Shown piece after piece: positions 1 through 64,000 of a stretch of 64,000 bases of DNA (position 1 is the first letter of the stretch; each line of letters begins with the position of its first letter). The translations under genes were made by a program, and so were the position numbers. The stretch covers positions 64,001 through 128,000 of the IMG/VR virus record IMGVR_UViG_3300033074_001484. One strand, given 5' to 3'. The notes under the pieces were generated by a model. The model did not search any database and was not told the DNA's origin. It worked only from the letters and a program-made list of their open reading frames with translations. This DNA comes from a virus. Taxonomy: Duplodnaviria; Caudoviricetes.

Positions 1-371
<371 letters not shown>

Positions 372-394
372 TTAAGTTAATAATCCGTGCCAGT

Positions 395-447
395 GTACAA
401 CAATGGCTATACGGTATTAAAACGACCGTTTAGCCCCATCGTTACCG
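395..447 (+). repeat. attC-like site 1
   Basis: GTACAAC-A...CTATACGG/CCGTTTAG arms...C-GTTACCG. Confidence 0.75.
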
Positions 448-723
448 GCAACGCTTCGACAACACATCATAAATGGACTTCAGTTTGATAGCAGCAAGCC
501 GGTGCTGTTCATTTACCGCAGCCGAACTATCTAACACTTTTCGCCTATCTTTCTTAGGCGTGCTTTTGGAAAACTGCCAATCTTCAGCAAAGCTGCTCGG
601 TGCGTTTCTAATAAGGCTTGCTGCTACCTTCAGTAACTCCGATAGGGCTATATCAACAGCACTGCCGGTAACAGGTGCATTGCTGCTATGTGGGCCGACG
701 GAAGTTGTTTCAACTGTATTCAT
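442..723 (-). CDS. hypothetical cassette protein; starts inside attC-like site 2
   Basis: 93-aa ORF; stop TAA is the TTA of the GTTACC core; ATG lies in the loop of the next site. Confidence 0.55.
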   Translation of the reverse strand: MNTVETTSVGPHSSNAPVTGSAVDIALSELLKVAASLIRNAPSSFAEDWQFSKSTPKKDRRKVLDSSAAVNEQHRLAAIKLKSIYDVLSKRCR

Positions 724-800
724 AAATTTTGCTTTTAGTTCTTAATTTGGGGCTGACGTGCAGGATTGCCCACACAGTCAGCAATGCTTCAACGTTAGCG
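666..800 (+). repeat. attC-like site 2
   Basis: CGGTAAC-A, arms GCATTGCTG..TGTGGGC / GCCCACA..CAGCAATGC, C-GTTAGCG. Confidence 0.8.
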
Positions 801-801
801 G

Positions 802-1215
802 CTATACTACCTGTCCCTTAAAATCTTCACCCCAATGATTATCCAAATCAGCATAGTCCAGTTTGACAAGCCGATTTCCATAATAACCATAGTTTGACAT
901 TGTATCATCACCGCCAAAATGTTTTTTAAACTCTGAAATATCTGTTATCGTTTCCCATTGTTCTCTTGTAATTGGCCTTGCTTTTTTCATAATCAAAATC
1001 CATCCACCCATCGAACACCAAACCACAGGACATAATAAATGAGATGTTCCTTTTTCAAACTTGCCACTATTAAACTTCCACGTTTGGTTTTCACTGATAT
1101 TACCAATTATGCCACGTAGAAAATGAGACCACTGACAAGTAAAGTTTGGTATCTTGACAACCACATTTTTAAACTCAATTACTATTCGTGTAACGCCTTT
1201 ACGATTTATTTTCAA
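802..1215 (-). CDS. minimal protein-kinase-like fold protein (cassette ORF)
   Basis: GVTR..VVVKIP, NxxE, LLCPV, ILIM, D-x4-NYG, KLDY motifs. Confidence 0.55.
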   Translation of the reverse strand: MKINRKGVTRIVIEFKNVVVKIPNFTCQWSHFLRGIIGNISENQTWKFNSGKFEKGTSHLLCPVVWCSMGGWILIMKKARPITREQWETITDISEFKKHFGGDDTMSNYGYYGNRLVKLDYADLDNHWGEDFKGQVV

Positions 1216-1241
1216 AGCTCACTACTGATTACCCGTACAGC

Positions 1242-1373
1242 CGCTAACATGAGTATTTATGTAAGTCGGGCTAACGGTAGTTAATTAATCGTTTTATCTT
1301 TATTCGGCTTTTGTTCAAGCATTGGGCTGACGAACATAAACTCCCGCCCTGCATAAATACCTGTTCGTTAGCA
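1242..1373 (+). repeat. attC-like site 3
   Basis: CGCTAAC-A, arms GTATTTATGTAAGTCGGG / CCCGCCCTGCATAAATAC, C-GTTAGCA. Confidence 0.8.
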
Positions 1374-1379
1374 CCAATA

Positions 1380-1613
1380 CTACGAATGTGCTTCAAAAAC
1401 TTGATTATCTCTTAATCGTATTCGCTCTCTTATAGTTTCGGCTAATCGTTCTACTTCATCAGAATAAGAACAAACAACTGTTCCATCATCCTTTTTTAAA
1501 ACTATCGGCATTGCATTTGCGTACAATTCAAATAATACTTTGAATAGTTCTTTTCTGTGGCTATCATTTAAAATAGCCTCTCTTTGTTTTTGGTAATACT
1601 TTTGGTCTTTCAT
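1380..1613 (-). CDS. hypothetical cassette protein
   Basis: 77-aa ORF bounded by GTTAGCACCA / TGGTGCTAAC. Confidence 0.7.
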   Translation of the reverse strand: MKDQKYYQKQREAILNDSHRKELFKVLFELYANAMPIVLKKDDGTVVCSYSDEVERLAETIRERIRLRDNQVFEAHS

Positions 1614-1648
1614 TCTATTTATATTTTGTTGTTAATAATCCGTACTGG

Positions 1649-1722
1649 TGCTAACAGCACATACACGCTATTTTGCCACGCTCAATCCAACGCTCACAGC
1701 GTGTATCTACAAAACGTTATGT
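1649..1722 (+). repeat. attC-like site 4
   Basis: TGCTAAC-AGCAC, arms ATACACGCT / AGCGTGTAT, AAAAC-GTTATGT. Confidence 0.8.
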
Positions 1723-1815
1723 ATTAGTGGCGGAGGTAGCTTCTCTGTTGTTCGGAATTAGTGTTGGGTTTACAGACCAAATGCAAAACCGAGCTTTAAT
1801 TTATCGCCACCTAAT

Positions 1816-1947
1816 ACATAACATTGTAAGCGTCAGTTGGGGCTATGTGCAGGTAATTACAACTTTTCCCCTATTCGGTTGTACAGGCAGATGGAATTGC
1901 CACCCCCTCGAATACCCAACCGAACGCTTATACAAGTGCCGTTATAG
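1816..1947 (+). repeat. attC-like site 5
   Basis: ACATAAC-A, arms TTGTAAGCGT..GTTGGG / CCCAAC..ACGCTTATACAA, C-GTTATAG. Confidence 0.75.
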
Positions 1948-1953
1948 GTAAGG

Positions 1954-2151
1954 CTATTCTACCACCTTAGAAATTTTTTCAAGTTTGGCATCTAATAATT
2001 GTTTGAAATAGTATTGATGCGTACAGTTTGGATTGGAACATTTTTTTATGTTCACTTCATTTGTTTCACCATCAAATTTATGGGTGGTTAATATTTCACC
2101 TTCATTGCATTTACCACACTTGAAAATGTGAGTGTTGTTTACTTTTGCCAT
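1954..2151 (-). CDS. small zinc-ribbon protein (cassette ORF)
   Basis: CGKC...CSNPNC; bounded by GTTATAGGTA / TACCTATAAC. Confidence 0.65.
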   Translation of the reverse strand: MAKVNNTHIFKCGKCNEGEILTTHKFDGETNEVNIKKCSNPNCTHQYYFKQLLDAKLEKISKVVE

Positions 2152-2178
2152 TCTTTTAAGTTTTGTGAGAAGCCCTAC

Positions 2179-2209
2179 CTATAACAGCACATAGGTAATA
2201 ACGTTATAG
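2179..2209 (+). repeat. attC-like site 6, internally deleted
   Basis: CTATAAC-AGCAC...AAC-GTTATAG spanning only 31 bp; arms lost. Confidence 0.65.
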
Positions 2210-2370
2210 CCAATGCTGAATAACCAACAGGGCTAAAAACATTCCTATAATAATTAACACACCTTTCATCCACCAAAAGGGATTCTCGGTTGTCTTTCTT
2301 TCTCGTTCTAAGTCAATCCACTTGTAATCTGTTTGTTTTTTCATAATTCAAAATTGGTTAAAAGCACTGG

Positions 2371-2414
2371 CTATAACACGGGATAAAACAACTGTTTAGC
2401 CCTGTCCATTATAG
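2371..2414 (+). repeat. attC-like site 7, degenerate
   Basis: CTATAAC-A start; right core mutated to ATTATAG; shortened. Confidence 0.55.
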
Positions 2415-2648
2415 GGCATTTACAATCCCACTTAGCTCATCAATCCAATCTTCGACCATTTTGAAAGCATAATCTCTTTCAGTCCAGTCATTTTTTTCAT
2501 CCCAATTTTTCATCCTTCCCTGTAACTCCTTTAGGAAGTCAAGGTCTCTTTTTGATTGCTCCCACTTTTCCATCTCAAAGTCGGATTTTTGTTTGAAGAC
2601 TACCTGTTTCAAGTCTTCAATTTCAGATTTTAGTTTATCGTTACTCAT
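2409..2648 (-). CDS. hypothetical cassette protein
   Basis: 79-aa ORF whose stop overlaps the degenerate core. Confidence 0.7.
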   Translation of the reverse strand: MSNDKLKSEIEDLKQVVFKQKSDFEMEKWEQSKRDLDFLKELQGRMKNWDEKNDWTERDYAFKMVEDWIDELSGIVNAL

Positions 2649-2939
2649 TTCGTTAAATTGACAATTATTAGTTCCAAAGCCGTCAATTCGTTAAGCACGA
2701 CAAAGAATATAAACCATAAAAACTACTCACTTTTAGCTTTCATATCGTGTTTATACCTTATATAAGAGTTCACAAAAAAGAATAGGCTTGTAAGTAGCCA
2801 AATCCAAGTCGTAAAATCTCTATCGTTTTCAATGTCGTATGCAAATGCAATCCATAGTAACACGCCTATTCCAAATAAAATGTATCTCACGATTCCGTAA
2901 TTTTTACAGGTCCATATTCAAGTCCGTTATGTACAAGCA

Positions 2940-3398
2940 CTACTTATCGTATCCTAAACGAACTGCTGTGTTTCTCATAATGTCGCAAAGCTGTTCAGAT
3001 AATTCAAACCGCCCTTTATTTATCTCAATGGATTTCATTATGTCTCCATCGGCGGTCCTTTCGGCGGCAGCTTTCCAATCGAAGAACATTTCCATCAAAT
3101 CAAATAAATCAAACCCATTTACACCATTTTCGTAATGCTCAGGGTGATGGCTGTTATTTTTGTAATGATGATCAAGGGCTACTTTCAACCCCTTCAAAAA
3201 CTCTTTGTACTCATCACTTCCATAAGTGCAATTTTTAAGTTTAGGCGTGTACTCATCAAATAATTCCTTTTCAGGGCTTTCCAGTTTTGAATTATCATGA
3301 ACATTGGCACGTCTAATCAATTCACTTGCTGCCTCTACCAATAATTGGTTTACTCTTTTGATGTGTAGTAGAGTATCTGCTGTGCTATCGTATTTCAT
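2940..3398 (-). CDS. HD-like metal-binding protein (DUF5662-like; cassette ORF)
   Basis: H..HDNSK..HHYKNNSHHPEH..EMFFDW; bounded by GTTATGTAC (2926) / GTACATAAC (3431). Confidence 0.7.
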   Translation of the reverse strand: MKYDSTADTLLHIKRVNQLLVEAASELIRRANVHDNSKLESPEKELFDEYTPKLKNCTYGSDEYKEFLKGLKVALDHHYKNNSHHPEHYENGVNGFDLFDLMEMFFDWKAAAERTADGDIMKSIEINKGRFELSEQLCDIMRNTAVRLGYDK

Positions 3399-3432
3399 AT
3401 TTATAAATTTTCGTTGTTAAACCCGTGTCAGT

Positions 3433-3494
3433 ACATAACACAGGCTATAAAATCATTTCGTTCCTCAACGCTTCATATACACAAAACGTTAGGC
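3433..3494 (+). repeat. rightmost attC-like site
   Basis: ACATAAC-ACAGG...AAAAC-GTTAGGC. Confidence 0.7.
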
Positions 3495-3595
3495 TTCATT
3501 TGCCCACGCACACAAACCCAACATTTTTCTTTTGACATGTGCCTAAATTTAATGGTTGACAATATACAAAACCATAACATGTGATTAAATGCTTA

Positions 3596-3823
3596 CTATA
3601 TAAAATCTTCAATTTCCGCCTCCCAGTCTATACAATCACCTTCCCGGATATTGTCCATCAACCATTGTAACGCCTCTGGATATTCTGATACGCCGCCAAG
3701 GTGAATGTCATTACCATTTTCATTTGCCTCGTGTATTTGATCATAAACGTCGTTTGGCATTTCGACATCACATAATGTTACTCGGTAGGATATTCTTACC
3801 GTTAAATCTTTTACTGTTGCCAT
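3596..3823 (-). CDS. hypothetical protein
   Basis: 75-aa acidic ORF, co-directional with neighbours. Confidence 0.65.
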   Translation of the reverse strand: MATVKDLTVRISYRVTLCDVEMPNDVYDQIHEANENGNDIHLGGVSEYPEALQWLMDNIREGDCIDWEAEIEDFI

Positions 3824-4013
3824 GCTTTATTCAGTTTTATTGTTGGTAATTTATACGACATAAAGGTTCCACTTTTCTTCAAAGAATTTCCAAAATCTCC
3901 AACAAGGTTCAAAATATCTATCCGATGAAAATTCTTTAACAATTTCCCCAAGGTTTTTCCGGCTATCACATTTTTTGCACGTAATCGATCCATAGCATTT
4001 TGTATTTGGAAAG

Positions 4014-4358
4014 CTACAACATAGCTGATTCAAATTCATCAACTGTGTCAAATCCAATATTAAACCCGATAAATTTTTTACCATCATGCACCAATTCATC
4101 GACACAGCCCTGCGTGTCAACATAGAAAATTTGCTGTCCGGAAAATCCTTCAAGGTTTAAAATTTCAGCAACAACTCGTTCGGCTGAATTTGTTATCGAC
4201 ATACCAACATTGGTATCTTCCAACAGTATAAATGCCGGATTTACAAGTTTTACAGTGTAGTTTTGCATAGCACAATTGAATTTAGCGGAAGTAGTGAGGA
4301 TCGAACTCACACACCAGTTTACCGGTGAACTCGGATTAGCAATCCGGCACTTTACCAT
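4014..4358 (-). CDS. hypothetical protein (true start may be the internal MQNY)
   Basis: SITNSAERVV..FYVDTQG..DEL resembles a small phage protein family. Confidence 0.6.
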   Translation of the reverse strand: MVKCRIANPSSPVNWCVSSILTTSAKFNCAMQNYTVKLVNPAFILLEDTNVGMSITNSAERVVAEILNLEGFSGQQIFYVDTQGCVDELVHDGKKFIGFNIGFDTVDEFESAML

Positions 4359-4377
4359 TCAGTCATACTTCCGAGCA

Positions 4378-4599
4378 TTATCCCCAAACAATACCGTTTA
4401 CACATGCACGGCAACGTTCATCATAGTTATCATCTGCCGCAGTGTATTCAGTTGACCGCCATGTTCGATAAAATCCGGTAGGAACCACGCCGGAACCACC
4501 ACATACCGGGCATTTATGGGGCATCGGCTTAATTCTCGAAGGTTCATACTTCGGCAATCGTGGGGTTAAAGTTTCTTCAACTTCAGTTAGTTTACACAT
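4378..4599 (-). CDS. small DnaJ-type zinc-finger protein
   Basis: CPVCGGSG...CRACVNG. Confidence 0.6.
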   Translation of the reverse strand: MCKLTEVEETLTPRLPKYEPSRIKPMPHKCPVCGGSGVVPTGFYRTWRSTEYTAADDNYDERCRACVNGIVWG

Positions 4600-4633
4600 A
4601 ACATTTGATTTAATTAGTTTAAATAATTCAGTG

Positions 4634-4707
4634 TAGGGATGAGCGGATTTGAACCGCTGACCTTCTTCTTATCAGAAAGATATTCTAACCAACTGAACTA
4701 CATCCCC
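4634..4707 (-). tRNA. tRNA-Ile(GAU)
   Basis: Cloverleaf GGGGATG/CATCCCT, loop CTGATAA, TTCAAAT. Confidence 0.92.
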
Positions 4708-4908
4708 ATTATTTTAATAGTTCCCTTATAAGCAATAACGCACCTATCACGTTAATTATAAGTAGTGCGGTTATTATTGTCACAGCATGTCGCGTGGTCA
4801 TGGTTGAATTTGTTATCATCCCAAATTCTGCCCCTATATTGACCAGCAGTAATTTGATCACTCGTCCAATTACAGTTTTTTGAATCATTCATACCCCTTG
4901 TTTTATTG

Positions 4909-4982
4909 TGGCCCGTGAAGGAATTGAACCTCCAACCTGTTGATTATGAGTCAACTGCTCTAACCTATTGAGCTAACGGACC
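4909..4982 (-). tRNA. tRNA-CAU, probably Ile2 (lysidine type)
   Basis: GGTCCGT/ACGGGCC, loop CTCATAA; body resembles ileX-type tRNAs. Confidence 0.85.
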
Positions 4983-4992
4983 TTAATAAATG

Positions 4993-5064
4993 CGGAGATT
5001 CGGGAATTGAACCCTGCCCTTGTGCTTTTCAGGCACACGCTCTCACCATGTGAGCTAAATCTCC
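4993..5064 (-). tRNA. tRNA-Phe(GAA)
   Basis: GGAGATT/AATCTCC, loop CTGAAAA. Confidence 0.9.
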
Positions 5065-5075
5065 TTGTTAACAAC

Positions 5076-5345
5076 TCAAACTTCTTCTTTTAAACGATCC
5101 ACCATAATATCCCGGCTTTCCCGGTCAATTATAAGTGATCCATCGGCACCTTCACGTGCTACCAATGCAAATGTAAGCATATTACCAACATCATGATGGG
5201 CCGATATTAGAGATTGGTTTAGATATTCTGAATACTCACGTTGCAATTCGTCATATTTAGAATGCCAATATTCAACCTCAGCGGTGAGATTGTCGACCTC
5301 ATTGCATAGTGAAAGAACCGTTCTGTCAAATGCATTTGTTTTCAT
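5076..5345 (-). CDS. hypothetical coiled-coil protein
   Basis: 89-aa ORF. Confidence 0.65.
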   Translation of the reverse strand: MKTNAFDRTVLSLCNEVDNLTAEVEYWHSKYDELQREYSEYLNQSLISAHHDVGNMLTFALVAREGADGSLIIDRESRDIMVDRLKEEV

Positions 5346-5350
5346 CGTAG

Positions 5351-5881
5351 TTATTTTTTACGTAGATTCTTTAGATCATTGTACCGATCTATAAATATCA
5401 TCTTTTGCAATGCCGAGGATGATATATATGGAGGTGTCATATGGTTGTTTAGCAAAAATTTTTCTTCATATTCCAATGCAGCATGGTCCGCAGCTTTCAC
5501 GGCAGGTGGCATGTCATCATCCAATCCAAATTTACGATATATAGCTTTCATCAAACTTTTTTCCAACTCAATGTACTGTGGAAGTTTCTGTTTTATTGGC
5601 GACGGCATATCAGTTAAATATGCTTCAGATGCATCGTGTAGTAATGCATGTAGTCGTATTTCTACCGGTTCATCCTGTACAAATTCTTCGCACCATATTG
5701 AATGTGCGGCAACTGAATAAAATACAGTCGTATGGCCGGAGAATCTGCATGTGTGACTAAGTGCATGTGCAATATCCACGATATTAATATGTTCCGGTTT
5801 AGGATCGAAAACATTTATAAATTTACCTGTAAATGTTTTGATCACACCAAGTTCATAAGCATTTATTTCGGAAATTTTCAT
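5351..5881 (-). CDS. HD-domain phosphohydrolase (YfbR-like 5'-deoxynucleotidase family)
   Basis: DIAHALS..RFSGH..YSVAAHS..LLHDASEAY..D..P.K. Confidence 0.9.
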   Translation of the reverse strand: MKISEINAYELGVIKTFTGKFINVFDPKPEHINIVDIAHALSHTCRFSGHTTVFYSVAAHSIWCEEFVQDEPVEIRLHALLHDASEAYLTDMPSPIKQKLPQYIELEKSLMKAIYRKFGLDDDMPPAVKAADHAALEYEEKFLLNNHMTPPYISSSALQKMIFIDRYNDLKNLRKK

Positions 5882-5901
5882 AATTAAAATTTATATGTGT
5901 A

Positions 5902-6144
5902 TTAATAAGCATGAACTATTGTGCCGCCAACTTGGTGCCCATGTACAAGTATCCCCTGTGCGATATGCCAACGGGTAGAACTGGACCATATCTTACCGGT
6001 CGAATCCACACATGTAATTCTATCGAACGACTTCGATACCAAAATTATTGGTGGTGTGAGTTTTGGAAACTCACAATCCGGGTTGTTGCATATGTCCGAT
6101 GTACAAGACGCCATCAGGCATAATATTAATAACAGTCTCAACAT
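5902..6144 (-). CDS. putative lipoprotein
   Basis: Signal peptide with lipobox MASC. Confidence 0.6.
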   Translation of the reverse strand: MLRLLLILCLMASCTSDICNNPDCEFPKLTPPIILVSKSFDRITCVDSTGKIWSSSTRWHIAQGILVHGHQVGGTIVHAY

Positions 6145-6407
6145 AACTCTAATTTAATTGTGTGTGGTATGATTCGGGTTGCGTTGTACCATACTTCATA
6201 AGGTATTTTCATACAATAATCGCAATCACATGGTTCCGGTTCTAACTCATAAGTACTCCATTGCTCTACATAGAATAATTCCTCAGCAATTATTTTCTTT
6301 TGAGCTAATCTCGCTTTACCTTTACTCGGAATTACTGCTGCGCATATACCGCATTTATCATGACCATGTATTTTTGACGCATTTTTACTCATTCCGTATG
6401 GTCGCAT
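6138..6407 (-). CDS. hypothetical protein
   Basis: 89-aa ORF with CxxC pairs. Confidence 0.55.
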   Translation of the reverse strand: MRPYGMSKNASKIHGHDKCGICAAVIPSKGKARLAQKKIIAEELFYVEQWSTYELEPEPCDCDYCMKIPYEVWYNATRIIPHTIKLELC

Positions 6408-6426
6408 TATTTCTCCTTTTTAATTC

Positions 6427-6519
6427 TGGTGCCTCCGGTAGGACTCGAACCTACAATGTTTACCCTGTGGGACTGGTTTTACAGACCAGTGCGAGACCAA
6501 CCATCCTCGCAGCGTCGGC
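6427..6519 (-). tRNA. tRNA-Tyr(GUA), atypical
   Basis: Loop CTGTAAA, long variable arm, encoded CCA; two acceptor mismatches and a 5-bp D stem. Confidence 0.8.
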
Positions 6520-6584
6520 ATAAAATGGCGGGAGCCATAACCATCCCGCCATTCCGTAAGGTTTCATTACATTGTCTTCTCTTT

Positions 6585-6860
6585 TTAGTTTTTAACTGGA
6601 ACTGGAAAATCAATTGCTGATAAAAGCGTCATCAATCCATAATCGGCTTCTTCCCAAGTATTTCCACGGATTGTGAGACCAAATGTACCAGTACCTAAAC
6701 ATGCTACAAAATTTGGACCGATCAATATCGGCCTTCTTGCCCAAAATTGCTTCAATTCTTTTTTTGAATATTCAAAACTTTGGAAGTGCTGCAAAAACGG
6801 ATACATATCATTATATGATGTAATCGTAATAACTGGTATTCTAACCATTTTAATTATCAT
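6585..6860 (-). CDS. hypothetical protein
   Basis: 91-aa ORF. Confidence 0.5.
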   Translation of the reverse strand: MIIKMVRIPVITITSYNDMYPFLQHFQSFEYSKKELKQFWARRPILIGPNFVACLGTGTFGLTIRGNTWEEADYGLMTLLSAIDFPVPVKN

Positions 6861-6973
6861 TGGTTTGTACTCCTGTCCGGACTCAAATCACATAACCGTT
6901 CTTAGCTGCTGGATTTTAAAAATACCACATGTCTGGCAATTCCACTACAGAAGGATATAACTTAAATTTTTTG

Positions 6974-7000
6974 GGTGTCTAACGGGACTGCTATAGACAC
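6974..7000 (-). pseudogene. collapsed tRNA remnant, probably His
   Basis: GTGTCTA-TAGC fused directly to AGTCCCGT-TAGACAC-C; D loop through T loop deleted; C73. Confidence 0.6.
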
Positions 7001-7002
7001 AG

Positions 7003-7077
7003 TGCCCACAGAGGGACTCGAACCCCCAAAATACCTGTTCCTAAGACAGGCGTGTATTCCAATTCCACCATGTGGGC
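7003..7077 (-). tRNA. tRNA-Leu(UAG) with short variable loop
   Basis: GCCCACA/TGTGGGC, loop CTTAGGA, 75 nt. Confidence 0.88.
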
Positions 7078-7082
7078 AATAA

Positions 7083-7745
7083 TTAATACATTAGTTCCGG
7101 GTCTTGCACAAACCCGTAATTTTTAAGTTTTGCGATTGTTGAACCAGTTGAAATTGAACCAATTTTTTGTATCAACTTAATCATATACTCAGGTGTGATT
7201 TCCCAATTGCGTTTTTGAAATGACATCATCCTGTTGATTAGCTTGTATAAATCTTTCGAGTCAAATCCATCCGCAGGTATAAGCCGTCTCGCCATAATAT
7301 CATCTATAACTGTATATGATGGACATATAATAGTGTTGGTTAAACATCGAACAGCAACTTGATTACATGTTAGATCAAACCCATTTAACAGTGTTAAAAC
7401 ATCATCATCAAGAGTTAACTTGTTTACACTGTCACCTTTATCAATAAATTGTATTTTATATGTTTTAGAATCGTGCTTACACGTGAACTCATCCATTACC
7501 CCTCCACAGCTTCGAGTTAATTTACAATCATATTTGCGGCAAAATTCGTGTATAAGCTGCACATCATTTCTATTGGATGATGTATAAAATACATCAACAT
7601 CGTTATATTGTACCCCCAATATACTATCACGGATTGCGCCACCGGCAACCACTATGGTTTTACTATCTAAGTTACCCAACACAAATGCTAAAAAGTTGTC
7701 AATTTTAACAGTTTGAGGGATGAGCTTATCATACGTTATAAACAT
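7083..7745 (-). CDS. class II nucleotidyltransferase (CCA-adding/poly(A) polymerase head-like)
   Basis: VAGGAIRD..DVDVF..FDLTCNQ. Confidence 0.75.
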   Translation of the reverse strand: MFITYDKLIPQTVKIDNFLAFVLGNLDSKTIVVAGGAIRDSILGVQYNDVDVFYTSSNRNDVQLIHEFCRKYDCKLTRSCGGVMDEFTCKHDSKTYKIQFIDKGDSVNKLTLDDDVLTLLNGFDLTCNQVAVRCLTNTIICPSYTVIDDIMARRLIPADGFDSKDLYKLINRMMSFQKRNWEITPEYMIKLIQKIGSISTGSTIAKLKNYGFVQDPELMY

Positions 7746-7778
7746 ATTATTAAAATTTTATGTGAACAATCAAGTTAG

Positions 7779-7852
7779 TAGTTGTGGATGGATTTGAACC
7801 ACCGACATCCTGTTTGTAAAACAGGTGCTCTGACCCCCTGAGCTACACAACC
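7779..7852 (-). tRNA. tRNA-Val(UAC)
   Basis: GGTTGTG/CACAACT, loop TTTACAA. Confidence 0.9.
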
Positions 7853-7854
7853 AA

Positions 7855-8409
7855 TTAGTTATATTTATCAACTGAAAACTTAAAATGCGGATATTTTCGC
7901 CTTAGTCCCGGAAGTATTATTTTATCAATTATTTGATACAGATTCATGCTCTCAATTCGTTTAAACACCCTAAACACATTTGGATACGATATAAGTGTTT
8001 TAATTACCTGATATTTATCCTTCTCAAAGAATTTTTTGGTAAAAACAATCTCTTTGATATATTTTGATGCCGGGCGTATGCCGTCCCCGAACCGATCACC
8101 CGACCACATCTCTTCTGCCTCGTCCCCCCAATCACTTCCCGGCATACTATGTCCTGCATTGATGGGTTCGGACTTATACACGTCGGACATTTTGTCCCCA
8201 TCCAATGCAATGCGAATAGACATATCTGATCCGATTTTGCGACGAGGGTCAATATGAAATAATTTATCTCGCGTGGTAGATAAACGGTCCTTTCCCCATA
8301 TTAAATCTTGTTGTAATATACGAGGGAGTGCTTCAAACGATGTGAAGTGGTATACGATGCCAACGTGTTTTCGCTCATTTAACAATTGATACAGTTTTGT
8401 TAACTTCAT
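7855..8409 (-). CDS. ADP-ribosyltransferase-fold protein
   Basis: Start moved to MKLTKLYQLLNE because the longer ORF overlaps tRNA-Ser; VYHFT..LSTTRD..DEAEE. Confidence 0.6.
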   Translation of the reverse strand: MKLTKLYQLLNERKHVGIVYHFTSFEALPRILQQDLIWGKDRLSTTRDKLFHIDPRRKIGSDMSIRIALDGDKMSDVYKSEPINAGHSMPGSDWGDEAEEMWSGDRFGDGIRPASKYIKEIVFTKKFFEKDKYQVIKTLISYPNVFRVFKRIESMNLYQIIDKIILPGLRRKYPHFKFSVDKYN

Positions 8410-8422
8410 ATCACTCCAATTG

Positions 8423-8515
8423 CGATGGACAGAGGACTCGAACCCCAACCAAGCTACTAACCCGGTCCACCAGTTTTCAAGACTGGGGCAGCACCCACTG
8501 GCCGCATTATCCATC
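8423..8515 (-). tRNA. tRNA-Ser(UGA), atypical D arm
   Basis: GATGGAT/GTCCATC, G73, loop CTTGAAA, long variable arm. Confidence 0.82.
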
Positions 8516-8524
8516 AAACATACA

Positions 8525-8833
8525 TTAATGGCATGTATTTATGCAAGTATCGCACAATATATATGCCGACTGATATACTGGAACTGTGTCACACATTCCC
8601 GATGACAGTTCAACACCTTCAAATCGGGAACTGTTTATTTTTTGAGTTATCCGAATTTTCTCAGATGTGTGCGTATCAATTACAATATCACCAACTTCAA
8701 TTCCATTAATCGGAAATTGAGAGAGTGGATGATATTCACTATCGATACACCCCATAAAAATCAAAAAACTAATTAATGTTAATAGTCTCATTTTATACTC
8801 CATTTTCAAATAGTACCTACAAATATATATCAA
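8525..8833 (-). CDS. putative lipoprotein (start probably at MRLL)
   Basis: MRLLTLISFLIFMGC lipobox-like signal. Confidence 0.55.
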   Translation of the reverse strand: MIYICRYYLKMEYKMRLLTLISFLIFMGCIDSEYHPLSQFPINGIEVGDIVIDTHTSEKIRITQKINSSRFEGVELSSGMCDTVPVYQSAYILCDTCINTCH

Positions 8834-8844
8834 AACAAGTTAAT

Positions 8845-8918
8845 TGGAAGACATAGATGGAATCGAACCATCGTATCAGGTTTTGCAGACCTGCACCTAA
8901 CCACTCGGCCATATGTCC
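8845..8918 (-). tRNA. tRNA-Cys(GCA)
   Basis: Loop CTGCAAA, U73, encoded CCA. Confidence 0.92.
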
Positions 8919-9269
8919 AGTTTCAAATTGTTTTTAAATTAAAAAAAAGGGGTGGGGTTAGAATTTTTAAGACCTCGGTCACAGGAGTGTTAGCATATTT
9001 CAGGATTGCTCCATTGTCGCCGTCCCCCGGCCCCTTTTAATTGACGGTAAGAGCGAATCAAGAGTGTTTTATCCTGTGGCTACAAAGAAACACACAACGT
9101 TCGCCCGGATTTTTAGATTCGCTTCACCATCATTTTTGTTTAGGCTACTTTATCCGCACTTCTTTGGCGACCACCCCAACCAGTTTGCATCAATTTCACC
9201 AAGGTAGCATAACATCTTCATTGGTTAGAATCCGACTTCTGCTGCCTATCTTTTTTTATTAACATTTTG

Positions 9270-9355
9270 TACCGCTGACAGGACTTGAACCTGCACGACC
9301 ATTACTGGTCGTTGGGGCTTAAACCCAATGTGTCTGCCATTTCCACCACAGCGGC
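9270..9355 (-). tRNA. tRNA-Leu(UAA)
   Basis: GCCGCTG/CAGCGGT, loop TTTAAGC, long variable arm. Confidence 0.92.
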
Positions 9356-9442
9356 AAATAATCAGATCACAAATCTCCGACATTAAACGGGACTCTGCCA
9401 AACATTTGATTAGATATTTTTTTATATAATATGTTAAATTGG

Positions 9443-9976
9443 TTATTTGATAACGTTAATTACCGCATCATTAAATATGACAAGAATATCGTCATTCACA
9501 TCATTGACCACCCGCATTCCGGAAATCCCGGCTCTTGAAAGAAATTCACTAACATCTTTAAATGATTTCAGATGGTTGCGGTAAATTCGCATCAGGAATT
9601 CATAGAATTCATATACATCAGATAAAACAGAGAATTTGCCATACTTTGGATTATTGAAAAACTCATCGGCCTTGAACCATGACATAGATTCCAACTTCAA
9701 TTGCCTGTATATTTTTTTCAATTGAGTTGGCGTGACTTTCTTATATAATATATCTGCTGAAGGGTCTATGGTCACTTGCGTTACAACTGGACCATACGTT
9801 TTAGCCCGATTCGGATCGGAAATAAAATATAAACCATACCCATGATAATTCGATATAGAACGACCCCCCTGCCCTATTTTAGACATTGAGAATTTCTTTA
9901 TTGGCATAGATGAGCCATGATACCACGTCATTTTTGATGTGGTATTAATACTCTCAAGAATATGCACTAATTGCAT
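9443..9976 (-). CDS. ADP-ribosyltransferase-like protein (ART-PolyVal-like)
   Basis: WYHGS..F..GYGLYFI..A..YG..LVIFN pattern. Confidence 0.7.
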   Translation of the reverse strand: MQLVHILESINTTSKMTWYHGSSMPIKKFSMSKIGQGGRSISNYHGYGLYFISDPNRAKTYGPVVTQVTIDPSADILYKKVTPTQLKKIYRQLKLESMSWFKADEFFNNPKYGKFSVLSDVYEFYEFLMRIYRNHLKSFKDVSEFLSRAGISGMRVVNDVNDDILVIFNDAVINVIK

Positions 9977-10185
9977 TACACTGAATCTGTCTTGTCCTTG
10001 GCAGCTTTAGTTGCCAATGCGGTGGCCTTTACCTCAGAAGGGTCTCGGCGATTGGTTTTTTCCCGAAAATGTTTTTGCTGAATTTCACTTGGAAACTTTT
10101 TCCACAACCAATGCTCGATTATTTCACCCTTTTTGTAACGGCTCCAGTCAGATGTGCATTCGTAAAGTTTCATATAATCCTCCAT
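9976..10185 (-). CDS. hypothetical protein
   Basis: 69-aa ORF with a TATTTAT motif upstream. Confidence 0.6.
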   Translation of the reverse strand: MEDYMKLYECTSDWSRYKKGEIIEHWLWKKFPSEIQQKHFREKTNRRDPSEVKATALATKAAKDKTDSV

Positions 10186-10360
10186 AATGTTTGTAAATAT
10201 AAATAGTGAAAATATTGATCAATCGTCAAATTCATGATTGCATTTGTTGCATATATACTTATAACCCATGTATTTGCCAATATCCACGACCACATGATGG
10301 CGGACATGAAAATACATACACCACACAAGTTTCAATGTTTTCATGATTAAATGTGTTTTG

Positions 10361-10436
10361 CGGTGTATATGGGAATTGAACCCATCTGATGTCCTGCGTG
10401 ACAGGCAGGTGGCCACACCATGCAGCCCCATACACC
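10361..10436 (-). tRNA. tRNA-Asp(GUC)
   Basis: GGTGTAT/ATACACC, G73, loop CTGTCAC. Confidence 0.9.
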
Positions 10437-10451
10437 TAAAATTACGGTTAG

Positions 10452-10523
10452 TAGTGCCGACGGGAATCGAACCCGCGTCACCGGATTGAAAGTCCGATAT
10501 CTTAACCACTTGACCACGGCACC
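10452..10523 (-). tRNA. tRNA-Glu(UUC)
   Basis: GGTGCCG/CGGCACT, loop CTTTCAA. Confidence 0.92.
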
Positions 10524-10526
10524 AAA

Positions 10527-10790
10527 TTAATCCTCATCGTAATGTTTATATAATCCTTCCATATACCCAATTATCCGCATCATACGTATTTTGACATACG
10601 TATTTTGAATTTGACGGGCTTTTTCGGCAAATTCTTTAGAAAACGCATCAAGTTCTTCTTTGTTAGATATTTTTTCTACACGTTTTTCAAATTCGTCCAA
10701 AATATCCCATTCTTTTTTTGCACGGCGGGAAACACTATACATTACCCACCCAAATAGTATAGTAACAATTACGATGATTAAGATTTCCAT
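10527..10790 (-). CDS. membrane-anchored hypothetical protein
   Basis: Start MEILIIVIV (longer ORF overlaps tRNA-Gly); N-terminal TM helix. Confidence 0.65.
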   Translation of the reverse strand: MEILIIVIVTILFGWVMYSVSRRAKKEWDILDEFEKRVEKISNKEELDAFSKEFAEKARQIQNTYVKIRMMRIIGYMEGLYKHYDED

Positions 10791-10810
10791 AGTCAATTGT
10801 AATTTAAAAT

Positions 10811-10884
10811 TGGAGCAGGTGCTGAGAATCGAACTCAGATATTCGGTTTGGAAGACCGACACATTACCGTTATGCTACACCTGC
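10811..10884 (-). tRNA. tRNA-Gly(UCC)
   Basis: GCAGGTG/CACCTGC, loop CTTCCAA, encoded CCA. Confidence 0.93.
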
Positions 10885-10890
10885 AAAACG

Positions 10891-10961
10891 CTGTCGCAAT
10901 AGGACTCGAACCTATAACAACTGATTAACAATCAGACGTGATACCATTTCACCATACGACA
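10891..10961 (-). tRNA. tRNA-Asn(GUU)
   Basis: TGTCGTA/TGCGACA, G73, loop TTGTTAA. Confidence 0.88.
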
Positions 10962-10969
10962 TCCCCGGC

Positions 10970-11128
10970 TTATTCGGGAGCTACTTCACTCGTCGAATCA
11001 ACAGTGACTGCCGGAGTATCGGAACTTACCGGCGCGTCGGGAGACGATTCAGGTGTTGATGTACAGGACACCATAGCCATGATAATGATGACCCCCAACA
11101 TACAATACAAAACGTTCTTCATAAACAT
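10970..11128 (-). CDS. small Ser/Pro/Thr-rich lipoprotein
   Basis: Own translation MFMKNVLYCMLGVIIIMAMVSCTSTPESSPDAPVSSDTPAVTVDSTSEVAPE; lipobox MVSC. Confidence 0.65.
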   Translation of the reverse strand: MFMKNVLYCMLGVIIIMAMVSCTSTPESSPDAPVSSDTPAVTVDSTSEVAPE

Positions 11129-11162
11129 AAATACCTCAATTTGGTTTGTTAATAAAAACTCG

Positions 11163-11233
11163 ACGCTCTGATGGGGATCGAACCCATATCATGAAATCCA
11201 AAGTTTCAGATGTTACCATTACACCACAGAGCA
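11163..11233 (-). tRNA. tRNA-Gln(UUG)
   Basis: TGCTCTG/CAGAGCG, loop CTTTGGA. Confidence 0.9.
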
Positions 11234-11238
11234 ATTTG

Positions 11239-11346
11239 TGACCTGAGTTGGACTCGAACCAACGTACTCGTGTTAGGTTCGCCCAAGATCATTAGGGAAG
11301 CCCGACCTAACCGTCAGTGTGTTTTATCCCGTTAAACTACCAAGTC
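11239..11346 (-). ncRNA. tRNA-like RNA with an expanded anticodon domain
   Basis: Intact acceptor, D and T arms; about 55-nt insert containing a GTTAGGT/ACCTAAC stem. Confidence 0.7.
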
Positions 11347-11380
11347 GCGGCTTCTTCTCATGCATGAGTTTTTTTAATTG

Positions 11381-11453
11381 CTCCGGCGACAGGACTCGAA
11401 CCTGCAACCTATTGATTACAAATCAATTGCACTACCAATTGTGCTACCCCGGA
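11381..11453 (-). tRNA. tRNA-Thr(UGU) with an Asn-like acceptor end
   Basis: Loop TTTGTAA; TCCGGGG/CGCCGGA, G73. Confidence 0.85.
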
Positions 11454-11531
11454 ATGGACAGGCATTTTTTATTGTTCTTTATGCGGCTACCCTGAATCCC
11501 CACACATCAGTTGAGAGCGACCCAACATTCG

Positions 11532-11605
11532 TGGATCAACCGGGACTTGAACCCGGACCATCTACCTTGCAAAGGTAGCGCATTATCCATTTTTGCTATT
11601 GACCC
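11532..11605 (-). tRNA. tRNA-Ala(UGC)
   Basis: G3:U70 pair, loop TTTGCAA. Confidence 0.92.
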
Positions 11606-11613
11606 ATTTTTTG

Positions 11614-11686
11614 TTGCAAATGTCGGACTCGAACCGCAATACTAAGTCCCAAACTTAGCGTGTTACCTGATTACACTACATTCGCA
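11614..11686 (-). tRNA. tRNA-Pro(UGG), possible 8/4 fold
   Basis: Loop TTTGGGA; acceptor TGCGAATG/CATTTGCA, short T stem. Confidence 0.8.
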
Positions 11687-11709
11687 ATATATTCTTTTAT
11701 TCTTTTTTG

Positions 11710-11781
11710 TACCTTCGGAAGGAATCGAACCCTCATTGCAGGAGTAGAAATCCTATGTCTTATCCGTTAGACGACGAAGGC
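11710..11781 (-). tRNA. tRNA-Arg(UCU)
   Basis: GCCTTCG/CGAAGGT, loop TTTCTAC. Confidence 0.9.
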
Positions 11782-11812
11782 AGTTGCTCTATCCTGCTGA
11801 GCTATGGGAGTG
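11776..11812 (-). pseudogene. 5'-half remnant of a second Arg-like tRNA
   Basis: CTCCCATAGCTCAGCAGGATAGAGCAACT runs into GCCTTC, the start of tRNA-Arg(UCU). Confidence 0.6.
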
Positions 11813-11851
11813 AAATAATCTACTTCAATTACCGGCAAGCTCACCCATTTG

Positions 11852-11951
11852 TAGCAACGGAGAGAATCGAACTCCCATGTCTTAAAGTTTTTACATTATT
11901 ATACTTTAAAACCTATACAAGTAATGAGCTTGTATCCACCAGAGCGTTGCT
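11852..11951 (-). ncRNA. D-arm-less tRNA-like RNA (CAU) with a giant variable arm
   Basis: AGCAACG/CGTTGCT acceptor; TACAAG-CTCATTA-CTTGTA arm; canonical T arm. Confidence 0.7.
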
Positions 11952-11964
11952 ATATTTATTTTTG

Positions 11965-12069
11965 TAGTCAGGGCTGGATTTGAACCAGCAATGGACAGTT
12001 CGGCGCCTGTCCTCGAAAACCACGGTCTGTCTCCGTTTATCTAGCGTCTACCAATTCCGCCACCTGACT
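11965..12069 (-). ncRNA. Leu-like tRNA mimic with a non-canonical anticodon arm
   Basis: AGTCAGG/CCTGACT; Leu-type D arm GGCGGAATTGGTAGACGC; loop AGACAGA lacks U33. Confidence 0.7.
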
Positions 12070-12325
12070 ATTTTAGTTGTGAATGAAATGCTTTATCAGT
12101 TCCATCAAACTCAACGGCTCTATAGTACGTGTTTATCCCTCCTATCATCTTTCCATCGTCCTTATGGCAGTCACAGTCTTTAAAACATTGACAACCCTTA
12201 TAACGGAAGATGTATCTTTCATCTTTTTCCCACTTTCTAAAGTTTTGTCCATTGTGCTCAATAATTGGTAATGAGTTTAGAAACTCATTTGATACCAATC
12301 GTAATGGATTAAGTATCTTCTTCAT
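12068..12325 (-). CDS. hypothetical protein
   Basis: Start MKKILNP; CQCFKDCDC cluster. Confidence 0.55.
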   Translation of the reverse strand: MKKILNPLRLVSNEFLNSLPIIEHNGQNFRKWEKDERYIFRYKGCQCFKDCDCHKDDGKMIGGINTYYRAVEFDGTDKAFHSQLK

Positions 12326-12341
12326 TGTTTGATAGTTTAAA

Positions 12342-12568
12342 AACCAACCCGCCCACTCCAATTGTGGAGTATTTTAGTATGTCCAAGAATCGGCATTTGC
12401 TCAAATTCTCTGCCTCTGTCAACGGCAAGTTTAACGACTTATTACAAAACTAAAATACATTCATCCAGACCTAAACACCTCTTGGATGGTGTTGGTAACA
12501 ACCTTTCTAAAGGGCATTAATATCCAGTTACGACTGGTGTTACCTGTCTGTAATGAATCGGGTTGGTT
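12342..12568 (-). ncRNA. candidate multi-branched structured RNA (about 227 nt)
   Basis: Perfect 10-bp closing helix AACCAACCCG/CGGGTTGGTT plus several nested stems; no credible ORF. Confidence 0.55.
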
Positions 12569-13012
12569 ATTTTAAGTTAGAAAAAAATCCCATATAAAGA
12601 AGCCTTTTATATGGGCAAACTGGTACCACCCAGTTTCATGGTACTTCAGCAAGGTTCTGCCTAACAAACCTAATAATATTTTCGGCAGTTGGTTATTATT
12701 TCACCCGGCTTGTAAAGATGAATTTTACCCAATTACGAAGTCACTTTATAATACTCAAACAGCCAAAGTGACAAATCGCATTTGGTAGATGCGTTTTCTG
12801 TTTGAGGTTTAATATTTGATCAGAGTAAAAAAACAAATTTCAAAGAACAAAACCTCTGATTAAACCACCCCGCTTCGGTCTATCCACACGGTGGTTTTTT
12901 TATTCTTAGGCACGGAAAAAAATTGCAGAACTGTCGTGTTTGCCTTTTAAATTCAGCCGGTTATACCCTGACAGTTGGGATGCGGTTAAACCCCGCTCTT
13001 TGCCACTCTGCA

Positions 13013-13272
13013 GTGAACTACCCATTTGCTAAAGACAAATGGGCTTCGGGCTTCACGGACGACTGCTGATTGCTCAGTCTAACATCATCTCCACCCGTGT
13101 AATCGCCAGTTCCTGACGATATTGTTTTTAATCCTTCTTTCAGAATGTTCTTTGCAGCATTTAAATCACGGTCTAAAACGTGTCCGTTTTTGCAAGTCCA
13201 TTCTCTTATTGAAAGATTTAAGTCTTGATTTATCCAACCACACTCACAACAGGTTTTACTTGATGGGTAAAA
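13013..13272 (-). mobile_element. tnpB: IS200/IS605-family remnant: tnpB 3' fragment with right end / omega-RNA region
   Basis: Own translation [38 protein letters not shown]; subterminal hairpin CCCATTTG/CAAATGGG ending TTCAC. Confidence 0.88.
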
Positions 13273-13324
13273 GCATATAAATCACTATATAAGATATCAA
13301 CGTTATTGTCAATGGTATAGTGTC

Positions 13325-13531
13325 TTAATTCAAGTTTTTTTGCATATCTTTTGCTATCTGGGCATACTCATACGCCTCATCTTCAACACAGGCTTTAATA
13401 AATGCCTGTAAATCTTCATCTGTTGCATCTGTTAAAAACTGTACGACCTCATCTTTATTTTTGAATAATACGGAAGGTCTACAAAGCTCTTCATACCGTT
13501 CAATCAATTGTGATAACGTCATTTTTTTCAT
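13325..13531 (-). CDS. hypothetical protein with a UVR-like C-terminus
   Basis: Start MKKMTLSQLIE (longer ORF overlaps tRNA-Arg); EDEAYEYAQIAKD. Confidence 0.6.
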   Translation of the reverse strand: MKKMTLSQLIERYEELCRPSVLFKNKDEVVQFLTDATDEDLQAFIKACVEDEAYEYAQIAKDMQKNLN

Positions 13532-13542
13532 ATATCTATTTT

Positions 13543-13617
13543 TGGTACCCTTGGAAGGACTCGAACCCTCATCTTCGGAGCCGAAATCCGGCATTCTATC
13601 CATTGAACTACAAAGGC
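13543..13617 (-). tRNA. tRNA-Arg(UCG)
   Basis: Loop TTTCGGC, encoded CCA. Confidence 0.9.
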
Positions 13618-13665
13618 AAATGATGTCCGATGAATACATTGCCGACACACTACAATATATTTACC

Positions 13666-13837
13666 GGACCCGCACAATACACATATTTTGTGTTACGACA
13701 TACTGTTTCCAGCATGAAGGCACAAGGAAGGGTTTCTAATCCGCTTCTGAATCTTCACGAACTCCTGTGTGCTGCCGAGCTTTTTAAAAAAACTCTCATG
13801 GTCACCCGCAACCTAAACGGTTAAGTTGGTAGGGGCC
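13666..13837 (-). ncRNA. candidate structured RNA (about 170 nt)
   Basis: Closing GGCCC/GGGTC and five hairpins including CATGCTG-GAAA-CAGTATG. Confidence 0.45.
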
Positions 13838-13877
13838 AATAACGCTAAAATGTCAAACAACTTTTATACAACTTTTG

Positions 13878-13953
13878 TGGCAGGGGCGGGACTCGAACCC
13901 GCATCATCCGGCTTATGAGACCGGCACTGGTGGCCATTCCAGACTACCCTGCT
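13878..13953 (-). tRNA. tRNA-Met(CAU), initiator-like
   Basis: A1xC72 mismatch, loop CTCATAA. Confidence 0.85.
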
Positions 13954-13956
13954 ATG

Positions 13957-14026
13957 TACCCCCGGATGGAATCGAACCATCGTCTTACGATTAAAAGTCG
14001 AAGCTCTACCATTGAGCTACGAGGGC
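13957..14026 (-). tRNA. tRNA-Lys(UUU)
   Basis: GCCCTCG/CGGGGGT, loop CTTTTAA. Confidence 0.9.
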
Positions 14027-14159
14027 ATATACACAAACGCCCCGATTTTTAGGCCGGGGCGTTGTTGTACATGTACAACATGTACGTTTTATAACCCCTG
14101 TTTATGATTCTGTCCACCCATAGTCACTCCTACATACAATAAGTAGTAGGAAAAAGTTC

Positions 14160-14206
14160 AAAAATTGGGGGAGAGAATGAAAAACCCTCCAAACACCTCT
14201 CCCCCG
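14160..14206 (-). terminator. probable intrinsic terminator
   Basis: GGGGGAGAG/CTCTCCCCC stem then AATTTTT, just after the ORF ending at 14215. Confidence 0.55.
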
Positions 14207-14214
14207 GCAAAAGG

Positions 14215-14640
14215 CTATCTTACAGGGTACAGTTCATACCCTTTTCGGTTTGCATCAATGGGGGTAAGCGTTTTTTCCAAGGTGCAAGCCCCGGTAAATC
14301 GGGCAAATTTGGCATTGATACACACCAATGTTTGCGGATTTTTTGTTCTGGCCGGTGTAAATTTGTATCCCGTGGGATTCTTAACAAGAAACAACCGGGG
14401 ACGTTTGTTTGAAGCATCCAAAGTAGCCGCAACCAACTCAATGGTTGTGCCCTTTTCCATCTCCTTCACAGTCATAAACTGCTTGGCAGCATCCCGCGAC
14501 AGTGCAGCATACCCACGTTGTGAGATGGTGAATCCGGGATTTTTATCCATTCGGCCTTGCGATTTTCCAACAATAAAGACTATTGTCAGCCCACCGGTTC
14601 CACTTTGGGTTGCTTTTGTCGTTTTTGTTGCTGTGTCCAT
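14215..14640 (-). CDS. basic hypothetical protein
   Basis: 141-aa ORF with an upstream TAnnTTTG element and a downstream terminator. Confidence 0.65.
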   Translation of the reverse strand: MDTATKTTKATQSGTGGLTIVFIVGKSQGRMDKNPGFTISQRGYAALSRDAAKQFMTVKEMEKGTTIELVAATLDASNKRPRLFLVKNPTGYKFTPARTKNPQTLVCINAKFARFTGACTLEKTLTPIDANRKGYELYPVR

Positions 14641-14666
14641 TTTGTTTTGTTTTGTTGTTTAGGATA

Positions 14667-14674
14667 CAAAGATA
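14667..14674 (-). promoter_or_regulatory. Bacteroidota-type -7 promoter element TATCTTTG
   Basis: Matches TAnnTTTG; similar copies at 8820, 15580, 17897 and 32490, all near gene starts. Confidence 0.6.
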
Positions 14675-14736
14675 TTACAAAGGTTGTAATTTGAAGCGAT
14701 GTCAAGACATATTTTTTATTATAATTTGTTAATAAG

Positions 14737-15099
14737 TTAATATGTTAATGTGAACGCCCTATGGTATTGGTATACATCACGTGGTGGCACGTTTCTTTTT
14801 ATAGGATGCGCTATATACACACGCACACAATCGCCTGTACAGTTAGAAGTAATATACCATATCATATCCGCATCCCTTCGTCGATTTGTAAACAACACTG
14901 AATTGCGGATATTGCGAAAATAATGCCGATGTGATACTATGTTTATCAACACATGTGAATCTCGCATGTGATCCACATACTTGACGACGTGCGTAGCCTC
15001 AGATGGTTTGTTGGTTATATACACACAATACTGCGCTATTACTGGATTCATTAATAGAAACCACATACAAAATAGGCAGCCTATGTATTTCAGCATCAT
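14737..15099 (-). CDS. secreted hypothetical protein
   Basis: Signal peptide ending VIA-Q; repeated V-Y-x-T..A-D units. Confidence 0.6.
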   Translation of the reverse strand: MMLKYIGCLFCMWFLLMNPVIAQYCVYITNKPSEATHVVKYVDHMRDSHVLINIVSHRHYFRNIRNSVLFTNRRRDADMIWYITSNCTGDCVRVYIAHPIKRNVPPRDVYQYHRAFTLTY

Positions 15100-15103
15100 T
15101 TCT

Positions 15104-15553
15104 TTAATTTTGAAATGCTCGCATCTTGTTAATGGCCGACGGCATTTTTACCAACACATCTTCCTCTGTTTCGCCGCTAATTACCACCCCATGAACATCC
15201 CCACAAACTCCAACATACATTCCGCTTTCTTTGTCTTGAAACAACGTTATCCGATATAGCCGACTCTGTTTCCAAGGGTACCCGGAAGTTTTGTCCAAAT
15301 AATCGTCCAGAACCTCGCCTATGGTGTCGCCCGTGGCCTCATTACCGTCACCATACTTAGTAACAAACCGGCGACGGGATGTGTCATATTTAACATTGTG
15401 AATAGGATGACTGTTCATTTCACGAATTACGTTCATCGCCCAGTACAGAGTCAAATAAGTGACAAACCACCCCACAGCGAACGAGATCGCAATCCCTATC
15501 AATGTTATTTCAGTAACCGTCATAATCTTCCAATTAAAATAGGTTAATATCAC
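15104..15553 (-). CDS. membrane protein with HicB-like domain(s)
   Basis: N-terminal TM; GMYVGVCGDVHGVVISGETEEDVL HicB-like motif. Confidence 0.5.
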   Translation of the reverse strand: MILTYFNWKIMTVTEITLIGIAISFAVGWFVTYLTLYWAMNVIREMNSHPIHNVKYDTSRRRFVTKYGDGNEATGDTIGEVLDDYLDKTSGYPWKQSRLYRITLFQDKESGMYVGVCGDVHGVVISGETEEDVLVKMPSAINKMRAFQN

Positions 15554-15643
15554 ATATAGTTTAAATGTGAGTTGTTATACAAAGATACAATCATTGTCAC
15601 ATGTCTCGCTACAATGTTAACATATATTTATTTTCGTAAACTG

Positions 15644-16111
15644 TTAACGTCGACCGGAAGTGGCTATAACCGCCCCACAAACCCCTAATATAACCGCCCC
15701 CATTCCTATATTTCCCCACATGCTAAGGGTTTCACGTCGACGACACTCATCGATAGTCTTTTGTAAGCTCTGCGATAAAGCATAATACTTACTCATTTCA
15801 ACCTTTGCCGTATTTGCATCAGCTATTATTCGTAAATTTTCCTCTCGCATGAGGTCGAGATTTTGCCGAATACCCGCTACTGTTTCATCGTGTAATTTGG
15901 ATTGACCAGCTATAATAGTTGTAAGCGAATCCATTTTTGCAATGTAGGTGCGACACTCAACACCCCTCCGCGCCCACATATCAACTACACGCAATTTTTC
16001 AATCGGGATTATTGCCGTTGAATCCAGTGCATTGTATATAATATCTCGTTCTATCTGTGCATTGATTGAAATCGGCACCAGAACGAATATAATCATTATC
16101 AATGTTTTCAT
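15644..16111 (-). CDS. membrane/secreted coiled-coil protein (spanin-like candidate)
   Basis: Signal peptide, coiled coil, C-terminal TM; overlaps the upstream TM gene. Confidence 0.5.
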   Translation of the reverse strand: MKTLIMIIFVLVPISINAQIERDIIYNALDSTAIIPIEKLRVVDMWARRGVECRTYIAKMDSLTTIIAGQSKLHDETVAGIRQNLDLMREENLRIIADANTAKVEMSKYYALSQSLQKTIDECRRRETLSMWGNIGMGAVILGVCGAVIATSGRR

Positions 16112-16428
16112 TGCAATTTAGATATCTGATTAATTGATTGAATTATTGAATCTTTTTCAGTCGAAGGTTTTATGGCATAAAAATCCCTAACAACCTCCGT
16201 CCTGTATTTGACAATTGTATTTACAATAGTGTCCCGCTTGACCATCAGACTATCTAACTTCAGGTCAATTAATGTAAATTGACTGTCCAAAGATTCTGTT
16301 ATCTTTAATGGAAGTGAATCGACAATTGGCGGCTGAATATATTCACGTTTCAATTCAAGGTAGAACATAAATCCTACCATAAGCAAGGTGATTATAAGCA
16401 CTGCAAATATGGGAAAATTATTTTTCAT
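16108..16428 (-). CDS. N-terminally anchored membrane protein
   Basis: Single N-terminal TM helix. Confidence 0.55.
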   Translation of the reverse strand: MKNNFPIFAVLIITLLMVGFMFYLELKREYIQPPIVDSLPLKITESLDSQFTLIDLKLDSLMVKRDTIVNTIVKYRTEVVRDFYAIKPSTEKDSIIQSINQISKLQ

Positions 16429-16684
16429 CCGTTGTCTCTGAATTTTTAGTATTTTGTAAATATGAAGAAATCAGTTTTTGTAGATCGGCAACTTGATCAT
16501 TCATCTGGTTAGCTTTAAACCGTTTAATGGATGCGTTTAAAGCTAATATTGTGAATATAAACAACACAAGTCTGCCGGAACGAGTCGTAAGTACTGCCCA
16601 GTCTGAAAATAGTAACGACCATTCCATAAATGATACGCCAATGAAGAAAATTAGCATAGCCGCAATAAAATGTTTCAAGTCCAT
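16418..16684 (-). CDS. two-TM membrane protein
   Basis: Two hydrophobic segments. Confidence 0.55.
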   Translation of the reverse strand: MDLKHFIAAMLIFFIGVSFMEWSLLFSDWAVLTTRSGRLVLFIFTILALNASIKRFKANQMNDQVADLQKLISSYLQNTKNSETTDEK

Positions 16685-16843
16685 GTTTTAATATTTTTAC
16701 GTGAATAATGTTTTTTACTCTTGTGTATAATTGTACGCCGCTTTGCGCCATGTTCACCAGTCACGATAGCATGTTCGACAAAATTTCTTGTTTTTATTTT
16801 CTTTACCTTTTTCATTTTAAATAAGTAGATCGCGAACCGTCAT

Positions 16844-17878
16844 TCATAACATACTTGTTATTGCTGTCGATAACCGTTTTGCAGTCTGAGATCGATTTGA
16901 CTCATCGTAATATAAACATAACAGTTCCGTAGGGTATGTAACTTGATCTGACATATCCAATACTGTTAATATTTTTTCTTCCAAATTGTCAAGCGTATAA
17001 AATACACATGATTTATTATTTAATACATTGGGTTTAGTATCAATTTTATTATACTCATCCGGTTTAAATAGCACACATCCCATTATTGCCGATTCAATAT
17101 CGCGGGGGGCAAGTTCCCCATATCCAAAAGGTGCAAATAGAATGCGTGACCGGCTCATCAATTCATAATATTCGTTGACATTATATTTTGCACCGGGCGG
17201 TTTTTCTACCACAGTTAACGCATGTTTACGTTGTATATTACGTATCGCATCTACAAGTTGTAAACGATATTGGCTATAATACTGCCCGTGATTTATTCCA
17301 AATTCAAGGTTCATCACATTTTCATATGAAAACACAATATTAATGTCAATATTTTTTGTAGGTTGTGTAATTGGCTGATGGTGATGCATTGTAGTAGATA
17401 ACCAATTCGTCCCCGACAATTTTATTGATTTGATGATGTAATCAACATCCGGGACCGCATACCCATCATTCTTTGAAACTCCCCAATAAAATCTACCACT
17501 CACAAGTTGTTGTTTATACAACTCTGTTTCTTTCAGTAATCCATTTTTAATCGTCCCCATATAATTGAGATCATCTCCAACCATGCGAATTATATCAGCA
17601 ATACCTTTCAATGAAGTTGAGTCCTGACCATCCCATATAATGTATGGTCTGCCGAGTAATTTTAAATATTTAACCCCAAGTTCCACTGCTGATGATAATA
17701 TCAAATCCTTGTTTAACAAAGATGCCTGTGACACAACATAAATGTCAGCAGTTCTATCAAAAACAGACGTTAATTTAACTTCACCTAATGCAGCAAGTTC
17801 TTCCGCACAATTGATCAACGGTCGGAAAGTAGTTTCACTCCTGTGTTTGAAGTGTTCGAGCAATGCTAATTTTATCAT
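16844..17878 (-). CDS. GT-B glycosyltransferase-like protein
   Basis: YYELMSRSRILFAPFGYGE..RDIESAIMGC motif. Confidence 0.7.
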   Translation of the reverse strand: MIKLALLEHFKHRSETTFRPLINCAEELAALGEVKLTSVFDRTADIYVVSQASLLNKDLILSSAVELGVKYLKLLGRPYIIWDGQDSTSLKGIADIIRMVGDDLNYMGTIKNGLLKETELYKQQLVSGRFYWGVSKNDGYAVPDVDYIIKSIKLSGTNWLSTTMHHHQPITQPTKNIDINIVFSYENVMNLEFGINHGQYYSQYRLQLVDAIRNIQRKHALTVVEKPPGAKYNVNEYYELMSRSRILFAPFGYGELAPRDIESAIMGCVLFKPDEYNKIDTKPNVLNNKSCVFYTLDNLEEKILTVLDMSDQVTYPTELLCLYYDESNRSQTAKRLSTAITSML

Positions 17879-17957
17879 GTTTTCAAGTTAGCATTGCAAA
17901 TATACAACAATTATGTATTGCCACATCAATTGTATAAATTTATATTACTAATATATG

Positions 17958-18200
17958 TTAAAGCCTCTTTGGAATGTATTTGATGTATCGTGTTTTGTCA
18001 AATACCCCCCTGACATCCCCTGCCAATTCACTATACCGCGACCGGTACAGGTAATAGTCTTCGAGGGTAAAGATTATGCCCAACTTCTCCCACATGATTC
18101 TGAATTCCGGGGCCGACCAAAACACTGATAAATAGATGAGGTCTAAGTCATCTACCATATCGACAGTTAATGTTGATGGTTTATGTTTTGACCTCCCCAT
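17958..18200 (-). CDS. hypothetical protein
   Basis: 80-aa ORF in an overlapping operon. Confidence 0.55.
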   Translation of the reverse strand: MGRSKHKPSTLTVDMVDDLDLIYLSVFWSAPEFRIMWEKLGIIFTLEDYYLYRSRYSELAGDVRGVFDKTRYIKYIPKRL

Positions 18201-18600
18201 GTGAAATTATTCGTATAAGCACGTTTGACCATTTTCCAAGTGGATCAGACAGACCAACTAAAAAATCGACTTTGTAAACATGTCGTTTATTCATTAAATC
18301 CCGCACGGTCCATATACCATCATATATACCAGTACCAGACACTTCAATAACCGCGCCAAATCCAATCTCAGCAAACAAATCCCGCGATATAGCACACCAT
18401 CTTAACGCTAAAGGGTCATTCAGATCAATCACAGACATGTCAGCCGTAATTCCGGGATTTGAATTTGTCTGTTCCGGAACAGGTTGATAACATGTTGCAG
18501 TAACCACATATGCTTTATACTGTACGTGTGTATGTGGATTATGGGCATGTTTTATCAGGCACATGCATATCAACAGTGTTATTATCGACGCCCTTATCAT
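18181..18600 (-). CDS. 3D-domain (MltA-like) muralytic protein
   Basis: ATCY..QT...ITAD..AISRDL..FG..VRD.M..DFL; N-terminal signal. Confidence 0.8.
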   Translation of the reverse strand: MIRASIITLLICMCLIKHAHNPHTHVQYKAYVVTATCYQPVPEQTNSNPGITADMSVIDLNDPLALRWCAISRDLFAEIGFGAVIEVSGTGIYDGIWTVRDLMNKRHVYKVDFLVGLSDPLGKWSNVLIRIISHGEVKT

Positions 18601-18766
18601 CAGCTACCCCTTTAAATTTAGAAATTCCTCTCATCATACCCTCGGTATAGATTATTTGTTCGTCTAATATTGCAAGCTCCTGTTTGACAGCGTTCAATTC
18701 CCTACGTTTTATAGCATATTGCGTAAGTAAATTGTAATAAGTTTCAGATACATCATCAATATTCAT
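18539..18766 (-). CDS. hypothetical coiled-coil protein
   Basis: 75-aa ORF. Confidence 0.55.
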   Translation of the reverse strand: MNIDDVSETYYNLLTQYAIKRRELNAVKQELAILDEQIIYTEGMMRGISKFKGVADDKGVDNNTVDMHVPDKTCP

Positions 18767-19019
18767 ATTTGTTCATTAGATTATGTGCGGTGATTAATTT
18801 ATATCCATCGGTTTGTAATAGGCTTACCCCTAATTCATCAGCAATTTTCAAAACCTCCATATATTCCTCGTCAGTATATATCGTGGTCAGATGATACAAT
18901 ACTATAAACGTATTAAATAATGTACTCCATGTTGCCCTGTTGGATGTCTTATCTAACAACCATTTATAAATCGCATCATGTGTATTTAATCTTTTCTGCA
19001 CTGTCTTTGTATGCGCCAT
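18756..19019 (-). CDS. hypothetical protein
   Basis: 87-aa ORF. Confidence 0.55.
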   Translation of the reverse strand: MAHTKTVQKRLNTHDAIYKWLLDKTSNRATWSTLFNTFIVLYHLTTIYTDEEYMEVLKIADELGVSLLQTDGYKLITAHNLMNKYEY

Positions 19020-19494
19020 AATTAAGAAAAAAACAATTGTGACATATTAGGTCCAAATTATCAATTTTATGGTTTGTTTTATCGCCATCTTTCCACACCA
19101 ACAACAACGGTACTTTATTGTCTGTCAATCTGGCTTCACCAAAACCACATTTCCGACATTCCTCCTTCATCACCCCCTCTCTAAGTATCTTGGCTTTTAA
19201 CTTATAATGCTTATATTCCGGATGTGCACCCACCATTAAGTCGTAAATAGATATTTTATCTTGCGCATCGGAATATTGTATGCGACGGGTCAACGCCAAC
19301 GCTTTCTGCGATTCTCTGTGTAGCTGATATAAAGTTTTACCTGTTGGCCCATCTATATACGATTGTGCATACTTCTTATAAGTTTCCATTGAAATTCTTA
19401 AAAATCGGGCAGCCTCTGAATTAGACGTTGTTTGCGACATAGCATATCTAATATCAGATTCCAATAAATTGTAACTTGTAGTTTTCCTAAGCAT
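18976..19494 (-). CDS. HTH plus HNH-like zinc-binding protein
   Basis: SEAARFLRIS HTH; CRKC..DGDKTN..NLDLICHNC. Confidence 0.75.
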   Translation of the reverse strand: MLRKTTSYNLLESDIRYAMSQTTSNSEAARFLRISMETYKKYAQSYIDGPTGKTLYQLHRESQKALALTRRIQYSDAQDKISIYDLMVGAHPEYKHYKLKAKILREGVMKEECRKCGFGEARLTDNKVPLLLVWKDGDKTNHKIDNLDLICHNCFFLNYGAYKDSAEKIKYT

Positions 19495-19921
19495 GTTTGG
19501 ATAATAGTTTTAATTCATACAAATGCAGCCACCATGTAAGTGCGGCTATTATCATTGCATCTACCAGTATATATAGTAAAAGTATAGCTAAATTATGCAT
19601 AGTTAATATGACATGCAACCCCCCACGTAACATAACAAGATACCATTCACCGTCAGTTACAGTCATGTCAACATGTAACACCTTTGCGGTGTAATCAAAT
19701 ATGTACGGTGTCATAAACCCTGTTGTTATTACCATCCAAACTGATACCCATACTGAAAAACATAAAAAACATGATAAAAGTTTATATATGAATGGATATC
19801 GTTTAAACCGCAATCTAAATGGGGTAAATAATGTAGATTCCACCACAATTAGAGTAATGCAATATGTGCATAATGCTTTTAACAGAAACACTACCAAACT
19901 GCAAAATATATATTCAATCAT
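19487..19921 (-). CDS. membrane protein (DUF1360-like)
   Basis: IVVES..F.P.R..LLSCFLCFSVW. Confidence 0.6.
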   Translation of the reverse strand: MIEYIFCSLVVFLLKALCTYCITLIVVESTLFTPFRLRFKRYPFIYKLLSCFLCFSVWVSVWMVITTGFMTPYIFDYTAKVLHVDMTVTDGEWYLVMLRGGLHVILTMHNLAILLLYILVDAMIIAALTWWLHLYELKLLSKHA

Positions 19922-20196
19922 TTTAAAATTGTATTATTTTTGGCGTAAGTTTTTATCCCATTTATAGCAAACCGATGTATATTCATAATTGCCAATTCAC
20001 TATCGCCGGTATATATCAGGCAGGGTGTACCGGGTTCTGCATTTTCCAATAACACATCGACTTGTACATCAGTATAATAATATGCCGATTTAAGTTCTGA
20101 CCTAAGTAAGCGTATAAAATCGGCATTTGTCATATTCTCAACACCAATGTCAAGAAACACGTCAACCTTTACGGATTTACAATCCCCACACCCCAT
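19918..20196 (-). CDS. hypothetical protein
   Basis: 92-aa ORF. Confidence 0.55.
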   Translation of the reverse strand: MGCGDCKSVKVDVFLDIGVENMTNADFIRLLRSELKSAYYYTDVQVDVLLENAEPGTPCLIYTGDSELAIMNIHRFAINGIKTYAKNNTILK

Positions 20197-20203
20197 ATAT
20201 ATG

Positions 20204-20425
20204 TTATTTGATTTCCCGTTTTCGTTCAGCTATCAATTTACATTTTTCGTATGCTTCAATTTCCCTATAATATTCATTTAACGTGTTAAGTATTTGTATT
20301 TTATCTGTATAACTTGTTCCCGTTGGCCACGGTACATTATCAATTGGTGTTAACACAACAATGTGAAATAAATCGTCAAGAACTTCCCGATTCATTTCTC
20401 GTGGTTTATTAAACTCAATCATCAT
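20204..20425 (-). CDS. hypothetical protein with a UVR-like motif
   Basis: YYREIEAYEKCKLI. Confidence 0.6.
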   Translation of the reverse strand: MMIEFNKPREMNREVLDDLFHIVVLTPIDNVPWPTGTSYTDKIQILNTLNEYYREIEAYEKCKLIAERKREIK

Positions 20426-20687
20426 GTGCTTTTGATTTAGTGTCAGTTTTTGTTAATCTAAATGGCAGTCGCCCCATTCCTTCAACAACCTTTTCTGACC
20501 CAATAAACGCCAGACTCCATATAACAGTATCTACAAGTCCCGTAAATACGTGTTCGGAAATTTCCAATCCATAGAATACGTGGCCTATAATTATAGCCGA
20601 TAATACAGATGTTAGTAACAACGCCGCAAATCTTTTGGCAGATAATTTATCGCCAATATCCGATAATATCTCGCGTATAAATGTCAC
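20415..20687 (-). CDS. holin-like two-TM protein
   Basis: SAKR followed by two TM helices and a charged tail. Confidence 0.5.
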   Translation of the reverse strand: MTFIREILSDIGDKLSAKRFAALLLTSVLSAIIIGHVFYGLEISEHVFTGLVDTVIWSLAFIGSEKVVEGMGRLPFRLTKTDTKSKAHDD

Positions 20688-21286
20688 GCCATCTCCTTCA
20701 ACGCATCAACATCTGCAAATAATTGTTGACTTACCCGATGGTTATTTCCAGTGTTGGTAGACCGGTAACCAACCAACCCGTTGCTATAAATTTTGTTCAC
20801 AATACCTTTTGATCTAAAATACTCTGAATGTGTATCGGTATTTTCAACCAACATACCAAGGGATATTCCCGAATATGGTTTATTGATGTTGTCGTTTATG
20901 ATATTCTGTAATATGCGATTTATAGCCTCTTTTGGTAGTTCCTCGTCGGGGGACGGTTCATCCAAATCAGGCAAATCCCCGCCCATATCACCCCCCATAT
21001 CTGCTGTTTCATCGGATTGGGCATTGTTATTTGCCGCCTCATCATCACCGCTTAATTTTTTTTCAAATGCATCACGTGTTAATATAGTATCACCTACTTT
21101 GATATGTTCAATACTGCGGTAATCAAATGTAGCGGGACTCCCATCTACCCGATAGCCAACACCCTCAGTACTATCTTCAATATCAGACATGTCCGCTATT
21201 GACAGATACTTGCCATCGACATACACTTTCAATTTGACATCCATTGAAAGATATTGGCTTAAATAATCCGGGTCGAAATATATCAT
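20684..21286 (-). CDS. hypothetical protein with an acidic linker
   Basis: 200-aa ORF, TATTTAT upstream. Confidence 0.65.
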   Translation of the reverse strand: MIYFDPDYLSQYLSMDVKLKVYVDGKYLSIADMSDIEDSTEGVGYRVDGSPATFDYRSIEHIKVGDTILTRDAFEKKLSGDDEAANNNAQSDETADMGGDMGGDLPDLDEPSPDEELPKEAINRILQNIINDNINKPYSGISLGMLVENTDTHSEYFRSKGIVNKIYSNGLVGYRSTNTGNNHRVSQQLFADVDALKEMA

Positions 21287-21465
21287 ATATGGTCTCGTTT
21301 ACAATAAATATTATCTACGATGACCTTTATGTTCCTTCTTATCTGATTTTATCTCTTCTTTTGTATCAGAGGTAGTATTTACCTTCTTTTTTTTGGACTT
21401 AAATTTTTCAACTTTTTCCATACCATCTAATCGATCCAAATCAACATTGGTCAGCCAACTCATAA

Positions 21466-23898
21466 TTATCCTATTTTAATTAACAAATTTGATAGATCAT
21501 TAAATTTACTTACTTTCAATTTCAACCCCCTTACAGTGTATAATTCTTCCGGTTCTGCATCAACTATTAATTCTGAAATATGATTTAGTAAGGTCAAATC
21601 CGGGGATGTATGCATGTCAATGTATATAACAACATCAGTGTCAAACGAATCAACATTTGTGTTGAATTTTATTTTTGATGCAAGTGGCATCATAGTGTTA
21701 GGTTGTTCTCGCGCCACATATTGTTCAATATAAAATTGTGGCATGTCCGTTAACAATAAATCACAAAATGGTTCCACATATGCTATAGCGTCCATTGTCG
21801 CATTTGTTAATACAATGGTCTTATGATATCTTGGTGGTACAATGGGTTTTAGGTGTTCATCATGTTTTACCATACACCCCCATTTACGAATGAAATTTCG
21901 TGTACTTTTAATATTTTGTTGTTCCCATTCTTGACTATTTTTTCCCGGCGTTGTTAACGTTGGATTGTATCTGCTCCCACGACACGTCATGTGATAGACA
22001 TGTCCCTCCCATGTTTGAATAAATTTAGTACCGTTTAAATGGAATCTATTAAAAATATCAGAATTATGCAATGCTATGAATCCGGTACCCCCAATAAACA
22101 TGTTTGTACGTCTCACATCTAAATCATACACAAATACTTCTGATACATCGTCTGATTCCAATAATATCTCAATATCAGTATCTTTAAAATCAGTCTGTAC
22201 CGAACTGATGTTCCAAACCCCAGTCTTTCCTTTAGATTCTTGGTGCCTGACTCTGAATTTAGCTTCCGGAAAACATCGCATTAATAAAAAATATATACCA
22301 GTCGTCAATTTTTCTGACACGGAAGTACTTTTCCATGTCACATATGATAATGAATCTTTTCCATATAACATTAATGGGTCAATTGTCAACCAACACATTT
22401 CCCCATTACGAACAATTGATTTACCAAGATGTCCATCACCCAGTAAATACCCGTACAGAAAAGACTTTTGATATACCAACGGTAAATTAAAAATGAACTC
22501 AGGTACACATTTAGTATACGAACCATTTCCTAATAAATTTTTTAGCCATTGTGCAATTGAACTATTTGATGTTCGATAAGTGTGTATACCATCAGTGTTA
22601 CGATAGTTAATGAAACTGTCCCCAAACAATGCTTCTGATTTTTGTTTAATCATATTTACAACATCAAAATCCCTTTCTCTAATAAGCACATCGGTCTTAT
22701 ACGCACCCCCATCTGCACAGAAAAATCCTAAAAATTCACATATGTCATGTAGCTGCGTACTATTTCCATATTCATCAATATCATAAATAACTGGTAATTT
22801 ATGTAGTACCTCATTAATATAAACCTCACCAAAATCATTGAAATCAATAGTTGTTAATTGGTTACGTCGCACCCAACTACCATGTTTGATAGGTTCCCAT
22901 AATTCCGTCTGTGAGGTACACTCATCAGCAGTTATAGGTTCTAAATTAGATTTTATCAGTGAATGATCATTTGTAACGACCACCTCACCCCATTTGGTTT
23001 TAATTCTACGTAATCTATTTTTGGTAACTTTATGGCGAATAATTGCACGTAATTTTGACACTCCAATAGTTCCATTTTTAGATGGTGACATTACTCGGAT
23101 ATCCATATCGCGTAGATCAATGTATTCTTTACCATCGTTTCGTTTTCTAATAAACTGCTTATACTTTTCCCATAATTCAGCGATTGTTGACAGTTTAGTT
23201 ATACCATTTTCCACATAAAATACTAACGTTTCCCCCACCGTGCTGTCCTCTTTACTTTGCGGGGCAAAAAATGAATCGTGGCCCCCTATTTCTTGAAATT
23301 CAGATTTCCAGAATGCCCACGGTGCAAATATCCCCTCTGTTATTGAAGGTCTCTGATATGTAGAATTCAACTCACGATACCATTCCAAAAATTTGTCCTC
23401 TTCAAAATCTTCGGGTTCTACTCCAAAGTTTTGAATAATTTTTTCAGGACCGGGGGGATGAAGTGGCGGTTCAATTCGAGTGAGTGATACAATTGTTTTT
23501 GTAATTGGAACGTTTCGCATTTGCTGGCCGGTATTCGCATCTATGAGCGGCGTTGGATACGGAGCGTACATATGCTTTTCAATCACATCCAATGCACCGG
23601 GACACAAGAACATATCTGCATGATAAATCATACATAAATCATACTTAGCTACCTCATTGACTAATCTATCATACAAAATAGTGTGTCCAAGTCGCTGTCC
23701 AGACTCGTTAACGATATAAGAAAGATCGCTATCAAGTGTCGCCTGATTTTCCAACCACTCTCTTGTACCATCATTACTCGCATCATCTGCGACGCAAACC
23801 TGTACTGTATGGTTTCCTTGATGTTTACGAATGCTTTCATATGACCACTTCAGATATTTGAGATTATTTCTGGATGGAATGATTAATGATATTTGCAT
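21466..23898 (-). CDS. GT2 glycosyltransferase interrupted by an intein
   Basis: SLIIPSRN..DDASNDGT..HADM..GGHD..SKED|SDIF. Confidence 0.9.
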   Translation of the reverse strand: MQISLIIPSRNNLKYLKWSYESIRKHQGNHTVQVCVADDASNDGTREWLENQATLDSDLSYIVNESGQRLGHTILYDRLVNEVAKYDLCMIYHADMFLCPGALDVIEKHMYAPYPTPLIDANTGQQMRNVPITKTIVSLTRIEPPLHPPGPEKIIQNFGVEPEDFEEDKFLEWYRELNSTYQRPSITEGIFAPWAFWKSEFQEIGGHDSFFAPQSKEDSTVGETLVFYVENGITKLSTIAELWEKYKQFIRKRNDGKEYIDLRDMDIRVMSPSKNGTIGVSKLRAIIRHKVTKNRLRRIKTKWGEVVVTNDHSLIKSNLEPITADECTSQTELWEPIKHGSWVRRNQLTTIDFNDFGEVYINEVLHKLPVIYDIDEYGNSTQLHDICEFLGFFCADGGAYKTDVLIRERDFDVVNMIKQKSEALFGDSFINYRNTDGIHTYRTSNSSIAQWLKNLLGNGSYTKCVPEFIFNLPLVYQKSFLYGYLLGDGHLGKSIVRNGEMCWLTIDPLMLYGKDSLSYVTWKSTSVSEKLTTGIYFLLMRCFPEAKFRVRHQESKGKTGVWNISSVQTDFKDTDIEILLESDDVSEVFVYDLDVRRTNMFIGGTGFIALHNSDIFNRFHLNGTKFIQTWEGHVYHMTCRGSRYNPTLTTPGKNSQEWEQQNIKSTRNFIRKWGCMVKHDEHLKPIVPPRYHKTIVLTNATMDAIAYVEPFCDLLLTDMPQFYIEQYVAREQPNTMMPLASKIKFNTNVDSFDTDVVIYIDMHTSPDLTLLNHISELIVDAEPEELYTVRGLKLKVSKFNDLSNLLIKIG
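22063..23244 (-). mobile_element. intein with LAGLIDADG homing endonuclease (394 aa)
   Basis: Starts STVGETLV, block B TNDH, FLGFFCADG and FLYGYLLGDG, ends VYDLDV..ALHN before Ser+1. Confidence 0.92.
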
Positions 23899-23914
23899 AG
23901 TTTAAATTTTAAAT

Positions 23915-24610
23915 TTATATGTCCCCGGTATTATGCTGTTTTGCTTTTAATTGACGGTCCACCCATTTCTTACCAATTGGATTTTGTAGTGGTGATTCTA
24001 AAAATGTCCGTATTTTTCTATACACTTTTCCAAATTGATCTTGGCCGGGAGATTCATTATCAAATATGATGAAATTAGATGTCCCGGCCAAATTCTGAAA
24101 TTTTCCCAAGTTTTGTTGTACCGATTGCCACTTAGATTTAACAATATCTTCCGGTACTTTCCTGTCTCGCATATTATTTCGTTCAAGTGCAGTCTCCAAT
24201 GATGTATTTATCATTAGTATCATTACATCATATCCTATACTCTGTAAATGAGCATATTGTTTTGCAATCTTATTGTAATCAGAACCGGTACCTTGTACAA
24301 TCAACCCAAGTCTCCCGGCTTTATACATCATTTCAAATTTATCAGTCAGTGCCACCCCTTTATCACGCTCTTGCGAATAATCGCCCATTGTACTTAAATC
24401 AATTGTACTTGATGGGTCTATCATGCGAGTCTTACGTAATATATACATAAATTGTCGGTCTGAATCAATTTCTTTCAAACCGAAACCATTCAATATTTTA
24501 CCTTGCACATATGACTTTCCGGAACCGGGACCACCTGCTAATATTATGGCTTTATTATTGTATTTATCATAAACCCCTTCATAAAGTATATTAATAAGAT
24601 TTTTCATCAA
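23915..24610 (-). CDS. zeta-toxin/AAA_33-like P-loop kinase
   Basis: LAGGPGSGKS, DSD, GTG, ALERN..RDRKVP. Confidence 0.8.
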   Translation of the reverse strand: MMKNLINILYEGVYDKYNNKAIILAGGPGSGKSYVQGKILNGFGLKEIDSDRQFMYILRKTRMIDPSSTIDLSTMGDYSQERDKGVALTDKFEMMYKAGRLGLIVQGTGSDYNKIAKQYAHLQSIGYDVMILMINTSLETALERNNMRDRKVPEDIVKSKWQSVQQNLGKFQNLAGTSNFIIFDNESPGQDQFGKVYRKIRTFLESPLQNPIGKKWVDRQLKAKQHNTGDI

Positions 24611-24654
24611 TTCTCCATAAAAATTCCAAAAACATCCCCCATATACAATAAATA

Positions 24655-25674
24655 TTACAATCCTATTTGTGAAAAAAACCCGCCCATATACTCTATATAT
24701 CTTCGATTAGAATAATGTGCATTATACGCATGTGATGCCACATCAACACACTCGTCATAAAATACCTCATCGATTAATAATTGTTTAACCAATGACCGGG
24801 CATGTTTTATATGACCCACATCCACCTTTAATTGTGGGTACAAATTATCAACAACGGTGGTGCCCTTATATCCAATTGCAGGTATACCCAAATAGGCACA
24901 ATTCAAAAAGAACGTACCGGCAGCACGAGTTCTCATTAAATGTATACCCAGTTTAAACTGCCCCAATATTTCCATCCATTCTGAAAAATTTTTATACGGT
25001 ATGTGTCTGACATCATATAATTCTTCATTGGCCTTTCGACGACCCATGCTAACACACCATAACCGTTCACCCAAATCACACGCTGCAAGATAACTATCTG
25101 CACCGCCATACCACGATACCATGTTACCACCAATTATAATACCCAGCCGCTTGGATTTGGGTAGTGTTGACAGTGGTGTTGCCTGTTCAACGATTTGCGG
25201 GGGCATTACTCTTACCGGAATTTTACCATCTACCATGCCAGAATAATAGACACCATCACATTCATTGTGGCATAAAATAATATCCACCAATTCAGGGCTG
25301 CGCATCAAATTCAAATACGCAATTTGGGTTTCTACCGGATAATCCTGCCAATACCAGTTTGGCCCTTCTTGCATTATAGCAATTTTTTTAACATTATGAC
25401 CCTTCAACCGTACCAATGTTTCTCTAAGATTTGCCAGCATCTCAAAAGTAGATGACTTTGGAAGTATTATGATCAAAATATCCCATTGCTTGGTAAATAT
25501 CACATGAGAGGTGTCCATATTCTTTACATCGGATATTACGTTAATTGGGATATGGGTCGACTTTAACAGATATTGCCACGCCAAATCTGTACGTAAATTT
25601 GTATGTGTAAGTGGTATTTCACCGAAATACTGTCCCTCTGTGATAAATGCAATATTCAAATCATGTATGTTCAT
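24655..25674 (-). CDS. GT-B glycosyltransferase-like protein
   Basis: GIHLM..AAGTFFLNCAYLGIPAIG. Confidence 0.7.
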   Translation of the reverse strand: MNIHDLNIAFITEGQYFGEIPLTHTNLRTDLAWQYLLKSTHIPINVISDVKNMDTSHVIFTKQWDILIIILPKSSTFEMLANLRETLVRLKGHNVKKIAIMQEGPNWYWQDYPVETQIAYLNLMRSPELVDIILCHNECDGVYYSGMVDGKIPVRVMPPQIVEQATPLSTLPKSKRLGIIIGGNMVSWYGGADSYLAACDLGERLWCVSMGRRKANEELYDVRHIPYKNFSEWMEILGQFKLGIHLMRTRAAGTFFLNCAYLGIPAIGYKGTTVVDNLYPQLKVDVGHIKHARSLVKQLLIDEVFYDECVDVASHAYNAHYSNRRYIEYMGGFFSQIGL

Positions 25675-26351
25675 AACTCTGATACGGTTGTAAAGTTAAT
25701 AATGGTTTGTTTGTGGAGATGTGTAAGGGAAGCCTCCAGTATTTCAAAATTGTCCGGCGTCCACGTATTTTTATTCCATGCGCCAAAGATATGCGATTGA
25801 TACATTATAGTATTATCATCGTGCAATAATAGTTCACTACTTTGGATATCATCGTGGCCGAAAACTTCCTTTAACGGATACCATACCAATCCCCTATTAT
25901 GTGTACTATGCAGCGCAACATGCGTTATACTTGGAAATTTAGAAATGATAATAGATGGTAATATTTGGCTACACAACCATCCCGGATTCCTCCAACTTTT
26001 CGGTGAATGTCCAACTGCCGCCCATTCAGCTTGACATTCAATAATTCGTTGTTCATAATCAATAGTATCTATAAATTCACATTCTCCATACCTTTTTGGG
26101 TCAGTCGTCATGTGTAAATGACCATGTGCCGCCAGTTCAAATGCAGGATGGTCCAAATACCATTCAACCCACTTTTTATGATCTGACAGCTTATATGAAC
26201 CATGATAGTTTGATGGCACAAATAATGTGAACTTTGCTCCAAACGTTTGATATAACTTTAACATCATTTGAATTGCCGCATCATCCGGCAATCCCCAATC
26301 CTTGGCAGGATGCACATCATCAACACATATGACAATATTAAGTGGATTCAT
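25671..26351 (-). CDS. polysaccharide deacetylase-like protein (NodB fold)
   Basis: VDDVHP..TLFVP..ELAAHGHLH..RNPGW. Confidence 0.8.
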   Translation of the reverse strand: MNPLNIVICVDDVHPAKDWGLPDDAAIQMMLKLYQTFGAKFTLFVPSNYHGSYKLSDHKKWVEWYLDHPAFELAAHGHLHMTTDPKRYGECEFIDTIDYEQRIIECQAEWAAVGHSPKSWRNPGWLCSQILPSIIISKFPSITHVALHSTHNRGLVWYPLKEVFGHDDIQSSELLLHDDNTIMYQSHIFGAWNKNTWTPDNFEILEASLTHLHKQTIINFTTVSEL

Positions 26352-27346
26352 TGTGATCTTAATTTTGATATACGTTCAATGACATCTTCAACTTTGATAG
26401 ACCGCTGTTGTGTATGTAACGTTGATAAATTATATTTACTGGATTTCTCTAACAAATCCCACCATTCGCCCTTTCGTATGTCACAAAATCCATTTGGGTT
26501 GTTCTCATTTTTAATTCCGGTCCTCTTTTTGGGATGCCGTCTATTATGCACCCTAAGTACATCTTTAAAGTGGAATTGAACCAATTGATCCCCCATAATC
26601 TTTTTGGCAATTTCCATCATGGAAGTATCTTCCCCACAATGGAACATGGCCAATGGTATATTAACCCCCGCACGTATCAACTCAGTTGAAATAGCTACAC
26701 ATGAGCCATCAAATTTTACTGAATTTCCGGTCATATACCATATATCCATTGTTGCGTCTTTATTTATATCATGCATTTGCTGTAGAGTCATATAAGATTT
26801 TTCAGATGCAACATTGGTCAATGCCCAATCTTCATTGTCATGATATTTAACGTTTTCAAATAATGGATGTACTAATACATCCCATGATGTATCCCAATTT
26901 TTCCGGTAGGCAAATGTTGCAAAATATTTAGTAATATCCGGTTCCTTTGCCGCAATGGATTCAAGACACAAAAACGTTTGCTTTGGCCATAGTGAATCCG
27001 TCTCACCCCACAACACAACATCAAACCCGTTGAGTGCCCCAAACATATTAATGTCCCGTCGCGCATCAGCTATATTATAAAATGACACCTCATTAGATCG
27101 GAATTCAAGCAATGTCACACATGGTAAATTGTTGAGCATGTCCAAAATTTCATTGCACGTCGTGTATGTGCTGTCTTCCGGGGTTTCCAAATATGTTTGT
27201 AAATTTATCGTACACCGGACAGTTACATTTTTAGGATTCTCTACCATACTAAGAGCATCCCGCAAACTAAGTACAGTTTCCTCGACCATCTGCACCTCAT
27301 ACCACATAATATGGTAGCCTATAATATATTTTTGTGTGAGTTTCAT
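26348..27346 (-). CDS. GT-A glycosyltransferase-like protein
   Basis: GETD (DxD-like), GEDT, VHNR; cluster context. Confidence 0.6.
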   Translation of the reverse strand: MKLTQKYIIGYHIMWYEVQMVEETVLSLRDALSMVENPKNVTVRCTINLQTYLETPEDSTYTTCNEILDMLNNLPCVTLLEFRSNEVSFYNIADARRDINMFGALNGFDVVLWGETDSLWPKQTFLCLESIAAKEPDITKYFATFAYRKNWDTSWDVLVHPLFENVKYHDNEDWALTNVASEKSYMTLQQMHDINKDATMDIWYMTGNSVKFDGSCVAISTELIRAGVNIPLAMFHCGEDTSMMEIAKKIMGDQLVQFHFKDVLRVHNRRHPKKRTGIKNENNPNGFCDIRKGEWWDLLEKSSKYNLSTLHTQQRSIKVEDVIERISKLRSQ

Positions 27347-27350
27347 GGAA

Positions 27351-27947
27351 TTAAATTAACAATCTGCAAATTACACCCTCCGGGCCTGAGCGTAAAACTC
27401 GACCTTGTCCAAAATCATGTCCGGCAGGATGTCCTATAAATTTCACATATTCTAATACCTGATTGTTGACTAATTCGTCAACGGCCCTCCATACCGGAAA
27501 CATTAACCCATAATCATCAAAAATGATAAACGATACATTTTCACGTTTAAGCCGTACAAATTGTTCCACATCGGACTTTACTTGTTCATATTCATGTCCG
27601 GCGTCTATAAATGCCATTGAAAACGTATCCGGTAAAATAAGCCGCTTTCCCGTGTATAAATTAAATGGGATATAGGTAATGTTAGACCGTTCCTCGTTTA
27701 TACGTCTGGCGGTCTCAAAATGGCCCTCCGCCAAGTTTATAGTATACACTTTACCAAACACATGACTTAATACATACGTAGTTTGCCCCTTATGCGTTCC
27801 AAATTCTATACAGTTTTTGGTTTTAAACAATGGGTCCTTGAAAAAATTCCAAACATCTTCTTTAAATTTTAGAGAAGTGGTTGATAAATTTTCATGTTTA
27901 TCCTCGGTAATTTTAGCAGCGATGCTACTGAATGTTGGCTGTTCCAT
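27351..27947 (-). CDS. class I SAM methyltransferase (Methyltransf_24-like)
   Basis: IEFGTHKG..FIDAGHEY..IFDDY. Confidence 0.85.
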   Translation of the reverse strand: MEQPTFSSIAAKITEDKHENLSTTSLKFKEDVWNFFKDPLFKTKNCIEFGTHKGQTTYVLSHVFGKVYTINLAEGHFETARRINEERSNITYIPFNLYTGKRLILPDTFSMAFIDAGHEYEQVKSDVEQFVRLKRENVSFIIFDDYGLMFPVWRAVDELVNNQVLEYVKFIGHPAGHDFGQGRVLRSGPEGVICRLLI

Positions 27948-28773
27948 ATAAATTTTGGTAAGTTTTTTTCATTAAAAATAATGTTGGGTTGTTTTCAATA
28001 CCAACTTCTCCGTATTTAGCATTTCCCGGTATGGCATTGAACTGGTATAACCCCGGAAAGTGTAAATACACATCATTATTGAATAATGATTTACGCATCA
28101 TATCTGACATGCAATATTGGTAGGATAAATATTTAATGTCACTGGGCTTACAATATTTACGCAAGATAAAATTAAATGGCCCCTGATCGGAACCCACCCC
28201 ATAAGCATAATATTTGGTTTTAAGGTCACGTGCATTATTCCAGTAAAATTCAAGCATCTTTTCAAAAACAATCTTGAATCTGGAAGACATCACCATAAAC
28301 CCGGCGTTGACATAATCAAATACATTGAATAGTGGATATTCTTCACCAAATACATGATGAAAATTTTCCATGCTTCGCGATATCCAATCAAAATCCCCAT
28401 CTGCCGGAACTACTCCAATTTCATCATCAATTAATTCAAAAAAATTAGGCAATTCCGGGTGAGGTATTGTATCAGCATCTATCATCGCCATTTTTCCAAA
28501 CGCTTCTGGGTATAACCTGAAAAAATGATAACGCTGCCATGTTATTTTCATCACATCGTGTGGGTACAACAATTCCGACAACACTACCAATTCTACATCG
28601 TGTTTGCGGCACCATTGTGTCCAAGCATCAATAGCATATTCATATGGCGCACTTCGAGATTCCCAACCGGGAATCTTCACTGCCACCATAAATATAATGT
28701 TTCGTTTCTCAGCAGTCATAACCAAAATACTTTGCGTGTGATTCCATAAGCCCCTTACGAATGCCGGGGTCAA
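27925..28773 (-). CDS. GT8-like glycosyltransferase
   Basis: IDADT..YVNAGFM..DQGPFN. Confidence 0.8.
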   Translation of the reverse strand: MTPAFVRGLWNHTQSILVMTAEKRNIIFMVAVKIPGWESRSAPYEYAIDAWTQWCRKHDVELVVLSELLYPHDVMKITWQRYHFFRLYPEAFGKMAMIDADTIPHPELPNFFELIDDEIGVVPADGDFDWISRSMENFHHVFGEEYPLFNVFDYVNAGFMVMSSRFKIVFEKMLEFYWNNARDLKTKYYAYGVGSDQGPFNFILRKYCKPSDIKYLSYQYCMSDMMRKSLFNNDVYLHFPGLYQFNAIPGNAKYGEVGIENNPTLFLMKKTYQNLYGTANIQ

Positions 28774-29473
28774 AGCCCGTGTAATGTATCACGTTTGCAT
28801 ATTTAAATGCGTAAGGTTGTGGTTGATTAAGTTGAATATTATGGGCAAACACGTTTCGTTTATATATCCCCATCAAATTCCATTTTGGAGATAACTGTGT
28901 TATGTTTACTTTATTTTTTTGTAATATATAATTGAGCAACGTTTGTTCACGACCGCCGCCGTGGTGCCAATTGTCTATAACGGATTTATTGGCAAAATAT
29001 ACTTGTAACAATTCCTCAAAGATACATAAATATTGGTTACCAAAAAACAACACCCCGGCATTAACATAGCTAAACAAATCTAATTTAATTTCCGGGTAAA
29101 ATGATTGGTATGCTTTTATACTATTAAATACATACTCAGCATCAATTAAATCAGGCACTGCACAAAATTCATCTTCAGAAAATTCATTAAAAATATTTGG
29201 AGCATATGCTGTCGGCATTGTATCCGAGTCTACAATTCCTATTTTTTTATAAGGCTGTCCATGTATAAAAACAAACTCTTTGTTCCAAATAGGACGAGAT
29301 ATCCTTTCGTCCATTTCATTACATACAATAAAATCAATATTATACTTATCACAATATAGTTGCCATGCCGCAATAGCATATTTTGCATATGATGAATTTA
29401 ATACTTTTGACGTTGGATGGTCGATGGCCACCATGTATATTAAATTATCATTCTTCGGTGTCATATTTGACAT
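28709..29473 (-). CDS. GT8-like glycosyltransferase (paralogue)
   Basis: VDSDT..YVNAGVL..EQTLLN..WN..IHYTG. Confidence 0.8.
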   Translation of the reverse strand: MSNMTPKNDNLIYMVAIDHPTSKVLNSSYAKYAIAAWQLYCDKYNIDFIVCNEMDERISRPIWNKEFVFIHGQPYKKIGIVDSDTMPTAYAPNIFNEFSEDEFCAVPDLIDAEYVFNSIKAYQSFYPEIKLDLFSYVNAGVLFFGNQYLCIFEELLQVYFANKSVIDNWHHGGGREQTLLNYILQKNKVNITQLSPKWNLMGIYKRNVFAHNIQLNQPQPYAFKYANVIHYTGFDPGIRKGLMESHAKYFGYDC

Positions 29474-30362
29474 AATTTTGGTGTTTACGTATATGCCGGG
29501 GATGATTCAAGTTAATGGGATATGCGTATCTACGCATACCCCCCTCGTTCGGTCTTATAACAACAGCATCTAATCTATTAATCACACTGTTCATGCGTAT
29601 TTGTTTGAGACCTTTATCAAAATCCTCCCAATAAGATGGATTGGATCGCTGTATTAATCTGTATCTCAAATCCCGCCACTTAGCAAATCTAAACCAACAA
29701 TAATGATATGTGCGAATATCTTTATACACATATTCTGGGGATGAGTAGTCCTGTGACACAAAGTTTGACACCAATCTTAAATACGATGTCATGTCTCCAA
29801 AACACACCGCAATTTTTCTTGATTTTGGTCGGCCCCCCTTTCCCTCATGTATATTTTCAGTATAATATTGTGTTTCCAAAAAATCTATCCAATGTGTCCG
29901 GATTGCTGTATTTGGACGCATGGCATATATCATTTCGGTTATAGTATCCGAATCATGCTCATGATGAAACACATCAGGTTCAATTGGAAAAATAATATCA
30001 CCCGCTTCGACTGCCACATTACACATTGAAAAATTCGATACTGCATATTGATAACATTGATCAGCATTCCACGTTTTGGGATATTCTATAACATTCAAAT
30101 GAAATGATACATGTGGGTATTTCTCTCTATATTTTAATATAATACGCTCCGTATCTTCAAAATCAAAACCGGCAGAGGTGTCTTTGTAACAAAATTCACG
30201 TTTGAAATCTTCATCAATTGTTGTTAAATTTTCAGGCCCACATGGAAACAGTCCTTCATTATAAATTATCACAGTAGGATGTAACACATCTATAATATTA
30301 GGAATCTGACACTCTATCAAATGTGATTCCGCAAAACTGGGCATAATAACTATTCGCTGCAT
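29448..30362 (-). CDS. GT-A glycosyltransferase-like protein
   Basis: IEPDVF, YHYCWFR; cluster context. Confidence 0.55.
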   Translation of the reverse strand: MQRIVIMPSFAESHLIECQIPNIIDVLHPTVIIYNEGLFPCGPENLTTIDEDFKREFCYKDTSAGFDFEDTERIILKYREKYPHVSFHLNVIEYPKTWNADQCYQYAVSNFSMCNVAVEAGDIIFPIEPDVFHHEHDSDTITEMIYAMRPNTAIRTHWIDFLETQYYTENIHEGKGGRPKSRKIAVCFGDMTSYLRLVSNFVSQDYSSPEYVYKDIRTYHYCWFRFAKWRDLRYRLIQRSNPSYWEDFDKGLKQIRMNSVINRLDAVVIRPNEGGMRRYAYPINLNHPRHIRKHQNYVKYDTEE

Positions 30363-30366
30363 AAGG

Positions 30367-30984
30367 TTATATTACAAATAATACTCCAATACCCGCCCAT
30401 GACTGTTCTCTACTTTCAACAATTTCCATGTGATCAAATCGTGTATCATGTTTGATATGGTTCCAAAAATCACACACTTCAACTCCACGATTCCGATGTT
30501 CTGGTGAATCAACAATATCATGAAACGCTATAATCGTTCCGCTGTGACTATGTCGTAATGCCAATTCAAAATCTGATTTAACTCCTTCAAATGTATGACA
30601 CCCATCAATAAAGATAAAATCATAATCATCGCGAAGCATTTCATCCGTTACCAACTTGGAGTCCATGTCTATAAATTGGATAGAATGTCTGCTACCACCA
30701 AACATTAACTCAAAAACCGCGTTTCTATATTTAACCATGTCCGGTGCGATTCCTCCAAAGTCCCCGCCCGGTAAATCTATTGAAGTGAATGTAGTATACT
30801 CAGCGGCCCTAACTGTGGTAAGTATATAATTCCACAAATAGGCCGTACCCCCAAATTTGGTACCAATTTCCAATATATTGGTTGGATGAAAATTGGACAC
30901 CAATATATATAGTTTCTCAATTTCATATTTTATTTGCGGCATGTACAACGTATATGCCCGTTCGATAACAGGTAAGGCACTCAT
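30367..30984 (-). CDS. class I SAM methyltransferase (Methyltransf_24-like)
   Basis: LEIGTKFGG..FIDGCHTFEGVKSD..AFHDI. Confidence 0.88.
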   Translation of the reverse strand: MSALPVIERAYTLYMPQIKYEIEKLYILVSNFHPTNILEIGTKFGGTAYLWNYILTTVRAAEYTTFTSIDLPGGDFGGIAPDMVKYRNAVFELMFGGSRHSIQFIDMDSKLVTDEMLRDDYDFIFIDGCHTFEGVKSDFELALRHSHSGTIIAFHDIVDSPEHRNRGVEVCDFWNHIKHDTRFDHMEIVESREQSWAGIGVLFVI

Positions 30985-31032
30985 CAGATATCAATTTTTA
31001 ATGTGAGTTAAACATGGCATGCCTGTTGTTTA

Positions 31033-32055
31033 TTAAGCCGGGCGTTTCCAATATTCGTACACTCCATCAGATATTTCATAGTCCCCATCCCAATCATATG
31101 GTAGAAATGCATATTCATCAAGTTCCCTTGCCCATTCATACATAAGCCGCAATCCCGTTTCCAATGATGTCACATGTTTGAATCCAAGATAATCAATCGA
31201 TTTTTGGTATGTTGAATACGCATATCTGACTTCATGTCGTGGTTCACGGTGTATAATTTCAGAGGATGAGTTGCAAACCTGTTTAACTATACCCGCTGCC
31301 TTGTTGAGGGTGATCGGTTCAATACCACCCAAATTTATTGTTTGGGATTCTGCAATCTCTGAAAACCCGGCATTGTACAATGGATGCATCGCATCTCCAA
31401 TATATGAAAATGCGCGAACTTGTAATCCGCTACCATATATTTGTATAGGCAAATTATTCATCGCCGCCTTCATCCAAATACCAAGTACATTGCGATATTT
31501 GTCATTTATGTTTTGACCGGGTCCATAAAAATTATGTGGACGAATAATACAATACCCCAACCCATGTTGACGATGTGCAATCTTAATGTCCATTTCACAA
31601 GCAAACTTTGCAACGCCATATGGATCAATCGGATTAGGAATTAAATCTTCAGAAAATGGCGGAGCTTCGTAATCCCCATAAACTGCCATTGAACTAAAGT
31701 ATACCAAACGAGACACCTTATAATTTATACACGCATTTATAATATTCGCAGTGGATATCAAGTTATTTTCATAATTGAACTTGCGAATAAAAGGAGACAG
31801 CCCCTCAGCAGCATATGCTGCACAATGGTACACTACATCAAAAGAATTTTCTTCAAACAATTTATTCAACTCAACCACATCTGTAACCAGATCGATCACA
31901 TGCAATTTGATCCTATGTGGTATATTGATACGTGACCCACCCGAAAGATTGTCTACAATTACAACCTCACACTTTTGTGTAGAATGTAAGAAACGTGCTA
32001 AATTTGATCCGATCAATCCGGCTCCACCGGTTATTAACACTTTAGGATTTGCCAT
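31033..32055 (-). CDS. NAD-dependent nucleotide-sugar epimerase/dehydratase
   Basis: TGGAGLIG, SSMAVYG, YGVAK. Confidence 0.92.
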   Translation of the reverse strand: MANPKVLITGGAGLIGSNLARFLHSTQKCEVVIVDNLSGGSRINIPHRIKLHVIDLVTDVVELNKLFEENSFDVVYHCAAYAAEGLSPFIRKFNYENNLISTANIINACINYKVSRLVYFSSMAVYGDYEAPPFSEDLIPNPIDPYGVAKFACEMDIKIAHRQHGLGYCIIRPHNFYGPGQNINDKYRNVLGIWMKAAMNNLPIQIYGSGLQVRAFSYIGDAMHPLYNAGFSEIAESQTINLGGIEPITLNKAAGIVKQVCNSSSEIIHREPRHEVRYAYSTYQKSIDYLGFKHVTSLETGLRLMYEWARELDEYAFLPYDWDGDYEISDGVYEYWKRPA

Positions 32056-32485
32056 TATCAGTACTTAAATTATTATCAATTTCATTTTTGAGACGTGCGC
32101 GGGATTCATTTGCCATTCGCAATCGAATCTCATTAAACGTACTCCTATAAAAGTCAGGAGTATCCGACATCGATTCTTGTAGACGTGCGCGGTCAGCTTC
32201 ACCAATGCGCACATCCATAAATACTAATTCTGCAATGTCCTCTGTAAATTTACTTTCGTCAAATGTCCGAAATTCTTTATAATGTTTATATTTGCCGGAT
32301 TTATATGTTTGTAGCAATGTCTTTTTTAATCGCCTTTTTATAGCCGCAATTATCATTTTTTGACCCAAAACGCTGAATTTATTTGGGGCTGTAAGTTCAA
32401 AAAAATACAACTTAATACGCTCAGTTATCAACCGATCAATTAATGCAGAAATTGTATCTATGTTACTTATTCGTTTACTCGCCAT
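32042..32485 (-). CDS. helical protein (DUF4254-like)
   Basis: TISALIDRL..K and NESRARLKNEID motifs. Confidence 0.5.
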   Translation of the reverse strand: MASKRISNIDTISALIDRLITERIKLYFFELTAPNKFSVLGQKMIIAAIKRRLKKTLLQTYKSGKYKHYKEFRTFDESKFTEDIAELVFMDVRIGEADRARLQESMSDTPDFYRSTFNEIRLRMANESRARLKNEIDNNLSTDNGKS

Positions 32486-32559
32486 TGTGCAAAGGTATGT
32501 AGTGTTATTGGTATTAATTGATATATTTGAATATATTTATTTTCTGTATATATGTTAAA

Positions 32560-33333
32560 TCACCTTATTGTCTCATACAAAGCATTTTGCATGATCTGTC
32601 TTTGCAAATTCTTAGGATGATATATGTGATAATCTTGTTGATGTTGCGGAATATGTCCAAGTTTAGCATACCCTATCAGTCGTTCATGCACCATCCCGTC
32701 CCACCGTATATTAATAGAATTTGCATATAATCTAAATTGATAGTCCGGATAATTTATAATTGGCTGATAATGATGTACTACCCCATCAGTTTCAGATTGT
32801 ATCATCTGAAACTCTGAAAGGAGATTATATGCTCCAACACTTAAATCTGATCTCATGGTTTTGGCCATATAATTTGGTAATTTATATACTCGCCACCCCC
32901 ACTGTCGAACGTACTTCTCAGTAATACCGTCCACTGTATTCACACGAGGCACTAATATAACATCATATTGCCGGTTTAATTTTATAATATCATGTATATT
33001 TGACACTAATGCTTCAGATGGAATTTCATCTGCATCTACTTGAAATATATAATCTCCGGTAGCTACCTTGAATATTTGATTCTTAAAATCTGCAAAATTC
33101 GGAACCTGCGTGGTCGGATTCCTTAACACCCCTTCAACTACAGTTACAGGTAACGTTGATACATATTCATGGTTATGTAAATATTGTGCAACCCCCCCAT
33201 TATCCTCAACCGTGCTGTCATACAGTATAACAATTTCATCGGTATCACATGTTGAATATGTATTCAATACTTCGATGAGGCGTTTCAATTCATGAAGTTC
33301 ATTACATACAGTTATTGCATATGTCACTTTCAT
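32560..33333 (-). CDS. GT2 glycosyltransferase
   Basis: YAITVCNE..FADFKN..QVDADE..PDYQ.R..VHE. Confidence 0.88.
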   Translation of the reverse strand: MKVTYAITVCNELHELKRLIEVLNTYSTCDTDEIVILYDSTVEDNGGVAQYLHNHEYVSTLPVTVVEGVLRNPTTQVPNFADFKNQIFKVATGDYIFQVDADEIPSEALVSNIHDIIKLNRQYDVILVPRVNTVDGITEKYVRQWGWRVYKLPNYMAKTMRSDLSVGAYNLLSEFQMIQSETDGVVHHYQPIINYPDYQFRLYANSINIRWDGMVHERLIGYAKLGHIPQHQQDYHIYHPKNLQRQIMQNALYETIR

Positions 33334-33809
33334 ACATCGCTACCTTTATTAGTTGCCAATTCGGTAAAAGTATCAAGGGCAGTTGAAAATTGTTCCATAT
33401 CAAATATACCACCCTCGACAGTTTCCAGTTTTGCGACCGACCCTTCAGGAGTTACAAAATCAACCGTCTCAGCGGATGTCCCATTTAACACATTTATACG
33501 TCCAATAATCCACCACCGTTTTCCATTTGAATCTGACTTGGCCCATAGTACATAGTCACCAACCCGAAGGGGTATCATATACCAATGCTGTGCATTGGGT
33601 TCAACAAATTCTGTTTTTGCTATAAATGATGGCATAGACTTTTTTTGTTCAAACCACTCTCCATTTGTATTTGGATTGTATGTGTTTATCAACGTCTGGA
33701 AACCTGTATCCATGCACATTTTAACAACATCACCACGTACCGTATCATATTCGACTAACACCTTCTTATTCCCTGTAATCGGGGAAATTTCATCATATTC
33801 TATTTTCAT
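33330..33809 (-). CDS. hypothetical protein
   Basis: 159-aa ORF in the operon. Confidence 0.65.
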   Translation of the reverse strand: MKIEYDEISPITGNKKVLVEYDTVRGDVVKMCMDTGFQTLINTYNPNTNGEWFEQKKSMPSFIAKTEFVEPNAQHWYMIPLRVGDYVLWAKSDSNGKRWWIIGRINVLNGTSAETVDFVTPEGSVAKLETVEGGIFDMEQFSTALDTFTELATNKGSDV

Positions 33810-33810
33810 G

Positions 33811-35079
33811 TTATACCAATTTTCTTAGTTTAGGTAAATTAATTGGAGGTGGATTTTCAGATGCCGATACACGAGCATCTAAAATTTCTTTTAATTTGAT
33901 ACCCATTTTTTCAAGGGTAAAATTGTCAATGGAATATTTTTTTTGCTGTTTACCACGTGACAAATATACGTCATAATGCTCATATACATTGTCCATAAAT
34001 TGCATGGCAATTGAATAATTAACTGTAAACCATTTTGCATCTGGTATAAAATAATCATTCAATGCACTACCATGTATTTTATCAAGAGACCCCGGTAATA
34101 ATACCGAACTTTCATTCTGTAAAAAATCCAAATGTCCTGACCACCCGCTTGCCAATATAGGTTTTCCAGTCAATGAAAATTCAAGCATTGGTCGGCCAAA
34201 TCCTTCCCCCTTAGTAAATGACACCATAGCTTTAACCTTCGGGTGTTTATATAACGCGGCCATTTCAGAATCAGTCAATTCGCCATTCAAAACATAAATA
34301 TTCGGCAACTTACCGGTAAACCCGGCATCTCGGATGCTTTTTTGAATTATGTTTATTTTATCAGTTATCACCGTTCGTTCGGCAATTGAAAATCCAGCAC
34401 CGCTTGTTTTTAACAAAAGTGCGGGTCTATTCTTTTTTAATTTGAATGTTTCTAAGAATGTTTTAACAAGCATCCCCACATCTTTCCTATCATGTCCAAG
34501 ATTTCCTTGCAACCAATGGCCAACAAACAGAAATAAAAACTGCTCAGATACTCCACTTAATTTTTCATCAATTGCTTGTATGGACGCTTTGTCTGGATTA
34601 ATATACTTTTGAATATCCACGCCCTCAAACAAAACTTCGATGGGTTTGGTCACTGCAAGTTGATGTCCTTGCTCATTAGTAAAAACTGAATCGTGAAAAA
34701 CTTGTTTAGAATGGGTGCTTGTTGTAATGATTAAATCCATTTTATTACAACCCTCAATCCATTCAGGTTTACAGGCTGTACTTTCAATACCCGCTGTTAT
34801 TCCAATATTATAAACCCCGTGTGGTGTAAATTCATTCGGAATTGTAATTTGAATGAATACATCTGGTCTGTATTTTATATGTTCCGGATGCTTGATCCTG
34901 TCCAATATTTTAGTTTCATCAGGATTTTCCCTGTCCAATATATATTTCGGGGTAGCACCCCACGGTAATGATATGAAGTCAACATCATATCCATTGTTGA
35001 TGAGTGCAGATGCGATGTCGCGAGAATGCGCACCATAACCACTTACAGTCTCTATAGGAGACGCCATTAGTATTTTCAT
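33811..35079 (-). CDS. GT4-like glycosyltransferase
   Basis: SGYG..RKD..KGEGFGRPMLE..GKP. Confidence 0.88.
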   Translation of the reverse strand: MKILMASPIETVSGYGAHSRDIASALINNGYDVDFISLPWGATPKYILDRENPDETKILDRIKHPEHIKYRPDVFIQITIPNEFTPHGVYNIGITAGIESTACKPEWIEGCNKMDLIITTSTHSKQVFHDSVFTNEQGHQLAVTKPIEVLFEGVDIQKYINPDKASIQAIDEKLSGVSEQFLFLFVGHWLQGNLGHDRKDVGMLVKTFLETFKLKKNRPALLLKTSGAGFSIAERTVITDKINIIQKSIRDAGFTGKLPNIYVLNGELTDSEMAALYKHPKVKAMVSFTKGEGFGRPMLEFSLTGKPILASGWSGHLDFLQNESSVLLPGSLDKIHGSALNDYFIPDAKWFTVNYSIAMQFMDNVYEHYDVYLSRGKQQKKYSIDNFTLEKMGIKLKEILDARVSASENPPPINLPKLRKLV

Positions 35080-35081
35080 AT

Positions 35082-36590
35082 TTATCGTGTATATTGATTA
35101 ATTCCAGTATGTAAAATTTGTTCCGGCAATTGTACATTAATTATTTCAAATCGATCTTTCGGCGTGAATGCCTCAAACGTCTTATTTATAGATTCTATCA
35201 TTAAATTAGCCATATGTTTTGTTGTAAACTTCGCAGTATCACTCATCATCCACTCCCTACCGGCCATTCCCCGCAGTCTTAATTCATCAGGTGGTATATT
35301 GTACACTTCAAAAAGTTTATCGGCTACATCATGATAATTGCATCTGTCATCAAATATATATGGCGTAGGTATAGAACCCTGTAATGAAGTCGTTTTAGGA
35401 AATACCGGAAATGCCCAATTTCCACATTTCTTATATTTTCCATCATGATTACTGGTGAAAGTAGCATCAAATTTAATTGGTGTACCGTCGTCAGTTTCAA
35501 ATCCACATTGGTCCTGCAATCCGCCAGTAACATTTACAATTATAGGTGTACCAGCCATTACAGATTCAGCAGTTGTTAACCCAAACCCCTCATTGGACGC
35601 AATATTAATAGTCACATTGGCCATGTTATAAAAGAAATTTAACACTGGCATTGGCACTCGCTCTTCAATAAAAACAATATTACATTCTGGTGCTAACGCA
35701 TTATACACTGCACTTAAATCGGTACCATTCTCATCAAGCACATCGCTTTTCATTATAAGAAGGCAATCCTTACGTTTGTTTTTTGGAACTTTGTTGACGA
35801 ACTCTTTAAATGCAAGGATCACATCGCCCGGCATTTTTCGACGAATATTACGATTATTCCACAATACCACAAACGACGACGGATGTTTTTCTTTAAATTT
35901 TTGTAAAAACTTTTGATAATCACCCCACTCTGCATCCGACTCTGACAGTGGTTTATATATGGTTGGGTTTATCCCGTGTGGGACATATGATAACAATCGT
36001 TTAGATTCAGCATTACCATCCAATTGATGTATATCATAATATTCATTTTCACCCAATACCAATTTTACCAACATATTTGTCTGCTTACTGATATTCATCA
36101 GCAGGTCACATGACTGGTATGCTACCTTATTCCAAAATGGAGCGGGTGGCGCATCCCATATGTTATAATATATAAGAGGTAATTTATACTTAGCATGTAT
36201 GGTGTGCTCCAATCTATACAGCCAATCCCAGAATCGGGGGTCTGTAAAATGCATTATTGCATCTGGAGATTCATACTGTATAACTTCATCTAAAACCTTG
36301 TCATTACCATACCCAGAATGTGCATATATTTTAACATATGAATGTCCTATATTTCGTAATTTATTAATCTCATCAGACACATCAAAAATTTTACCATGAT
36401 CTGGGTGGGGTGATCCTGCACCAAGTTGAACCCAGTCGAAAACGTGTGCAGTGTGTATAATAATTTCTCGCGACATTGTTGCAATTCCGGATGGAAATCT
36501 AATATCATCTGACAATAATAAAATCTTCTTCTTGGAAGGTATGTCAGATACTTTGGTTAATTTAGGCAATTGTATTGTATTCATATTCAA
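35082..36590 (-). CDS. GT4-like glycosyltransferase
   Basis: NNRNIRRK..NEGFGLTTAESVMAGTP. Confidence 0.88.
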   Translation of the reverse strand: MNMNTIQLPKLTKVSDIPSKKKILLLSDDIRFPSGIATMSREIIIHTAHVFDWVQLGAGSPHPDHGKIFDVSDEINKLRNIGHSYVKIYAHSGYGNDKVLDEVIQYESPDAIMHFTDPRFWDWLYRLEHTIHAKYKLPLIYYNIWDAPPAPFWNKVAYQSCDLLMNISKQTNMLVKLVLGENEYYDIHQLDGNAESKRLLSYVPHGINPTIYKPLSESDAEWGDYQKFLQKFKEKHPSSFVVLWNNRNIRRKMPGDVILAFKEFVNKVPKNKRKDCLLIMKSDVLDENGTDLSAVYNALAPECNIVFIEERVPMPVLNFFYNMANVTINIASNEGFGLTTAESVMAGTPIIVNVTGGLQDQCGFETDDGTPIKFDATFTSNHDGKYKKCGNWAFPVFPKTTSLQGSIPTPYIFDDRCNYHDVADKLFEVYNIPPDELRLRGMAGREWMMSDTAKFTTKHMANLMIESINKTFEAFTPKDRFEIINVQLPEQILHTGINQYTR

Positions 36591-37126
36591 TGATTTGCAG
36601 CTAATCTAAATTGATGTGTATTATGTACGTAAAAGGTTAAATTTTCAAATTCATTTTTATATTTAGACGCAGTATATTTCGCTAATTGGATTGTAGTATA
36701 ATCATCTTTCAAGCCCCATGTACCAAGTCCAAGTATAAAAATAGAAACCTTTTTATATGCAGCGTCAAGTAATGTTGCAAAGATATGAAAATATAATTCT
36801 TCAAGGACATCATAATATTCAAGAATATCATCGCCCTCAATGTATGTAGGGGTAACAATATGCAACATTTCCCGTGCCTTAAATGAATACGCGCCGGTTA
36901 CTATCATATAATCGGAACTTAACACTGTTGTAAATGAACCCACTGCTCGCTTGAATTCTGCCATATACTCAGATCGCGCACCATTTATAAGTGAATCTGC
37001 TTCATAAATACCATTTGTAAAATAATCATACGGCAACTCCCTAACAATAACATCACCACGCAATATATCCCCCGGTATATACATTCCAACCTTTATATTT
37101 ACGGTTTCCCCAAAAAAACTCATCAT
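36587..37126 (-). CDS. degenerate macro domain (Appr-1-p-like) protein
   Basis: GDI..D.IV, VTGAY, LHIVTP, L..LY, SI..LGLGTWG skeleton; NAAN and GGG motifs missing. Confidence 0.55.
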   Translation of the reverse strand: MMSFFGETVNIKVGMYIPGDILRGDVIVRELPYDYFTNGIYEADSLINGARSEYMAEFKRAVGSFTTVLSSDYMIVTGAYSFKAREMLHIVTPTYIEGDDILEYYDVLEELYFHIFATLLDAAYKKVSIFILGLGTWGLKDDYTTIQLAKYTASKYKNEFENLTFYVHNTHQFRLAANH

Positions 37127-38070
37127 AAACGAGATGCCACCGGACAGTTTACATTATCATTATTAAATGGACAAAATTTACAGCTACGACCATCGTGCGA
37201 GGTAGCTGGATACTCCTTATTCTGAATTTTCCCATCCGATTCAAATACGTCCTCAATAAACCCTAACAACTTAGCATGCACTGAATTACAAGTTCTTTCG
37301 GATTGTGCAGGATCGTGTAGTTGAATTCTTGAGACCGGCTCCCCATCATACAATTTAGGATTTTTCTTTAATATAATATATGAAAATACAATCTTATCAA
37401 TGGGTATTTCATATTGTTCGGAAGCATATTTTTTATACAACAGTAATTGTGAAGTTTTAGTACTATCCTTTTTATCCAAATCGGACCATCCAGATGTACT
37501 GGTTTTAACATCATACCCATCATATGTTCCATGCGCGGTATATTCAGTTAAAATATCTATAAACCCGGTAAATTTAACAGTTGGAAAATCTGGATGTGGG
37601 TATACATTTATTGGCAGCTCAATTCCATGCAGTTTGCTTTTTCTCGTGGGAAACATAAGACTTTGCTTCGTTTTAAACTCCAATAAACATGCGTGACCAT
37701 CAAGTGTATATTCCTCTAATTCGTCTGGCGTGGAAAAATGCTCATTCGACACTTTGTAATATTTAGTATACATATCCACCATACAATCAGTGAGATATGG
37801 TAAATAATCATGCTCTTTTCCATATTTAGCAGAATTTGTATAGGTATCAATTAAATATTTTTGAACAGCCATGTGCATTGCTTCACCATATGCCACATGT
37901 ATACTTGGAACAAATTTAGGTTTAAGGGTACGTTCCAAATACCATCGCCGGGGACACTGTGAATACGTTGAAAACTGCGTATATGATATTATCCGGTGAC
38001 CCTTTGAATACACATTCTTTGCAGCACCACGTCGCATCTGTGGGCTAATGTGTGTAATTGATTTTTTCAT
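37123..38070 (-). CDS. PD-(D/E)XK RecB/Cas4-like nuclease
   Basis: SYTQ..CPRRW..GFID..DVKT..QLLLY..CKFC. Confidence 0.88.
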   Translation of the reverse strand: MKKSITHISPQMRRGAAKNVYSKGHRIISYTQFSTYSQCPRRWYLERTLKPKFVPSIHVAYGEAMHMAVQKYLIDTYTNSAKYGKEHDYLPYLTDCMVDMYTKYYKVSNEHFSTPDELEEYTLDGHACLLEFKTKQSLMFPTRKSKLHGIELPINVYPHPDFPTVKFTGFIDILTEYTAHGTYDGYDVKTSTSGWSDLDKKDSTKTSQLLLYKKYASEQYEIPIDKIVFSYIILKKNPKLYDGEPVSRIQLHDPAQSERTCNSVHAKLLGFIEDVFESDGKIQNKEYPATSHDGRSCKFCPFNNDNVNCPVASRL

Positions 38071-38131
38071 TCAAATAAATTATCTGAGCATTCACACAAT
38101 GTGCGACAATTCAAATTTGAAAATTTGTCAA

Positions 38132-38329
38132 TTAAGTTGATTCGGAATCATCTGTGGAATCGTTATCAATACTACCACTTCCCTCAGAATAATATACACC
38201 AGCATTTGATGTATCAACACCCGGATTATTTTTTTCATACAATTGACGCTTTCTACGCAGTAAATCCGATAAATCAGATTTCAGTTTGTCGTCTAATTGT
38301 CGTTGATATTTTTTATACTGTTTTGACAT
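38132..38329 (-). CDS. hypothetical protein
   Basis: 65-aa ORF. Confidence 0.5.
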   Translation of the reverse strand: MSKQYKKYQRQLDDKLKSDLSDLLRRKRQLYEKNNPGVDTSNAGVYYSEGSGSIDNDSTDDSEST

Positions 38330-38343
38330 AACACATGTTATTA

Positions 38344-38577
38344 TTAGGACTTGACAAAGTCCGGTAGTAACTCATCAAGAACTGTCCCACATTCAACACA
38401 TTCAAACACAGGTATTGGTGGGAGTAATACATCCTTGGGAGTAGCTGTAATCAATTTACTTACCTTTCTAAGCATTACCGCTTGTCTGAATTTATCCCCC
38501 CCGCACTCACATGTCATTGGTTTGGATGCTGCAAGCATCTCAGGAGTAAAATTAAATGCATTTTGTGAATTTGTCAT
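38344..38577 (-). CDS. zinc-ribbon protein
   Basis: CECG..F..CVECG. Confidence 0.7.
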   Translation of the reverse strand: MTNSQNAFNFTPEMLAASKPMTCECGGDKFRQAVMLRKVSKLITATPKDVLLPPIPVFECVECGTVLDELLPDFVKS

Positions 38578-39626
38578 GTTATTGTTTTTTTGTATACCAT
38601 ATCAATTAATTCCAAAAATCGATCTGTTGATAAATAGTTACGTTCCAACTCTAACGCATCTTTTTCAAGGTCTGCGGTCCAATCATCATAATAAAACAAC
38701 ACATTTTGGAGTATACCATGTAAAATTTCTCGTCCCCGAATAAAATTCATAAACGGTGGACTTGTTATGTATGAAGGGTATCTATATTTCTCAGGTAGTA
38801 ATTTAGCAAACACTGACCGATCTGGCACAATCGGGACACAACCATACAACATGCCCTCATATACATAGTAGGGATTGTTTTCAAAATGAGTTGCTGAAAA
38901 TAATATTTTAGAACGTTTCAACCCGTCTATATATTGGCGACGATTAAATTTATGTAACGTTGGAAAAATGAATTCATAGTCTACAAAATAGTTTTTAAAC
39001 GCTTGTAATATTTCATTTTGATCTTTCTCGGTGATGACTTCACATAACATAATAGCATCTTTCTTTTCCTCGATTACAAAATCAATCGAATTACGAACAG
39101 TTGACAATGGATAGCCAGTTATAATCGATGACGCATCAGCTTTTCTGACATATTTTTGTAAAAATTTATTTAACGAATCAGCATCAAAAAAACAATTGTA
39201 ATCATACGTGTACATCAATCCTCGCTCATACGACGCCAACCATTTTTTTTCAGAAAGTACCGTTTGATATCGAACAAGACTATCCGGGTCAAATACCCCA
39301 TTTGTCCAAATTCCAATTAATGTAATCTTAACATCATGTATATCACATAAATATTTGACAGTTGGGGCCATCAAATTCCATGCATCTGTGAATATCAACA
39401 CATCTCCGTTCGTTATTTTATTAGATACAATCAAATCATGTATCTTAGTAAATTGGTGCATTTTATATTGAAACACCCCATCAAAAATATGTCGATATAT
39501 AAATACGTCGTCCGACGACACCACCTCGACAGGGTATCCGGCATCCTTGATCATATCTGGGAATACAGTTGACCACTCGTTACGAAATGGTGCGTCGGGA
39601 GACGATGAATCAATAACATATATCAT
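38574..39626 (-). CDS. phage GT-B glycosyltransferase-like protein
   Basis: YK..Q..GDVLIFTDAWN..EGMLYGCVPIVPDR. Confidence 0.7.
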   Translation of the reverse strand: MIYVIDSSSPDAPFRNEWSTVFPDMIKDAGYPVEVVSSDDVFIYRHIFDGVFQYKMHQFTKIHDLIVSNKITNGDVLIFTDAWNLMAPTVKYLCDIHDVKITLIGIWTNGVFDPDSLVRYQTVLSEKKWLASYERGLMYTYDYNCFFDADSLNKFLQKYVRKADASSIITGYPLSTVRNSIDFVIEEKKDAIMLCEVITEKDQNEILQAFKNYFVDYEFIFPTLHKFNRRQYIDGLKRSKILFSATHFENNPYYVYEGMLYGCVPIVPDRSVFAKLLPEKYRYPSYITSPPFMNFIRGREILHGILQNVLFYYDDWTADLEKDALELERNYLSTDRFLELIDMVYKKTIT

Positions 39627-39820
39627 GCTATCACACTTACAATTTTAGATTGGGTGACACTAACCAACTCCCAATCCTGTGTAAATTCCTTAAATATTTC
39701 AGTAATTTTGGCCTCCACATCTGTTGGAGATATGGCGTCCACCAAATAGCTTTCACTACTTTTCTTGATAGACCCTCCTTCGGTTTCAACTTTAATACTC
39801 ACTTTTGCAATGTAATACAT
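39623..39820 (-). CDS. DUF4494-like protein
   Basis: KKSSESYLVDAISPTDVEAK. Confidence 0.65.
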   Translation of the reverse strand: MYYIAKVSIKVETEGGSIKKSSESYLVDAISPTDVEAKITEIFKEFTQDWELVSVTQSKIVSVIA

Positions 39821-39831
39821 GTTCTATAAAT

Positions 39832-40539
39832 TTAAGTGATTAAATAATACGATACAGTTCCTATATTGTCAGTTATAGGTAATGACATACTCATAAATGA
39901 TACATCATATACTTTGATGCAAAGATACTCATGTTTTTTACTAACCGATAGTATTTTTAGAATATCATCATATGCGAAGTCTTCAGTTTCTATGGAACAC
40001 TCTGTTATTTGTTGTGCTGTATACACTCCAATCAAATTTCCACCACCACTGAATTTAATTTCAATGGCTAATGGAGTAATTGTAAATTTAACATAATTGA
40101 CATTTTTTAATGTCTTCATCTTTAACAAGATGTCCGCTACTAATGAAGAATTTAATTCAATTGTACCTATTTCCTCTGGAATGTTAACAGTTTTAGGATA
40201 CATATCCAACGGGTTCACCAATGGTATGGATTGTAGAAATACATCGCTTGAATATCTTAAAAATTCCATACCCCCATCATTAACAATCTCCAAGTTATTA
40301 ATAACATTTGAAACTTTTATCCTGTCCAATAAATCTTTCACATCTGCAATATACACTGTGCGGCCAATCAATGATTGTGGGGGTTCTGCATTATACGTAC
40401 ATTGAGTAACGCACCCTCTACTTTTATTTGATATTCCGGTTATGTCAACCCCATTATGCGTAAAACATATCCGCACTTCTTTATTTAACCTATTAGAATA
40501 TGCATAAAACAATATACGGGAAAAGTCTACACTATTCAT
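39832..40539 (-). CDS. putative sliding clamp (gp45-like), divergent
   Basis: 235 aa, next to PolB, ends VSYYL; assigned mainly by size and position. Confidence 0.45.
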   Translation of the reverse strand: MNSVDFSRILFYAYSNRLNKEVRICFTHNGVDITGISNKSRGCVTQCTYNAEPPQSLIGRTVYIADVKDLLDRIKVSNVINNLEIVNDGGMEFLRYSSDVFLQSIPLVNPLDMYPKTVNIPEEIGTIELNSSLVADILLKMKTLKNVNYVKFTITPLAIEIKFSGGGNLIGVYTAQQITECSIETEDFAYDDILKILSVSKKHEYLCIKVYDVSFMSMSLPITDNIGTVSYYLIT

Positions 40540-43081
40540 AGGTAAAGTATTTAAACAGATTAGATTTCAATATCAACCTACCCCATCCTAATGCATCCCA
40601 AATTTTTTGCAATTTGGTTACTAAAGTACTTTCTGTCATTCGGTCGATATCAACATACTTTTTCACAAAGATATATACATCTTCCGGTATTTGGGATACC
40701 GGCACACCAATTGTATCATATTGATGTGGATTTGATTTCAAATAACACCAGAAAATTTTATCACCATTAGTGATACGTGGGTAGTCTCTAAGATTTTCGC
40801 GTGTTAAAAAATTATTATAATTAATTGCAGACTTTACATGTATGGGGGTGCCAGATTTAGCTTTACCATCAACATCAACCCATTTTGTTACTGACGAAAT
40901 TCCCGTAGGGCGCATAATGGTATAAATGTCAATAGATGAATATTTAGCAATGCTATCAAGAATCGTTCGGTTTAATTCAACTGACCCTTTACCATGCAAA
41001 ATTCCATGTAACACATCCGTCATCAATAATTTGTAGGCTTTTGGAAAATCACTTTTTACAACATCAAAGCCTGTAATGCTCGGCTTGTCAACTACCAGAC
41101 CTTTTTTCCGGACTATCCACATTGCATATCGTTTCTTCACTTCACCCCAAAACGCCGATTTAGCAACCAATTCTTGTTTTATACTCCATTTATGTTCATT
41201 GATCCCATGAAACTGTTGTGCATATTCATTATACATTTTATTTATATAATTTTCAACATCCGTTGCTATTTTAATTGTTAATTCCGGTATATCCGACTCA
41301 TCAGAATTTGGATATAATACATTTATCAATGGTATGGCAGGATAAAATACTGAATCAGTATCACCATATATACAATAATCTCTGACCTCACCTATAATAT
41401 CTGCATAATATGAATTGGCCACTTCACGAGTGAACCAACTAATTTGCTGCCCGGTCAGTGTAACCGCTTCTCCATTGTCCCTGTCATAAAATCTAAAACT
41501 TGGGAGCAACAACACCCCATATAGTGAGTTTAATAAAATTTTTTGTATAAGTTGTTTTTTATCATATCTTCTATGCAATTCCAAATCACCCGCTTTAAAA
41601 TGGTCTTCCGCCAATTTTGTAAACTCCGAACGTTCTGAAAACCATAACTCCAAAATTGTAGATAATATACCTTTACGGGTATTGTCATATAAAATTCCAT
41701 TTGCTGATAACGTCAAGCTGTACTCTCTTAAAATATGGTGTAGCTCTTGACACGTCACATCTATTGGAGAGTTATTATTAAAAAATTGTATATTAAACAC
41801 TGCATCGGAATTATTCACGAAATCTTGTGAACTTTTAAACCCTTCAATAACCCAGTTTGTAATTTTTGCTACTTTGGTTTCCGGTGAAATATTTAAAGAC
41901 ATGATATTTGAAGGATATAATGATGTTAAGTCTAAATCATACACCCATTCATACACTCCCGGCATTGGAAATTTCACATGTGCCCCATGCGCTTTTCCAG
42001 ATACCATGTAGTCAGTTCTTTTGGGAGATACTTTTCCCATTTTTTTAAGCAGCGATAATATAGCCCCCTCCATATAGTGAGAAGTTTTAAATATGGATTC
42101 GTAAGGCACTTTTCCTTTGTGACAAAGCCCTCTTGCTATTTCTATGTATTCAAATTTACGTTCAAACAAGCATGGAAGGTGAACGTCCATAACGTTATAT
42201 GCTATGAATTTATATATATCATTTTGTAATAAGTCATCAAGGCCACCATCATATTCAATTTTTGTACGGCCTAATTCAATCTCAGCAATATTGTTTAAGG
42301 CATAACTACTTTGTTCCGTGTATGTAAATTTTTTATACAGATCAATATAATCTAATATACTGACCCCTGCAATAATAATACGTTTTTCACCTCTAAACTC
42401 ATCCAACCGACAAATTCCAATTGGACTAAGCATTGCCGCACCACCCACACCACCTAATATCTTATTCAAACGGGTTATTAAATATGGTAAGTCATATTTG
42501 AAAATATTCCACCCAGAAAGTATGGTTGGGGATAATTTACGATATATTTTTAGAAATTCTCTAAGTAACCCATGCTCGTCAACACACGGTATCACTACAA
42601 TATTAATATCATCTTCTTCATCTGATTTCAATTCTTTTAATGTATATTCATTTTTAGTGATCTGACGCTTCCTATCTAATACTATTGTGTAATATTTACT
42701 ATCATCAATATTCCCTATGGTAATAGATGTAATTGTGTTATCAGCATCATATGCGTCGCTATACCCATCCTCTTTAGCAACTTCTATATCAAAAAATACT
42801 ATTCTATGATTTTTAGATATTTCATCTGAATCATAATACAAATCCACTAAAAGTCTGGTATGTATGGGTACCCTATCTTCATACAAAATTCCTGCCTCTT
42901 GATAATTTTTAGGCGGATTAATGATCATTTTCAACCGGGTACCAGTTATCGATTCATGTTCTCCGGTTGGGTCTTCTAAATATGCATAATTATATACCCC
43001 CGTTTTAGATACATACCCTTCCTCATCATCCCACAAGTGCATTGTCCTTGTGAAATAATCATAATAAATATTTTGATACAT
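40532..43081 (-). CDS. family B DNA polymerase
   Basis: FDIE exonuclease, DLTSLYP, KILLNSLYG, YGDTDS. Confidence 0.97.
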   Translation of the reverse strand: MYQNIYYDYFTRTMHLWDDEEGYVSKTGVYNYAYLEDPTGEHESITGTRLKMIINPPKNYQEAGILYEDRVPIHTRLLVDLYYDSDEISKNHRIVFFDIEVAKEDGYSDAYDADNTITSITIGNIDDSKYYTIVLDRKRQITKNEYTLKELKSDEEDDINIVVIPCVDEHGLLREFLKIYRKLSPTILSGWNIFKYDLPYLITRLNKILGGVGGAAMLSPIGICRLDEFRGEKRIIIAGVSILDYIDLYKKFTYTEQSSYALNNIAEIELGRTKIEYDGGLDDLLQNDIYKFIAYNVMDVHLPCLFERKFEYIEIARGLCHKGKVPYESIFKTSHYMEGAILSLLKKMGKVSPKRTDYMVSGKAHGAHVKFPMPGVYEWVYDLDLTSLYPSNIMSLNISPETKVAKITNWVIEGFKSSQDFVNNSDAVFNIQFFNNNSPIDVTCQELHHILREYSLTLSANGILYDNTRKGILSTILELWFSERSEFTKLAEDHFKAGDLELHRRYDKKQLIQKILLNSLYGVLLLPSFRFYDRDNGEAVTLTGQQISWFTREVANSYYADIIGEVRDYCIYGDTDSVFYPAIPLINVLYPNSDESDIPELTIKIATDVENYINKMYNEYAQQFHGINEHKWSIKQELVAKSAFWGEVKKRYAMWIVRKKGLVVDKPSITGFDVVKSDFPKAYKLLMTDVLHGILHGKGSVELNRTILDSIAKYSSIDIYTIMRPTGISSVTKWVDVDGKAKSGTPIHVKSAINYNNFLTRENLRDYPRITNGDKIFWCYLKSNPHQYDTIGVPVSQIPEDVYIFVKKYVDIDRMTESTLVTKLQKIWDALGWGRLILKSNLFKYFTYE

Positions 43082-43084
43082 GGT

Positions 43085-44452
43085 TTATAGAGGTATATCT
43101 GTCACAATCGGCAACCCTTTTCCATTATTTTGAATTATCAAATAACCACCCAATGTATCATATCCAAGTAATTCGGAAAATAGATTACCAGTAAATATAG
43201 GTGGCACCACAATTTTGCGATAATTCAACATATCAGTGTTTACCACCGAAATTTCATCATACGCTACATATTCTCTTTTTTGAACTTTTATAGTTTTTCT
43301 ACTGTGGTCGTGGCCTACAAGTATAATGTTATATTTTTTAGGATTACCATGCTCAAACAATATTTTTGCCGGGTCTTTATTTGACATTCCAAAATTACCA
43401 TGCATATTTACATAATGGATTCCATTGATCTCTACCGATATAAGATATGGATGATAAGTGATAGGTATCGTGTCGTTAAACGACAATGACAGTGCAAATG
43501 CCAACATTTCACCACCACTACCAAGCCGATCCATATTTTTATCAGGTGTTATTCTGTCATGGTTTCCGGATACCATGTATATATGTGACACATTGAAAAT
43601 CTTTGAAATAAAATTGCGAAGTATTACTACTGCCATTTTAAATATTGATGACCCATATCCATCAGCTTCCATATTTTGTAATGAATTGATATGGTTAAAA
43701 CCTGATAAACTTTCAAAATAATCCCCTAACATTACCAATGTAACTGATGAATAACCGCGACGGTTAATGTCTTCAGCAACGGTATGGAGATATTGTTCCA
43801 ATCGTTGTATTGAAAAATCTTTAGTACGTAACAGGTCAGTAATCTTTGCCCCAAAATGGAAATCACTTAGAACAACTACCGCTTCATCTCCAATAGCAAG
43901 TGTAACACTTTTATTAATTGGTGTAATACCAGAAATTATATCCTGTACAACGGTTTTTAATTTAGATATCGGTACCGGTAATTTTTTAAATCTGGCCTCT
44001 ACCGCATAATTTGTACGTTTATGTGGTACATGATAAGATTTTCCATCTTGTCCTATTTTTTTGAGTTTCATTGTGACATCGTATGATTTTTCACGATGCC
44101 ACACACATTCCCAAATATCCAAATCCACCTTAGTAAATTTTAACAAATCATCTAACGAAGTTAGACACGTCTCGCTAACTCCGGTGAAGTACGCACTATC
44201 CGAACTATATTCAATGGATCGTGAGTTTTCTGGAATATTTGTATTAAACGACAATTTTGAATTAATATATTCATCCGGCGACATTCCGGATTTTTTAAAT
44301 TTGTACCAAACCTTTTTTGCACGATTGCCGGGAGTTTTATATGGCACAATTCCAAATTTGAGTTCCCAGTATGCAAATGAATAAGGCTCAATACCATGTT
44401 CATAGGCATGTCTGATAAATTCATCTATCCCGTTATAATAATTGATATCCAT
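43085..44452 (-). CDS. calcineurin-like metallophosphoesterase
   Basis: SDFHFG, LGD, SGNHD, HG, GHDH. Confidence 0.88.
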   Translation of the reverse strand: MDINYYNGIDEFIRHAYEHGIEPYSFAYWELKFGIVPYKTPGNRAKKVWYKFKKSGMSPDEYINSKLSFNTNIPENSRSIEYSSDSAYFTGVSETCLTSLDDLLKFTKVDLDIWECVWHREKSYDVTMKLKKIGQDGKSYHVPHKRTNYAVEARFKKLPVPISKLKTVVQDIISGITPINKSVTLAIGDEAVVVLSDFHFGAKITDLLRTKDFSIQRLEQYLHTVAEDINRRGYSSVTLVMLGDYFESLSGFNHINSLQNMEADGYGSSIFKMAVVILRNFISKIFNVSHIYMVSGNHDRITPDKNMDRLGSGGEMLAFALSLSFNDTIPITYHPYLISVEINGIHYVNMHGNFGMSNKDPAKILFEHGNPKKYNIILVGHDHSRKTIKVQKREYVAYDEISVVNTDMLNYRKIVVPPIFTGNLFSELLGYDTLGGYLIIQNNGKGLPIVTDIPL

Positions 44453-44453
44453 A

Positions 44454-44756
44454 TTAAAGAGATTCTTGTAGGTTAAATGAAATGGTATATTGAACTGGCG
44501 TTTGTAAACTATTTAACGTATGTATTACAAACTTGACTATGTCATCTGCACCGGCATCATCTTCAACGATCACCACGTTCGAGTCTGAAAATTCGTTTTG
44601 ATATTCTGTGGTGCAAAATATTGTTCGATGTATCTTAGCGACCACTGGTGCTATAATTAATAAATCTTGTGGGTCATTTACCGTGATTCTGATTGATATA
44701 TCATCCTCCCCCTTAGCGGAAGTATGTATACTTGTTGCAAACTGTATACTGTTCAT
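44454..44756 (-). CDS. hypothetical protein
   Basis: 100-aa ORF in the operon. Confidence 0.6.
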   Translation of the reverse strand: MNSIQFATSIHTSAKGEDDISIRITVNDPQDLLIIAPVVAKIHRTIFCTTEYQNEFSDSNVVIVEDDAGADDIVKFVIHTLNSLQTPVQYTISFNLQESL

Positions 44757-44770
44757 AACTATCCTTTTTT

Positions 44771-46648
44771 TTATACGATTTCACATGCATTACCGGCACA
44801 GGCCAATTCACCTGTAAGATTTGTATTATCATCTCCTTCTACAATATCTGCCAAATTTATAGAATGGACATGCTCACTCATACGTTCATACATATCGGCA
44901 TCAATTTCTTCAAAGGGAGTTTGTAGATATGTGCCGCCATCATATGGAAGCACTGACAATCCGGTATAATATTTTTTGTTTTTCCACAACCACTCACCTA
45001 CCGCATCCCATCCGCTATCACTATCTATACCATCTTTAACAGTTATTGTGGCTGAAACATTATGTTTATTATCCCCCGTGACATGTCCCGAAACAACCCA
45101 CTCTAATTGCAATTTTTTAATTCTTTCCAAAAATTCCAACGCGGATTCATCAACACGGCATATTGCACCGTCAGGAGCTTTCTGAGGTATCCCAATAATG
45201 GCAGTATCTTGTGGCCTAAATACACAATCCTCAACTAAATCAGGAAGGTTTTCTGCTAAATATTGATATATCGCCTCATCTTTGCCAACCCGAATTCTAC
45301 GAATATAATATGGAGAATGCCACGCATGGCATCCGCTTGAACAACCTAATACTAAGCTCGTGGTACCGGCGGGTTTTATAGTTGTTACTCGTGCCGCGCT
45401 ATTTATACCTATGCGACCTGCAACGTCTTTATTTGTTTCAATTGCATGTTTAGCGGCCTCTGCCAAATCCAAATGATGTATCGCATTTGATGCAATGCCG
45501 GTCATACTTACCCCCAATAATGCTTCTTTTTCGGTGGTCTTTTTCCACACCGGGCGCAAATAATGAAAATCTGTATAACCTGCTTGTAATGTGCCAATTG
45601 TAGCTGCGGCTGAAACACGTGCATTTAAGTCCGCTTGATCTTCTACATCAGATACATTAACTTCACACAGATTGCAAAATTGATATGGTCTCAAAGCAAT
45701 TTCAGCACATGGGTTTGTGCCCCATTCAGCATTATTGCTCCAAAAAATACCGGGTTCCCCGGCCCCACTATTCTTTATTTTTTCCCATATATGATCAAAT
45801 GTCGCCTTATCTGCCCTATATCTAATAAGCACCGCTGAATTATTGGCGCGACCGCGTTGAGGGTTTAACTCCCACCAGTTACCAGACTTACATGTTAGCA
45901 TCTCAATATCATCAGCACTAAACAATGAAATTAATGCTGCTCTGCGAATGCCTCCGGCTAATACAGCATCTGCAATATGACATATAATATCATGTGCTTG
46001 TACTGTACTTAATTTATCACCATTTGGTATTTCAGATAAGATACCGTCAATTTTAAGTAAACATTCTTTTAATGGTTGTGGTCCGGGGGCCTTCCCCCCG
46101 GCGGTAATTAACTTAGACCCTTTTGGGCGGACATCACTAAAATCAAATTGCACAGTTGATCCACCAAAAAAATATGACTTCATCAACACTTTCACGGCAT
46201 CTGCCCATCCCTCAATACTATCCCCGATTAAATATCTACGCTTTCTATTTGGATTTGGTTTGTTTATATATGGCAATTTGTCGACATGATGGCGTTGTAC
46301 AGAATATCCAACACCAGTACCTCCGAGTAATAAAAACATTATTTCTGAAAATATTCGCCAATCGTCGACAGGTCCGTAACAACAATTATACATTCGTGTT
46401 GGATTTATATCTATAGGTTTTCCGGCAAACTGCAATGATCGCATTGACGGCAACACTTTTTTTGGATATACATATTGCCGGTATATCCCTCGTATTAAAG
46501 TTACAAGTTCTGGATACTTTTTAATGTGCATCGCCTCATTTCGACTTACTATTTCGTCCCACGTTTCGCGCCTGTTTAATTCGGGAATATATTTAGCGTA
46601 TTTCATGTATACTGTAATATCAGATAAAATCGATTGATTCAAATTCAT
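44771..46648 (-). CDS. nrdJ: class II (adenosylcobalamin-dependent) ribonucleotide reductase
   Basis: PSMRSLQF, NPCAEI..CNL, TTIKPAGT, C-terminal CAGNAC. Confidence 0.93.
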   Translation of the reverse strand: MNLNQSILSDITVYMKYAKYIPELNRRETWDEIVSRNEAMHIKKYPELVTLIRGIYRQYVYPKKVLPSMRSLQFAGKPIDINPTRMYNCCYGPVDDWRIFSEIMFLLLGGTGVGYSVQRHHVDKLPYINKPNPNRKRRYLIGDSIEGWADAVKVLMKSYFFGGSTVQFDFSDVRPKGSKLITAGGKAPGPQPLKECLLKIDGILSEIPNGDKLSTVQAHDIICHIADAVLAGGIRRAALISLFSADDIEMLTCKSGNWWELNPQRGRANNSAVLIRYRADKATFDHIWEKIKNSGAGEPGIFWSNNAEWGTNPCAEIALRPYQFCNLCEVNVSDVEDQADLNARVSAAATIGTLQAGYTDFHYLRPVWKKTTEKEALLGVSMTGIASNAIHHLDLAEAAKHAIETNKDVAGRIGINSAARVTTIKPAGTTSLVLGCSSGCHAWHSPYYIRRIRVGKDEAIYQYLAENLPDLVEDCVFRPQDTAIIGIPQKAPDGAICRVDESALEFLERIKKLQLEWVVSGHVTGDNKHNVSATITVKDGIDSDSGWDAVGEWLWKNKKYYTGLSVLPYDGGTYLQTPFEEIDADMYERMSEHVHSINLADIVEGDDNTNLTGELACAGNACEIV

Positions 46649-46696
46649 ATAGACTACCTTATGTTATGTTCTTATAAATAGTGCGCTTTTTATGTA

Positions 46697-48037
46697 TTAT
46701 GGCCCTTGTAGCCGTTTTAACAATGTTAAACCTGCTGATGCTTGTGATGATGTGATCGTATTTCCAGTCGGAGGCGGTGAAATCATTTTCCGTTTTAGAA
46801 TTGTCATTTCCCCAATACGAGCATTCATTCTCATTGAATAAAATACTCCATCATCACCAAATCTATTCTTATTAATTGCGACCTTTGCAAGATTATCCGT
46901 TTTATCTTGTTCGGATCGGTTTATAGTCATTACAAAATCTGCCGTAAATAACTTACCTATCGATTCCGCCACATCTTGATTTTGAACAAATTTATCCTTC
47001 ATACCGTCCCGGTTAGTCTGCGAAGCTGTCCATATTGGAACGTCATATTTTTCCGCAGAATTTCTAAGATCAATGTATAAATCTTCAAGCAATTCATCTT
47101 TACGTTTAGATTTATCGTTGTTCAATTTCATCAAATCCGCGTAATCGATCACAATAATATCCGGTGTAAAATTGTTATCAATCAAATTTTCTATGTAGTC
47201 TTCAATATAATGAATGGTTACCTTTTTAGCAGCCATTTTTACAATGTGTATGTGACCGGCATATTGTCTAATTATCGGTTCTGTACTGTCCAATGACTCG
47301 ATTATATCATCATAGGACTTACCTAAAATAACTGTATCGTATCGGTTACCTACATAAAATTGATTTAATTCAAGACTGATATGAAGTACTTTCTTTCCAA
47401 GTTTGGCCGCAGTTGAACCTATATACACAAGACCCCATGTTTTACCAATTCCAAGAGGTGCAATTATTAGCCCAAGCTCACCACCACCAAGACCACCTTT
47501 CATTAACTCATCAATTTCTGGCCATCCGGTTGGTAACGGGACTCGCGCTTTTTCTGTGTATCTGGCGCGGTATGAGTCTGAATAATCAACTCCGCTAAGA
47601 GGCTCATTGCCAACAGACAACGCTTGTACCATTAGTGCTCTTATATCATCAAATTCACCACGTTCAAGATGTCCAACTGATTTTAACAGAGCCGATGACA
47701 CAGCCTTATTTTTACAAAAATTTATAACTTCAGTCTTTACATAATCCAAATCACTTGAATCGACAAATTGAATCGACAAACCTAAAACTCGCTTCAATTC
47801 AACTTGATAACTATCTGGCTCTTTCGACAATTCAATCTGTAAAAACTCTGGACTCGGTGAATCTTTATATGTACGATAGAATTCAACACATTTGTCAATT
47901 ACCCATTTATAAGGCCCCGCATCTATAAAATCCGTTAACGATATTCCTTGTACTTGTGATATAAATTTCTTATCAATAATGAGTGCCGCCAAGAGTTTTA
48001 ACTGAAATGTTGTACCATACCCATTTAAACTTTCCAT
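46697..48037 (-). CDS. replicative DNA helicase (DnaB/gp41-like)
   Basis: APLGIGKT, SLE, IDYADL, WTASQTNR, KNRFG. Confidence 0.93.
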   Translation of the reverse strand: MESLNGYGTTFQLKLLAALIIDKKFISQVQGISLTDFIDAGPYKWVIDKCVEFYRTYKDSPSPEFLQIELSKEPDSYQVELKRVLGLSIQFVDSSDLDYVKTEVINFCKNKAVSSALLKSVGHLERGEFDDIRALMVQALSVGNEPLSGVDYSDSYRARYTEKARVPLPTGWPEIDELMKGGLGGGELGLIIAPLGIGKTWGLVYIGSTAAKLGKKVLHISLELNQFYVGNRYDTVILGKSYDDIIESLDSTEPIIRQYAGHIHIVKMAAKKVTIHYIEDYIENLIDNNFTPDIIVIDYADLMKLNNDKSKRKDELLEDLYIDLRNSAEKYDVPIWTASQTNRDGMKDKFVQNQDVAESIGKLFTADFVMTINRSEQDKTDNLAKVAINKNRFGDDGVFYSMRMNARIGEMTILKRKMISPPPTGNTITSSQASAGLTLLKRLQGP

Positions 48038-49134
48038 GAAATGTTGTGTATTATATTTCTATATATATCCGCCAATTGTAAAGGGGAAACACTTGTAACT
48101 ATTCGTCCAAATGTATTTGCAAAGGTAATGTATGATCCCATATCTGGTGGGTGTTGTAAAAATTGATGTAATTTGATAACAACACTATCCGGTAATAATC
48201 GACCATCCAATATCATTAAATTCTCATTTCGTTTAATAATATCAAGTGAGTCAATAATCATTTTATAAATTTTCAATGGCCGTTTTTCAAGACATTTTTC
48301 ATTACATTCATCTAAAATTTCATCAATTGTAAGGGGGCTATGTGTAATATTAGGAAATCTTTTAATCATTGTTTTAATACCAACCCCTGATACTCCTGAA
48401 ATCCCATCCGATATATCACCTGATAATATCTTAACTAAAATGAAATTAGCATAATGTATACCAAATTCTCGTTGAATTTCGGTTATTGTGTACATAATTT
48501 GTTTGACCGGAGAATATACCCAACATCGTTCCGAAACTAATTGCAGCAAGTCCTTATCAGCCGAAGCAATAATTATATGTGAATTAGGATTAGACTTCAA
48601 ACGTTGTTGCGCTATAAAAGATATTACATCATCCCCCTCAATACCATCAGGGGCTATAGTCATCACCGGTAAAGTGTCCAATACATTTCCCAATTGTATT
48701 AATTGGTATCTAAAGGATTCTTCTTCATCAATATGTTCGGCAAATCCTTCCGGGCGATTAAATCTAAACACGGTGCCCCGATGTGCCTTATATTCGGATA
48801 GTATTTTGGATCGAAGATTTTTTGAATTTTTCCCATCAAATACCACAAATATTTTCCGTGGATTATACGATTTTGCTAATGTGGACAGTGCCTTAACAAA
48901 TCCATAAACACCCCCGACCGGTATGCCATTAGCATTAATCTTTGGATCAGCACAGAATGATCTTATAAACAAATTGTTACCATCTATAATCAGTTCATTC
49001 TCAACGGACGATATTGTACGTTGTGCGTTTAAGTGCTCTTTAAATAAGTCAAGATAATCACTCATCGACGCCAGATGATAAAGATTCGTCGTCATACACT
49101 GAATTAATGCTTTCCAATAGGGTATCTTCAACAT
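48025..49134 (-). CDS. 5'-3' exonuclease / T4 RNase H-like flap nuclease (start probably MSDY)
   Basis: IDGNN, VFDG, YKAHR, EGDD, SADKD, GDISD. Confidence 0.92.
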   Translation of the reverse strand: MLKIPYWKALIQCMTTNLYHLASMSDYLDLFKEHLNAQRTISSVENELIIDGNNLFIRSFCADPKINANGIPVGGVYGFVKALSTLAKSYNPRKIFVVFDGKNSKNLRSKILSEYKAHRGTVFRFNRPEGFAEHIDEEESFRYQLIQLGNVLDTLPVMTIAPDGIEGDDVISFIAQQRLKSNPNSHIIIASADKDLLQLVSERCWVYSPVKQIMYTITEIQREFGIHYANFILVKILSGDISDGISGVSGVGIKTMIKRFPNITHSPLTIDEILDECNEKCLEKRPLKIYKMIIDSLDIIKRNENLMILDGRLLPDSVVIKLHQFLQHPPDMGSYITFANTFGRIVTSVSPLQLADIYRNIIHNISWKV

Positions 49135-50275
49135 TGAAATCTACCCCCAATTTTGGATTTGACAACATAATTTCAAGAAGAGCATTGTACGACTTTTCCC
49201 TAATATCGGCACGTTCTCGTATCAATTGTATAAAAGTTTTTTCTTGAAATTTACCATCATATATGTCAGGATTTGTAAACGATGACCACGCCCCAGATAC
49301 TTGTATAAGCCCATAAATTTTCATGTTCTCAAGCCATGTACCATAATCATCAATGCCGTGGCTAAAGAATATATTAAACTTTGCAATCCTCTCCGGTGGA
49401 CCGTTACGAGTCTTCATGACAACTGCGACCACACTATTACCCACGATATGCTTGTACTTATAACTTTTAGAAGCATTTTCCAATTCATGTATAATTTTAT
49501 TCACCGATTTTAGGTATACTCGCACCCCCGCATAAAATTCAAGTGCCCTTCCCGATGTAGTTGTATATTCTGTTTCACCATATTTTGGATTGATGCGTGT
49601 CCTAAGTTGGTTTGTAAAAATAAGTAAAACCCGATTTGTACTAATAAGATTGATTAATCTTGGCAACCATTCAGAGAGTATTCTGGCCCTGCCAGTACGA
49701 TATCCCCCTATATTATACAGGCCATCCTTCAAGGTATCCGGTTCATCTACTCTGGCTGCTGCAATAGAATCCACTGCTATGGTTATAGGTCCCTCAAACC
49801 CTTTATCAACTCTTAAATATTTTACAGTCTGTTCAATACTCGCGAGTGTATCAGTGAGTCCCATTTCAGCGGCATATAACAACGCATCTCTATCAATTCC
49901 GAGGGTTTCTCCAAAATCAGGATTAAATGCATGTTCGGGGTCAAATAATATTGCAATTCCCCCTGCTTTTTGTGTATTTGCAAGCACAGATGTCACCAAC
50001 AATGATTTTCCAGACTGCGACTCGCCAAAAATTTCAACTAATTTTCCAACGGGCAATCCCCCATCCGAAACACTTGATATTGCAAGATCAAGTATTCTAC
50101 TCCCAGTTTTTATAAATTCAGTGGGTTCCGTGTTTGTGGGGGTCAAAACTTGTGCCACCCCACCCGGATATTGCTTTTTAAAACTATTATTTAATTTGGA
50201 ACTAAGTTCTGACGCTATATCAGCCAATGACCGGGCTGATTTACCCGGTCCGGCTTGTGATGCTTGTTTTTTCAT
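49058..50275 (-). CDS. RecA/UvsX recombinase
   Basis: GESQSGKS, DPE, VDS, FTNQLR, GRALEFY. Confidence 0.93.
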   Translation of the reverse strand: MKKQASQAGPGKSARSLADIASELSSKLNNSFKKQYPGGVAQVLTPTNTEPTEFIKTGSRILDLAISSVSDGGLPVGKLVEIFGESQSGKSLLVTSVLANTQKAGGIAILFDPEHAFNPDFGETLGIDRDALLYAAEMGLTDTLASIEQTVKYLRVDKGFEGPITIAVDSIAAARVDEPDTLKDGLYNIGGYRTGRARILSEWLPRLINLISTNRVLLIFTNQLRTRINPKYGETEYTTTSGRALEFYAGVRVYLKSVNKIIHELENASKSYKYKHIVGNSVVAVVMKTRNGPPERIAKFNIFFSHGIDDYGTWLENMKIYGLIQVSGAWSSFTNPDIYDGKFQEKTFIQLIRERADIREKSYNALLEIMLSNPKLGVDFNVEDTLLESINSVYDDESLSSGVDE

Positions 50276-50281
50276 AAATAT

Positions 50282-51175
50282 TTATTTTTGTCCGCCAAAC
50301 AACGATTGAAATTTTGATTTTATATCACCGTTTCCAGTTGATGTCACCTCAGCAGTTGTATTATCGGCTTGATCAACTTGTGGTTGACCAAACGCTGTAA
50401 ATTTTGACGGTTGTGGTGATTGCGTCGGTGTCGGTGTCTGAAACGAGTAAGATGTCGTCAAAGGGCCGGGTCCTTGTTTCATTTCCTGTGTATTAGGAGT
50501 ATTAGACAGACGGGTTAAATATTCTTCCAGAATTTTAACCATTTCATCTGGCGTTTTACGAACCACTACTGAATTTAGAAAATCCGGTGTTTTTTCCAAT
50601 AACGAAATTATCAGCGATTCATCATTATAAATTTTCGTTTTGGAAGGCTTTGGTAATACCGTGGTCTCAGACTCTTGAAACGTTTTACCACGTTTAATTG
50701 TAATGTCCAAATCATGCCCTGCCACTAAATCCGTAATATCTCCATAATCTGGGGTGTTCATAATCTTCAGCAACGATTGGTACACCGTGGCACCAAATGT
50801 CCAAAACTTAATACCTTCGGTTTCCCGTCCACGAACTAAAATTGGCACAGCAACCCTATCTTTTGGTCTGAGTTTGTATCCGAGATCACGTTCATCTTTC
50901 GTTGCACCGGGTTTGTTTATAAGCTCATGTGAAAATTGATCCACAGGGTCTATGTCCCCATATGTCAAAGGTGAAGTGATTGGTTTTCCAAAAATGTAAT
51001 ACTGTTTAAGTTCAATGAAGGGGTATGACATATCATATTTGTAAGGCACAATACGTATAACATATTCACCCGAATCCGGCTTCCAAAAAACCGAGTCAAA
51101 ATTACCTTTTGGTTTACTTGCCTGTTCAGCCACTTGTTGGTACGACGTGCGCACCCTGTTTAAATCTAATGCCAT
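50282..51175 (-). CDS. single-stranded DNA-binding protein (gp32-like)
   Basis: FWKP..IRIVP..G..VYQ..DYGDITD..GHD. Confidence 0.85.
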   Translation of the reverse strand: MALDLNRVRTSYQQVAEQASKPKGNFDSVFWKPDSGEYVIRIVPYKYDMSYPFIELKQYYIFGKPITSPLTYGDIDPVDQFSHELINKPGATKDERDLGYKLRPKDRVAVPILVRGRETEGIKFWTFGATVYQSLLKIMNTPDYGDITDLVAGHDLDITIKRGKTFQESETTVLPKPSKTKIYNDESLIISLLEKTPDFLNSVVVRKTPDEMVKILEEYLTRLSNTPNTQEMKQGPGPLTTSYSFQTPTPTQSPQPSKFTAFGQPQVDQADNTTAEVTSTGNGDIKSKFQSLFGGQK

Positions 51176-51193
51176 GATAATGTGATTTATGAG

Positions 51194-51577
51194 TTAAAAA
51201 ATGAAAACATGTTTTAATTCTATCGGGGTTATATCCAATTCCCCATTAACAACCAATAACAACGAGTTTTTATAATCGTTCCAATTGACATGATAATTTT
51301 TATCCATTACGCCCCCATTTAATACTCGTATCAAAACATTGAGGGCATTTATAGTATATATAGTGTTTGTATATGGTTTTCGATGTACTATTATGGTATC
51401 TGCATCAAACATATTAACAATACCATGTACGTTATACATTAAATATATCTTATCAGAACCCACTCCTATAAAGGTAAATATCTTAGAATGGGTTAAATCG
51501 TAAACGTTACTAATGTGGGTTGCTAAATCAGCATATGTATCTTCAACTGCAAAGGTACATAAAAGTTTTGAATTCAT
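51194..51577 (-). CDS. conserved hypothetical phage protein
   Basis: LLCTF..VHRK..TNTIYTINALN. Confidence 0.7.
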   Translation of the reverse strand: MNSKLLCTFAVEDTYADLATHISNVYDLTHSKIFTFIGVGSDKIYLMYNVHGIVNMFDADTIIVHRKPYTNTIYTINALNVLIRVLNGGVMDKNYHVNWNDYKNSLLLVVNGELDITPIELKHVFIF

Positions 51578-52821
51578 CCACCCACCTCTAAAAAATTTAT
51601 AGGGACCAAAGAACCATAATCATGTCCTACTTTATATGTGACGGGAAAGTTGTCCTTGCCAATTATAGCCGACAATTCATAAAGTGTTGATGGTCCATCA
51701 ATTGGATTATAATCAATAAGAAATGAATCGTAAACATACAATAGTAATAGACTTCCCTTCTGATATAAATATTCAAATACATCGTTAAGAATGCAAAAAT
51801 TGCGCTCGGTCTCAATAGACTGTAAAAGATACGATAATAAAATGCCGCCATTCATATCCTCTCGTTTAGGTGGATATATTCGGCGTTTAAACATTAATGA
51901 CCGGATAAATCCGGTTGATTGAAATTCATTCATTAATGAGTGTTTGATATTCATAACGGCCTCAAATATAGGATGTTTGGACAGTTCATCATCATCCATA
52001 CTGTAAAATGAGCGCATTACCATTTTTTTAACAACCTGAATATCATACGATTGGTTAGTTGTCACCTTCAACCATTCAACTAATTTAAGATAAAAATTAT
52101 CATAATATTCATCAAAGACATGTCCTGCCACGATATATCGTAACATTAGCATTGGATGATACGACTTAAAATCATACTCAATAAGAATTCCGTTTTCAAA
52201 CCGCGACGTAATGTCATATCGAATATCCGACGCATGTGGGATTGCCATGAAATTTATAGTGTTTACGTTCGTAGGACGACCTGTCATGGTATATGGGTTG
52301 TACTTATTGTGTACATAGGTATTACCCATTTTAATGGTAGATTGGTTCAATCTATTAATGGCAGGTAGAATCACTGATCTGAAAGATTCAACGGCAAATA
52401 TATCATCAGATTTCATTTCTGATACATTATTCAAAAATTTATGCACAAATTTATCAATAACCTCTACCCATTTACTAATTGGTATGATATTAACATCAAA
52501 TGGAGTGTTGAATATAAATTGCTGTAAATCTGACACATAATCCTCAAATTGTAAAGGCTTGCCAGTTATAACATACATTGTATATGCTGCAACATTCAAA
52601 GGTGAATAAACATCAATGATATACCCGGATATACGAGACAGTTCTACATCTTCTCCGGAAATTGGAAGATCAGGATGCCTCACGTTATAAATGGTGCGCC
52701 GCTTTGACCACATATCAAACACATATATAAAGGATACCGCCCCATCATATAATTTAATGGGTATCAATAGTTTATTATTATCAATACCATGTAAATTAAA
52801 TCCGGTCTCCAACAATGTCAT
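51574..52821 (-). CDS. short family A DNA polymerase-like protein
   Basis: TGRP, motif A YDFKSYH, LQSIE, motif C YVYDSF. Confidence 0.75.
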   Translation of the reverse strand: MTLLETGFNLHGIDNNKLLIPIKLYDGAVSFIYVFDMWSKRRTIYNVRHPDLPISGEDVELSRISGYIIDVYSPLNVAAYTMYVITGKPLQFEDYVSDLQQFIFNTPFDVNIIPISKWVEVIDKFVHKFLNNVSEMKSDDIFAVESFRSVILPAINRLNQSTIKMGNTYVHNKYNPYTMTGRPTNVNTINFMAIPHASDIRYDITSRFENGILIEYDFKSYHPMLMLRYIVAGHVFDEYYDNFYLKLVEWLKVTTNQSYDIQVVKKMVMRSFYSMDDDELSKHPIFEAVMNIKHSLMNEFQSTGFIRSLMFKRRIYPPKREDMNGGILLSYLLQSIETERNFCILNDVFEYLYQKGSLLLLYVYDSFLIDYNPIDGPSTLYELSAIIGKDNFPVTYKVGHDYGSLVPINFLEVGG

Positions 52822-53387
52822 TATTTGTAGAATTCAGTAGCGTCCCGCAAATATAGACCAATTCCTATAAAATCAGATTCTGCTTTGATTATTTTTTGTA
52901 AATTTACTTGGTATGCCGATTGTTTTTCGACCTTAGAAATCACCCACGGCACCACCAATGAATTATACATGACCCCGTTTATACCGGGTAATCCTTTAGT
53001 ATTTATACTCATATATTGCGGTAAGTCGATTTCAATTATTGTCCGCGATGGATTATTCCTTTTCTGCACAAAATACCTATATATTTCACCACGAACGTAA
53101 TCTTCCATTGTAGGGATAACAGTATATGGTATCGGTGACATATACTGACTAACATTCATTTGTTTAATTCTATTGTACTGTCTAACATCCTCAGATAACG
53201 TCACATTAAGTGGATATAAACGCTTACCATTTACACTCGGCTTAAATTCCGTATACACCCATCCATTTTGTAATATATGATATGGCCCAATATATTCAGC
53301 ACCATCTGGTAATACAAATTCACCACCGGGGGTATATTTTCCCGGAGATATTTGGTGTGGTGGATAATATGGTTTCGTTATGGCCAT
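52821..53387 (-). CDS. conserved hypothetical (virion-associated?) protein
   Basis: YT.GGEF..YIGPYH..PT.EDY..G...RYF. Confidence 0.65.
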   Translation of the reverse strand: MAITKPYYPPHQISPGKYTPGGEFVLPDGAEYIGPYHILQNGWVYTEFKPSVNGKRLYPLNVTLSEDVRQYNRIKQMNVSQYMSPIPYTVIPTMEDYVRGEIYRYFVQKRNNPSRTIIEIDLPQYMSINTKGLPGINGVMYNSLVVPWVISKVEKQSAYQVNLQKIIKAESDFIGIGLYLRDATEFYK

Positions 53388-53451
53388 GTTATATTACGTA
53401 TTTAGTTCCACGGGTTACCTATAAATATAAAACTCACTGTACATTCAAACG

Positions 53452-55461
53452 TTAATATAAACTCAACCCTTCACTATTTGTCGCCAAAATACCTTCTATA
53501 TCGGTACTCCAATCTGAATTTGTTATAGTATGCGTCACCCGACGCACCATAAAATATACATTCTTTGAATACCATGATTCTGGCACTTGTGTCGATGTGA
53601 CTGCGCATCCCGGAATAATCCCCCATGCACCATTAATTGTAGCGTGTATAGATAATCCGGGATAGTGTACCGGTTCATATTTTCTGGCATCTTCACGTGC
53701 TTTATAATACGATGAGACCGCTGATACCAGCCCTTGCACTTGGGACGATCCAAAGTTATTTTCCCCAAGCAGTCCGGGGTCTTTCACTAATTCATACATT
53801 TTTTTAGCAGCTTCATACTGCGCCTTTATACGTTTTGTATTAACACTTGGCAAACATCCTCGTATTGCTGAAATGGCGTCTCCTTTTTTTGATGCCCCCG
53901 CAAACATCGCCACACGATATTCTTCAGAGCCAACATTGCTCTGTATATCACATGATCGTGTTACATTGTCAGAGTTTATGGGGTCCAATTTCAAACAAGG
54001 TAATTTATTTGAAATCCCATAATTTTGATCCACAACCCACAAAACTTTTTTATCATCACCCCCCATATCTTCAACCAACCTGATAGCAATAAATCCCCCG
54101 GTGGCAACATTTATCGCATCTGAAATCGCATTAAAAAAATCAACTATATTAACAACTTCTTCTTTAGTATCTTTTACATCGGCATTGTCAGCAGCAGCCT
54201 CTCTCTTTTTACTCGCCTTTGCTAAACACCCGGACACTACATCTTTATGGATTAAAATTTTACCCAAATCTACTATGCCATCTCCCGATATTGCTCTTAC
54301 CGCTTCCAAATTGGTTGCGTCGTTCTCAAAATCTTTACCTTTCCCTGCACTGTTTTTATAATCACCTGCACTATTACCCATCAACAGCACGGATAGGGGA
54401 TCGCCCGATTTAAATGCTCTCGGTACCACCCCTTTGCTATAATCTTTATGAAATTTTATTTTGAGTTGCATAAATTCCGTATCATGTACCGCTTTGTGAA
54501 ATTGACGCATTAATTGGTCATTGATAATTCTGTGAACTACATACCCAAGTGTTACATATATTTGATATGTATCTTGGGTGGCCTCATCATATGTACCCAT
54601 AAATGTACCAATACCCCTACTAACCCACGCTCCTATATTTTGAAATACATTTCGCAAATATTTCCCATCGTACATTACTAATGCAGCTTTTGAAAAATTA
54701 AAACCATCTACATTGGGAACATAATCACTAAAATCACCCGCCGTCCGAACAGTACCATCAACAATGGAATTTAATGACATTGTACCATTTTGTTGAGTAT
54801 CACATACAATCAATTGATCAACCCCAGATACTTTATCTCTTTGTTGTGCAGCGTGTTCACCGGCAACAATATATTCCAGCCCATTAGCCACCATCATCAT
54901 TTGCATGTCGGCTGTTTTTAATGCTACCGCCGATGAAACAGCTGAACATCTACACAACCAAGTCCCCTCAGAATTAGCATTAAATTCAAATGTGGCAATT
55001 GTAAAATCTTTTAAACTAACTGAATCATTGACATCCCATACATTACCCCCGAATGAATAAGCAAGGTCTAATCGTAATTTGTTTCCGGGTATTAAAAATG
55101 ATTCAAATATATCCTGAAAATCATCTTTGGTGTATGCTTCAATTTCAACATTTATTCGTTGGGCAAGTCCCCAATCTCCCCCATAGTCAATGGTAACACT
55201 TTTCAATGTAGGTAACGGTTTAATAAGCCCACCACGATTATAATCCCCATCCCATGTTGTAGGGTCTTTTGGAAGTGTATACGATTTTCCACCCTCACAT
55301 GCCATAGGTGTTGCAGTAACTTTAACGATAGCTGGATTGCGGACTTGCGCCGATTTACCCCCTACAAATCTAACTTGATTGTTTAAACCTTTTCTACCAC
55401 CAATAACCCCCATAAAACCTCCAATAGGGGCACGGCGGAATAAATTTATAGCATCTGCCAT
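53452..55461 (-). CDS. putative baseplate hub protein
   Basis: Position downstream of tape measure; C-terminal G..GIIPG..FMVRRVTH...WST typical of gp27/GpD-like hubs. Confidence 0.6.
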   Translation of the reverse strand: MADAINLFRRAPIGGFMGVIGGRKGLNNQVRFVGGKSAQVRNPAIVKVTATPMACEGGKSYTLPKDPTTWDGDYNRGGLIKPLPTLKSVTIDYGGDWGLAQRINVEIEAYTKDDFQDIFESFLIPGNKLRLDLAYSFGGNVWDVNDSVSLKDFTIATFEFNANSEGTWLCRCSAVSSAVALKTADMQMMMVANGLEYIVAGEHAAQQRDKVSGVDQLIVCDTQQNGTMSLNSIVDGTVRTAGDFSDYVPNVDGFNFSKAALVMYDGKYLRNVFQNIGAWVSRGIGTFMGTYDEATQDTYQIYVTLGYVVHRIINDQLMRQFHKAVHDTEFMQLKIKFHKDYSKGVVPRAFKSGDPLSVLLMGNSAGDYKNSAGKGKDFENDATNLEAVRAISGDGIVDLGKILIHKDVVSGCLAKASKKREAAADNADVKDTKEEVVNIVDFFNAISDAINVATGGFIAIRLVEDMGGDDKKVLWVVDQNYGISNKLPCLKLDPINSDNVTRSCDIQSNVGSEEYRVAMFAGASKKGDAISAIRGCLPSVNTKRIKAQYEAAKKMYELVKDPGLLGENNFGSSQVQGLVSAVSSYYKAREDARKYEPVHYPGLSIHATINGAWGIIPGCAVTSTQVPESWYSKNVYFMVRRVTHTITNSDWSTDIEGILATNSEGLSLY

Positions 55462-55463
55462 TG

Positions 55464-55769
55464 TTAATTCTGCATTTCAGTGAATATATCTTCAATCTCA
55501 AATCTATCAAGGGGATACGGTATGCGCAATTGTATTCCAACAGGAGGTTTTATAGTTGGAGCACTCAAATTATTAGCCCTTGCAATAAGAATCCAATATC
55601 GTGGATCGCCATAATATTCATTTGCCAACAAATCCATTCGATGATGGCTTTTGGTAATAATAAAAATATCAGTATCTTTCATTTCAAACCGTGGATAATA
55701 CATAGTTGAATATCTATGCAGCGAAATTTTATCAATTATATCACCCGCGTATTGTTTATATCGTTGCAT
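55464..55769 (-). CDS. baseplate wedge / LysM-like tail protein (gp53/GpX-like)
   Basis: RMDLLANEYYGDPRYWILIARAN..GIQLRIP. Confidence 0.85.
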   Translation of the reverse strand: MQRYKQYAGDIIDKISLHRYSTMYYPRFEMKDTDIFIITKSHHRMDLLANEYYGDPRYWILIARANNLSAPTIKPPVGIQLRIPYPLDRFEIEDIFTEMQN

Positions 55770-55777
55770 TTAACCCC

Positions 55778-56353
55778 TTATGTTTTATTTGAATCCGGCT
55801 GTTGTCTATGAAAATATTTATACGTTCCATGTTTTTTCGCACCTATTTTGTAATCTGGACGATTACCAAGCCCATCTGTAAGATTTCTAATACTAATTGT
55901 GACTTGTGTGTATACTGGACGTTTGGCATCACCATCCCACGGATATTCCAATTCCCAATTCAAACTCAGTGATGTTATATACCCAATCCCCTCAAGTAAT
56001 TCCGCAATTTCATAATATACAAACGGTGCATTATATCCTTGATTGGGTCGTCTAAGCGGATATGTTAATAATGCCAATTTTCGCAATTTCGTATAATTTG
56101 CATCATGTTCATCTTTATTAGTTGCAATGGTCATAAATGAAAACCCAAGTGACCGCGAATGCCCAGTATACATCACTTTTGGGTCCGCACGTCCCATGTC
56201 AAAATGCTCTGACCATTGTGGGGAATTGTCATCTGAAATTGCTGATGTCAAAAAACAATCAAACAATAAATCCTCATCCGCTGGACCCTGTCCCGGTATC
56301 ATTGGTCTAAACACCAATTTTCGCACATTTCCATTACGAGGATATTTACTCAT
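55778..56353 (-). CDS. tail tube initiator / baseplate protein
   Basis: ISD..W..GRADP..Y.G..RSL.FSF..GYITSL..W. Confidence 0.65.
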   Translation of the reverse strand: MSKYPRNGNVRKLVFRPMIPGQGPADEDLLFDCFLTSAISDDNSPQWSEHFDMGRADPKVMYTGHSRSLGFSFMTIATNKDEHDANYTKLRKLALLTYPLRRPNQGYNAPFVYYEIAELLEGIGYITSLSLNWELEYPWDGDAKRPVYTQVTISIRNLTDGLGNRPDYKIGAKKHGTYKYFHRQQPDSNKT

Positions 56354-56355
56354 AT

Positions 56356-59300
56356 TTACCTATCATTTGACATTGGTTTTGACAGTCTATAAATTCTATT
56401 CGCATCATCTTTACCAACTGACACCACAACCGGTCTATTACTATAATCCTGAAATAAATCAACCAACCGTTTCAAATATACTTCCAGCCGTTCAAGGGTA
56501 AGTTCTTGTCCACTTGGCATATCAAAATCAACTTCATCGGGTGTATTTCCAACCGCACGGTCTTTCACCCCACGGCTTAAATCCGTTTTAGCAATGTTAA
56601 CACCTTGGCCAGTGTATGATTCAGGTGGTGGCATTGCACTAATCATATTAGCATATTTTTCATTTACTTTTAAAGATGCTGATATATTCTGTGATGTTGA
56701 TTTCAATGAAGTCAACATGTTCAGCTTTTCAATATTTACATCTTCAAGCGTGGCACTTAATTTGACTAAGGATGCTGCAAGCGCATTTATACTCAGGGAT
56801 GTAGCATCAATTCCACCACCAATATCAGCAAATGTCGATAATGATTTACCAATCGAATCCGATGTTGCAACAGGATAATCATACAATCCCTTACCAAATG
56901 ATATAAGTACACTTAAAACCGATTGTAAGGCATCTATATTCAAGTTACTAAACTTGGACAGGCTTGTTTCAAGAATCCCTGTCGATGTGCCTAATTTTTT
57001 TAAGCCATTTGCTAACGGAATTATAGCAACACCCATAACTGCTAACGCGGCAGCACCGGCCAAAATAGCGGCAGCACCAAATCCAGATAATACAAATGCA
57101 CCAAGTGCTGTTAACGCAACAGTCAATCCCAACAGTGCAGTACCAGCAATGCCAAGTGTAGACCATTTTACATCGGTTAACATATTTAATGCGTATGCCA
57201 ATGGTATTAACGATGCCCCCATGATAGCCAACGCCACTGACCCTACAATAGCATTTGAGGCAACTTTACTTACTAACATAGCCATTGCAACCAACCCACC
57301 CATCGCCACTGTAGCTTTACCAATACTTGACCAATCCACTGATGCAAATTTGCCCATCGCCTCAGATATAATATACATAGATGAAGCTAATATCACCAAA
57401 GATGTTGCACCAATTAACGCCTTTGGCCCGAACGTGTTTAAACCCTTTCCAATCCCACTCAATAAATTTTCAATTCCCTCCCCGGCAGCATCTGTTAGTG
57501 ATTTGAATACATCGCCAATAGTTGTAGTTAAAGTTTTCAGTACATCACCAATTGAATTTATCATACTAATAAATCCATTCTTTAAGGTCGATCCTATGTT
57601 TTTCAGCCCATCTATCATCGATGCTCCAGTCTTTTTACTATCTGTCGCTGAATCGCCAAGAATTGATGAAAATATGGAACTGCCACCTGTCTTCGAGCTT
57701 GTAATACCTTTTATCTTATCAAATACACCACCAAGCATCCCTCCCACGGATGGTATCATTTTTTTAAGTATTGAGAAAGATTTTGTAATTGGCCATAGCC
57801 CAAATTTTAAATATGACAATGGACTTTTTAATACCCACAGACCACCCATCAATCCACCAATCGAATATAGTAAAACTTCAAATCCACTCATCTGCTTGAA
57901 AACAGCAGTTATATTAGATTTTACATTATCAAACCCATTGGCAAATGATGTTACAACATCAACTCCCGATGAAATATTATCAACAACGCCCACCACCATA
58001 TTACCAAGAACCTTAAATGGTGCAAGTATACCTTTGACAATGGTTAATATACCTTTTAATAACCATCCGGCAACTCTAAACAATCCAACTAAAATTTCAA
58101 ATGCCGGGGATAATCCATCCAATAAATCTCCGAACGATTCTGCAAGTGGTAATATTGACTTAATCAGTATTGCCTTGAAGCGATCAAACATGTTATTTAG
58201 TCGATCTGCTGCATCTAATTCATGTAATTTCTGCTTAACTTGCGCATCAGTTAGCATAGACACATCGCCCAATTTATCTGCATATTTATTTGCCAAATCC
58301 ACTTCATCCTTGGACATTGAAGCCATTTTCTCCTTTAAAACCAAACTTTTTGATATTTCCTCAACTGACATGCCAAGTGTATTTGCAAGTTTCATCCTCT
58401 GCAAATAATCCATATTAGACCATTCATTTAATGATCCTATCGAATCCATTATTGCCTTGCTCATACCTTCGATGTCTCCGGCGATGCCCAAATCAAACGC
58501 TTTTGACAGATCAATACCCGACATTGCGTTTAATTCATACATGTCAGTCATGAACCCTTCAATATTAAGCATTTTTTTAGCAACTTCACCCGCTTGTTTT
58601 AAGGTGACACCCAATTTACGTGTTGCTATTGCGGCTTTAGCAGCGTCTTCAGGATATCCTGCATAATATGTCTGTAACGTCTCGGCAGCATCCAATAAAT
58701 CTTGTGTTATCATTTGTGGCGATAACCCATTCAACTCCGATAGATAATTTATATTTCTAACTAACGTTTTTGACAACGTATCATCTGCTCCTAATTTTTG
58801 AAACTCATTATATAAACCAACTGCCTGTTTTTCAGAAATCCCAAACAACTTAACCGTTTCTCCCAAATTTTGGGAAGTTTTCAATGCAGTTTTGTCCATC
58901 AAGGTAAATGTCAATCCCCACGTCTCCGCAAATTCACCTTGTATTGCGGATAATTCTCGCATGTTCAAAGTATATCTTGAAGATGCGGAAATCATATCTA
59001 CCGTGTTTTTATGAATTTGTTTTGCCGTTGATAAACTAACTCCCAATGTTTTACTAAGCTCTTTCCAACGCTCAGATAACAATGATGATAATTTATACGC
59101 ACCTGCGATGGCAATTACCAATGCACCAAAGCCAGACATGACTTTTGTAACATTCCCGCCAAAGAAATTGATTGCGTCAGACATAGCTTCCGTTGACGTT
59201 TTCCCTTTCTTCACTCCATCTATAAATGTTTTGAATGTAGTATCTACAATTGACTTGAAACGTACTGACGCTTCATTTAATCCTAAAAATTCAGCAATTG

Positions 59301-60423
59301 GTGTTGGTACTAATGATATCATATTTGATAATGCCACGGACGCATTGTCAAATAATTTATTCGTAGTTTTTAATGTGCCACCCAACGACTTTAGAAGCTC
59401 CATCCGTTCTTCATACGCTTCTATAACTACACGATCCCCGTGTAATTTATCAGTAGCCTTTGCAATTGCAGCAATGTCTAATTCCGTTTTTCCAAGTTTT
59501 CGCAGCCGCTCTATTTGAGCATCCGTAAGATGTCCAATTGAATTATATTGATTAGCCATCTCATCAAGCTCTGCATTCACCTTTTCGATAGCCTTCATGG
59601 TTTGAGTGTACGCAGCACCGGCCAATTTATCACCGGTAGAGATATTAACTAAAATCTCCTTTTCTGGGAACCATTTATACCCGTACATTTCAGCAGCATA
59701 CAATTTAACTTTGTTTGCTAAGATTTTAGCTTCAAGCTCCATTGCTGATACTGCATCTTTTGCAGATGCAGCCAATCGATTAAATCCTTCGTCCACTTCC
59801 ACTGAATCAAATCCAATCTGAATTTTTTTAGATGAAAGCGTATCCATGAAATTATCCATAGACGATATAATATCGTCTATACTTCGCTGATCTATTAATT
59901 CCGGTGCAAATATAGAGTCTACATCAACTGCTCGTAAAATTGCATTATGAACAGCCTCCATCGATGATTCACCTACAATCCCGGCACTTCTATATTGTTT
60001 TTCAAGCCTTTTTATTTCATCCGTTAATCTATAAAATGCGTCAGTTAACGTTTCTGTAAAATAAATCTCGTCATCTATAAAATCTTGCCGAGTTTTTCTA
60101 CTCTTTAGCTCGTCTTTGAATCGTTTATAACCTTTTTCGTCCAACTTGTCAAGCTCTTTGTACTTGTCAAGTAAGTAATCCGTATCCTTTTTATCAAGTT
60201 TTAAGTTCTTTAAAAATTTATTTATAGACCCTTCGTTTATACTTTTCAGTTTTTTGGCATTTTGGATCGCATCCTTTAATGTGTCAGATGAATTGATAAT
60301 ACCACTGTCCAACGCTTCAATTAATAAACGAAACGCCTTGGCATGTTCGTCCATTCGAGTCGCTGATTCAGCCAACTCATTATTTAAACGTATAATTAAT
60401 TTGGGATCAATTTGCTTGGCCAT
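56356..60423 (-). CDS. tape measure protein
   Basis: 1355 aa, helical, Ala/Gly-rich hydrophobic repeats, tail-module position. Confidence 0.88.
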   Translation of the reverse strand: MAKQIDPKLIIRLNNELAESATRMDEHAKAFRLLIEALDSGIINSSDTLKDAIQNAKKLKSINEGSINKFLKNLKLDKKDTDYLLDKYKELDKLDEKGYKRFKDELKSRKTRQDFIDDEIYFTETLTDAFYRLTDEIKRLEKQYRSAGIVGESSMEAVHNAILRAVDVDSIFAPELIDQRSIDDIISSMDNFMDTLSSKKIQIGFDSVEVDEGFNRLAASAKDAVSAMELEAKILANKVKLYAAEMYGYKWFPEKEILVNISTGDKLAGAAYTQTMKAIEKVNAELDEMANQYNSIGHLTDAQIERLRKLGKTELDIAAIAKATDKLHGDRVVIEAYEERMELLKSLGGTLKTTNKLFDNASVALSNMISLVPTPIAEFLGLNEASVRFKSIVDTTFKTFIDGVKKGKTSTEAMSDAINFFGGNVTKVMSGFGALVIAIAGAYKLSSLLSERWKELSKTLGVSLSTAKQIHKNTVDMISASSRYTLNMRELSAIQGEFAETWGLTFTLMDKTALKTSQNLGETVKLFGISEKQAVGLYNEFQKLGADDTLSKTLVRNINYLSELNGLSPQMITQDLLDAAETLQTYYAGYPEDAAKAAIATRKLGVTLKQAGEVAKKMLNIEGFMTDMYELNAMSGIDLSKAFDLGIAGDIEGMSKAIMDSIGSLNEWSNMDYLQRMKLANTLGMSVEEISKSLVLKEKMASMSKDEVDLANKYADKLGDVSMLTDAQVKQKLHELDAADRLNNMFDRFKAILIKSILPLAESFGDLLDGLSPAFEILVGLFRVAGWLLKGILTIVKGILAPFKVLGNMVVGVVDNISSGVDVVTSFANGFDNVKSNITAVFKQMSGFEVLLYSIGGLMGGLWVLKSPLSYLKFGLWPITKSFSILKKMIPSVGGMLGGVFDKIKGITSSKTGGSSIFSSILGDSATDSKKTGASMIDGLKNIGSTLKNGFISMINSIGDVLKTLTTTIGDVFKSLTDAAGEGIENLLSGIGKGLNTFGPKALIGATSLVILASSMYIISEAMGKFASVDWSSIGKATVAMGGLVAMAMLVSKVASNAIVGSVALAIMGASLIPLAYALNMLTDVKWSTLGIAGTALLGLTVALTALGAFVLSGFGAAAILAGAAALAVMGVAIIPLANGLKKLGTSTGILETSLSKFSNLNIDALQSVLSVLISFGKGLYDYPVATSDSIGKSLSTFADIGGGIDATSLSINALAASLVKLSATLEDVNIEKLNMLTSLKSTSQNISASLKVNEKYANMISAMPPPESYTGQGVNIAKTDLSRGVKDRAVGNTPDEVDFDMPSGQELTLERLEVYLKRLVDLFQDYSNRPVVVSVGKDDANRIYRLSKPMSNDR

Positions 60424-60455
60424 TTACACTCCGACACACTTATAAGGTGTTAGGT

Positions 60456-60761
60456 TTATTCTGGTTTATAATCCGATGCCATTTTTCTATATTTCTCATG
60501 CTTTGAGCGTTTGTAATAAAAGTCCGGGTCTTTCCAAAACTCTTTACATGCCGGGTGGTGTGGGTCTTCATGGCATTTCTTAGCAAGTATTTCCGCCATC
60601 TTATCAAAAGCACTCCGATACGATGTGACAGCCTTATTAACTTCAGGGTCTTCATCTACCGCAGTAGCTAACTTTTTCAACGATTTTTTCACAAATGGAT
60701 AAGCGAGAAGCCTTGCAATCTCAACCCATATATTTTCCGTAAACAAATATTTTCTTGACAT
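60456..60761 (-). CDS. hypothetical protein
   Basis: GGAGG RBS and TATTTAT motif upstream. Confidence 0.65.
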   Translation of the reverse strand: MSRKYLFTENIWVEIARLLAYPFVKKSLKKLATAVDEDPEVNKAVTSYRSAFDKMAEILAKKCHEDPHHPACKEFWKDPDFYYKRSKHEKYRKMASDYKPE

Positions 60762-60807
60762 ATAATCCTCCTTAAATAAATATCCAACCCATATTAAAAA
60801 TTGAAAA

Positions 60808-61086
60808 TCATCTACGCCGCATTCGTTTTGAACTATTAAGTTTGGATTTATCTTCCTCGGCTTGCTTTATTCTGGTCTCAATAATATCATGCATCTTCAT
60901 GTAATAATATGCCCTCACATTGACAGGCATTGCATGCACATCTGAATATGTAAAACCACCCTCCCCATAAAATACCAAATCAAATATTTGGTTATATACA
61001 GTCGTATTATAATCTACTGTCAGGCCAAAAAAAGTCCAATCCGATGGTAGGCGTTGTACGAAAGGGTTCCCCGGTGCCCTCATCAA
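60808..61086 (-). CDS. gp51-like assembly protein; possibly a frameshift extension of the upstream gene
   Basis: GGFTYSDVHAMPVNVRAYY motif; overlaps the 3' end of the upstream gene. Confidence 0.65.
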   Translation of the reverse strand: MMRAPGNPFVQRLPSDWTFFGLTVDYNTTVYNQIFDLVFYGEGGFTYSDVHAMPVNVRAYYYMKMHDIIETRIKQAEEDKSKLNSSKRMRRR

Positions 61087-61840
61087 TTATTTCAATAGTC
61101 ATGTCTATGTCCGGTTGTATTTCTGAAATATACTGCCGAAGTCTGCGACTATCAAATGCCATTAAATCATTTTCAATGTACATTTTAATAAACCGTGGAT
61201 CGGAATTATCATTAATTGATAATATCATATGTGACAGCCTAACCGTCATTTGGTGATCCGGTGAATCAGGACGTTTATATTTTTTAGCAGCAGCATCCAT
61301 CGACTTTTGATCACCATTAGTCAGCAGTTTAAATTTAATAATGTCACCGCCTCTTGTGGTAAAGTTAAACTCGTTTACCCCCGGAGTATATTTTGATTCA
61401 TCTAATTCTTTTGGTTTAAATTCTTCCAAATTTACTGTAACGGTCTGTTCTCCACCACTTGGGGTTTTAACCTTTGCAGTATACTCTGGACCATATCCAT
61501 ATACACGCGCAGCCAACATAATAGCAGTTTTATCGCCGAGCAACATACTATCATAGTCAATATTAGAGATTATCAGAGATTGAAACAACCTGTCCAACAC
61601 AATACCAGATCGGATATATTGTTCTGTTGTTAAAATATCTTCTTCTTTGGCTGTCATATATTTCATTTCAACCCGGCCAATTGATAATGGATTTTCTGGG
61701 GGATATACTATACCCCGCGATGGTAAATCAACCATTACCGTTGGATATTTAAGATCGCGAGCCGCGTTTGATATGTTCGCTTCATGATCTACGGTTTCAG
61801 TAACCGGTTTATTTGGATAATTTTCCACTACATTACTCAT
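61007..61840 (-). CDS. T4 gp26-like baseplate hub / tail assembly protein
   Basis: VDLPSRG..YMTAKEEDIL..GD..AR..GYG..FFWP. Confidence 0.8.
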   Translation of the reverse strand: MSNVVENYPNKPVTETVDHEANISNAARDLKYPTVMVDLPSRGIVYPPENPLSIGRVEMKYMTAKEEDILTTEQYIRSGIVLDRLFQSLIISNIDYDSMLLGDKTAIMLAARVYGYGPEYTAKVKTPSGGEQTVTVNLEEFKPKELDESKYTPGVNEFNFTTRGGDIIKFKLLTNGDQKSMDAAAKKYKRPDSPDHQMTVRLSHMILSINDNSDPRFIKMYIENDLMAFDSRRLRQYISEIQPDIDMTIEIIDEGTGEPFRTTPTIGLDFFWPDSRL

Positions 61841-61852
61841 AACTTCTCCTTT

Positions 61853-62047
61853 TTATCGTAATAACCATTTTGAATTAATCCTATCTACCACCATTGTTAT
61901 GAACGCGGTGAGTTCATGTTTAGGAATCCCTCGCTCATCAAGATATGTATCAAAAATATTATCCCGATGGCCTATCTTCAATACATCAGATATAAACGCA
62001 TCAACATCGTTCATTGTAATTTTGGTGGGATTTTTACTCATACTCAT
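61853..62047 (-). CDS. hypothetical protein
   Basis: 64-aa ORF, TATTTAT upstream. Confidence 0.55.
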   Translation of the reverse strand: MSMSKNPTKITMNDVDAFISDVLKIGHRDNIFDTYLDERGIPKHELTAFITMVVDRINSKWLLR

Positions 62048-62095
62048 ATAATCTCAATACTGTGAATAAATATAAAGAACTCGCGTGAAAATGTA

Positions 62096-62587
62096 TCACT
62101 GCTTTGTTAAAATTGCATAATCATATGCTATAACCAATGTAGCAGTTAATATATCGTCAGATGACCAATCCAACTGACCAAAATCGATGTTGGCTATTAA
62201 TGGATTAACCAATTCAAACTTATAAACATTAGCATCCCAATCCAATTTCTTAACAAATATAGAAATACTTGTCGGCGAATAATCCGTTTTATACTTATCA
62301 ACCCCCGATTCTATATCTTGATGTAACAATAACCAATCCCATAATTTCATATTTGAGGCAGGTTCCTCCAACTGATACAGTACCATTGAAATATCATTCC
62401 ACCGGGTTTTACCCTTCACCTTTATGTATGTGTTCCCATAATCTACAGTAATTGGCGTTTGTTCAAGGCTTGGTAATTGAGTAGATTTGGCGTTTGTCAT
62501 AAAATCGCCAGTATCCAACGTTGAAAATTGTACCTTGAATTGGTATTGTAAAATGGGCTTATATGCAGATGGTTCAAGACGTGCCAT
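62096..62587 (-). CDS. tail tube protein (gp19-like), paralogue 3
   Basis: KGKTRWNDI..W..FGQLDW..YDYA. Confidence 0.85.
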   Translation of the reverse strand: MARLEPSAYKPILQYQFKVQFSTLDTGDFMTNAKSTQLPSLEQTPITVDYGNTYIKVKGKTRWNDISMVLYQLEEPASNMKLWDWLLLHQDIESGVDKYKTDYSPTSISIFVKKLDWDANVYKFELVNPLIANIDFGQLDWSSDDILTATLVIAYDYAILTKQ

Positions 62588-62598
62588 ATATAATTCTC

Positions 62599-63084
62599 CT
62601 ACACATTAAAATATTCCGCATAATCATACGTCAACGTTAAACTTAATTCAATAATATCATCTGATCCATAATCCAAACTACCCCCTGATAAATCAGATAT
62701 AAATGCGCCAATAAGTTTCCATCGTCCAATAGGTACTATTGTCATAGCATTCATCATTAATAGATTTATATCCTCTTTATATTCATCCGCATACTTAATT
62801 TCTCCAGACGAAATTACCATATGTTTTTTATTAAAATAACTATAGACCTCTCGTGCAGTAATACCTTCAAATTGATAACATGTAAGTGTTATCGGTGCCC
62901 ATTTCGGACGACCCATTATATTAATATATGTCGGACCATAATCCACTGAAATAGGATTAGTGGCAACTTTTGGTTGTTCTGCCCCTCTCGCATATATAGC
63001 GGATGCCTTTATATTATTGGATATCAAAATATAGCGATGACTAAGTTGAGGATGAAATAATTCACTTTGGGCTACACGCGGCAT
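62599..63084 (-). CDS. tail tube protein (gp19-like), paralogue 2
   Basis: GRPKWAPITL..WKLIGAFI..LDY..YDYA. Confidence 0.85.
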   Translation of the reverse strand: MPRVAQSELFHPQLSHRYILISNNIKASAIYARGAEQPKVATNPISVDYGPTYINIMGRPKWAPITLTCYQFEGITAREVYSYFNKKHMVISSGEIKYADEYKEDINLLMMNAMTIVPIGRWKLIGAFISDLSGGSLDYGSDDIIELSLTLTYDYAEYFNV

Positions 63085-63107
63085 TTGCTCCTTATTTCTA
63101 ATAAATA

Positions 63108-63143
63108 GGAAAGGGGCATGATTTTTATTTCACGCCCCCTTCT
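63108..63143 (-). terminator. hairpin, possible terminator
   Basis: GGGGCGTGA/TCATGCCCC stem after the 63167 ORF. Confidence 0.45.
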
Positions 63144-63166
63144 TCTACAGTCCCGAAAGCCATATT

Positions 63167-63373
63167 CTACACAGGATCAGGTGTCCTACCCTTTTTAAAT
63201 CCAATAATTGTTGTTATGGCCCCCACTAATACAAATATGGCATCCCATATGGCATCAAAATTTTGAATTAAATATTCATAGACGCCAAGCCATTTAGTCA
63301 AACCAAAAAAAACTAAAACAGAACCCAGTCCAGTAATTATGTGTCTGACAAGTGATTTTGTGTTTACATTCAT
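63167..63373 (-). CDS. small two-TM holin-like protein
   Basis: LVRHIIT..G, two TM helices, basic tail. Confidence 0.55.
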   Translation of the reverse strand: MNVNTKSLVRHIITGLGSVLVFFGLTKWLGVYEYLIQNFDAIWDAIFVLVGAITTIIGFKKGRTPDPV

Positions 63374-63392
63374 GATAAATACCTTTTTTATG

Positions 63393-63872
63393 TTAGGAAT
63401 ATGTCATATAATCATATGATACAGTAATTTCGCATTGTACAACATCATCGGTTCCCCAGTCCAAAGGTCCCCAATCTGCTGATGCTATAAATGCACCAAC
63501 TAATTTGAATGTACCTACTGGTGTTGAACCATCCGGGGCAAGAAGCATCAACTGCATGTCATGCTTATACACAGGAGCATATTGATCAACCGCCCCTTCA
63601 ACATTTTGATGATCATTGTTCAAATAATCCCACAATTCCTTCGCAGTAATACCTTCAAATTGATAACACGATAATGTAATATCATTCCACCGGGTTTTAC
63701 CCTTCACCTTGAAATAATAATTAATATGTTCTACATTCACTGGTGCGTTATCAAAAGACGGTTGCTGAGAACTTCGTGCGTATATACTCGCCCCCGGCAA
63801 CTTAGATGTTTCCATTTTATATCTAAATTGCAATGTTGGGTGGTGAGCATCAGGTATTACTATTCTTGGCAT
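63393..63872 (-). CDS. tail tube protein (gp19-like), paralogue 1
   Basis: KGKTRWNDITL..FKLVGAFI..WGPLDW..YDY. Confidence 0.88.
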   Translation of the reverse strand: MPRIVIPDAHHPTLQFRYKMETSKLPGASIYARSSQQPSFDNAPVNVEHINYYFKVKGKTRWNDITLSCYQFEGITAKELWDYLNNDHQNVEGAVDQYAPVYKHDMQLMLLAPDGSTPVGTFKLVGAFIASADWGPLDWGTDDVVQCEITVSYDYMTYS

Positions 63873-63894
63873 TGTACATTCTCCTTATTTTTAT

Positions 63895-63901
63895 ATAAAT
63901 A
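63895..63901 (-). promoter_or_regulatory. candidate late-promoter motif TATTTAT
   Basis: Recurs upstream of about 10 genes (see findings). Confidence 0.55.
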
Positions 63902-63918
63902 GTGTAACACCACGTTTT

Positions 63919-64000
63919 TTATTCCTGAGCGTCGAATGGGAACAATGCACCAGTAGGTAATACAATGAAGTCAACGATCAAGTATTCAACCGTTTTTGCA
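63919..64000 (-). CDS. tail sheath protein (gp18-like), C-terminal fragment
   Basis: Own translation AKTVEYLIVDFIVLPTGALFPFDAQE*; immediately upstream of the tube gene. Confidence 0.8.
   Translation of the reverse strand, partial: AKTVEYLIVDFIVLPTGALFPFDAQE

Follow-up and report, generated by a model that had tools for sequence, protein, structure and literature searches.

A recombinase-less array of integron-like gene cassettes in a large phage, probably serviced by a XerA-like host enzyme

The left end of the 64,000-nt stretch of phage DNA analysed here (the window) is built of small units, each bracketed by its own pair of complementary boxes. We consider it likely that positions 1-3498, together with at least 0.5 kb further to the left, form a recombinase-less array of mobile cassettes belonging to an integron-like system of Bacteroidota and phages, with a XerA-like host enzyme as the putative catalyst. 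The window certainly represents a large virulent-type phage, with DNA polymerase B, RNR, DnaB, RecA, gp32, tape measure and 22 tRNAs among its gene content. In window coordinates, the array consists of the following features.

1-440, minus strand: unit U0, partial, running off the left edge; ORF 3-368 for an Rv2179c-like 3′-5′ exoribonuclease, plus leader; TAAC-box GTGTACAAC at 393-401, palindrome interior at 402-440
393-450, plus strand: site A, 58 nt; TAAC-box, imperfect palindrome, GTTA-box
441-793, plus strand: unit U1; pair GTTACCGGCA/TGCCGGTAAC (441/663); ORF 442-723 on the minus strand, 93 aa, no family
663-803, plus strand: site B, 141 nt, long class; 19-bp stem with a bulge, 4 versus 2 unpaired nt
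794-1366, plus strand: unit U2; pair GTTAGCGGCT/AGCCGCTAAC (794/1239); ORF 802-1215 on the minus strand, phrog_4301, function unknown
1239-1376, plus strand: site C, 138 nt, long class; folds
1367-1715, plus strand: unit U3; pair GTTAGCACCA/TGGTGCTAAC (1367/1646); ORF 1380-1613 on the minus strand, 77 aa
1646-1727, plus strand: site D, 82 nt; conserved interior element, present in 87 public contigs
1716-1940, plus strand: unit U4, an ORF-less cassette; pair GTTATGTATTAG/CTAATACATAAC (1716/1811), 107 nt apart
1811-1950, plus strand: site E, 140 nt, long class; fold -25.3 kcal/mol, 6 versus 0 unpaired nt
1941-2202, plus strand: unit U5; pair GTTATAGGTA/TACCTATAAC (1941/2176); ORF 1954-2151 on the minus strand, 65 aa
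2176-2212, plus strand: site F, 37 nt, truncated D-type; begins AACAGCACATA, like D
2203-2418, plus strand: unit U6; pair GTTATAGCCA/TGGCTATAAC (2203/2368); ORF 2204-2344 on the minus strand, 46 aa
2368 to ~2418: site G, decayed; A-type interior, ATT in place of GTT
2409-2925, minus strand: two small ORFs, 2409-2648 (79 aa) and 2723-2890 (55 aa, membrane-like)
2926-3487, plus strand: unit U9; pair GTTATGTAC/GTACATAAC (2926/3431); ORF 2940-3398 on the minus strand, DUF5662, 152 aa
3431-3498, plus strand: site I, decayed, weak fold; last site of the array

A sequence-only reading of this DNA had described a cassette-like array of bracketed units, and this description is confirmed. All seven of its box pairs are exact reverse complements, and together they tile 441-3439 without overlap. 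Counting pairs of at least 9 nt lying 60-700 nt apart, we found seven within 381-3500, whereas 2000 first-order Markov shuffles averaged 0.28 and never exceeded 3. Taken over the entire window, their number stays near the chance level (26 versus ~19), and what stands out is therefore the local tiling. The first 4 kb contain 12 copies of CGTTA and the rest about two per 4 kb, which places the array within the left 3.5 kb of the window. The array sites were not singled out by a generic inverted-repeat scan of the whole window, and an Rfam search of 1-4300 at E ≤ 1 returned no match, the attC model being absent from Rfam.

Strand-polar imperfect palindromes with an AAC/GTT base are formed by six of nine spacers, with long imperfect hairpins at sites A to E and surplus unpaired bases of the same polarity from A to F. 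Site A folds at -14.1 kcal/mol on the gene-sense strand, with an outer stem of 14 bp and 3 versus 1 unpaired nt. The earlier count of about nine palindromes thus holds for six clear sites (A-F); about three others are degenerate, namely G, I and position 2926, where a GTT box stands alone. The GTTAGGCTTCA box at 3488 is partnerless. The two ORFs of 2409-2925, which lack recognisable boxes, are either decayed units or fixed genes.

On the plus strand each unit reads GTTA-box, cargo, TAAC-box, palindrome, which is the classical cassette geometry. As had been proposed, the start of the unit is complementary to its own inverse core (7/7 units) and the crossover falls on the GTT side. All array ORFs in the window run antisense to this geometry, some of them beginning within a palindrome; the U1 ORF begins with an ATG (723) in the loop of site B and ends within the GTTA-box. 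We dropped the converse assignment, in which the ORF-sense strand is the attC "top strand" and the ORF stops in the TAAC box, on account of two ORF starts inside the upstream palindrome; it is also contradicted by two phage contigs (L011 versus L012) in which the palindrome moves with the ORF after it. The predicted continuation of the array to the left was borne out by an identical public contig (L004), which supplies the remainder of the exonuclease unit and one further unit bounded by the perfect pair GTTATATGCA/TGCATATAAC. The U0 exoribonuclease is assigned to PF16473, and the full 161-aa protein in that contig to phrog_2259. Exact look-ups for the leftward extension, with a 40-mer in IMG/VR, a 35-mer in metagenome contigs and the 77-aa ORF, gave no match.

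The system is not peculiar to this phage, and the same type of unit is present in Bacteroidota chromosomes. A 22-mer from site D was found in 24 viral, 56 metagenome and 7 genome contigs, six of these seven being Bacteroidota MAGs; site D had no match in GenBank phage records. In loci carrying this 22-mer, ORF-bracketing GTTA.../...TAAC pairs are the rule: among 68 sites, the 9-nt GTTA box has an exact downstream partner in 41 (control 4) and the TAAC box an exact upstream partner in 22 (control 4). The boxes share the consensus TAAC|G and T|GTTA and are variable thereafter, mostly GTTAT or GTTAG followed by C or T. They pair over 9 bp, followed by a conserved mismatch of 1-2 nt and a further 4-12 bp. 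Folding is stronger than in shuffled controls (median z -3.4; 115 sites, 81 loci), and the gene-sense strand outfolds the antisense strand in 83% of sites. The arm adjoining the crossover carries the surplus of unpaired bases in 86 of 93 sites (mean 5.0 versus 1.9). As in site B, the palindrome contains an ORF start in 33 of 71 long sites, and a leader of ~30 nt is common to different ORFs. The cassette proteins of the window, the exonuclease excepted, have no relatives in the fetched loci.

The enzyme had been suggested to lie beyond the window or to be borrowed from the host, and our data favour the latter, a recombinase gene in the left part of the phage genome being a conceivable alternative. 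Five phage records, of which three are 98-100% complete, contain no match to PF00589 or PF01797, and neither a tyrosine recombinase nor a Y1 transposase was seen among the 58 larger window ORFs scanned. The candidate comes from Flavobacteriales, the one order in which the link between recombinase and array was sampled: chromosomes of this order encode a XerA-like recombinase of 390 aa, ~100 nt before the first cassette. On one chromosomal contig (L096), where H+-PPase and YceI lie alongside, the cassette has a D-type site and follows a recombinase of 396 aa; homologues of this enzyme occur in 110 of 151 Flavobacteriales genomes. Of 23 loci sufficiently long to tell, 15 have a perfect frame ~100 nt after the recombinase gene; upstream of the gene, one is present in 3 of 30. 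The downstream frame sits behind a conserved TATAAGnnA|GTTA junction, and the tiled arrays that follow reach five units. Host cassette ORFs are sense in 14 of 15 cases, in contrast to the antisense phage ORFs, which leaves room for another process that might maintain the phage arrays. When the host recombinase was searched against all phage and metagenome loci by tblastn, only partial matches were returned, on a 1.6-kb contig (L088) and as a 138-aa fragment (L039); neither was counted as a phage recombinase.

The array had also been proposed to be shufflable, and cassette order among related phage contigs points to mobility of whole units. Three contigs (L011, L046 and L012) are 100% identical in the units that they share and differ by entire units rather than having identical content. 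All of their junctions switch within TAAC(GT), with unrelated sequence past it, and the palindromes flanking the junctions are unrelated beyond 5-8 nt. Internal homology breakpoints, 74 in all, cluster on one side: 47 are no more than 12 nt from a ...TAAC end, compared with 8 near a GTTA start, and the crossover is resolved only to the shared core. Runs holding the phage also contain contigs in which the neighbour changes precisely at 793 or at 1366 (C|GTT), the latter junction giving U3 a different upstream neighbour; a public-run contig joins 816 to 1229 in the region of U2. These alternative junctions are taken from assembled contigs, and paralogous arrays or co-occurring relatives could be their source. 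Core-limited junctions could also result from microhomology-driven template switching at hairpins.

Template switching of this kind, or homologous recombination, would suffice if the units were modules like the PeSLs of T4-type phages, in which palindromes combining terminator and promoter lie between early genes and no site-specific enzyme acts. PeSLs (promoter-early stem-loops) and their mini-circles have been described in that phage group (Arbiol et al. 2010, PMC2839356; Comeau et al. 2014, PMC4122927). The resemblance is considerable: both concern small accessory genes of large lytic phages, each following a stem-loop regulatory block, in a hyperplastic region beside tRNA genes that is shuffled gene by gene. 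Here, too, every gene is preceded by its palindrome, the start codon falls inside about half of the long ones, different ORFs share the ~30-nt leader and the five phage records lack a recombinase. PeSL exchange, however, uses extended homology between conserved repeats, whereas the switches here fall within 5-8 shared bases flanked by unrelated palindromes. Homologous recombination also leaves unexplained why the inverted boxes co-vary across each gene, and the same boxes bound sense cassettes in hosts at a fixed distance from a tyrosine recombinase. We therefore regard PeSL-like modules as improbable.

It is more improbable still that these are true attC sites of ordinary integrons (a classical CALIN) serviced by some host's IntI integrase, as the sequence-only reading had supposed. 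The AAC/GTT-based imperfect palindromes and the complementarity of the cassette ends speak for it. In the folded bottom strand of attC, however, it is the arm away from the cleaved core that carries the extrahelical bases, whereas here the surplus is on the crossover arm. The canonical attC layout has two such bases (PMC3053210). The boxes follow GTTA(T/G)NNN, with their conserved mismatch, and deviate from the integron core GTTRRRY / RYYYAAC. Nor is the linked host recombinase of the IntI type: it reaches 194 bits against TIGR02249, short of the cut-off of 265 and split over two stretches, and its alignment with VchIntIA (2a3v) falls into two pieces that skip the IntI-specific region. Its best family is NF040815 (XerA/integron integrase) and its best solved relatives are archaeal XerA (4a8e, 5hxy). 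According to IntegronFinder 2.0, moreover, Bacteroidetes have almost no integrons.

A published test bears directly on this alternative. The earlier statement that no phage cassette system was known is outdated, as Qi et al. 2023 (PMC9892861) reported attC clusters (CALINs) in virulent phages, including a member of the present site family. Polaribacter phage P12002L has two predicted sites, which were read as ordinary attC (PMC9892861). One of them, P12002L_attC1, aligns full-length with site A and is homologous to it; HattCI predicted it as attC, yet it alone of six phage sites gave no recombinants with IntI1, the other five being recombined (PMC9892861). This result runs against the suggestion that an IntI-like enzyme acts on the sites. 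Like the present array, the P12002L cluster places its site between small genes of a lytic Bacteroidota-type phage without an integrase. The present array differs in having at least nine sites arranged with tiled pairs of boxes, signs that units are exchanged, and another host enzyme.

Two further alternatives appear highly implausible. Single-strand transposition by an HUH enzyme (IS200/IS605- or RAYT-like), cutting after TAAC beside hairpins, would account for breakpoints next to hairpins after a fixed tetranucleotide and recalls the TTAC target of IS608, but no Y1 HUH transposase of the IS200/IS605 or REP/RAYT kind was found in the five phage records (PF01797) or the window scans, and the array-linked host gene is a tyrosine recombinase. 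A role confined to RNA, in which each mRNA pairs its 5′ end with its 3′ end and the palindromes act as terminators unconnected with mobility, would fit the better folding of the gene-sense strand and the position of the boxes at the ends of each gene's transcript region, but host cassettes with ORFs in the opposite orientation are delimited by the same boxes, and presence or absence of units with core-limited junctions is a DNA-level event.

In the cassette system that we favour, units would be gained, lost and replaced by crossover within the short TAAC|GT core (C|GTTA on the plus strand). An excised unit would be a circle, in which one long hairpin site is closed by the unit's own two boxes, and this would be why the boxes co-vary across each gene. 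The palindrome is strand-polar and ends directly before the next GTTA, and since phage cargo is antisense to the geometry, it comes to lie upstream of its gene. Long sites thereby hold the start codon and presumably the promoter as well, which would make each unit self-expressing. Catalysis would fall to the XerA-like tyrosine recombinase that in Flavobacteriales adjoins arrays with the same sites, and the phage array is probably serviced by this host enzyme, perhaps through folded single strands.

This arrangement parallels that of sedentary chromosomal integrons in several respects. Both have arrays of mostly single-gene units, each ending in an imperfect palindrome with an AAC...GTT base and having its first bases complementary to its own inner box; in both, the crossover lies on the GTT side and the palindrome travels with the preceding cassette on the top strand. 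As in VCRs, site interiors are homogeneous among different cassettes, and the hosts resemble integrons in having a tyrosine recombinase that adjoins an attI-like junction. In contrast to integrons, the enzyme is XerA-like, is extended by 115 aa at its N terminus, lacks the IntI-specific insert and is encoded in the direction of the array; no integrase was found in the phage (larger window ORFs and five phage records); and the phage cassettes are antisense with internal starts, whereas integron cassettes carry promoterless sense ORFs expressed from Pc. Elements that exploit Xer likewise borrow a host recombinase for mobile DNA. Unlike the 28-nt dif-like duplex site of Xer/XerA, however, the sites here are long folded palindromes in arrays, and the enzyme bears an extra N-terminal domain and adjoins the arrays.

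More broadly, we lean towards the view that Bacteroidota possess a widespread, IntI-independent analogue of the integron, comprising the XerA-like recombinase, a TATAAGnnA|GTTA entry site and TAAC/GTTA hairpins. Its cassettes would circulate between host chromosomes and many unrelated lytic phages, whose recombinase-free, inverted, self-expressing arrays would be reshuffled by the host enzyme during infection. If this mechanism is correct, it would constitute a second, structurally distinct integron-type route of gene capture in a phylum nearly devoid of classical integrons, with lytic phages as carriers, and would open a route for genes to move between phages and their hosts. Two further features would find an explanation: the habitual breaks of assemblies in such regions, and the unit-by-unit swapping of small accessory genes by these phages, probably including genes for host takeover or anti-defence. 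The sites and the candidate enzyme are defined sufficiently for direct testing.

Relatives reached through a YfbR-like protein (~50% identity) had no tiled pairs and were uninformative on the array. In both runs holding the phage, site D is 3-8x deeper than its flanks. Parts of 1-4200 are uncovered in wastewater runs X1 and X2, and one wastewater run contains a related phage whose sequence departs from the window to the left of 3597. A 12-kb contig spanning the left flank is present in one public run.

The window comes from a virulent-type phage with all of its genes on the - strand, among them those for family B DNA polymerase, ribonucleotide reductase, DnaB, RecA, gp32, tail tube proteins and tape measure. 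Its leftmost 3.5 kb, adjoining the tRNA region (22 tRNA genes at 4285-14026), holds the cassette array that the sequence-only reading had described. All seven of the complementary box pairs proposed there are exact reverse complements, and they tile 441-3439; pairs of ≥9 nt lying 60-700 nt apart number 7 in the region, and averaged 0.28, with never more than 3, in 2000 Markov shuffles of it. CGTTA is ~5-fold enriched in the first 4 kb, with no other enriched stretch in the window. Each of the palindromic spacers A-E folds as a long imperfect hairpin with an AAC/GTT base, site F is a truncated copy of the site D type, and sites G and I are decayed. In an identical public contig (L004), the array extends leftward through the remainder of an exonuclease unit and one further perfectly boxed unit. 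One sequencing run also contains a 12-kb contig spanning the left flank. The exact tiled pairs, folding spacers and leftward continuation together confirm the array.

One unit, 1716-1940, lacks an ORF. Its 12-nt boxes lie only 107 nt apart, with extended pairing of 17 bp and one bulge, and would form a hairpin of their own; an empty cassette and a small RNA are both possible readings.

The interior of site D is widespread: a 22-mer from it has exact matches in 24 IMG/VR, 56 metagenome and 7 genome contigs, 6 of the latter being Bacteroidota MAGs. In all matching contigs it forms the core of the same ~75-nt element between small ORFs. At 41 of 68 sites, the exact reverse complement of the 9 nt that begin with GTT recurs within 2.5 kb downstream (4 in the control direction); the 9 nt ending in AAC are partnered upstream at 22 of 68 (control, 4), many loci being short. 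Box pairing follows a fixed pattern of 9 bp, a conserved 1-2-nt mismatch and a further 4-12 bp, and the boxes fall into a few recurrent classes common to different ORFs. The stretches between adjacent perfect frames (exact box pairs) supplied 115 distinct sites, either 40-90 or 110-130 nt long, with a median fold z of -3.4 relative to shuffles. In 86 of the 93 sites with a good outer stem, one and the same arm carries the surplus unpaired bases, a rule that window sites A-F also obey, indicating that the sites have a fixed polarity. Such sites may act as folded single strands.

Comparison of three phage contigs from different samples (L011, L046 and L012) points to what moves as a unit. Shared units are 100% identical, and the contigs differ by whole units inserted or replaced. 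The additional unit of L012 consists, in gene sense, of a palindrome and the boxed ORF after it, and the palindrome that follows is the single palindrome of L011. At each of the six junctions among these contigs, identity changes over within TAAC or TAACGT, past which the sequences are unrelated. Across all loci, 47 of 74 internal homology breakpoints (≥95% identity) fall within 12 nt of the ...TAAC end, their distribution peaking at exactly 0, and only 8 of 74 near the GTTA start. These data bear out the proposed cassette geometry of GTTA-box, cargo, TAAC-box and palindrome on the strand antisense to the phage genes, with crossover at GTT. Integron cassettes likewise carry attC at their 3′ end and cross over at GTT, the same geometry as that of the window + strand units. 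A unit that circularised would have its own two boxes closing its palindrome, which would explain why the boxes co-vary; circular intermediates are inferred.

Phage ORFs run opposite to this geometry, placing each palindrome upstream of its gene. Of 71 long sites, 33 have an ORF starting within the loop (median position, 55 nt ahead of GTT), and so do the L004 long site and window site B, where the ATG is at 723. The palindromes may possess promoter activity. At ~4786 in L011 and ~6466 in L046, which are related, a shared non-array sequence ending ...TATATTACGTA/GTTA on the top strand (/ denotes the junction) is joined to different cassettes.

For the window phage itself, sequencing-run evidence takes the form of assembled contigs. 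In both runs holding the phage, the array is where contigs break, and the depth of the site D interior is 3-8 times that of its flanks. In other contigs from these two runs, alternative sequence is joined exactly at 793 and 1366 (C/GTT), the borders of unit U2 (794-1366); in one contig 816 is fused to 1229, and the U2 box ends are retained with the U2 ORF absent or replaced. Two independent assemblies also terminate within the array. The breaks, depth and alternative joins fit variable or multi-copy units, and fall short of proof of recombination.

No member of the tyrosine recombinase, serine recombinase or Y1 transposase families was found among the 58 window ORFs scanned, nor any match to PF00589 or PF01797 in five phage records bearing the element, three of which are rated 98-100% complete (41, 47 and 100 kb). 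A Flavobacteriales MAG contig (L096), which further encodes H+-pyrophosphatase and YceI, carries a 396-aa tyrosine recombinase (L096:1315-2505) ending ~95 nt ahead of a cassette followed by a D-type site (one sharing the conserved interior of site D). This enzyme passes NF040815 (XerA/integron integrase; 232 bits versus a cut-off of 220) and falls below the integron integrase model TIGR02249 (194 versus 265), matching it in two stretches. Among solved structures, archaeal XerA proteins are closest to it; VchIntIA (2a3v) aligns in two pieces, indicating that the enzyme lacks the IntI-specific region. Of 151 genomes sampled from the same order, 110 encode a full-length homologue, often at a contig end. 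Of 23 loci that extend ≥700 nt downstream of the recombinase gene, 15 have a perfect 8-nt frame starting ~100 nt after it; upstream of the gene, frames occur at 3 of 30 loci. The downstream frames are preceded by a conserved TATAAGnnA/GTTA junction, which the L011/L046 junction resembles, and the latter may be a phage-borne entry site. Host arrays are tiled, with up to five units, and their palindromes start TAAC-AGCAC, matching the window + strand. We infer that the host recombinase acts on phage DNA.

Cassette ORFs in host arrays are sense in 14 of 15 cases, the exception being the first cassette of L096. This cassette (L096:2598-2975), nearest the recombinase, has an antisense 82-aa ORF and shares its leader class (GTTATCGGCTGCCC...) and D-type site with viral and metagenome contigs; its appearance is that of a phage-style cassette taken up at the entry site. 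Another D-type site lies in a 1.6-kb metagenome contig that encodes a partial tyrosine recombinase (L088:2-415), 34% identical to the host enzyme and directed away from the array; this contig may represent a second arrangement of the system.

Integrase-less attC clusters have been reported in virulent phages (Qi et al. 2023, PMC9892861). One of these sites, P12002L_attC1 (Table S3), comes from Polaribacter phage P12002L, where it is flanked on both sides by methyltransferase genes. It aligns with window site A over its full length, and the adjoining methyltransferase gene is boxed by GTTAGGCAC and GTGCCTAAC. P12002L_attC1 was predicted by HattCI only, and was the one of six sites without IntI1 recombination (PMC9892861). 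Of the proposed integron reading, the cassette geometry stands. The integrase domain, core consensus, placement of extrahelical bases, ORF orientation and the published, negative IntI1 assay on a homologue set the element apart from a classical integron. Because it fails these defining tests, we class the element as a variant of the integron kind rather than a classical integron. According to IntegronFinder 2.0, Bacteroidetes have almost no integrons, and the literature searched contained no description of an Xer-like, array-linked system in Bacteroidota. The nearest phage analogue is the PeSL mini-circles of T4-type phages, which differ in arising through homologous recombination of repeated sequences.

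The cassette-borne, Rv2179c-like exoribonuclease gene (window 3-368, L004:440-925) shares 76-78% DNA identity with genes of ~150-kb Enterococcus phages, which is unusual for phages with hosts so distant; the 100-kb phage record behind L025 encodes a 55% identical protein. To the right of 3597, a wastewater-run relative of the window phage matches the backbone genes at 95-99% identity; its sequence on the left side is unrelated, and it carries ~390 additional bases near 3970 (3968-3976), marking the right border of the variable region. Directly right of the array, the tRNA cluster is entirely on the - strand with small ORFs interspersed. Taken as a set, the ORFs at 5351-35079 have Pfam matches to an intein splicing domain, a Zeta-toxin/AAA_33 kinase-like domain, an ART-PolyVal ADP-ribosyltransferase domain, a poly(A) polymerase head domain and a block of glycosyltransferases, methyltransferases and an NAD-dependent epimerase. 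An 810-aa ORF (21466-23898) has only weak PHROG matches (DNA polymerase, endonuclease, GtrB-like), and the ORF at 35082-36590 matches a glycosyltransferase PHROG.

Follow-up and report, generated by a model that had tools for sequence, protein, structure and literature searches.

Cassette genes on the putative folding strand of attC-like sites in an array of flavobacterial phages

Introduction

Classical integron cassettes face away from the integrase, so that a single promoter expresses them. The opposite cassette orientation has, by the field's own statement, never been observed (cf. Nivina et al., 2016). A 64-kb stretch of phage DNA (positions 64,001 to 128,000 of IMG/VR record IMGVR_UViG_3300033074_001484; hereafter the window) raises the question of such an orientation, as attC-like sites at one of its ends alternate with genes that seem to lie on the wrong strand. 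Here we ask which strand of these sites corresponds to the attC top strand, which unit moves, and whether a site can be part of a gene.

Results

An array of bodies and hairpins

Between positions 402 and 3487 of the window, gene "bodies" and imperfect hairpins alternate (Table 1), with seven hairpin sites within 3.1 kb that take the plus-strand form ...AAC-A [imperfect hairpin] C-GTT.... Each body starts with GTTA, ends with TAAC and carries its own terminal inverted repeat of 9-16 nt (17-18 nt in body C4). The plain TAAC...GTTA pattern is no more frequent than expected by chance, and a looser repeat search stayed at shuffle level (37 matches vs 28-47 in shuffles). The terminal repeats nevertheless exceed chance, because six consecutive bodies each have their own and because, across all 64 kb of the window, none of the five matches with one mismatch or fewer lies outside the array's 2-kb stretch; direct reading of the sequence adds a 9-bp repeat in a seventh body (2926-3439). 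Transposon, REP, pdif and telomere-resolvase-type origins of these repeats were set aside, since no defining feature of them is present. An Rfam search of the window returned tRNAs only. A 33-mer of the window had no match in IMG/VR, and GenBank phages gave no close one. The array can be called a CALIN (two or more neighbouring attC-like sites and no integrase in the vicinity), a label that is descriptive only.

Every credible ORF in the region lies on the minus strand, as a sequence-only reading of this DNA had stated, and three of them (3-368, 802-1215 and 2940-3398) have family support. That reading had also placed the stops close to the GTT core; the stop codons indeed end 0-14 nt from it (8 nt for the ORF at 802, 13 at 1380, 13 at 1954 and 14 at 2940). 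The core's own TTA is the stop of ORFs 442-723 and 2409-2648, as had been noticed, and also of ORF 2204-2344; at ORF 2409-2648 the core is degenerate (ATTA).

Table 1. Bodies, hairpins and reading frames at the end of the window (positions are those of the window).
Feature	Position	Strand	Remarks
Body with RNase T/DnaQ-like exonuclease gene (ORF 3-368, runs off the window)	3..401	-	Family match
Leader and 5' arm (ending GTACAAC) of body 3..401	arm end 395-401	-	Leader 85-95% like that of body 1367-1655
Hairpin sites, plus-strand reading	402-440, 673-793, 1249-1366, 1656-1715, 1823-1940, 2378-2408 (degenerate), 3440-3487
Hairpin s1, sequence-conserved type	402..440	-	92% identity with 'attC1' of Polaribacter phage P12002L; also present in 21 IMG/VR contigs and 1 of ~185,000 bacterial species genomes
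Body C1, arms 441-455/658-672	441..672	-	Holds the conserved portion of ORF 442-723; lacks its own leader and start codon
ORF of 93 aa	442..723	-	Starts in loop of hairpin 673-793, crosses stem and 5' arm
Hairpin s2	673..793	-	19-pair stem; ~70-nt loop with AT-rich leader and ATG (721-723)
Body C2, arms 794-807/1235-1248	794..1248	-	ORF 802-1215 (phrog_4301)
Hairpin s3	1249..1366	-	
Body C3, arms 1367-1380/1642-1655	1367..1655	-	ORF 1380-1613
Hairpin s4	1656..1715	-	
Body C4, arms 1716-1732/1806-1822	1716..1822	.	Gene-less; arms of 17-18 nt, ~70 nt in between
Hairpin, 118 nt	1823..1940	-	
Body C5, arms 1941-1953/2173-2185	1941..2185	-	ORF 1954-2151, 65-aa Cys-rich protein
Linker, 17 nt, where a hairpin is expected	2186..2202	.	
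Body C6, arms 2203-2217/2363-2377	2203..2377	-	ORF 2204-2344 (46 aa with a single hydrophobic stretch), which ends at the core's TTA
Degenerate s1-like hairpin	2378..2408	-	Followed by ATTA instead of GTTA
Irregular stretch, ORFs 2409-2648 and 2723-2890	2409..2925	-	Partner arm searched, none found
Body, 9-bp arms GTTATGTAC/GTACATAAC	2926..3439	-	ORF 2940-3398 (DUF5662)
Last hairpin, then GTTA and sequence without partner arm	3440..3491	-	Far end of array

The genes lie on the strand that bears bottom-strand signatures

In attC sites, the bottom strand is favoured for folding and bears recognisable signatures (Nivina et al., 2016). Judged by the features given there (RYYYAAC ... GTTRRRY cores, an imperfect hairpin, unpaired spacers and a favoured bottom strand), the present sites look like attC, including the strand favoured for folding. 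Here, the gene-sense strand holds 35 hairpin G.T pairs vs 8 on the opposite strand, folds more stably in 14 of 15 hairpins (Wilcoxon p = 0.0008) and has 5' spacers of 5.3 nt vs 3' spacers of 2.5 nt. Among bodies, the arms of 68 pair on the gene-sense strand and those of 7 on the other, a G.T pair occupies arm position 11 in 48, and 74 of 85 have their longest open frame on the G.T strand. The s1-type site is an attC by HattCI, which orients the P12002L homologue of s1 in the same way (Qi et al., 2023, PMC9892861). G.T pairs, folding stability, recombinase order, Freya inserts (see below) and HattCI all agree that the plus strand is the integron-type top strand, as had been proposed from the core asymmetry; the converse, with the minus strand on top, is contradicted by the bottom-strand signatures of the gene-sense strand. 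Since the genes are on the minus strand, they are inverted in the classical-integron frame. Extrahelical bases had no consistent placement on one arm across sites: the s1 type has an extra T on the expected arm, and several long hairpins have a single bulge on the other arm, or none. The terminal repeats were dropped as an orientation test, since they fit both orientation models.

Related arrays point towards a recombinase gene

In ~20 related phage loci, a small Xer/IntI-like recombinase gene immediately follows sense-strand bodies and shares their strand; only one body was found downstream of this gene and almost none antisense. In the gene-sense direction these arrays read [hairpin+body]n, then AAC|attI-like site, then the recombinase gene, and the last body, ending ...AAC, adjoins the conserved attI-like site. 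The array-linked recombinases are of the PF00589+PF13495 type and about 250-265 aa long (251-264 aa in those scored). Against TIGR02249 (IntI) they score 126-156 bits (cut-off 265), in two stretches, and their best profile match is the XerA-type NF040815 (169-187 bits vs 220). No IntI-type integrase with the IntI-specific extra domain was found among them or in the window.

Searches for a recombinase gene found none in the 64-kb window, which is part of a phage genome of roughly 180 kb, in three complete phage genomes carrying sites or in 24 of 26 further site-bearing records. A weak match at 25821-25931 lies within a DUF2334 protein and is not a recombinase. We also rejected a phage-encoded enzyme common to the array phages, as BLASTP across four array-bearing phages found no shared protein that could be the enzyme. 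The window's array is linked to the recombinase-bearing ones by body C3, which is 90% identical to a body in one such phage (G025).

Cassette gain is visible between close relatives

Near-identical backbones diverge exactly at AAC| (L071/L072, 99.9% identity; L074/L076, 96.8%; likewise L070/L076), a point resolved to the AAC core rather than to a single phosphodiester within it. In the cultured Polaribacter phages, the sole difference between Freya_9 and Freya_10 is one insert of 307 bp at the attI-like site, with 100% identical flanks (3793 + 1500 nt), and that between Freya_5 and Freya_6 is one insert of 472 bp at the same site. Both Freya inserts are bounded by ...CCAAC and ACCCCTATAAC, lie ahead of the integrase gene and consist of a hairpin followed by a body whose genes are co-directional with the integrase and point at the recombinase gene. 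In the Freya phages and the contigs alike, cassettes have entered at the AAC/GTT core of an attI-like site beside an integrase gene. A 306-bp block with 100% identity in L009 and L022, contigs that are otherwise unrelated, likewise comprises one hairpin and one body and apparently reflects a recent transfer.

In these recent events gene and hairpin travel together, in line with the simple unit of an ORF plus its own attC in the earlier reading; comparisons over longer times speak against it. Body C3 recurs in five viral contigs (86-90% nucleotide identity), where similarity ends at 0-11 nt from GTTA and TAAC; the hairpins flanking it on the two sides are unrelated in all six contexts. Fast divergence was rejected as the cause, because local alignment scores of these hairpins were within the shuffled range. 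The N-termini of C1 homologues vary as well (see below). Over longer times body and hairpin evidently part company.

A start codon inside a hairpin

As had been noted, the start codon of ORF 442-723, an ATG, lies in the loop of hairpin 673-793; the frame then continues across the stem's 3' half and on through the box GTTACCGGCAGTGCT, whose translation is VTGSA. In homologues of 73-85% identity, the protein is conserved from V18 (VTGSA) to the stop, with variable, unrelated N-termini, and the frame stays open through the 5' arm. In one 50%-identical homologue the arms covary. Further relatives were found twice in metagenomes and not in IMG/VR. By this conservation, ORF 442-723 is evidently a real gene. 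Translation beginning downstream of the site, which would have undone the proposal, is contradicted: with no in-frame ATG past 723 and with homologues open through the arm, it cannot begin there.

Starts in hairpin loops recur in 10 of 58 bodies (~one in six), where they precede the arm by 51-63 nt except for one case of 135; the Freya_10 cassette, with gp10 (Freya10_10, positions 3844-4089 of the record), has such a start too. Because the site is upstream of the gene, its loop can carry a leader and a start codon; a recombination site can be coding sequence and donate a start codon. Of the two contributions that had been envisaged for the site, N-terminal coding sequence is borne out by ORF 442-723, and expression signals are not: with sigma-70-type and Bacteroidota-type consensus sequences, positions 1-4300, hairpins included, gave no promoter matches beyond chance level, and the stems are not followed by T-runs.

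Discussion

The window probably holds one end of an integron-like cassette array of Flavobacteriia phages, in which the genes are on the folding, recombining bottom strand and the site is 5' of the gene. The comparisons show how the array is built, how its strands differ, where the recombinase gene lies, which unit was inserted at which point in natural isolates and how ORF 442-723 is conserved; from these we infer the mechanism as a whole. On the gene-sense strand, the mobile unit would be C-[spacer, imperfect hairpin, spacer]-GTTA-[body with gene]-TAA, and new units would enter at ...AA|C, adjoining the conserved attI-like site that precedes the recombinase gene. The enzyme, in relatives that keep one, would be the Xer/IntI-group tyrosine recombinase whose gene immediately follows the array on the same strand, probably acting on folded single strands. 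Being on the bottom strand, the cassette genes would point towards its gene, with the folded site on their 5' side. In the excised circle, the body arms would pair to extend the R box by 9-16 bp, with the conserved G.T at position 11. The window phage's array would be served in trans or be a relic, and expression would come from read-through of phage transcription. The distinct cassette class that had been proposed, with an attC-like site 5' of the gene, gains support from the strand asymmetry, the recombinase position and the Freya inserts.

Read on the minus strand, the order also looks classical (gene, stop in or near ...TAAC, hairpin, GTTA), and the P12002L 'attC2', which IntI1 recombined, was oriented canonically by Qi et al. 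(PMC9892861). The minus strand could then be the top strand, each gene being followed by its own attC, with crossover at the left (AAC) hairpin end in plus coordinates, and the terminal repeats are compatible with this too. We consider such a canonical orientation highly improbable: the attI-like site and its neighbouring body adjoin without an intervening hairpin, the array's far end is a hairpin (window 3440-3491), Freya inserts begin with a hairpin and finish with a body, and both G.T pairs and folding energy single out the gene-sense strand as the one that folds. A decayed array, inherited or acquired from bacteria or phages and now inactive, whose orientation reflects selection for co-transcription, is very unlikely. 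The window yielded no recombinase, sites at 2186-2202 and 2378-2408 are degenerate, 2409-2925 is without arms, and the arms of one relative, L034, no longer match; but six consecutive bodies retain near-perfect arms and the conserved G.T, and the inverted orientation is family-wide, including arrays with single-cassette polymorphism. As orientation is a property of the whole family, relic status would not explain it.

It is also unlikely that the stems act in mRNA instead, as punctuation or regulatory stem-loops resembling PeSLs, with 5'-3' pairing around each cistron serving processing or stability, and with shuffling left to homologous or microhomology recombination and selection, without a dedicated recombinase. 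Such a role would fit the pairing strand, which is always mRNA-sense with a conserved G.U at a fixed position, the many site-bearing phages (most of them) in which no recombinase was found, the independent re-assortment of bodies and hairpins, and the s1 hairpin, whose 95-100% identity in unrelated phages could allow exchange by homology; PeSLs themselves provide a precedent (PMC2839356, PMC4122927). It does not sit well with clean one-unit insertions at a fixed base beside a tyrosine recombinase gene, where flanking homology is only AAC, with the consistent adjacency of arrays to that gene, or with the sites, in which a promoter/terminator consensus was searched and none found. An RNA role could coexist with recombination.

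With integrons, above all sedentary chromosomal ones, and CALINs, the latter described in virulent phages (Qi et al., 2023, PMC9892861), the integron-like array shares AAC...GTT cores, an imperfect hairpin with asymmetric spacers, a folding strand that is richer in G.T and more stable, first cassette bases that complement the box before the cassette's hairpin, turnover by whole cassettes, and AA|C insertion at a conserved site that neighbours a tyrosine recombinase gene, the folding strand being the sense strand of that gene. In the polarity of its sites, its crossover point and the place of its recombinase, the array matches the classical integron. The classical order, top-strand genes each followed by attC, facing away from intI/attI and driven by Pc, is not what is found here: the genes are on the bottom strand (74 of 85 bodies), co-directional with the recombinase gene and pointing at it, and a Pc-like promoter was searched for and not found. 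The recombinase scores under the IntI cut-off (150-156 vs 265 bits, in two stretches), the R-box pairing is 9-16 bp long, cassette-specific and with a fixed G.T, sites are partly coding in some cassettes, and bodies and hairpins re-assort. P12002L_attC1, the homologue of site 402-440, was the only one of six sites that IntI1 did not recombine, giving no verified recombinants (Qi et al., 2023, PMC9892861).

The PeSL mobile regulatory cassettes of T4-type phages (Arbiol 2010, PMC2839356; Comeau 2014, PMC4122927) are likewise small accessory genes in hyperplastic regions, each preceded by a stem-loop and shuffled between phages as modules. In PeSLs the promoter-terminator sequence is conserved and recombination relies on homology, whereas the present stems vary and no conserved early promoter with a terminator stem-loop was found in positions 1-4300; here, each body has its own terminal inverted repeat, and units insert at a single base next to a tyrosine recombinase gene. 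A strict one-crossover integron mechanism does not predict the hairpin swaps around C3 or the N-terminal variety of C1. Xer-dependent modules, such as the pdif modules of Acinetobacter plasmids and the single-strand-folding IMEX elements such as CTXphi, may resemble the array in their Xer-group recombinase, in the inverted short sites that bound them and, for CTXphi, in the folded single strand; the array has no 11-6-11 dif-like site, its sites being hairpins with AAC/GTT cores.

We tentatively raise the possibility, itself rather doubtful, that the integron analogue of flavobacterial phages has two levels of modularity, bodies with barcode-like inverted repeats and hairpins being separately exchangeable. 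The hairpin might then also donate a leader, a start codon and an N-terminal peptide to bodies without them, and recombination would create new reading frames. Separate exchange would imply a second crossover point or the use of both strands.

A whole family of phage arrays has, on the main reading, the opposite orientation, with genes read towards the recombinase gene within the phage's one-directional transcription. The inverted order of site and gene would account for the 'divergent' or unusable attC calls of integron-finding tools in these phages, and pipelines that pair each gene with the attC after it would cut these cassettes wrongly. Polaribacter phages Freya_1 to Freya_10 and their host are cultured and cassette gain is visible between isolates, which makes the mechanism directly testable; for Freya_10 in Polaribacter sp. 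HaHaR_3_91, the excised circle would be expected to link the 3' arm of the body with the hairpin at the junction ...GTTGCTAA|C-GTTCTAC....

Anatomy of the array

The window is a section of a large phage genome; almost every long ORF in it is on the minus strand. From its left edge to ~3490, gene bodies and hairpins take turns; upstream in the direction of transcription, the array adjoins tRNA genes interspersed with small ORFs. On the plus strand, bodies start with GTTA and end with TAAC, and the two ends of each form an individual inverted repeat of 9-16 nt, whose halves are the arms. Most hold one small minus-strand gene, and three array genes have family support (RNase T/DnaQ-like exonuclease, phrog_4301 and DUF5662). 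The hairpins between bodies (39-121 nt) read AAC-A...C-GTT on the plus strand; each has a short spacer and a long imperfect stem, while loop size varies. A hairpin followed by GTTA closes the array, as expected of an integron array's far end. On re-reading the sequence, everything that the sequence-only reading had stated on strand, stop-codon position and ORF 442-723 was correct. One window body has no gene, and similar gene-less bodies are present in other phages.

Coordinates of the array features and related loci
Feature	Record	Position	Remark
Leader, two copies	window	354-395; 1608-1650	85-95% identical between unrelated genes 3-368 and 1380-1613
Hairpin, s1 type	window	402-440	
Body of ORF 442-723	window	441-672	
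Hairpin containing ATG 721-723	window	673-793	
Body found in six contexts	window	1367-1655	
Gene-less body	window	1716-1822	arms 17-18 nt, ~70 nt between arms
ORF 2204-2344	window	2204-2344	stop codon is also the core's own TTA
Terminal hairpin	window	3440-3487	followed by GTTA
tRNA genes	window	4285-14026	22, all minus
Copy of body 1367-1655	IMG/VR 3300028920_000182 (L034)	~1466-1747	
Sole bacterial s1-type match	NZ_PGTY01000002 (L023)	4581-4613	Yoonia maricola, alphaproteobacterium
Freya_6 insert	L083	465-936	
Gene-less body, Freya_9	L085	3733-3793	directly before the attI-like site
Regions before the integrase, Freya_1 to Freya_10	MT732463-MT732472	first 50-4150 nt of each	

Genes probably inverted relative to the top strand

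Terminal repeats were tried as evidence of orientation but are uninformative because they fit either one, and extrahelical bases in the hairpins were not consistently placed between sites. Bottom strands of attC sites are richer in G.T pairs (1.24 vs 0.39 per site) and more stably folded (Nivina et al., 2016). Across 15 hairpins, the gene-sense strand (minus in the window) carried 35 G.T pairs vs 8 on the other and folded more stably in 14 (p = 0.0008); the longer spacer adjoins its 5' AAC. In the bodies of all fetched loci, arms paired without hard mismatch in 68 on the gene-sense strand vs 7 when the other strand was put to the same test, and 48 of the 68 have a G.T pair 11 positions from the core. 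The G.T strand carries the longest open frame in 74 of 85 bodies; this frame spans a median 91% of body length, the stop codon most often falling 13 or 1 nt short of the body end. The earlier proposal that plus is the attC top strand and the genes are inverted is supported by the strand bias of the hairpins, as well as by the recombinase position, natural inserts and shared block described below.

A recombinase and an attI-like site

The PF00589 recombinase family had no member in three complete site-bearing phage genomes but was present in 2 of 26 further records. One of these two, a complete 68-kb phage (G025), also contains body 1367-1655, at 90% identity. Its recombinase (263 residues) is encoded directly downstream of the array on the same strand, the ATG lying 41 nt beyond the end of the last body (...CCTAAC). 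Of its 26 relatives in IMG/VR, those with upstream sequence present are preceded by sense-strand bodies ending ...AAC, then a conserved attI-like stretch; almost no bodies lie downstream or antisense, and backbones 96.8-99.9% identical turn unrelated exactly after AAC. Along the strand opposite the genes come, in turn, the recombinase gene (antisense), the attI-like site, G/TT, body, hairpin, G/TT, body, hairpin and so on to a terminal hairpin. This is the classical integron map with a sole change, the genes being on the other strand. No recombinase gene was found in the 64-kb window, the majority of phages with such sites have none, and four of them have no candidate protein in common.

Natural insertions and transfer

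The cultured Polaribacter phages Freya_1 to Freya_10, whose integrase was taken as a marker of temperate lifestyle only (Bartlau et al., 2021), carry the G025-type recombinase; small co-directional genes occupy the 82 to 4179 nt in front of it. The ten isolates differ mainly in the number of these genes (0 to ~10) and are a ready-made series of cassette gains. Freya_9 and Freya_10 differ by a single 307-bp insert between identical flanks (upstream 3793 nt, downstream 1500 nt), and Freya_5 and Freya_6 by a 472-bp insert with identical surroundings. Each insert sits between ...CCAAC and ACCCCTATAAC and consists of spacer, hairpin and GTTA-body-TAAC. A 306-bp block, 100% identical in two otherwise unrelated contigs, is exactly hairpin plus body, with ...TATAAC at both bounds, and reflects a recent transfer. 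Judged from sequence, the cassette system appears to work like an integron, from which it departs in two defining respects, integrase type and gene orientation. It was not described in the literature searched for integron-like systems of Bacteroidota phages.

In the Freya_6 insert, the hairpin loop encloses an entire 71-residue gene and the body a second one, so two genes can travel in one mobile unit, one of them within the folded site.

Re-assortment of bodies and hairpins

In an integron, a single crossover point keeps hairpin and body together. The most important misfit to this model is body 1367-1655, found in six contexts at 86-96% identity: homology ends 0-11 nt from GTTA and TAAC, and the hairpins on either side are unrelated in all of them. 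Homologues of body 441-672 likewise differ in their upstream partners. Either a second crossover point exists, perhaps through recombination of the other strand, which is conceivable given the near symmetry of these hairpins, or bodies are exchanged by some other process. The L034 copy of body 1367-1655 has a 3' arm with another body's barcode (GCGGTA) and a 5' arm mismatched to it, and may be a recombinant or decaying unit.

Distribution of the s1-type hairpin

In Polaribacter phage P12002L, a site lying between a pair of methyltransferase genes matches hairpin 402-440 at 92% identity. With HattCI, Qi et al., 2023 predicted this site as 'attC1', in the same strand orientation as the window's plus strand, and classed P12002L as a CALIN whose attC sites are 'divergent'. 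Of six phage sites, 'attC1' alone was not recombined by IntI1. Copies 95-100% identical occur in 21 IMG/VR contigs, one flank always being a gene start with leader and the other another gene's end. Among ~185,000 bacterial species genomes, the pattern occurs in one only. In unrelated phages (L002, L005, L007), its 11-nt loop (gene-sense TCGTTTTAATG) recurs as the loop in empty bodies and in other hairpins, so the loop itself seems conserved.

Coding use of the site and expression signals

ORF 442-723 had been proposed to be translated out of its attC. Five homologues (73-85% identity) are (nearly) invariant between V18 and the C-terminus, a stretch that coincides exactly with the span from 5' arm (GTT ACC GGC AGT GCT, VTGSA) to 3' arm (TGC CGG TAA); at the N-terminus, 9-60 residues cannot be aligned. 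The body lacks both a leader and an in-frame ATG; the start codon lies in the hairpin loop, after an AT-rich leader. These features bear out a start within the loop. In a metagenomic homologue (50% identical) the arms differ yet are complementary (GTTAGTTGCAGTGCT / GCATTGCAACTAAC); pairing has thus been preserved even where this meant changing amino acids. The only ATG is upstream of the 5' arm in 10 of 58 classifiable bodies, at 51-63 nt in nine of the ten, and the Freya_10 cassette, proven to be a single mobile unit, codes for one protein of 81 residues, with its start in the hairpin loop and its reading frame continuing through stem and arm.

The suggestion that attC supplies expression signals is supported for translation starts only, since no recognisable promoter was found in the hairpins. 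The whole window has 10 matches to the Bacteroidota-type promoter pattern TTTG-N17-23-TAnnTTTG (4.2 expected), all of them outside the array. The leader common to two array genes takes in their first two codons and the gene-sense motif GTACGGATTATTAAC, which is also found in bodies of other phages.
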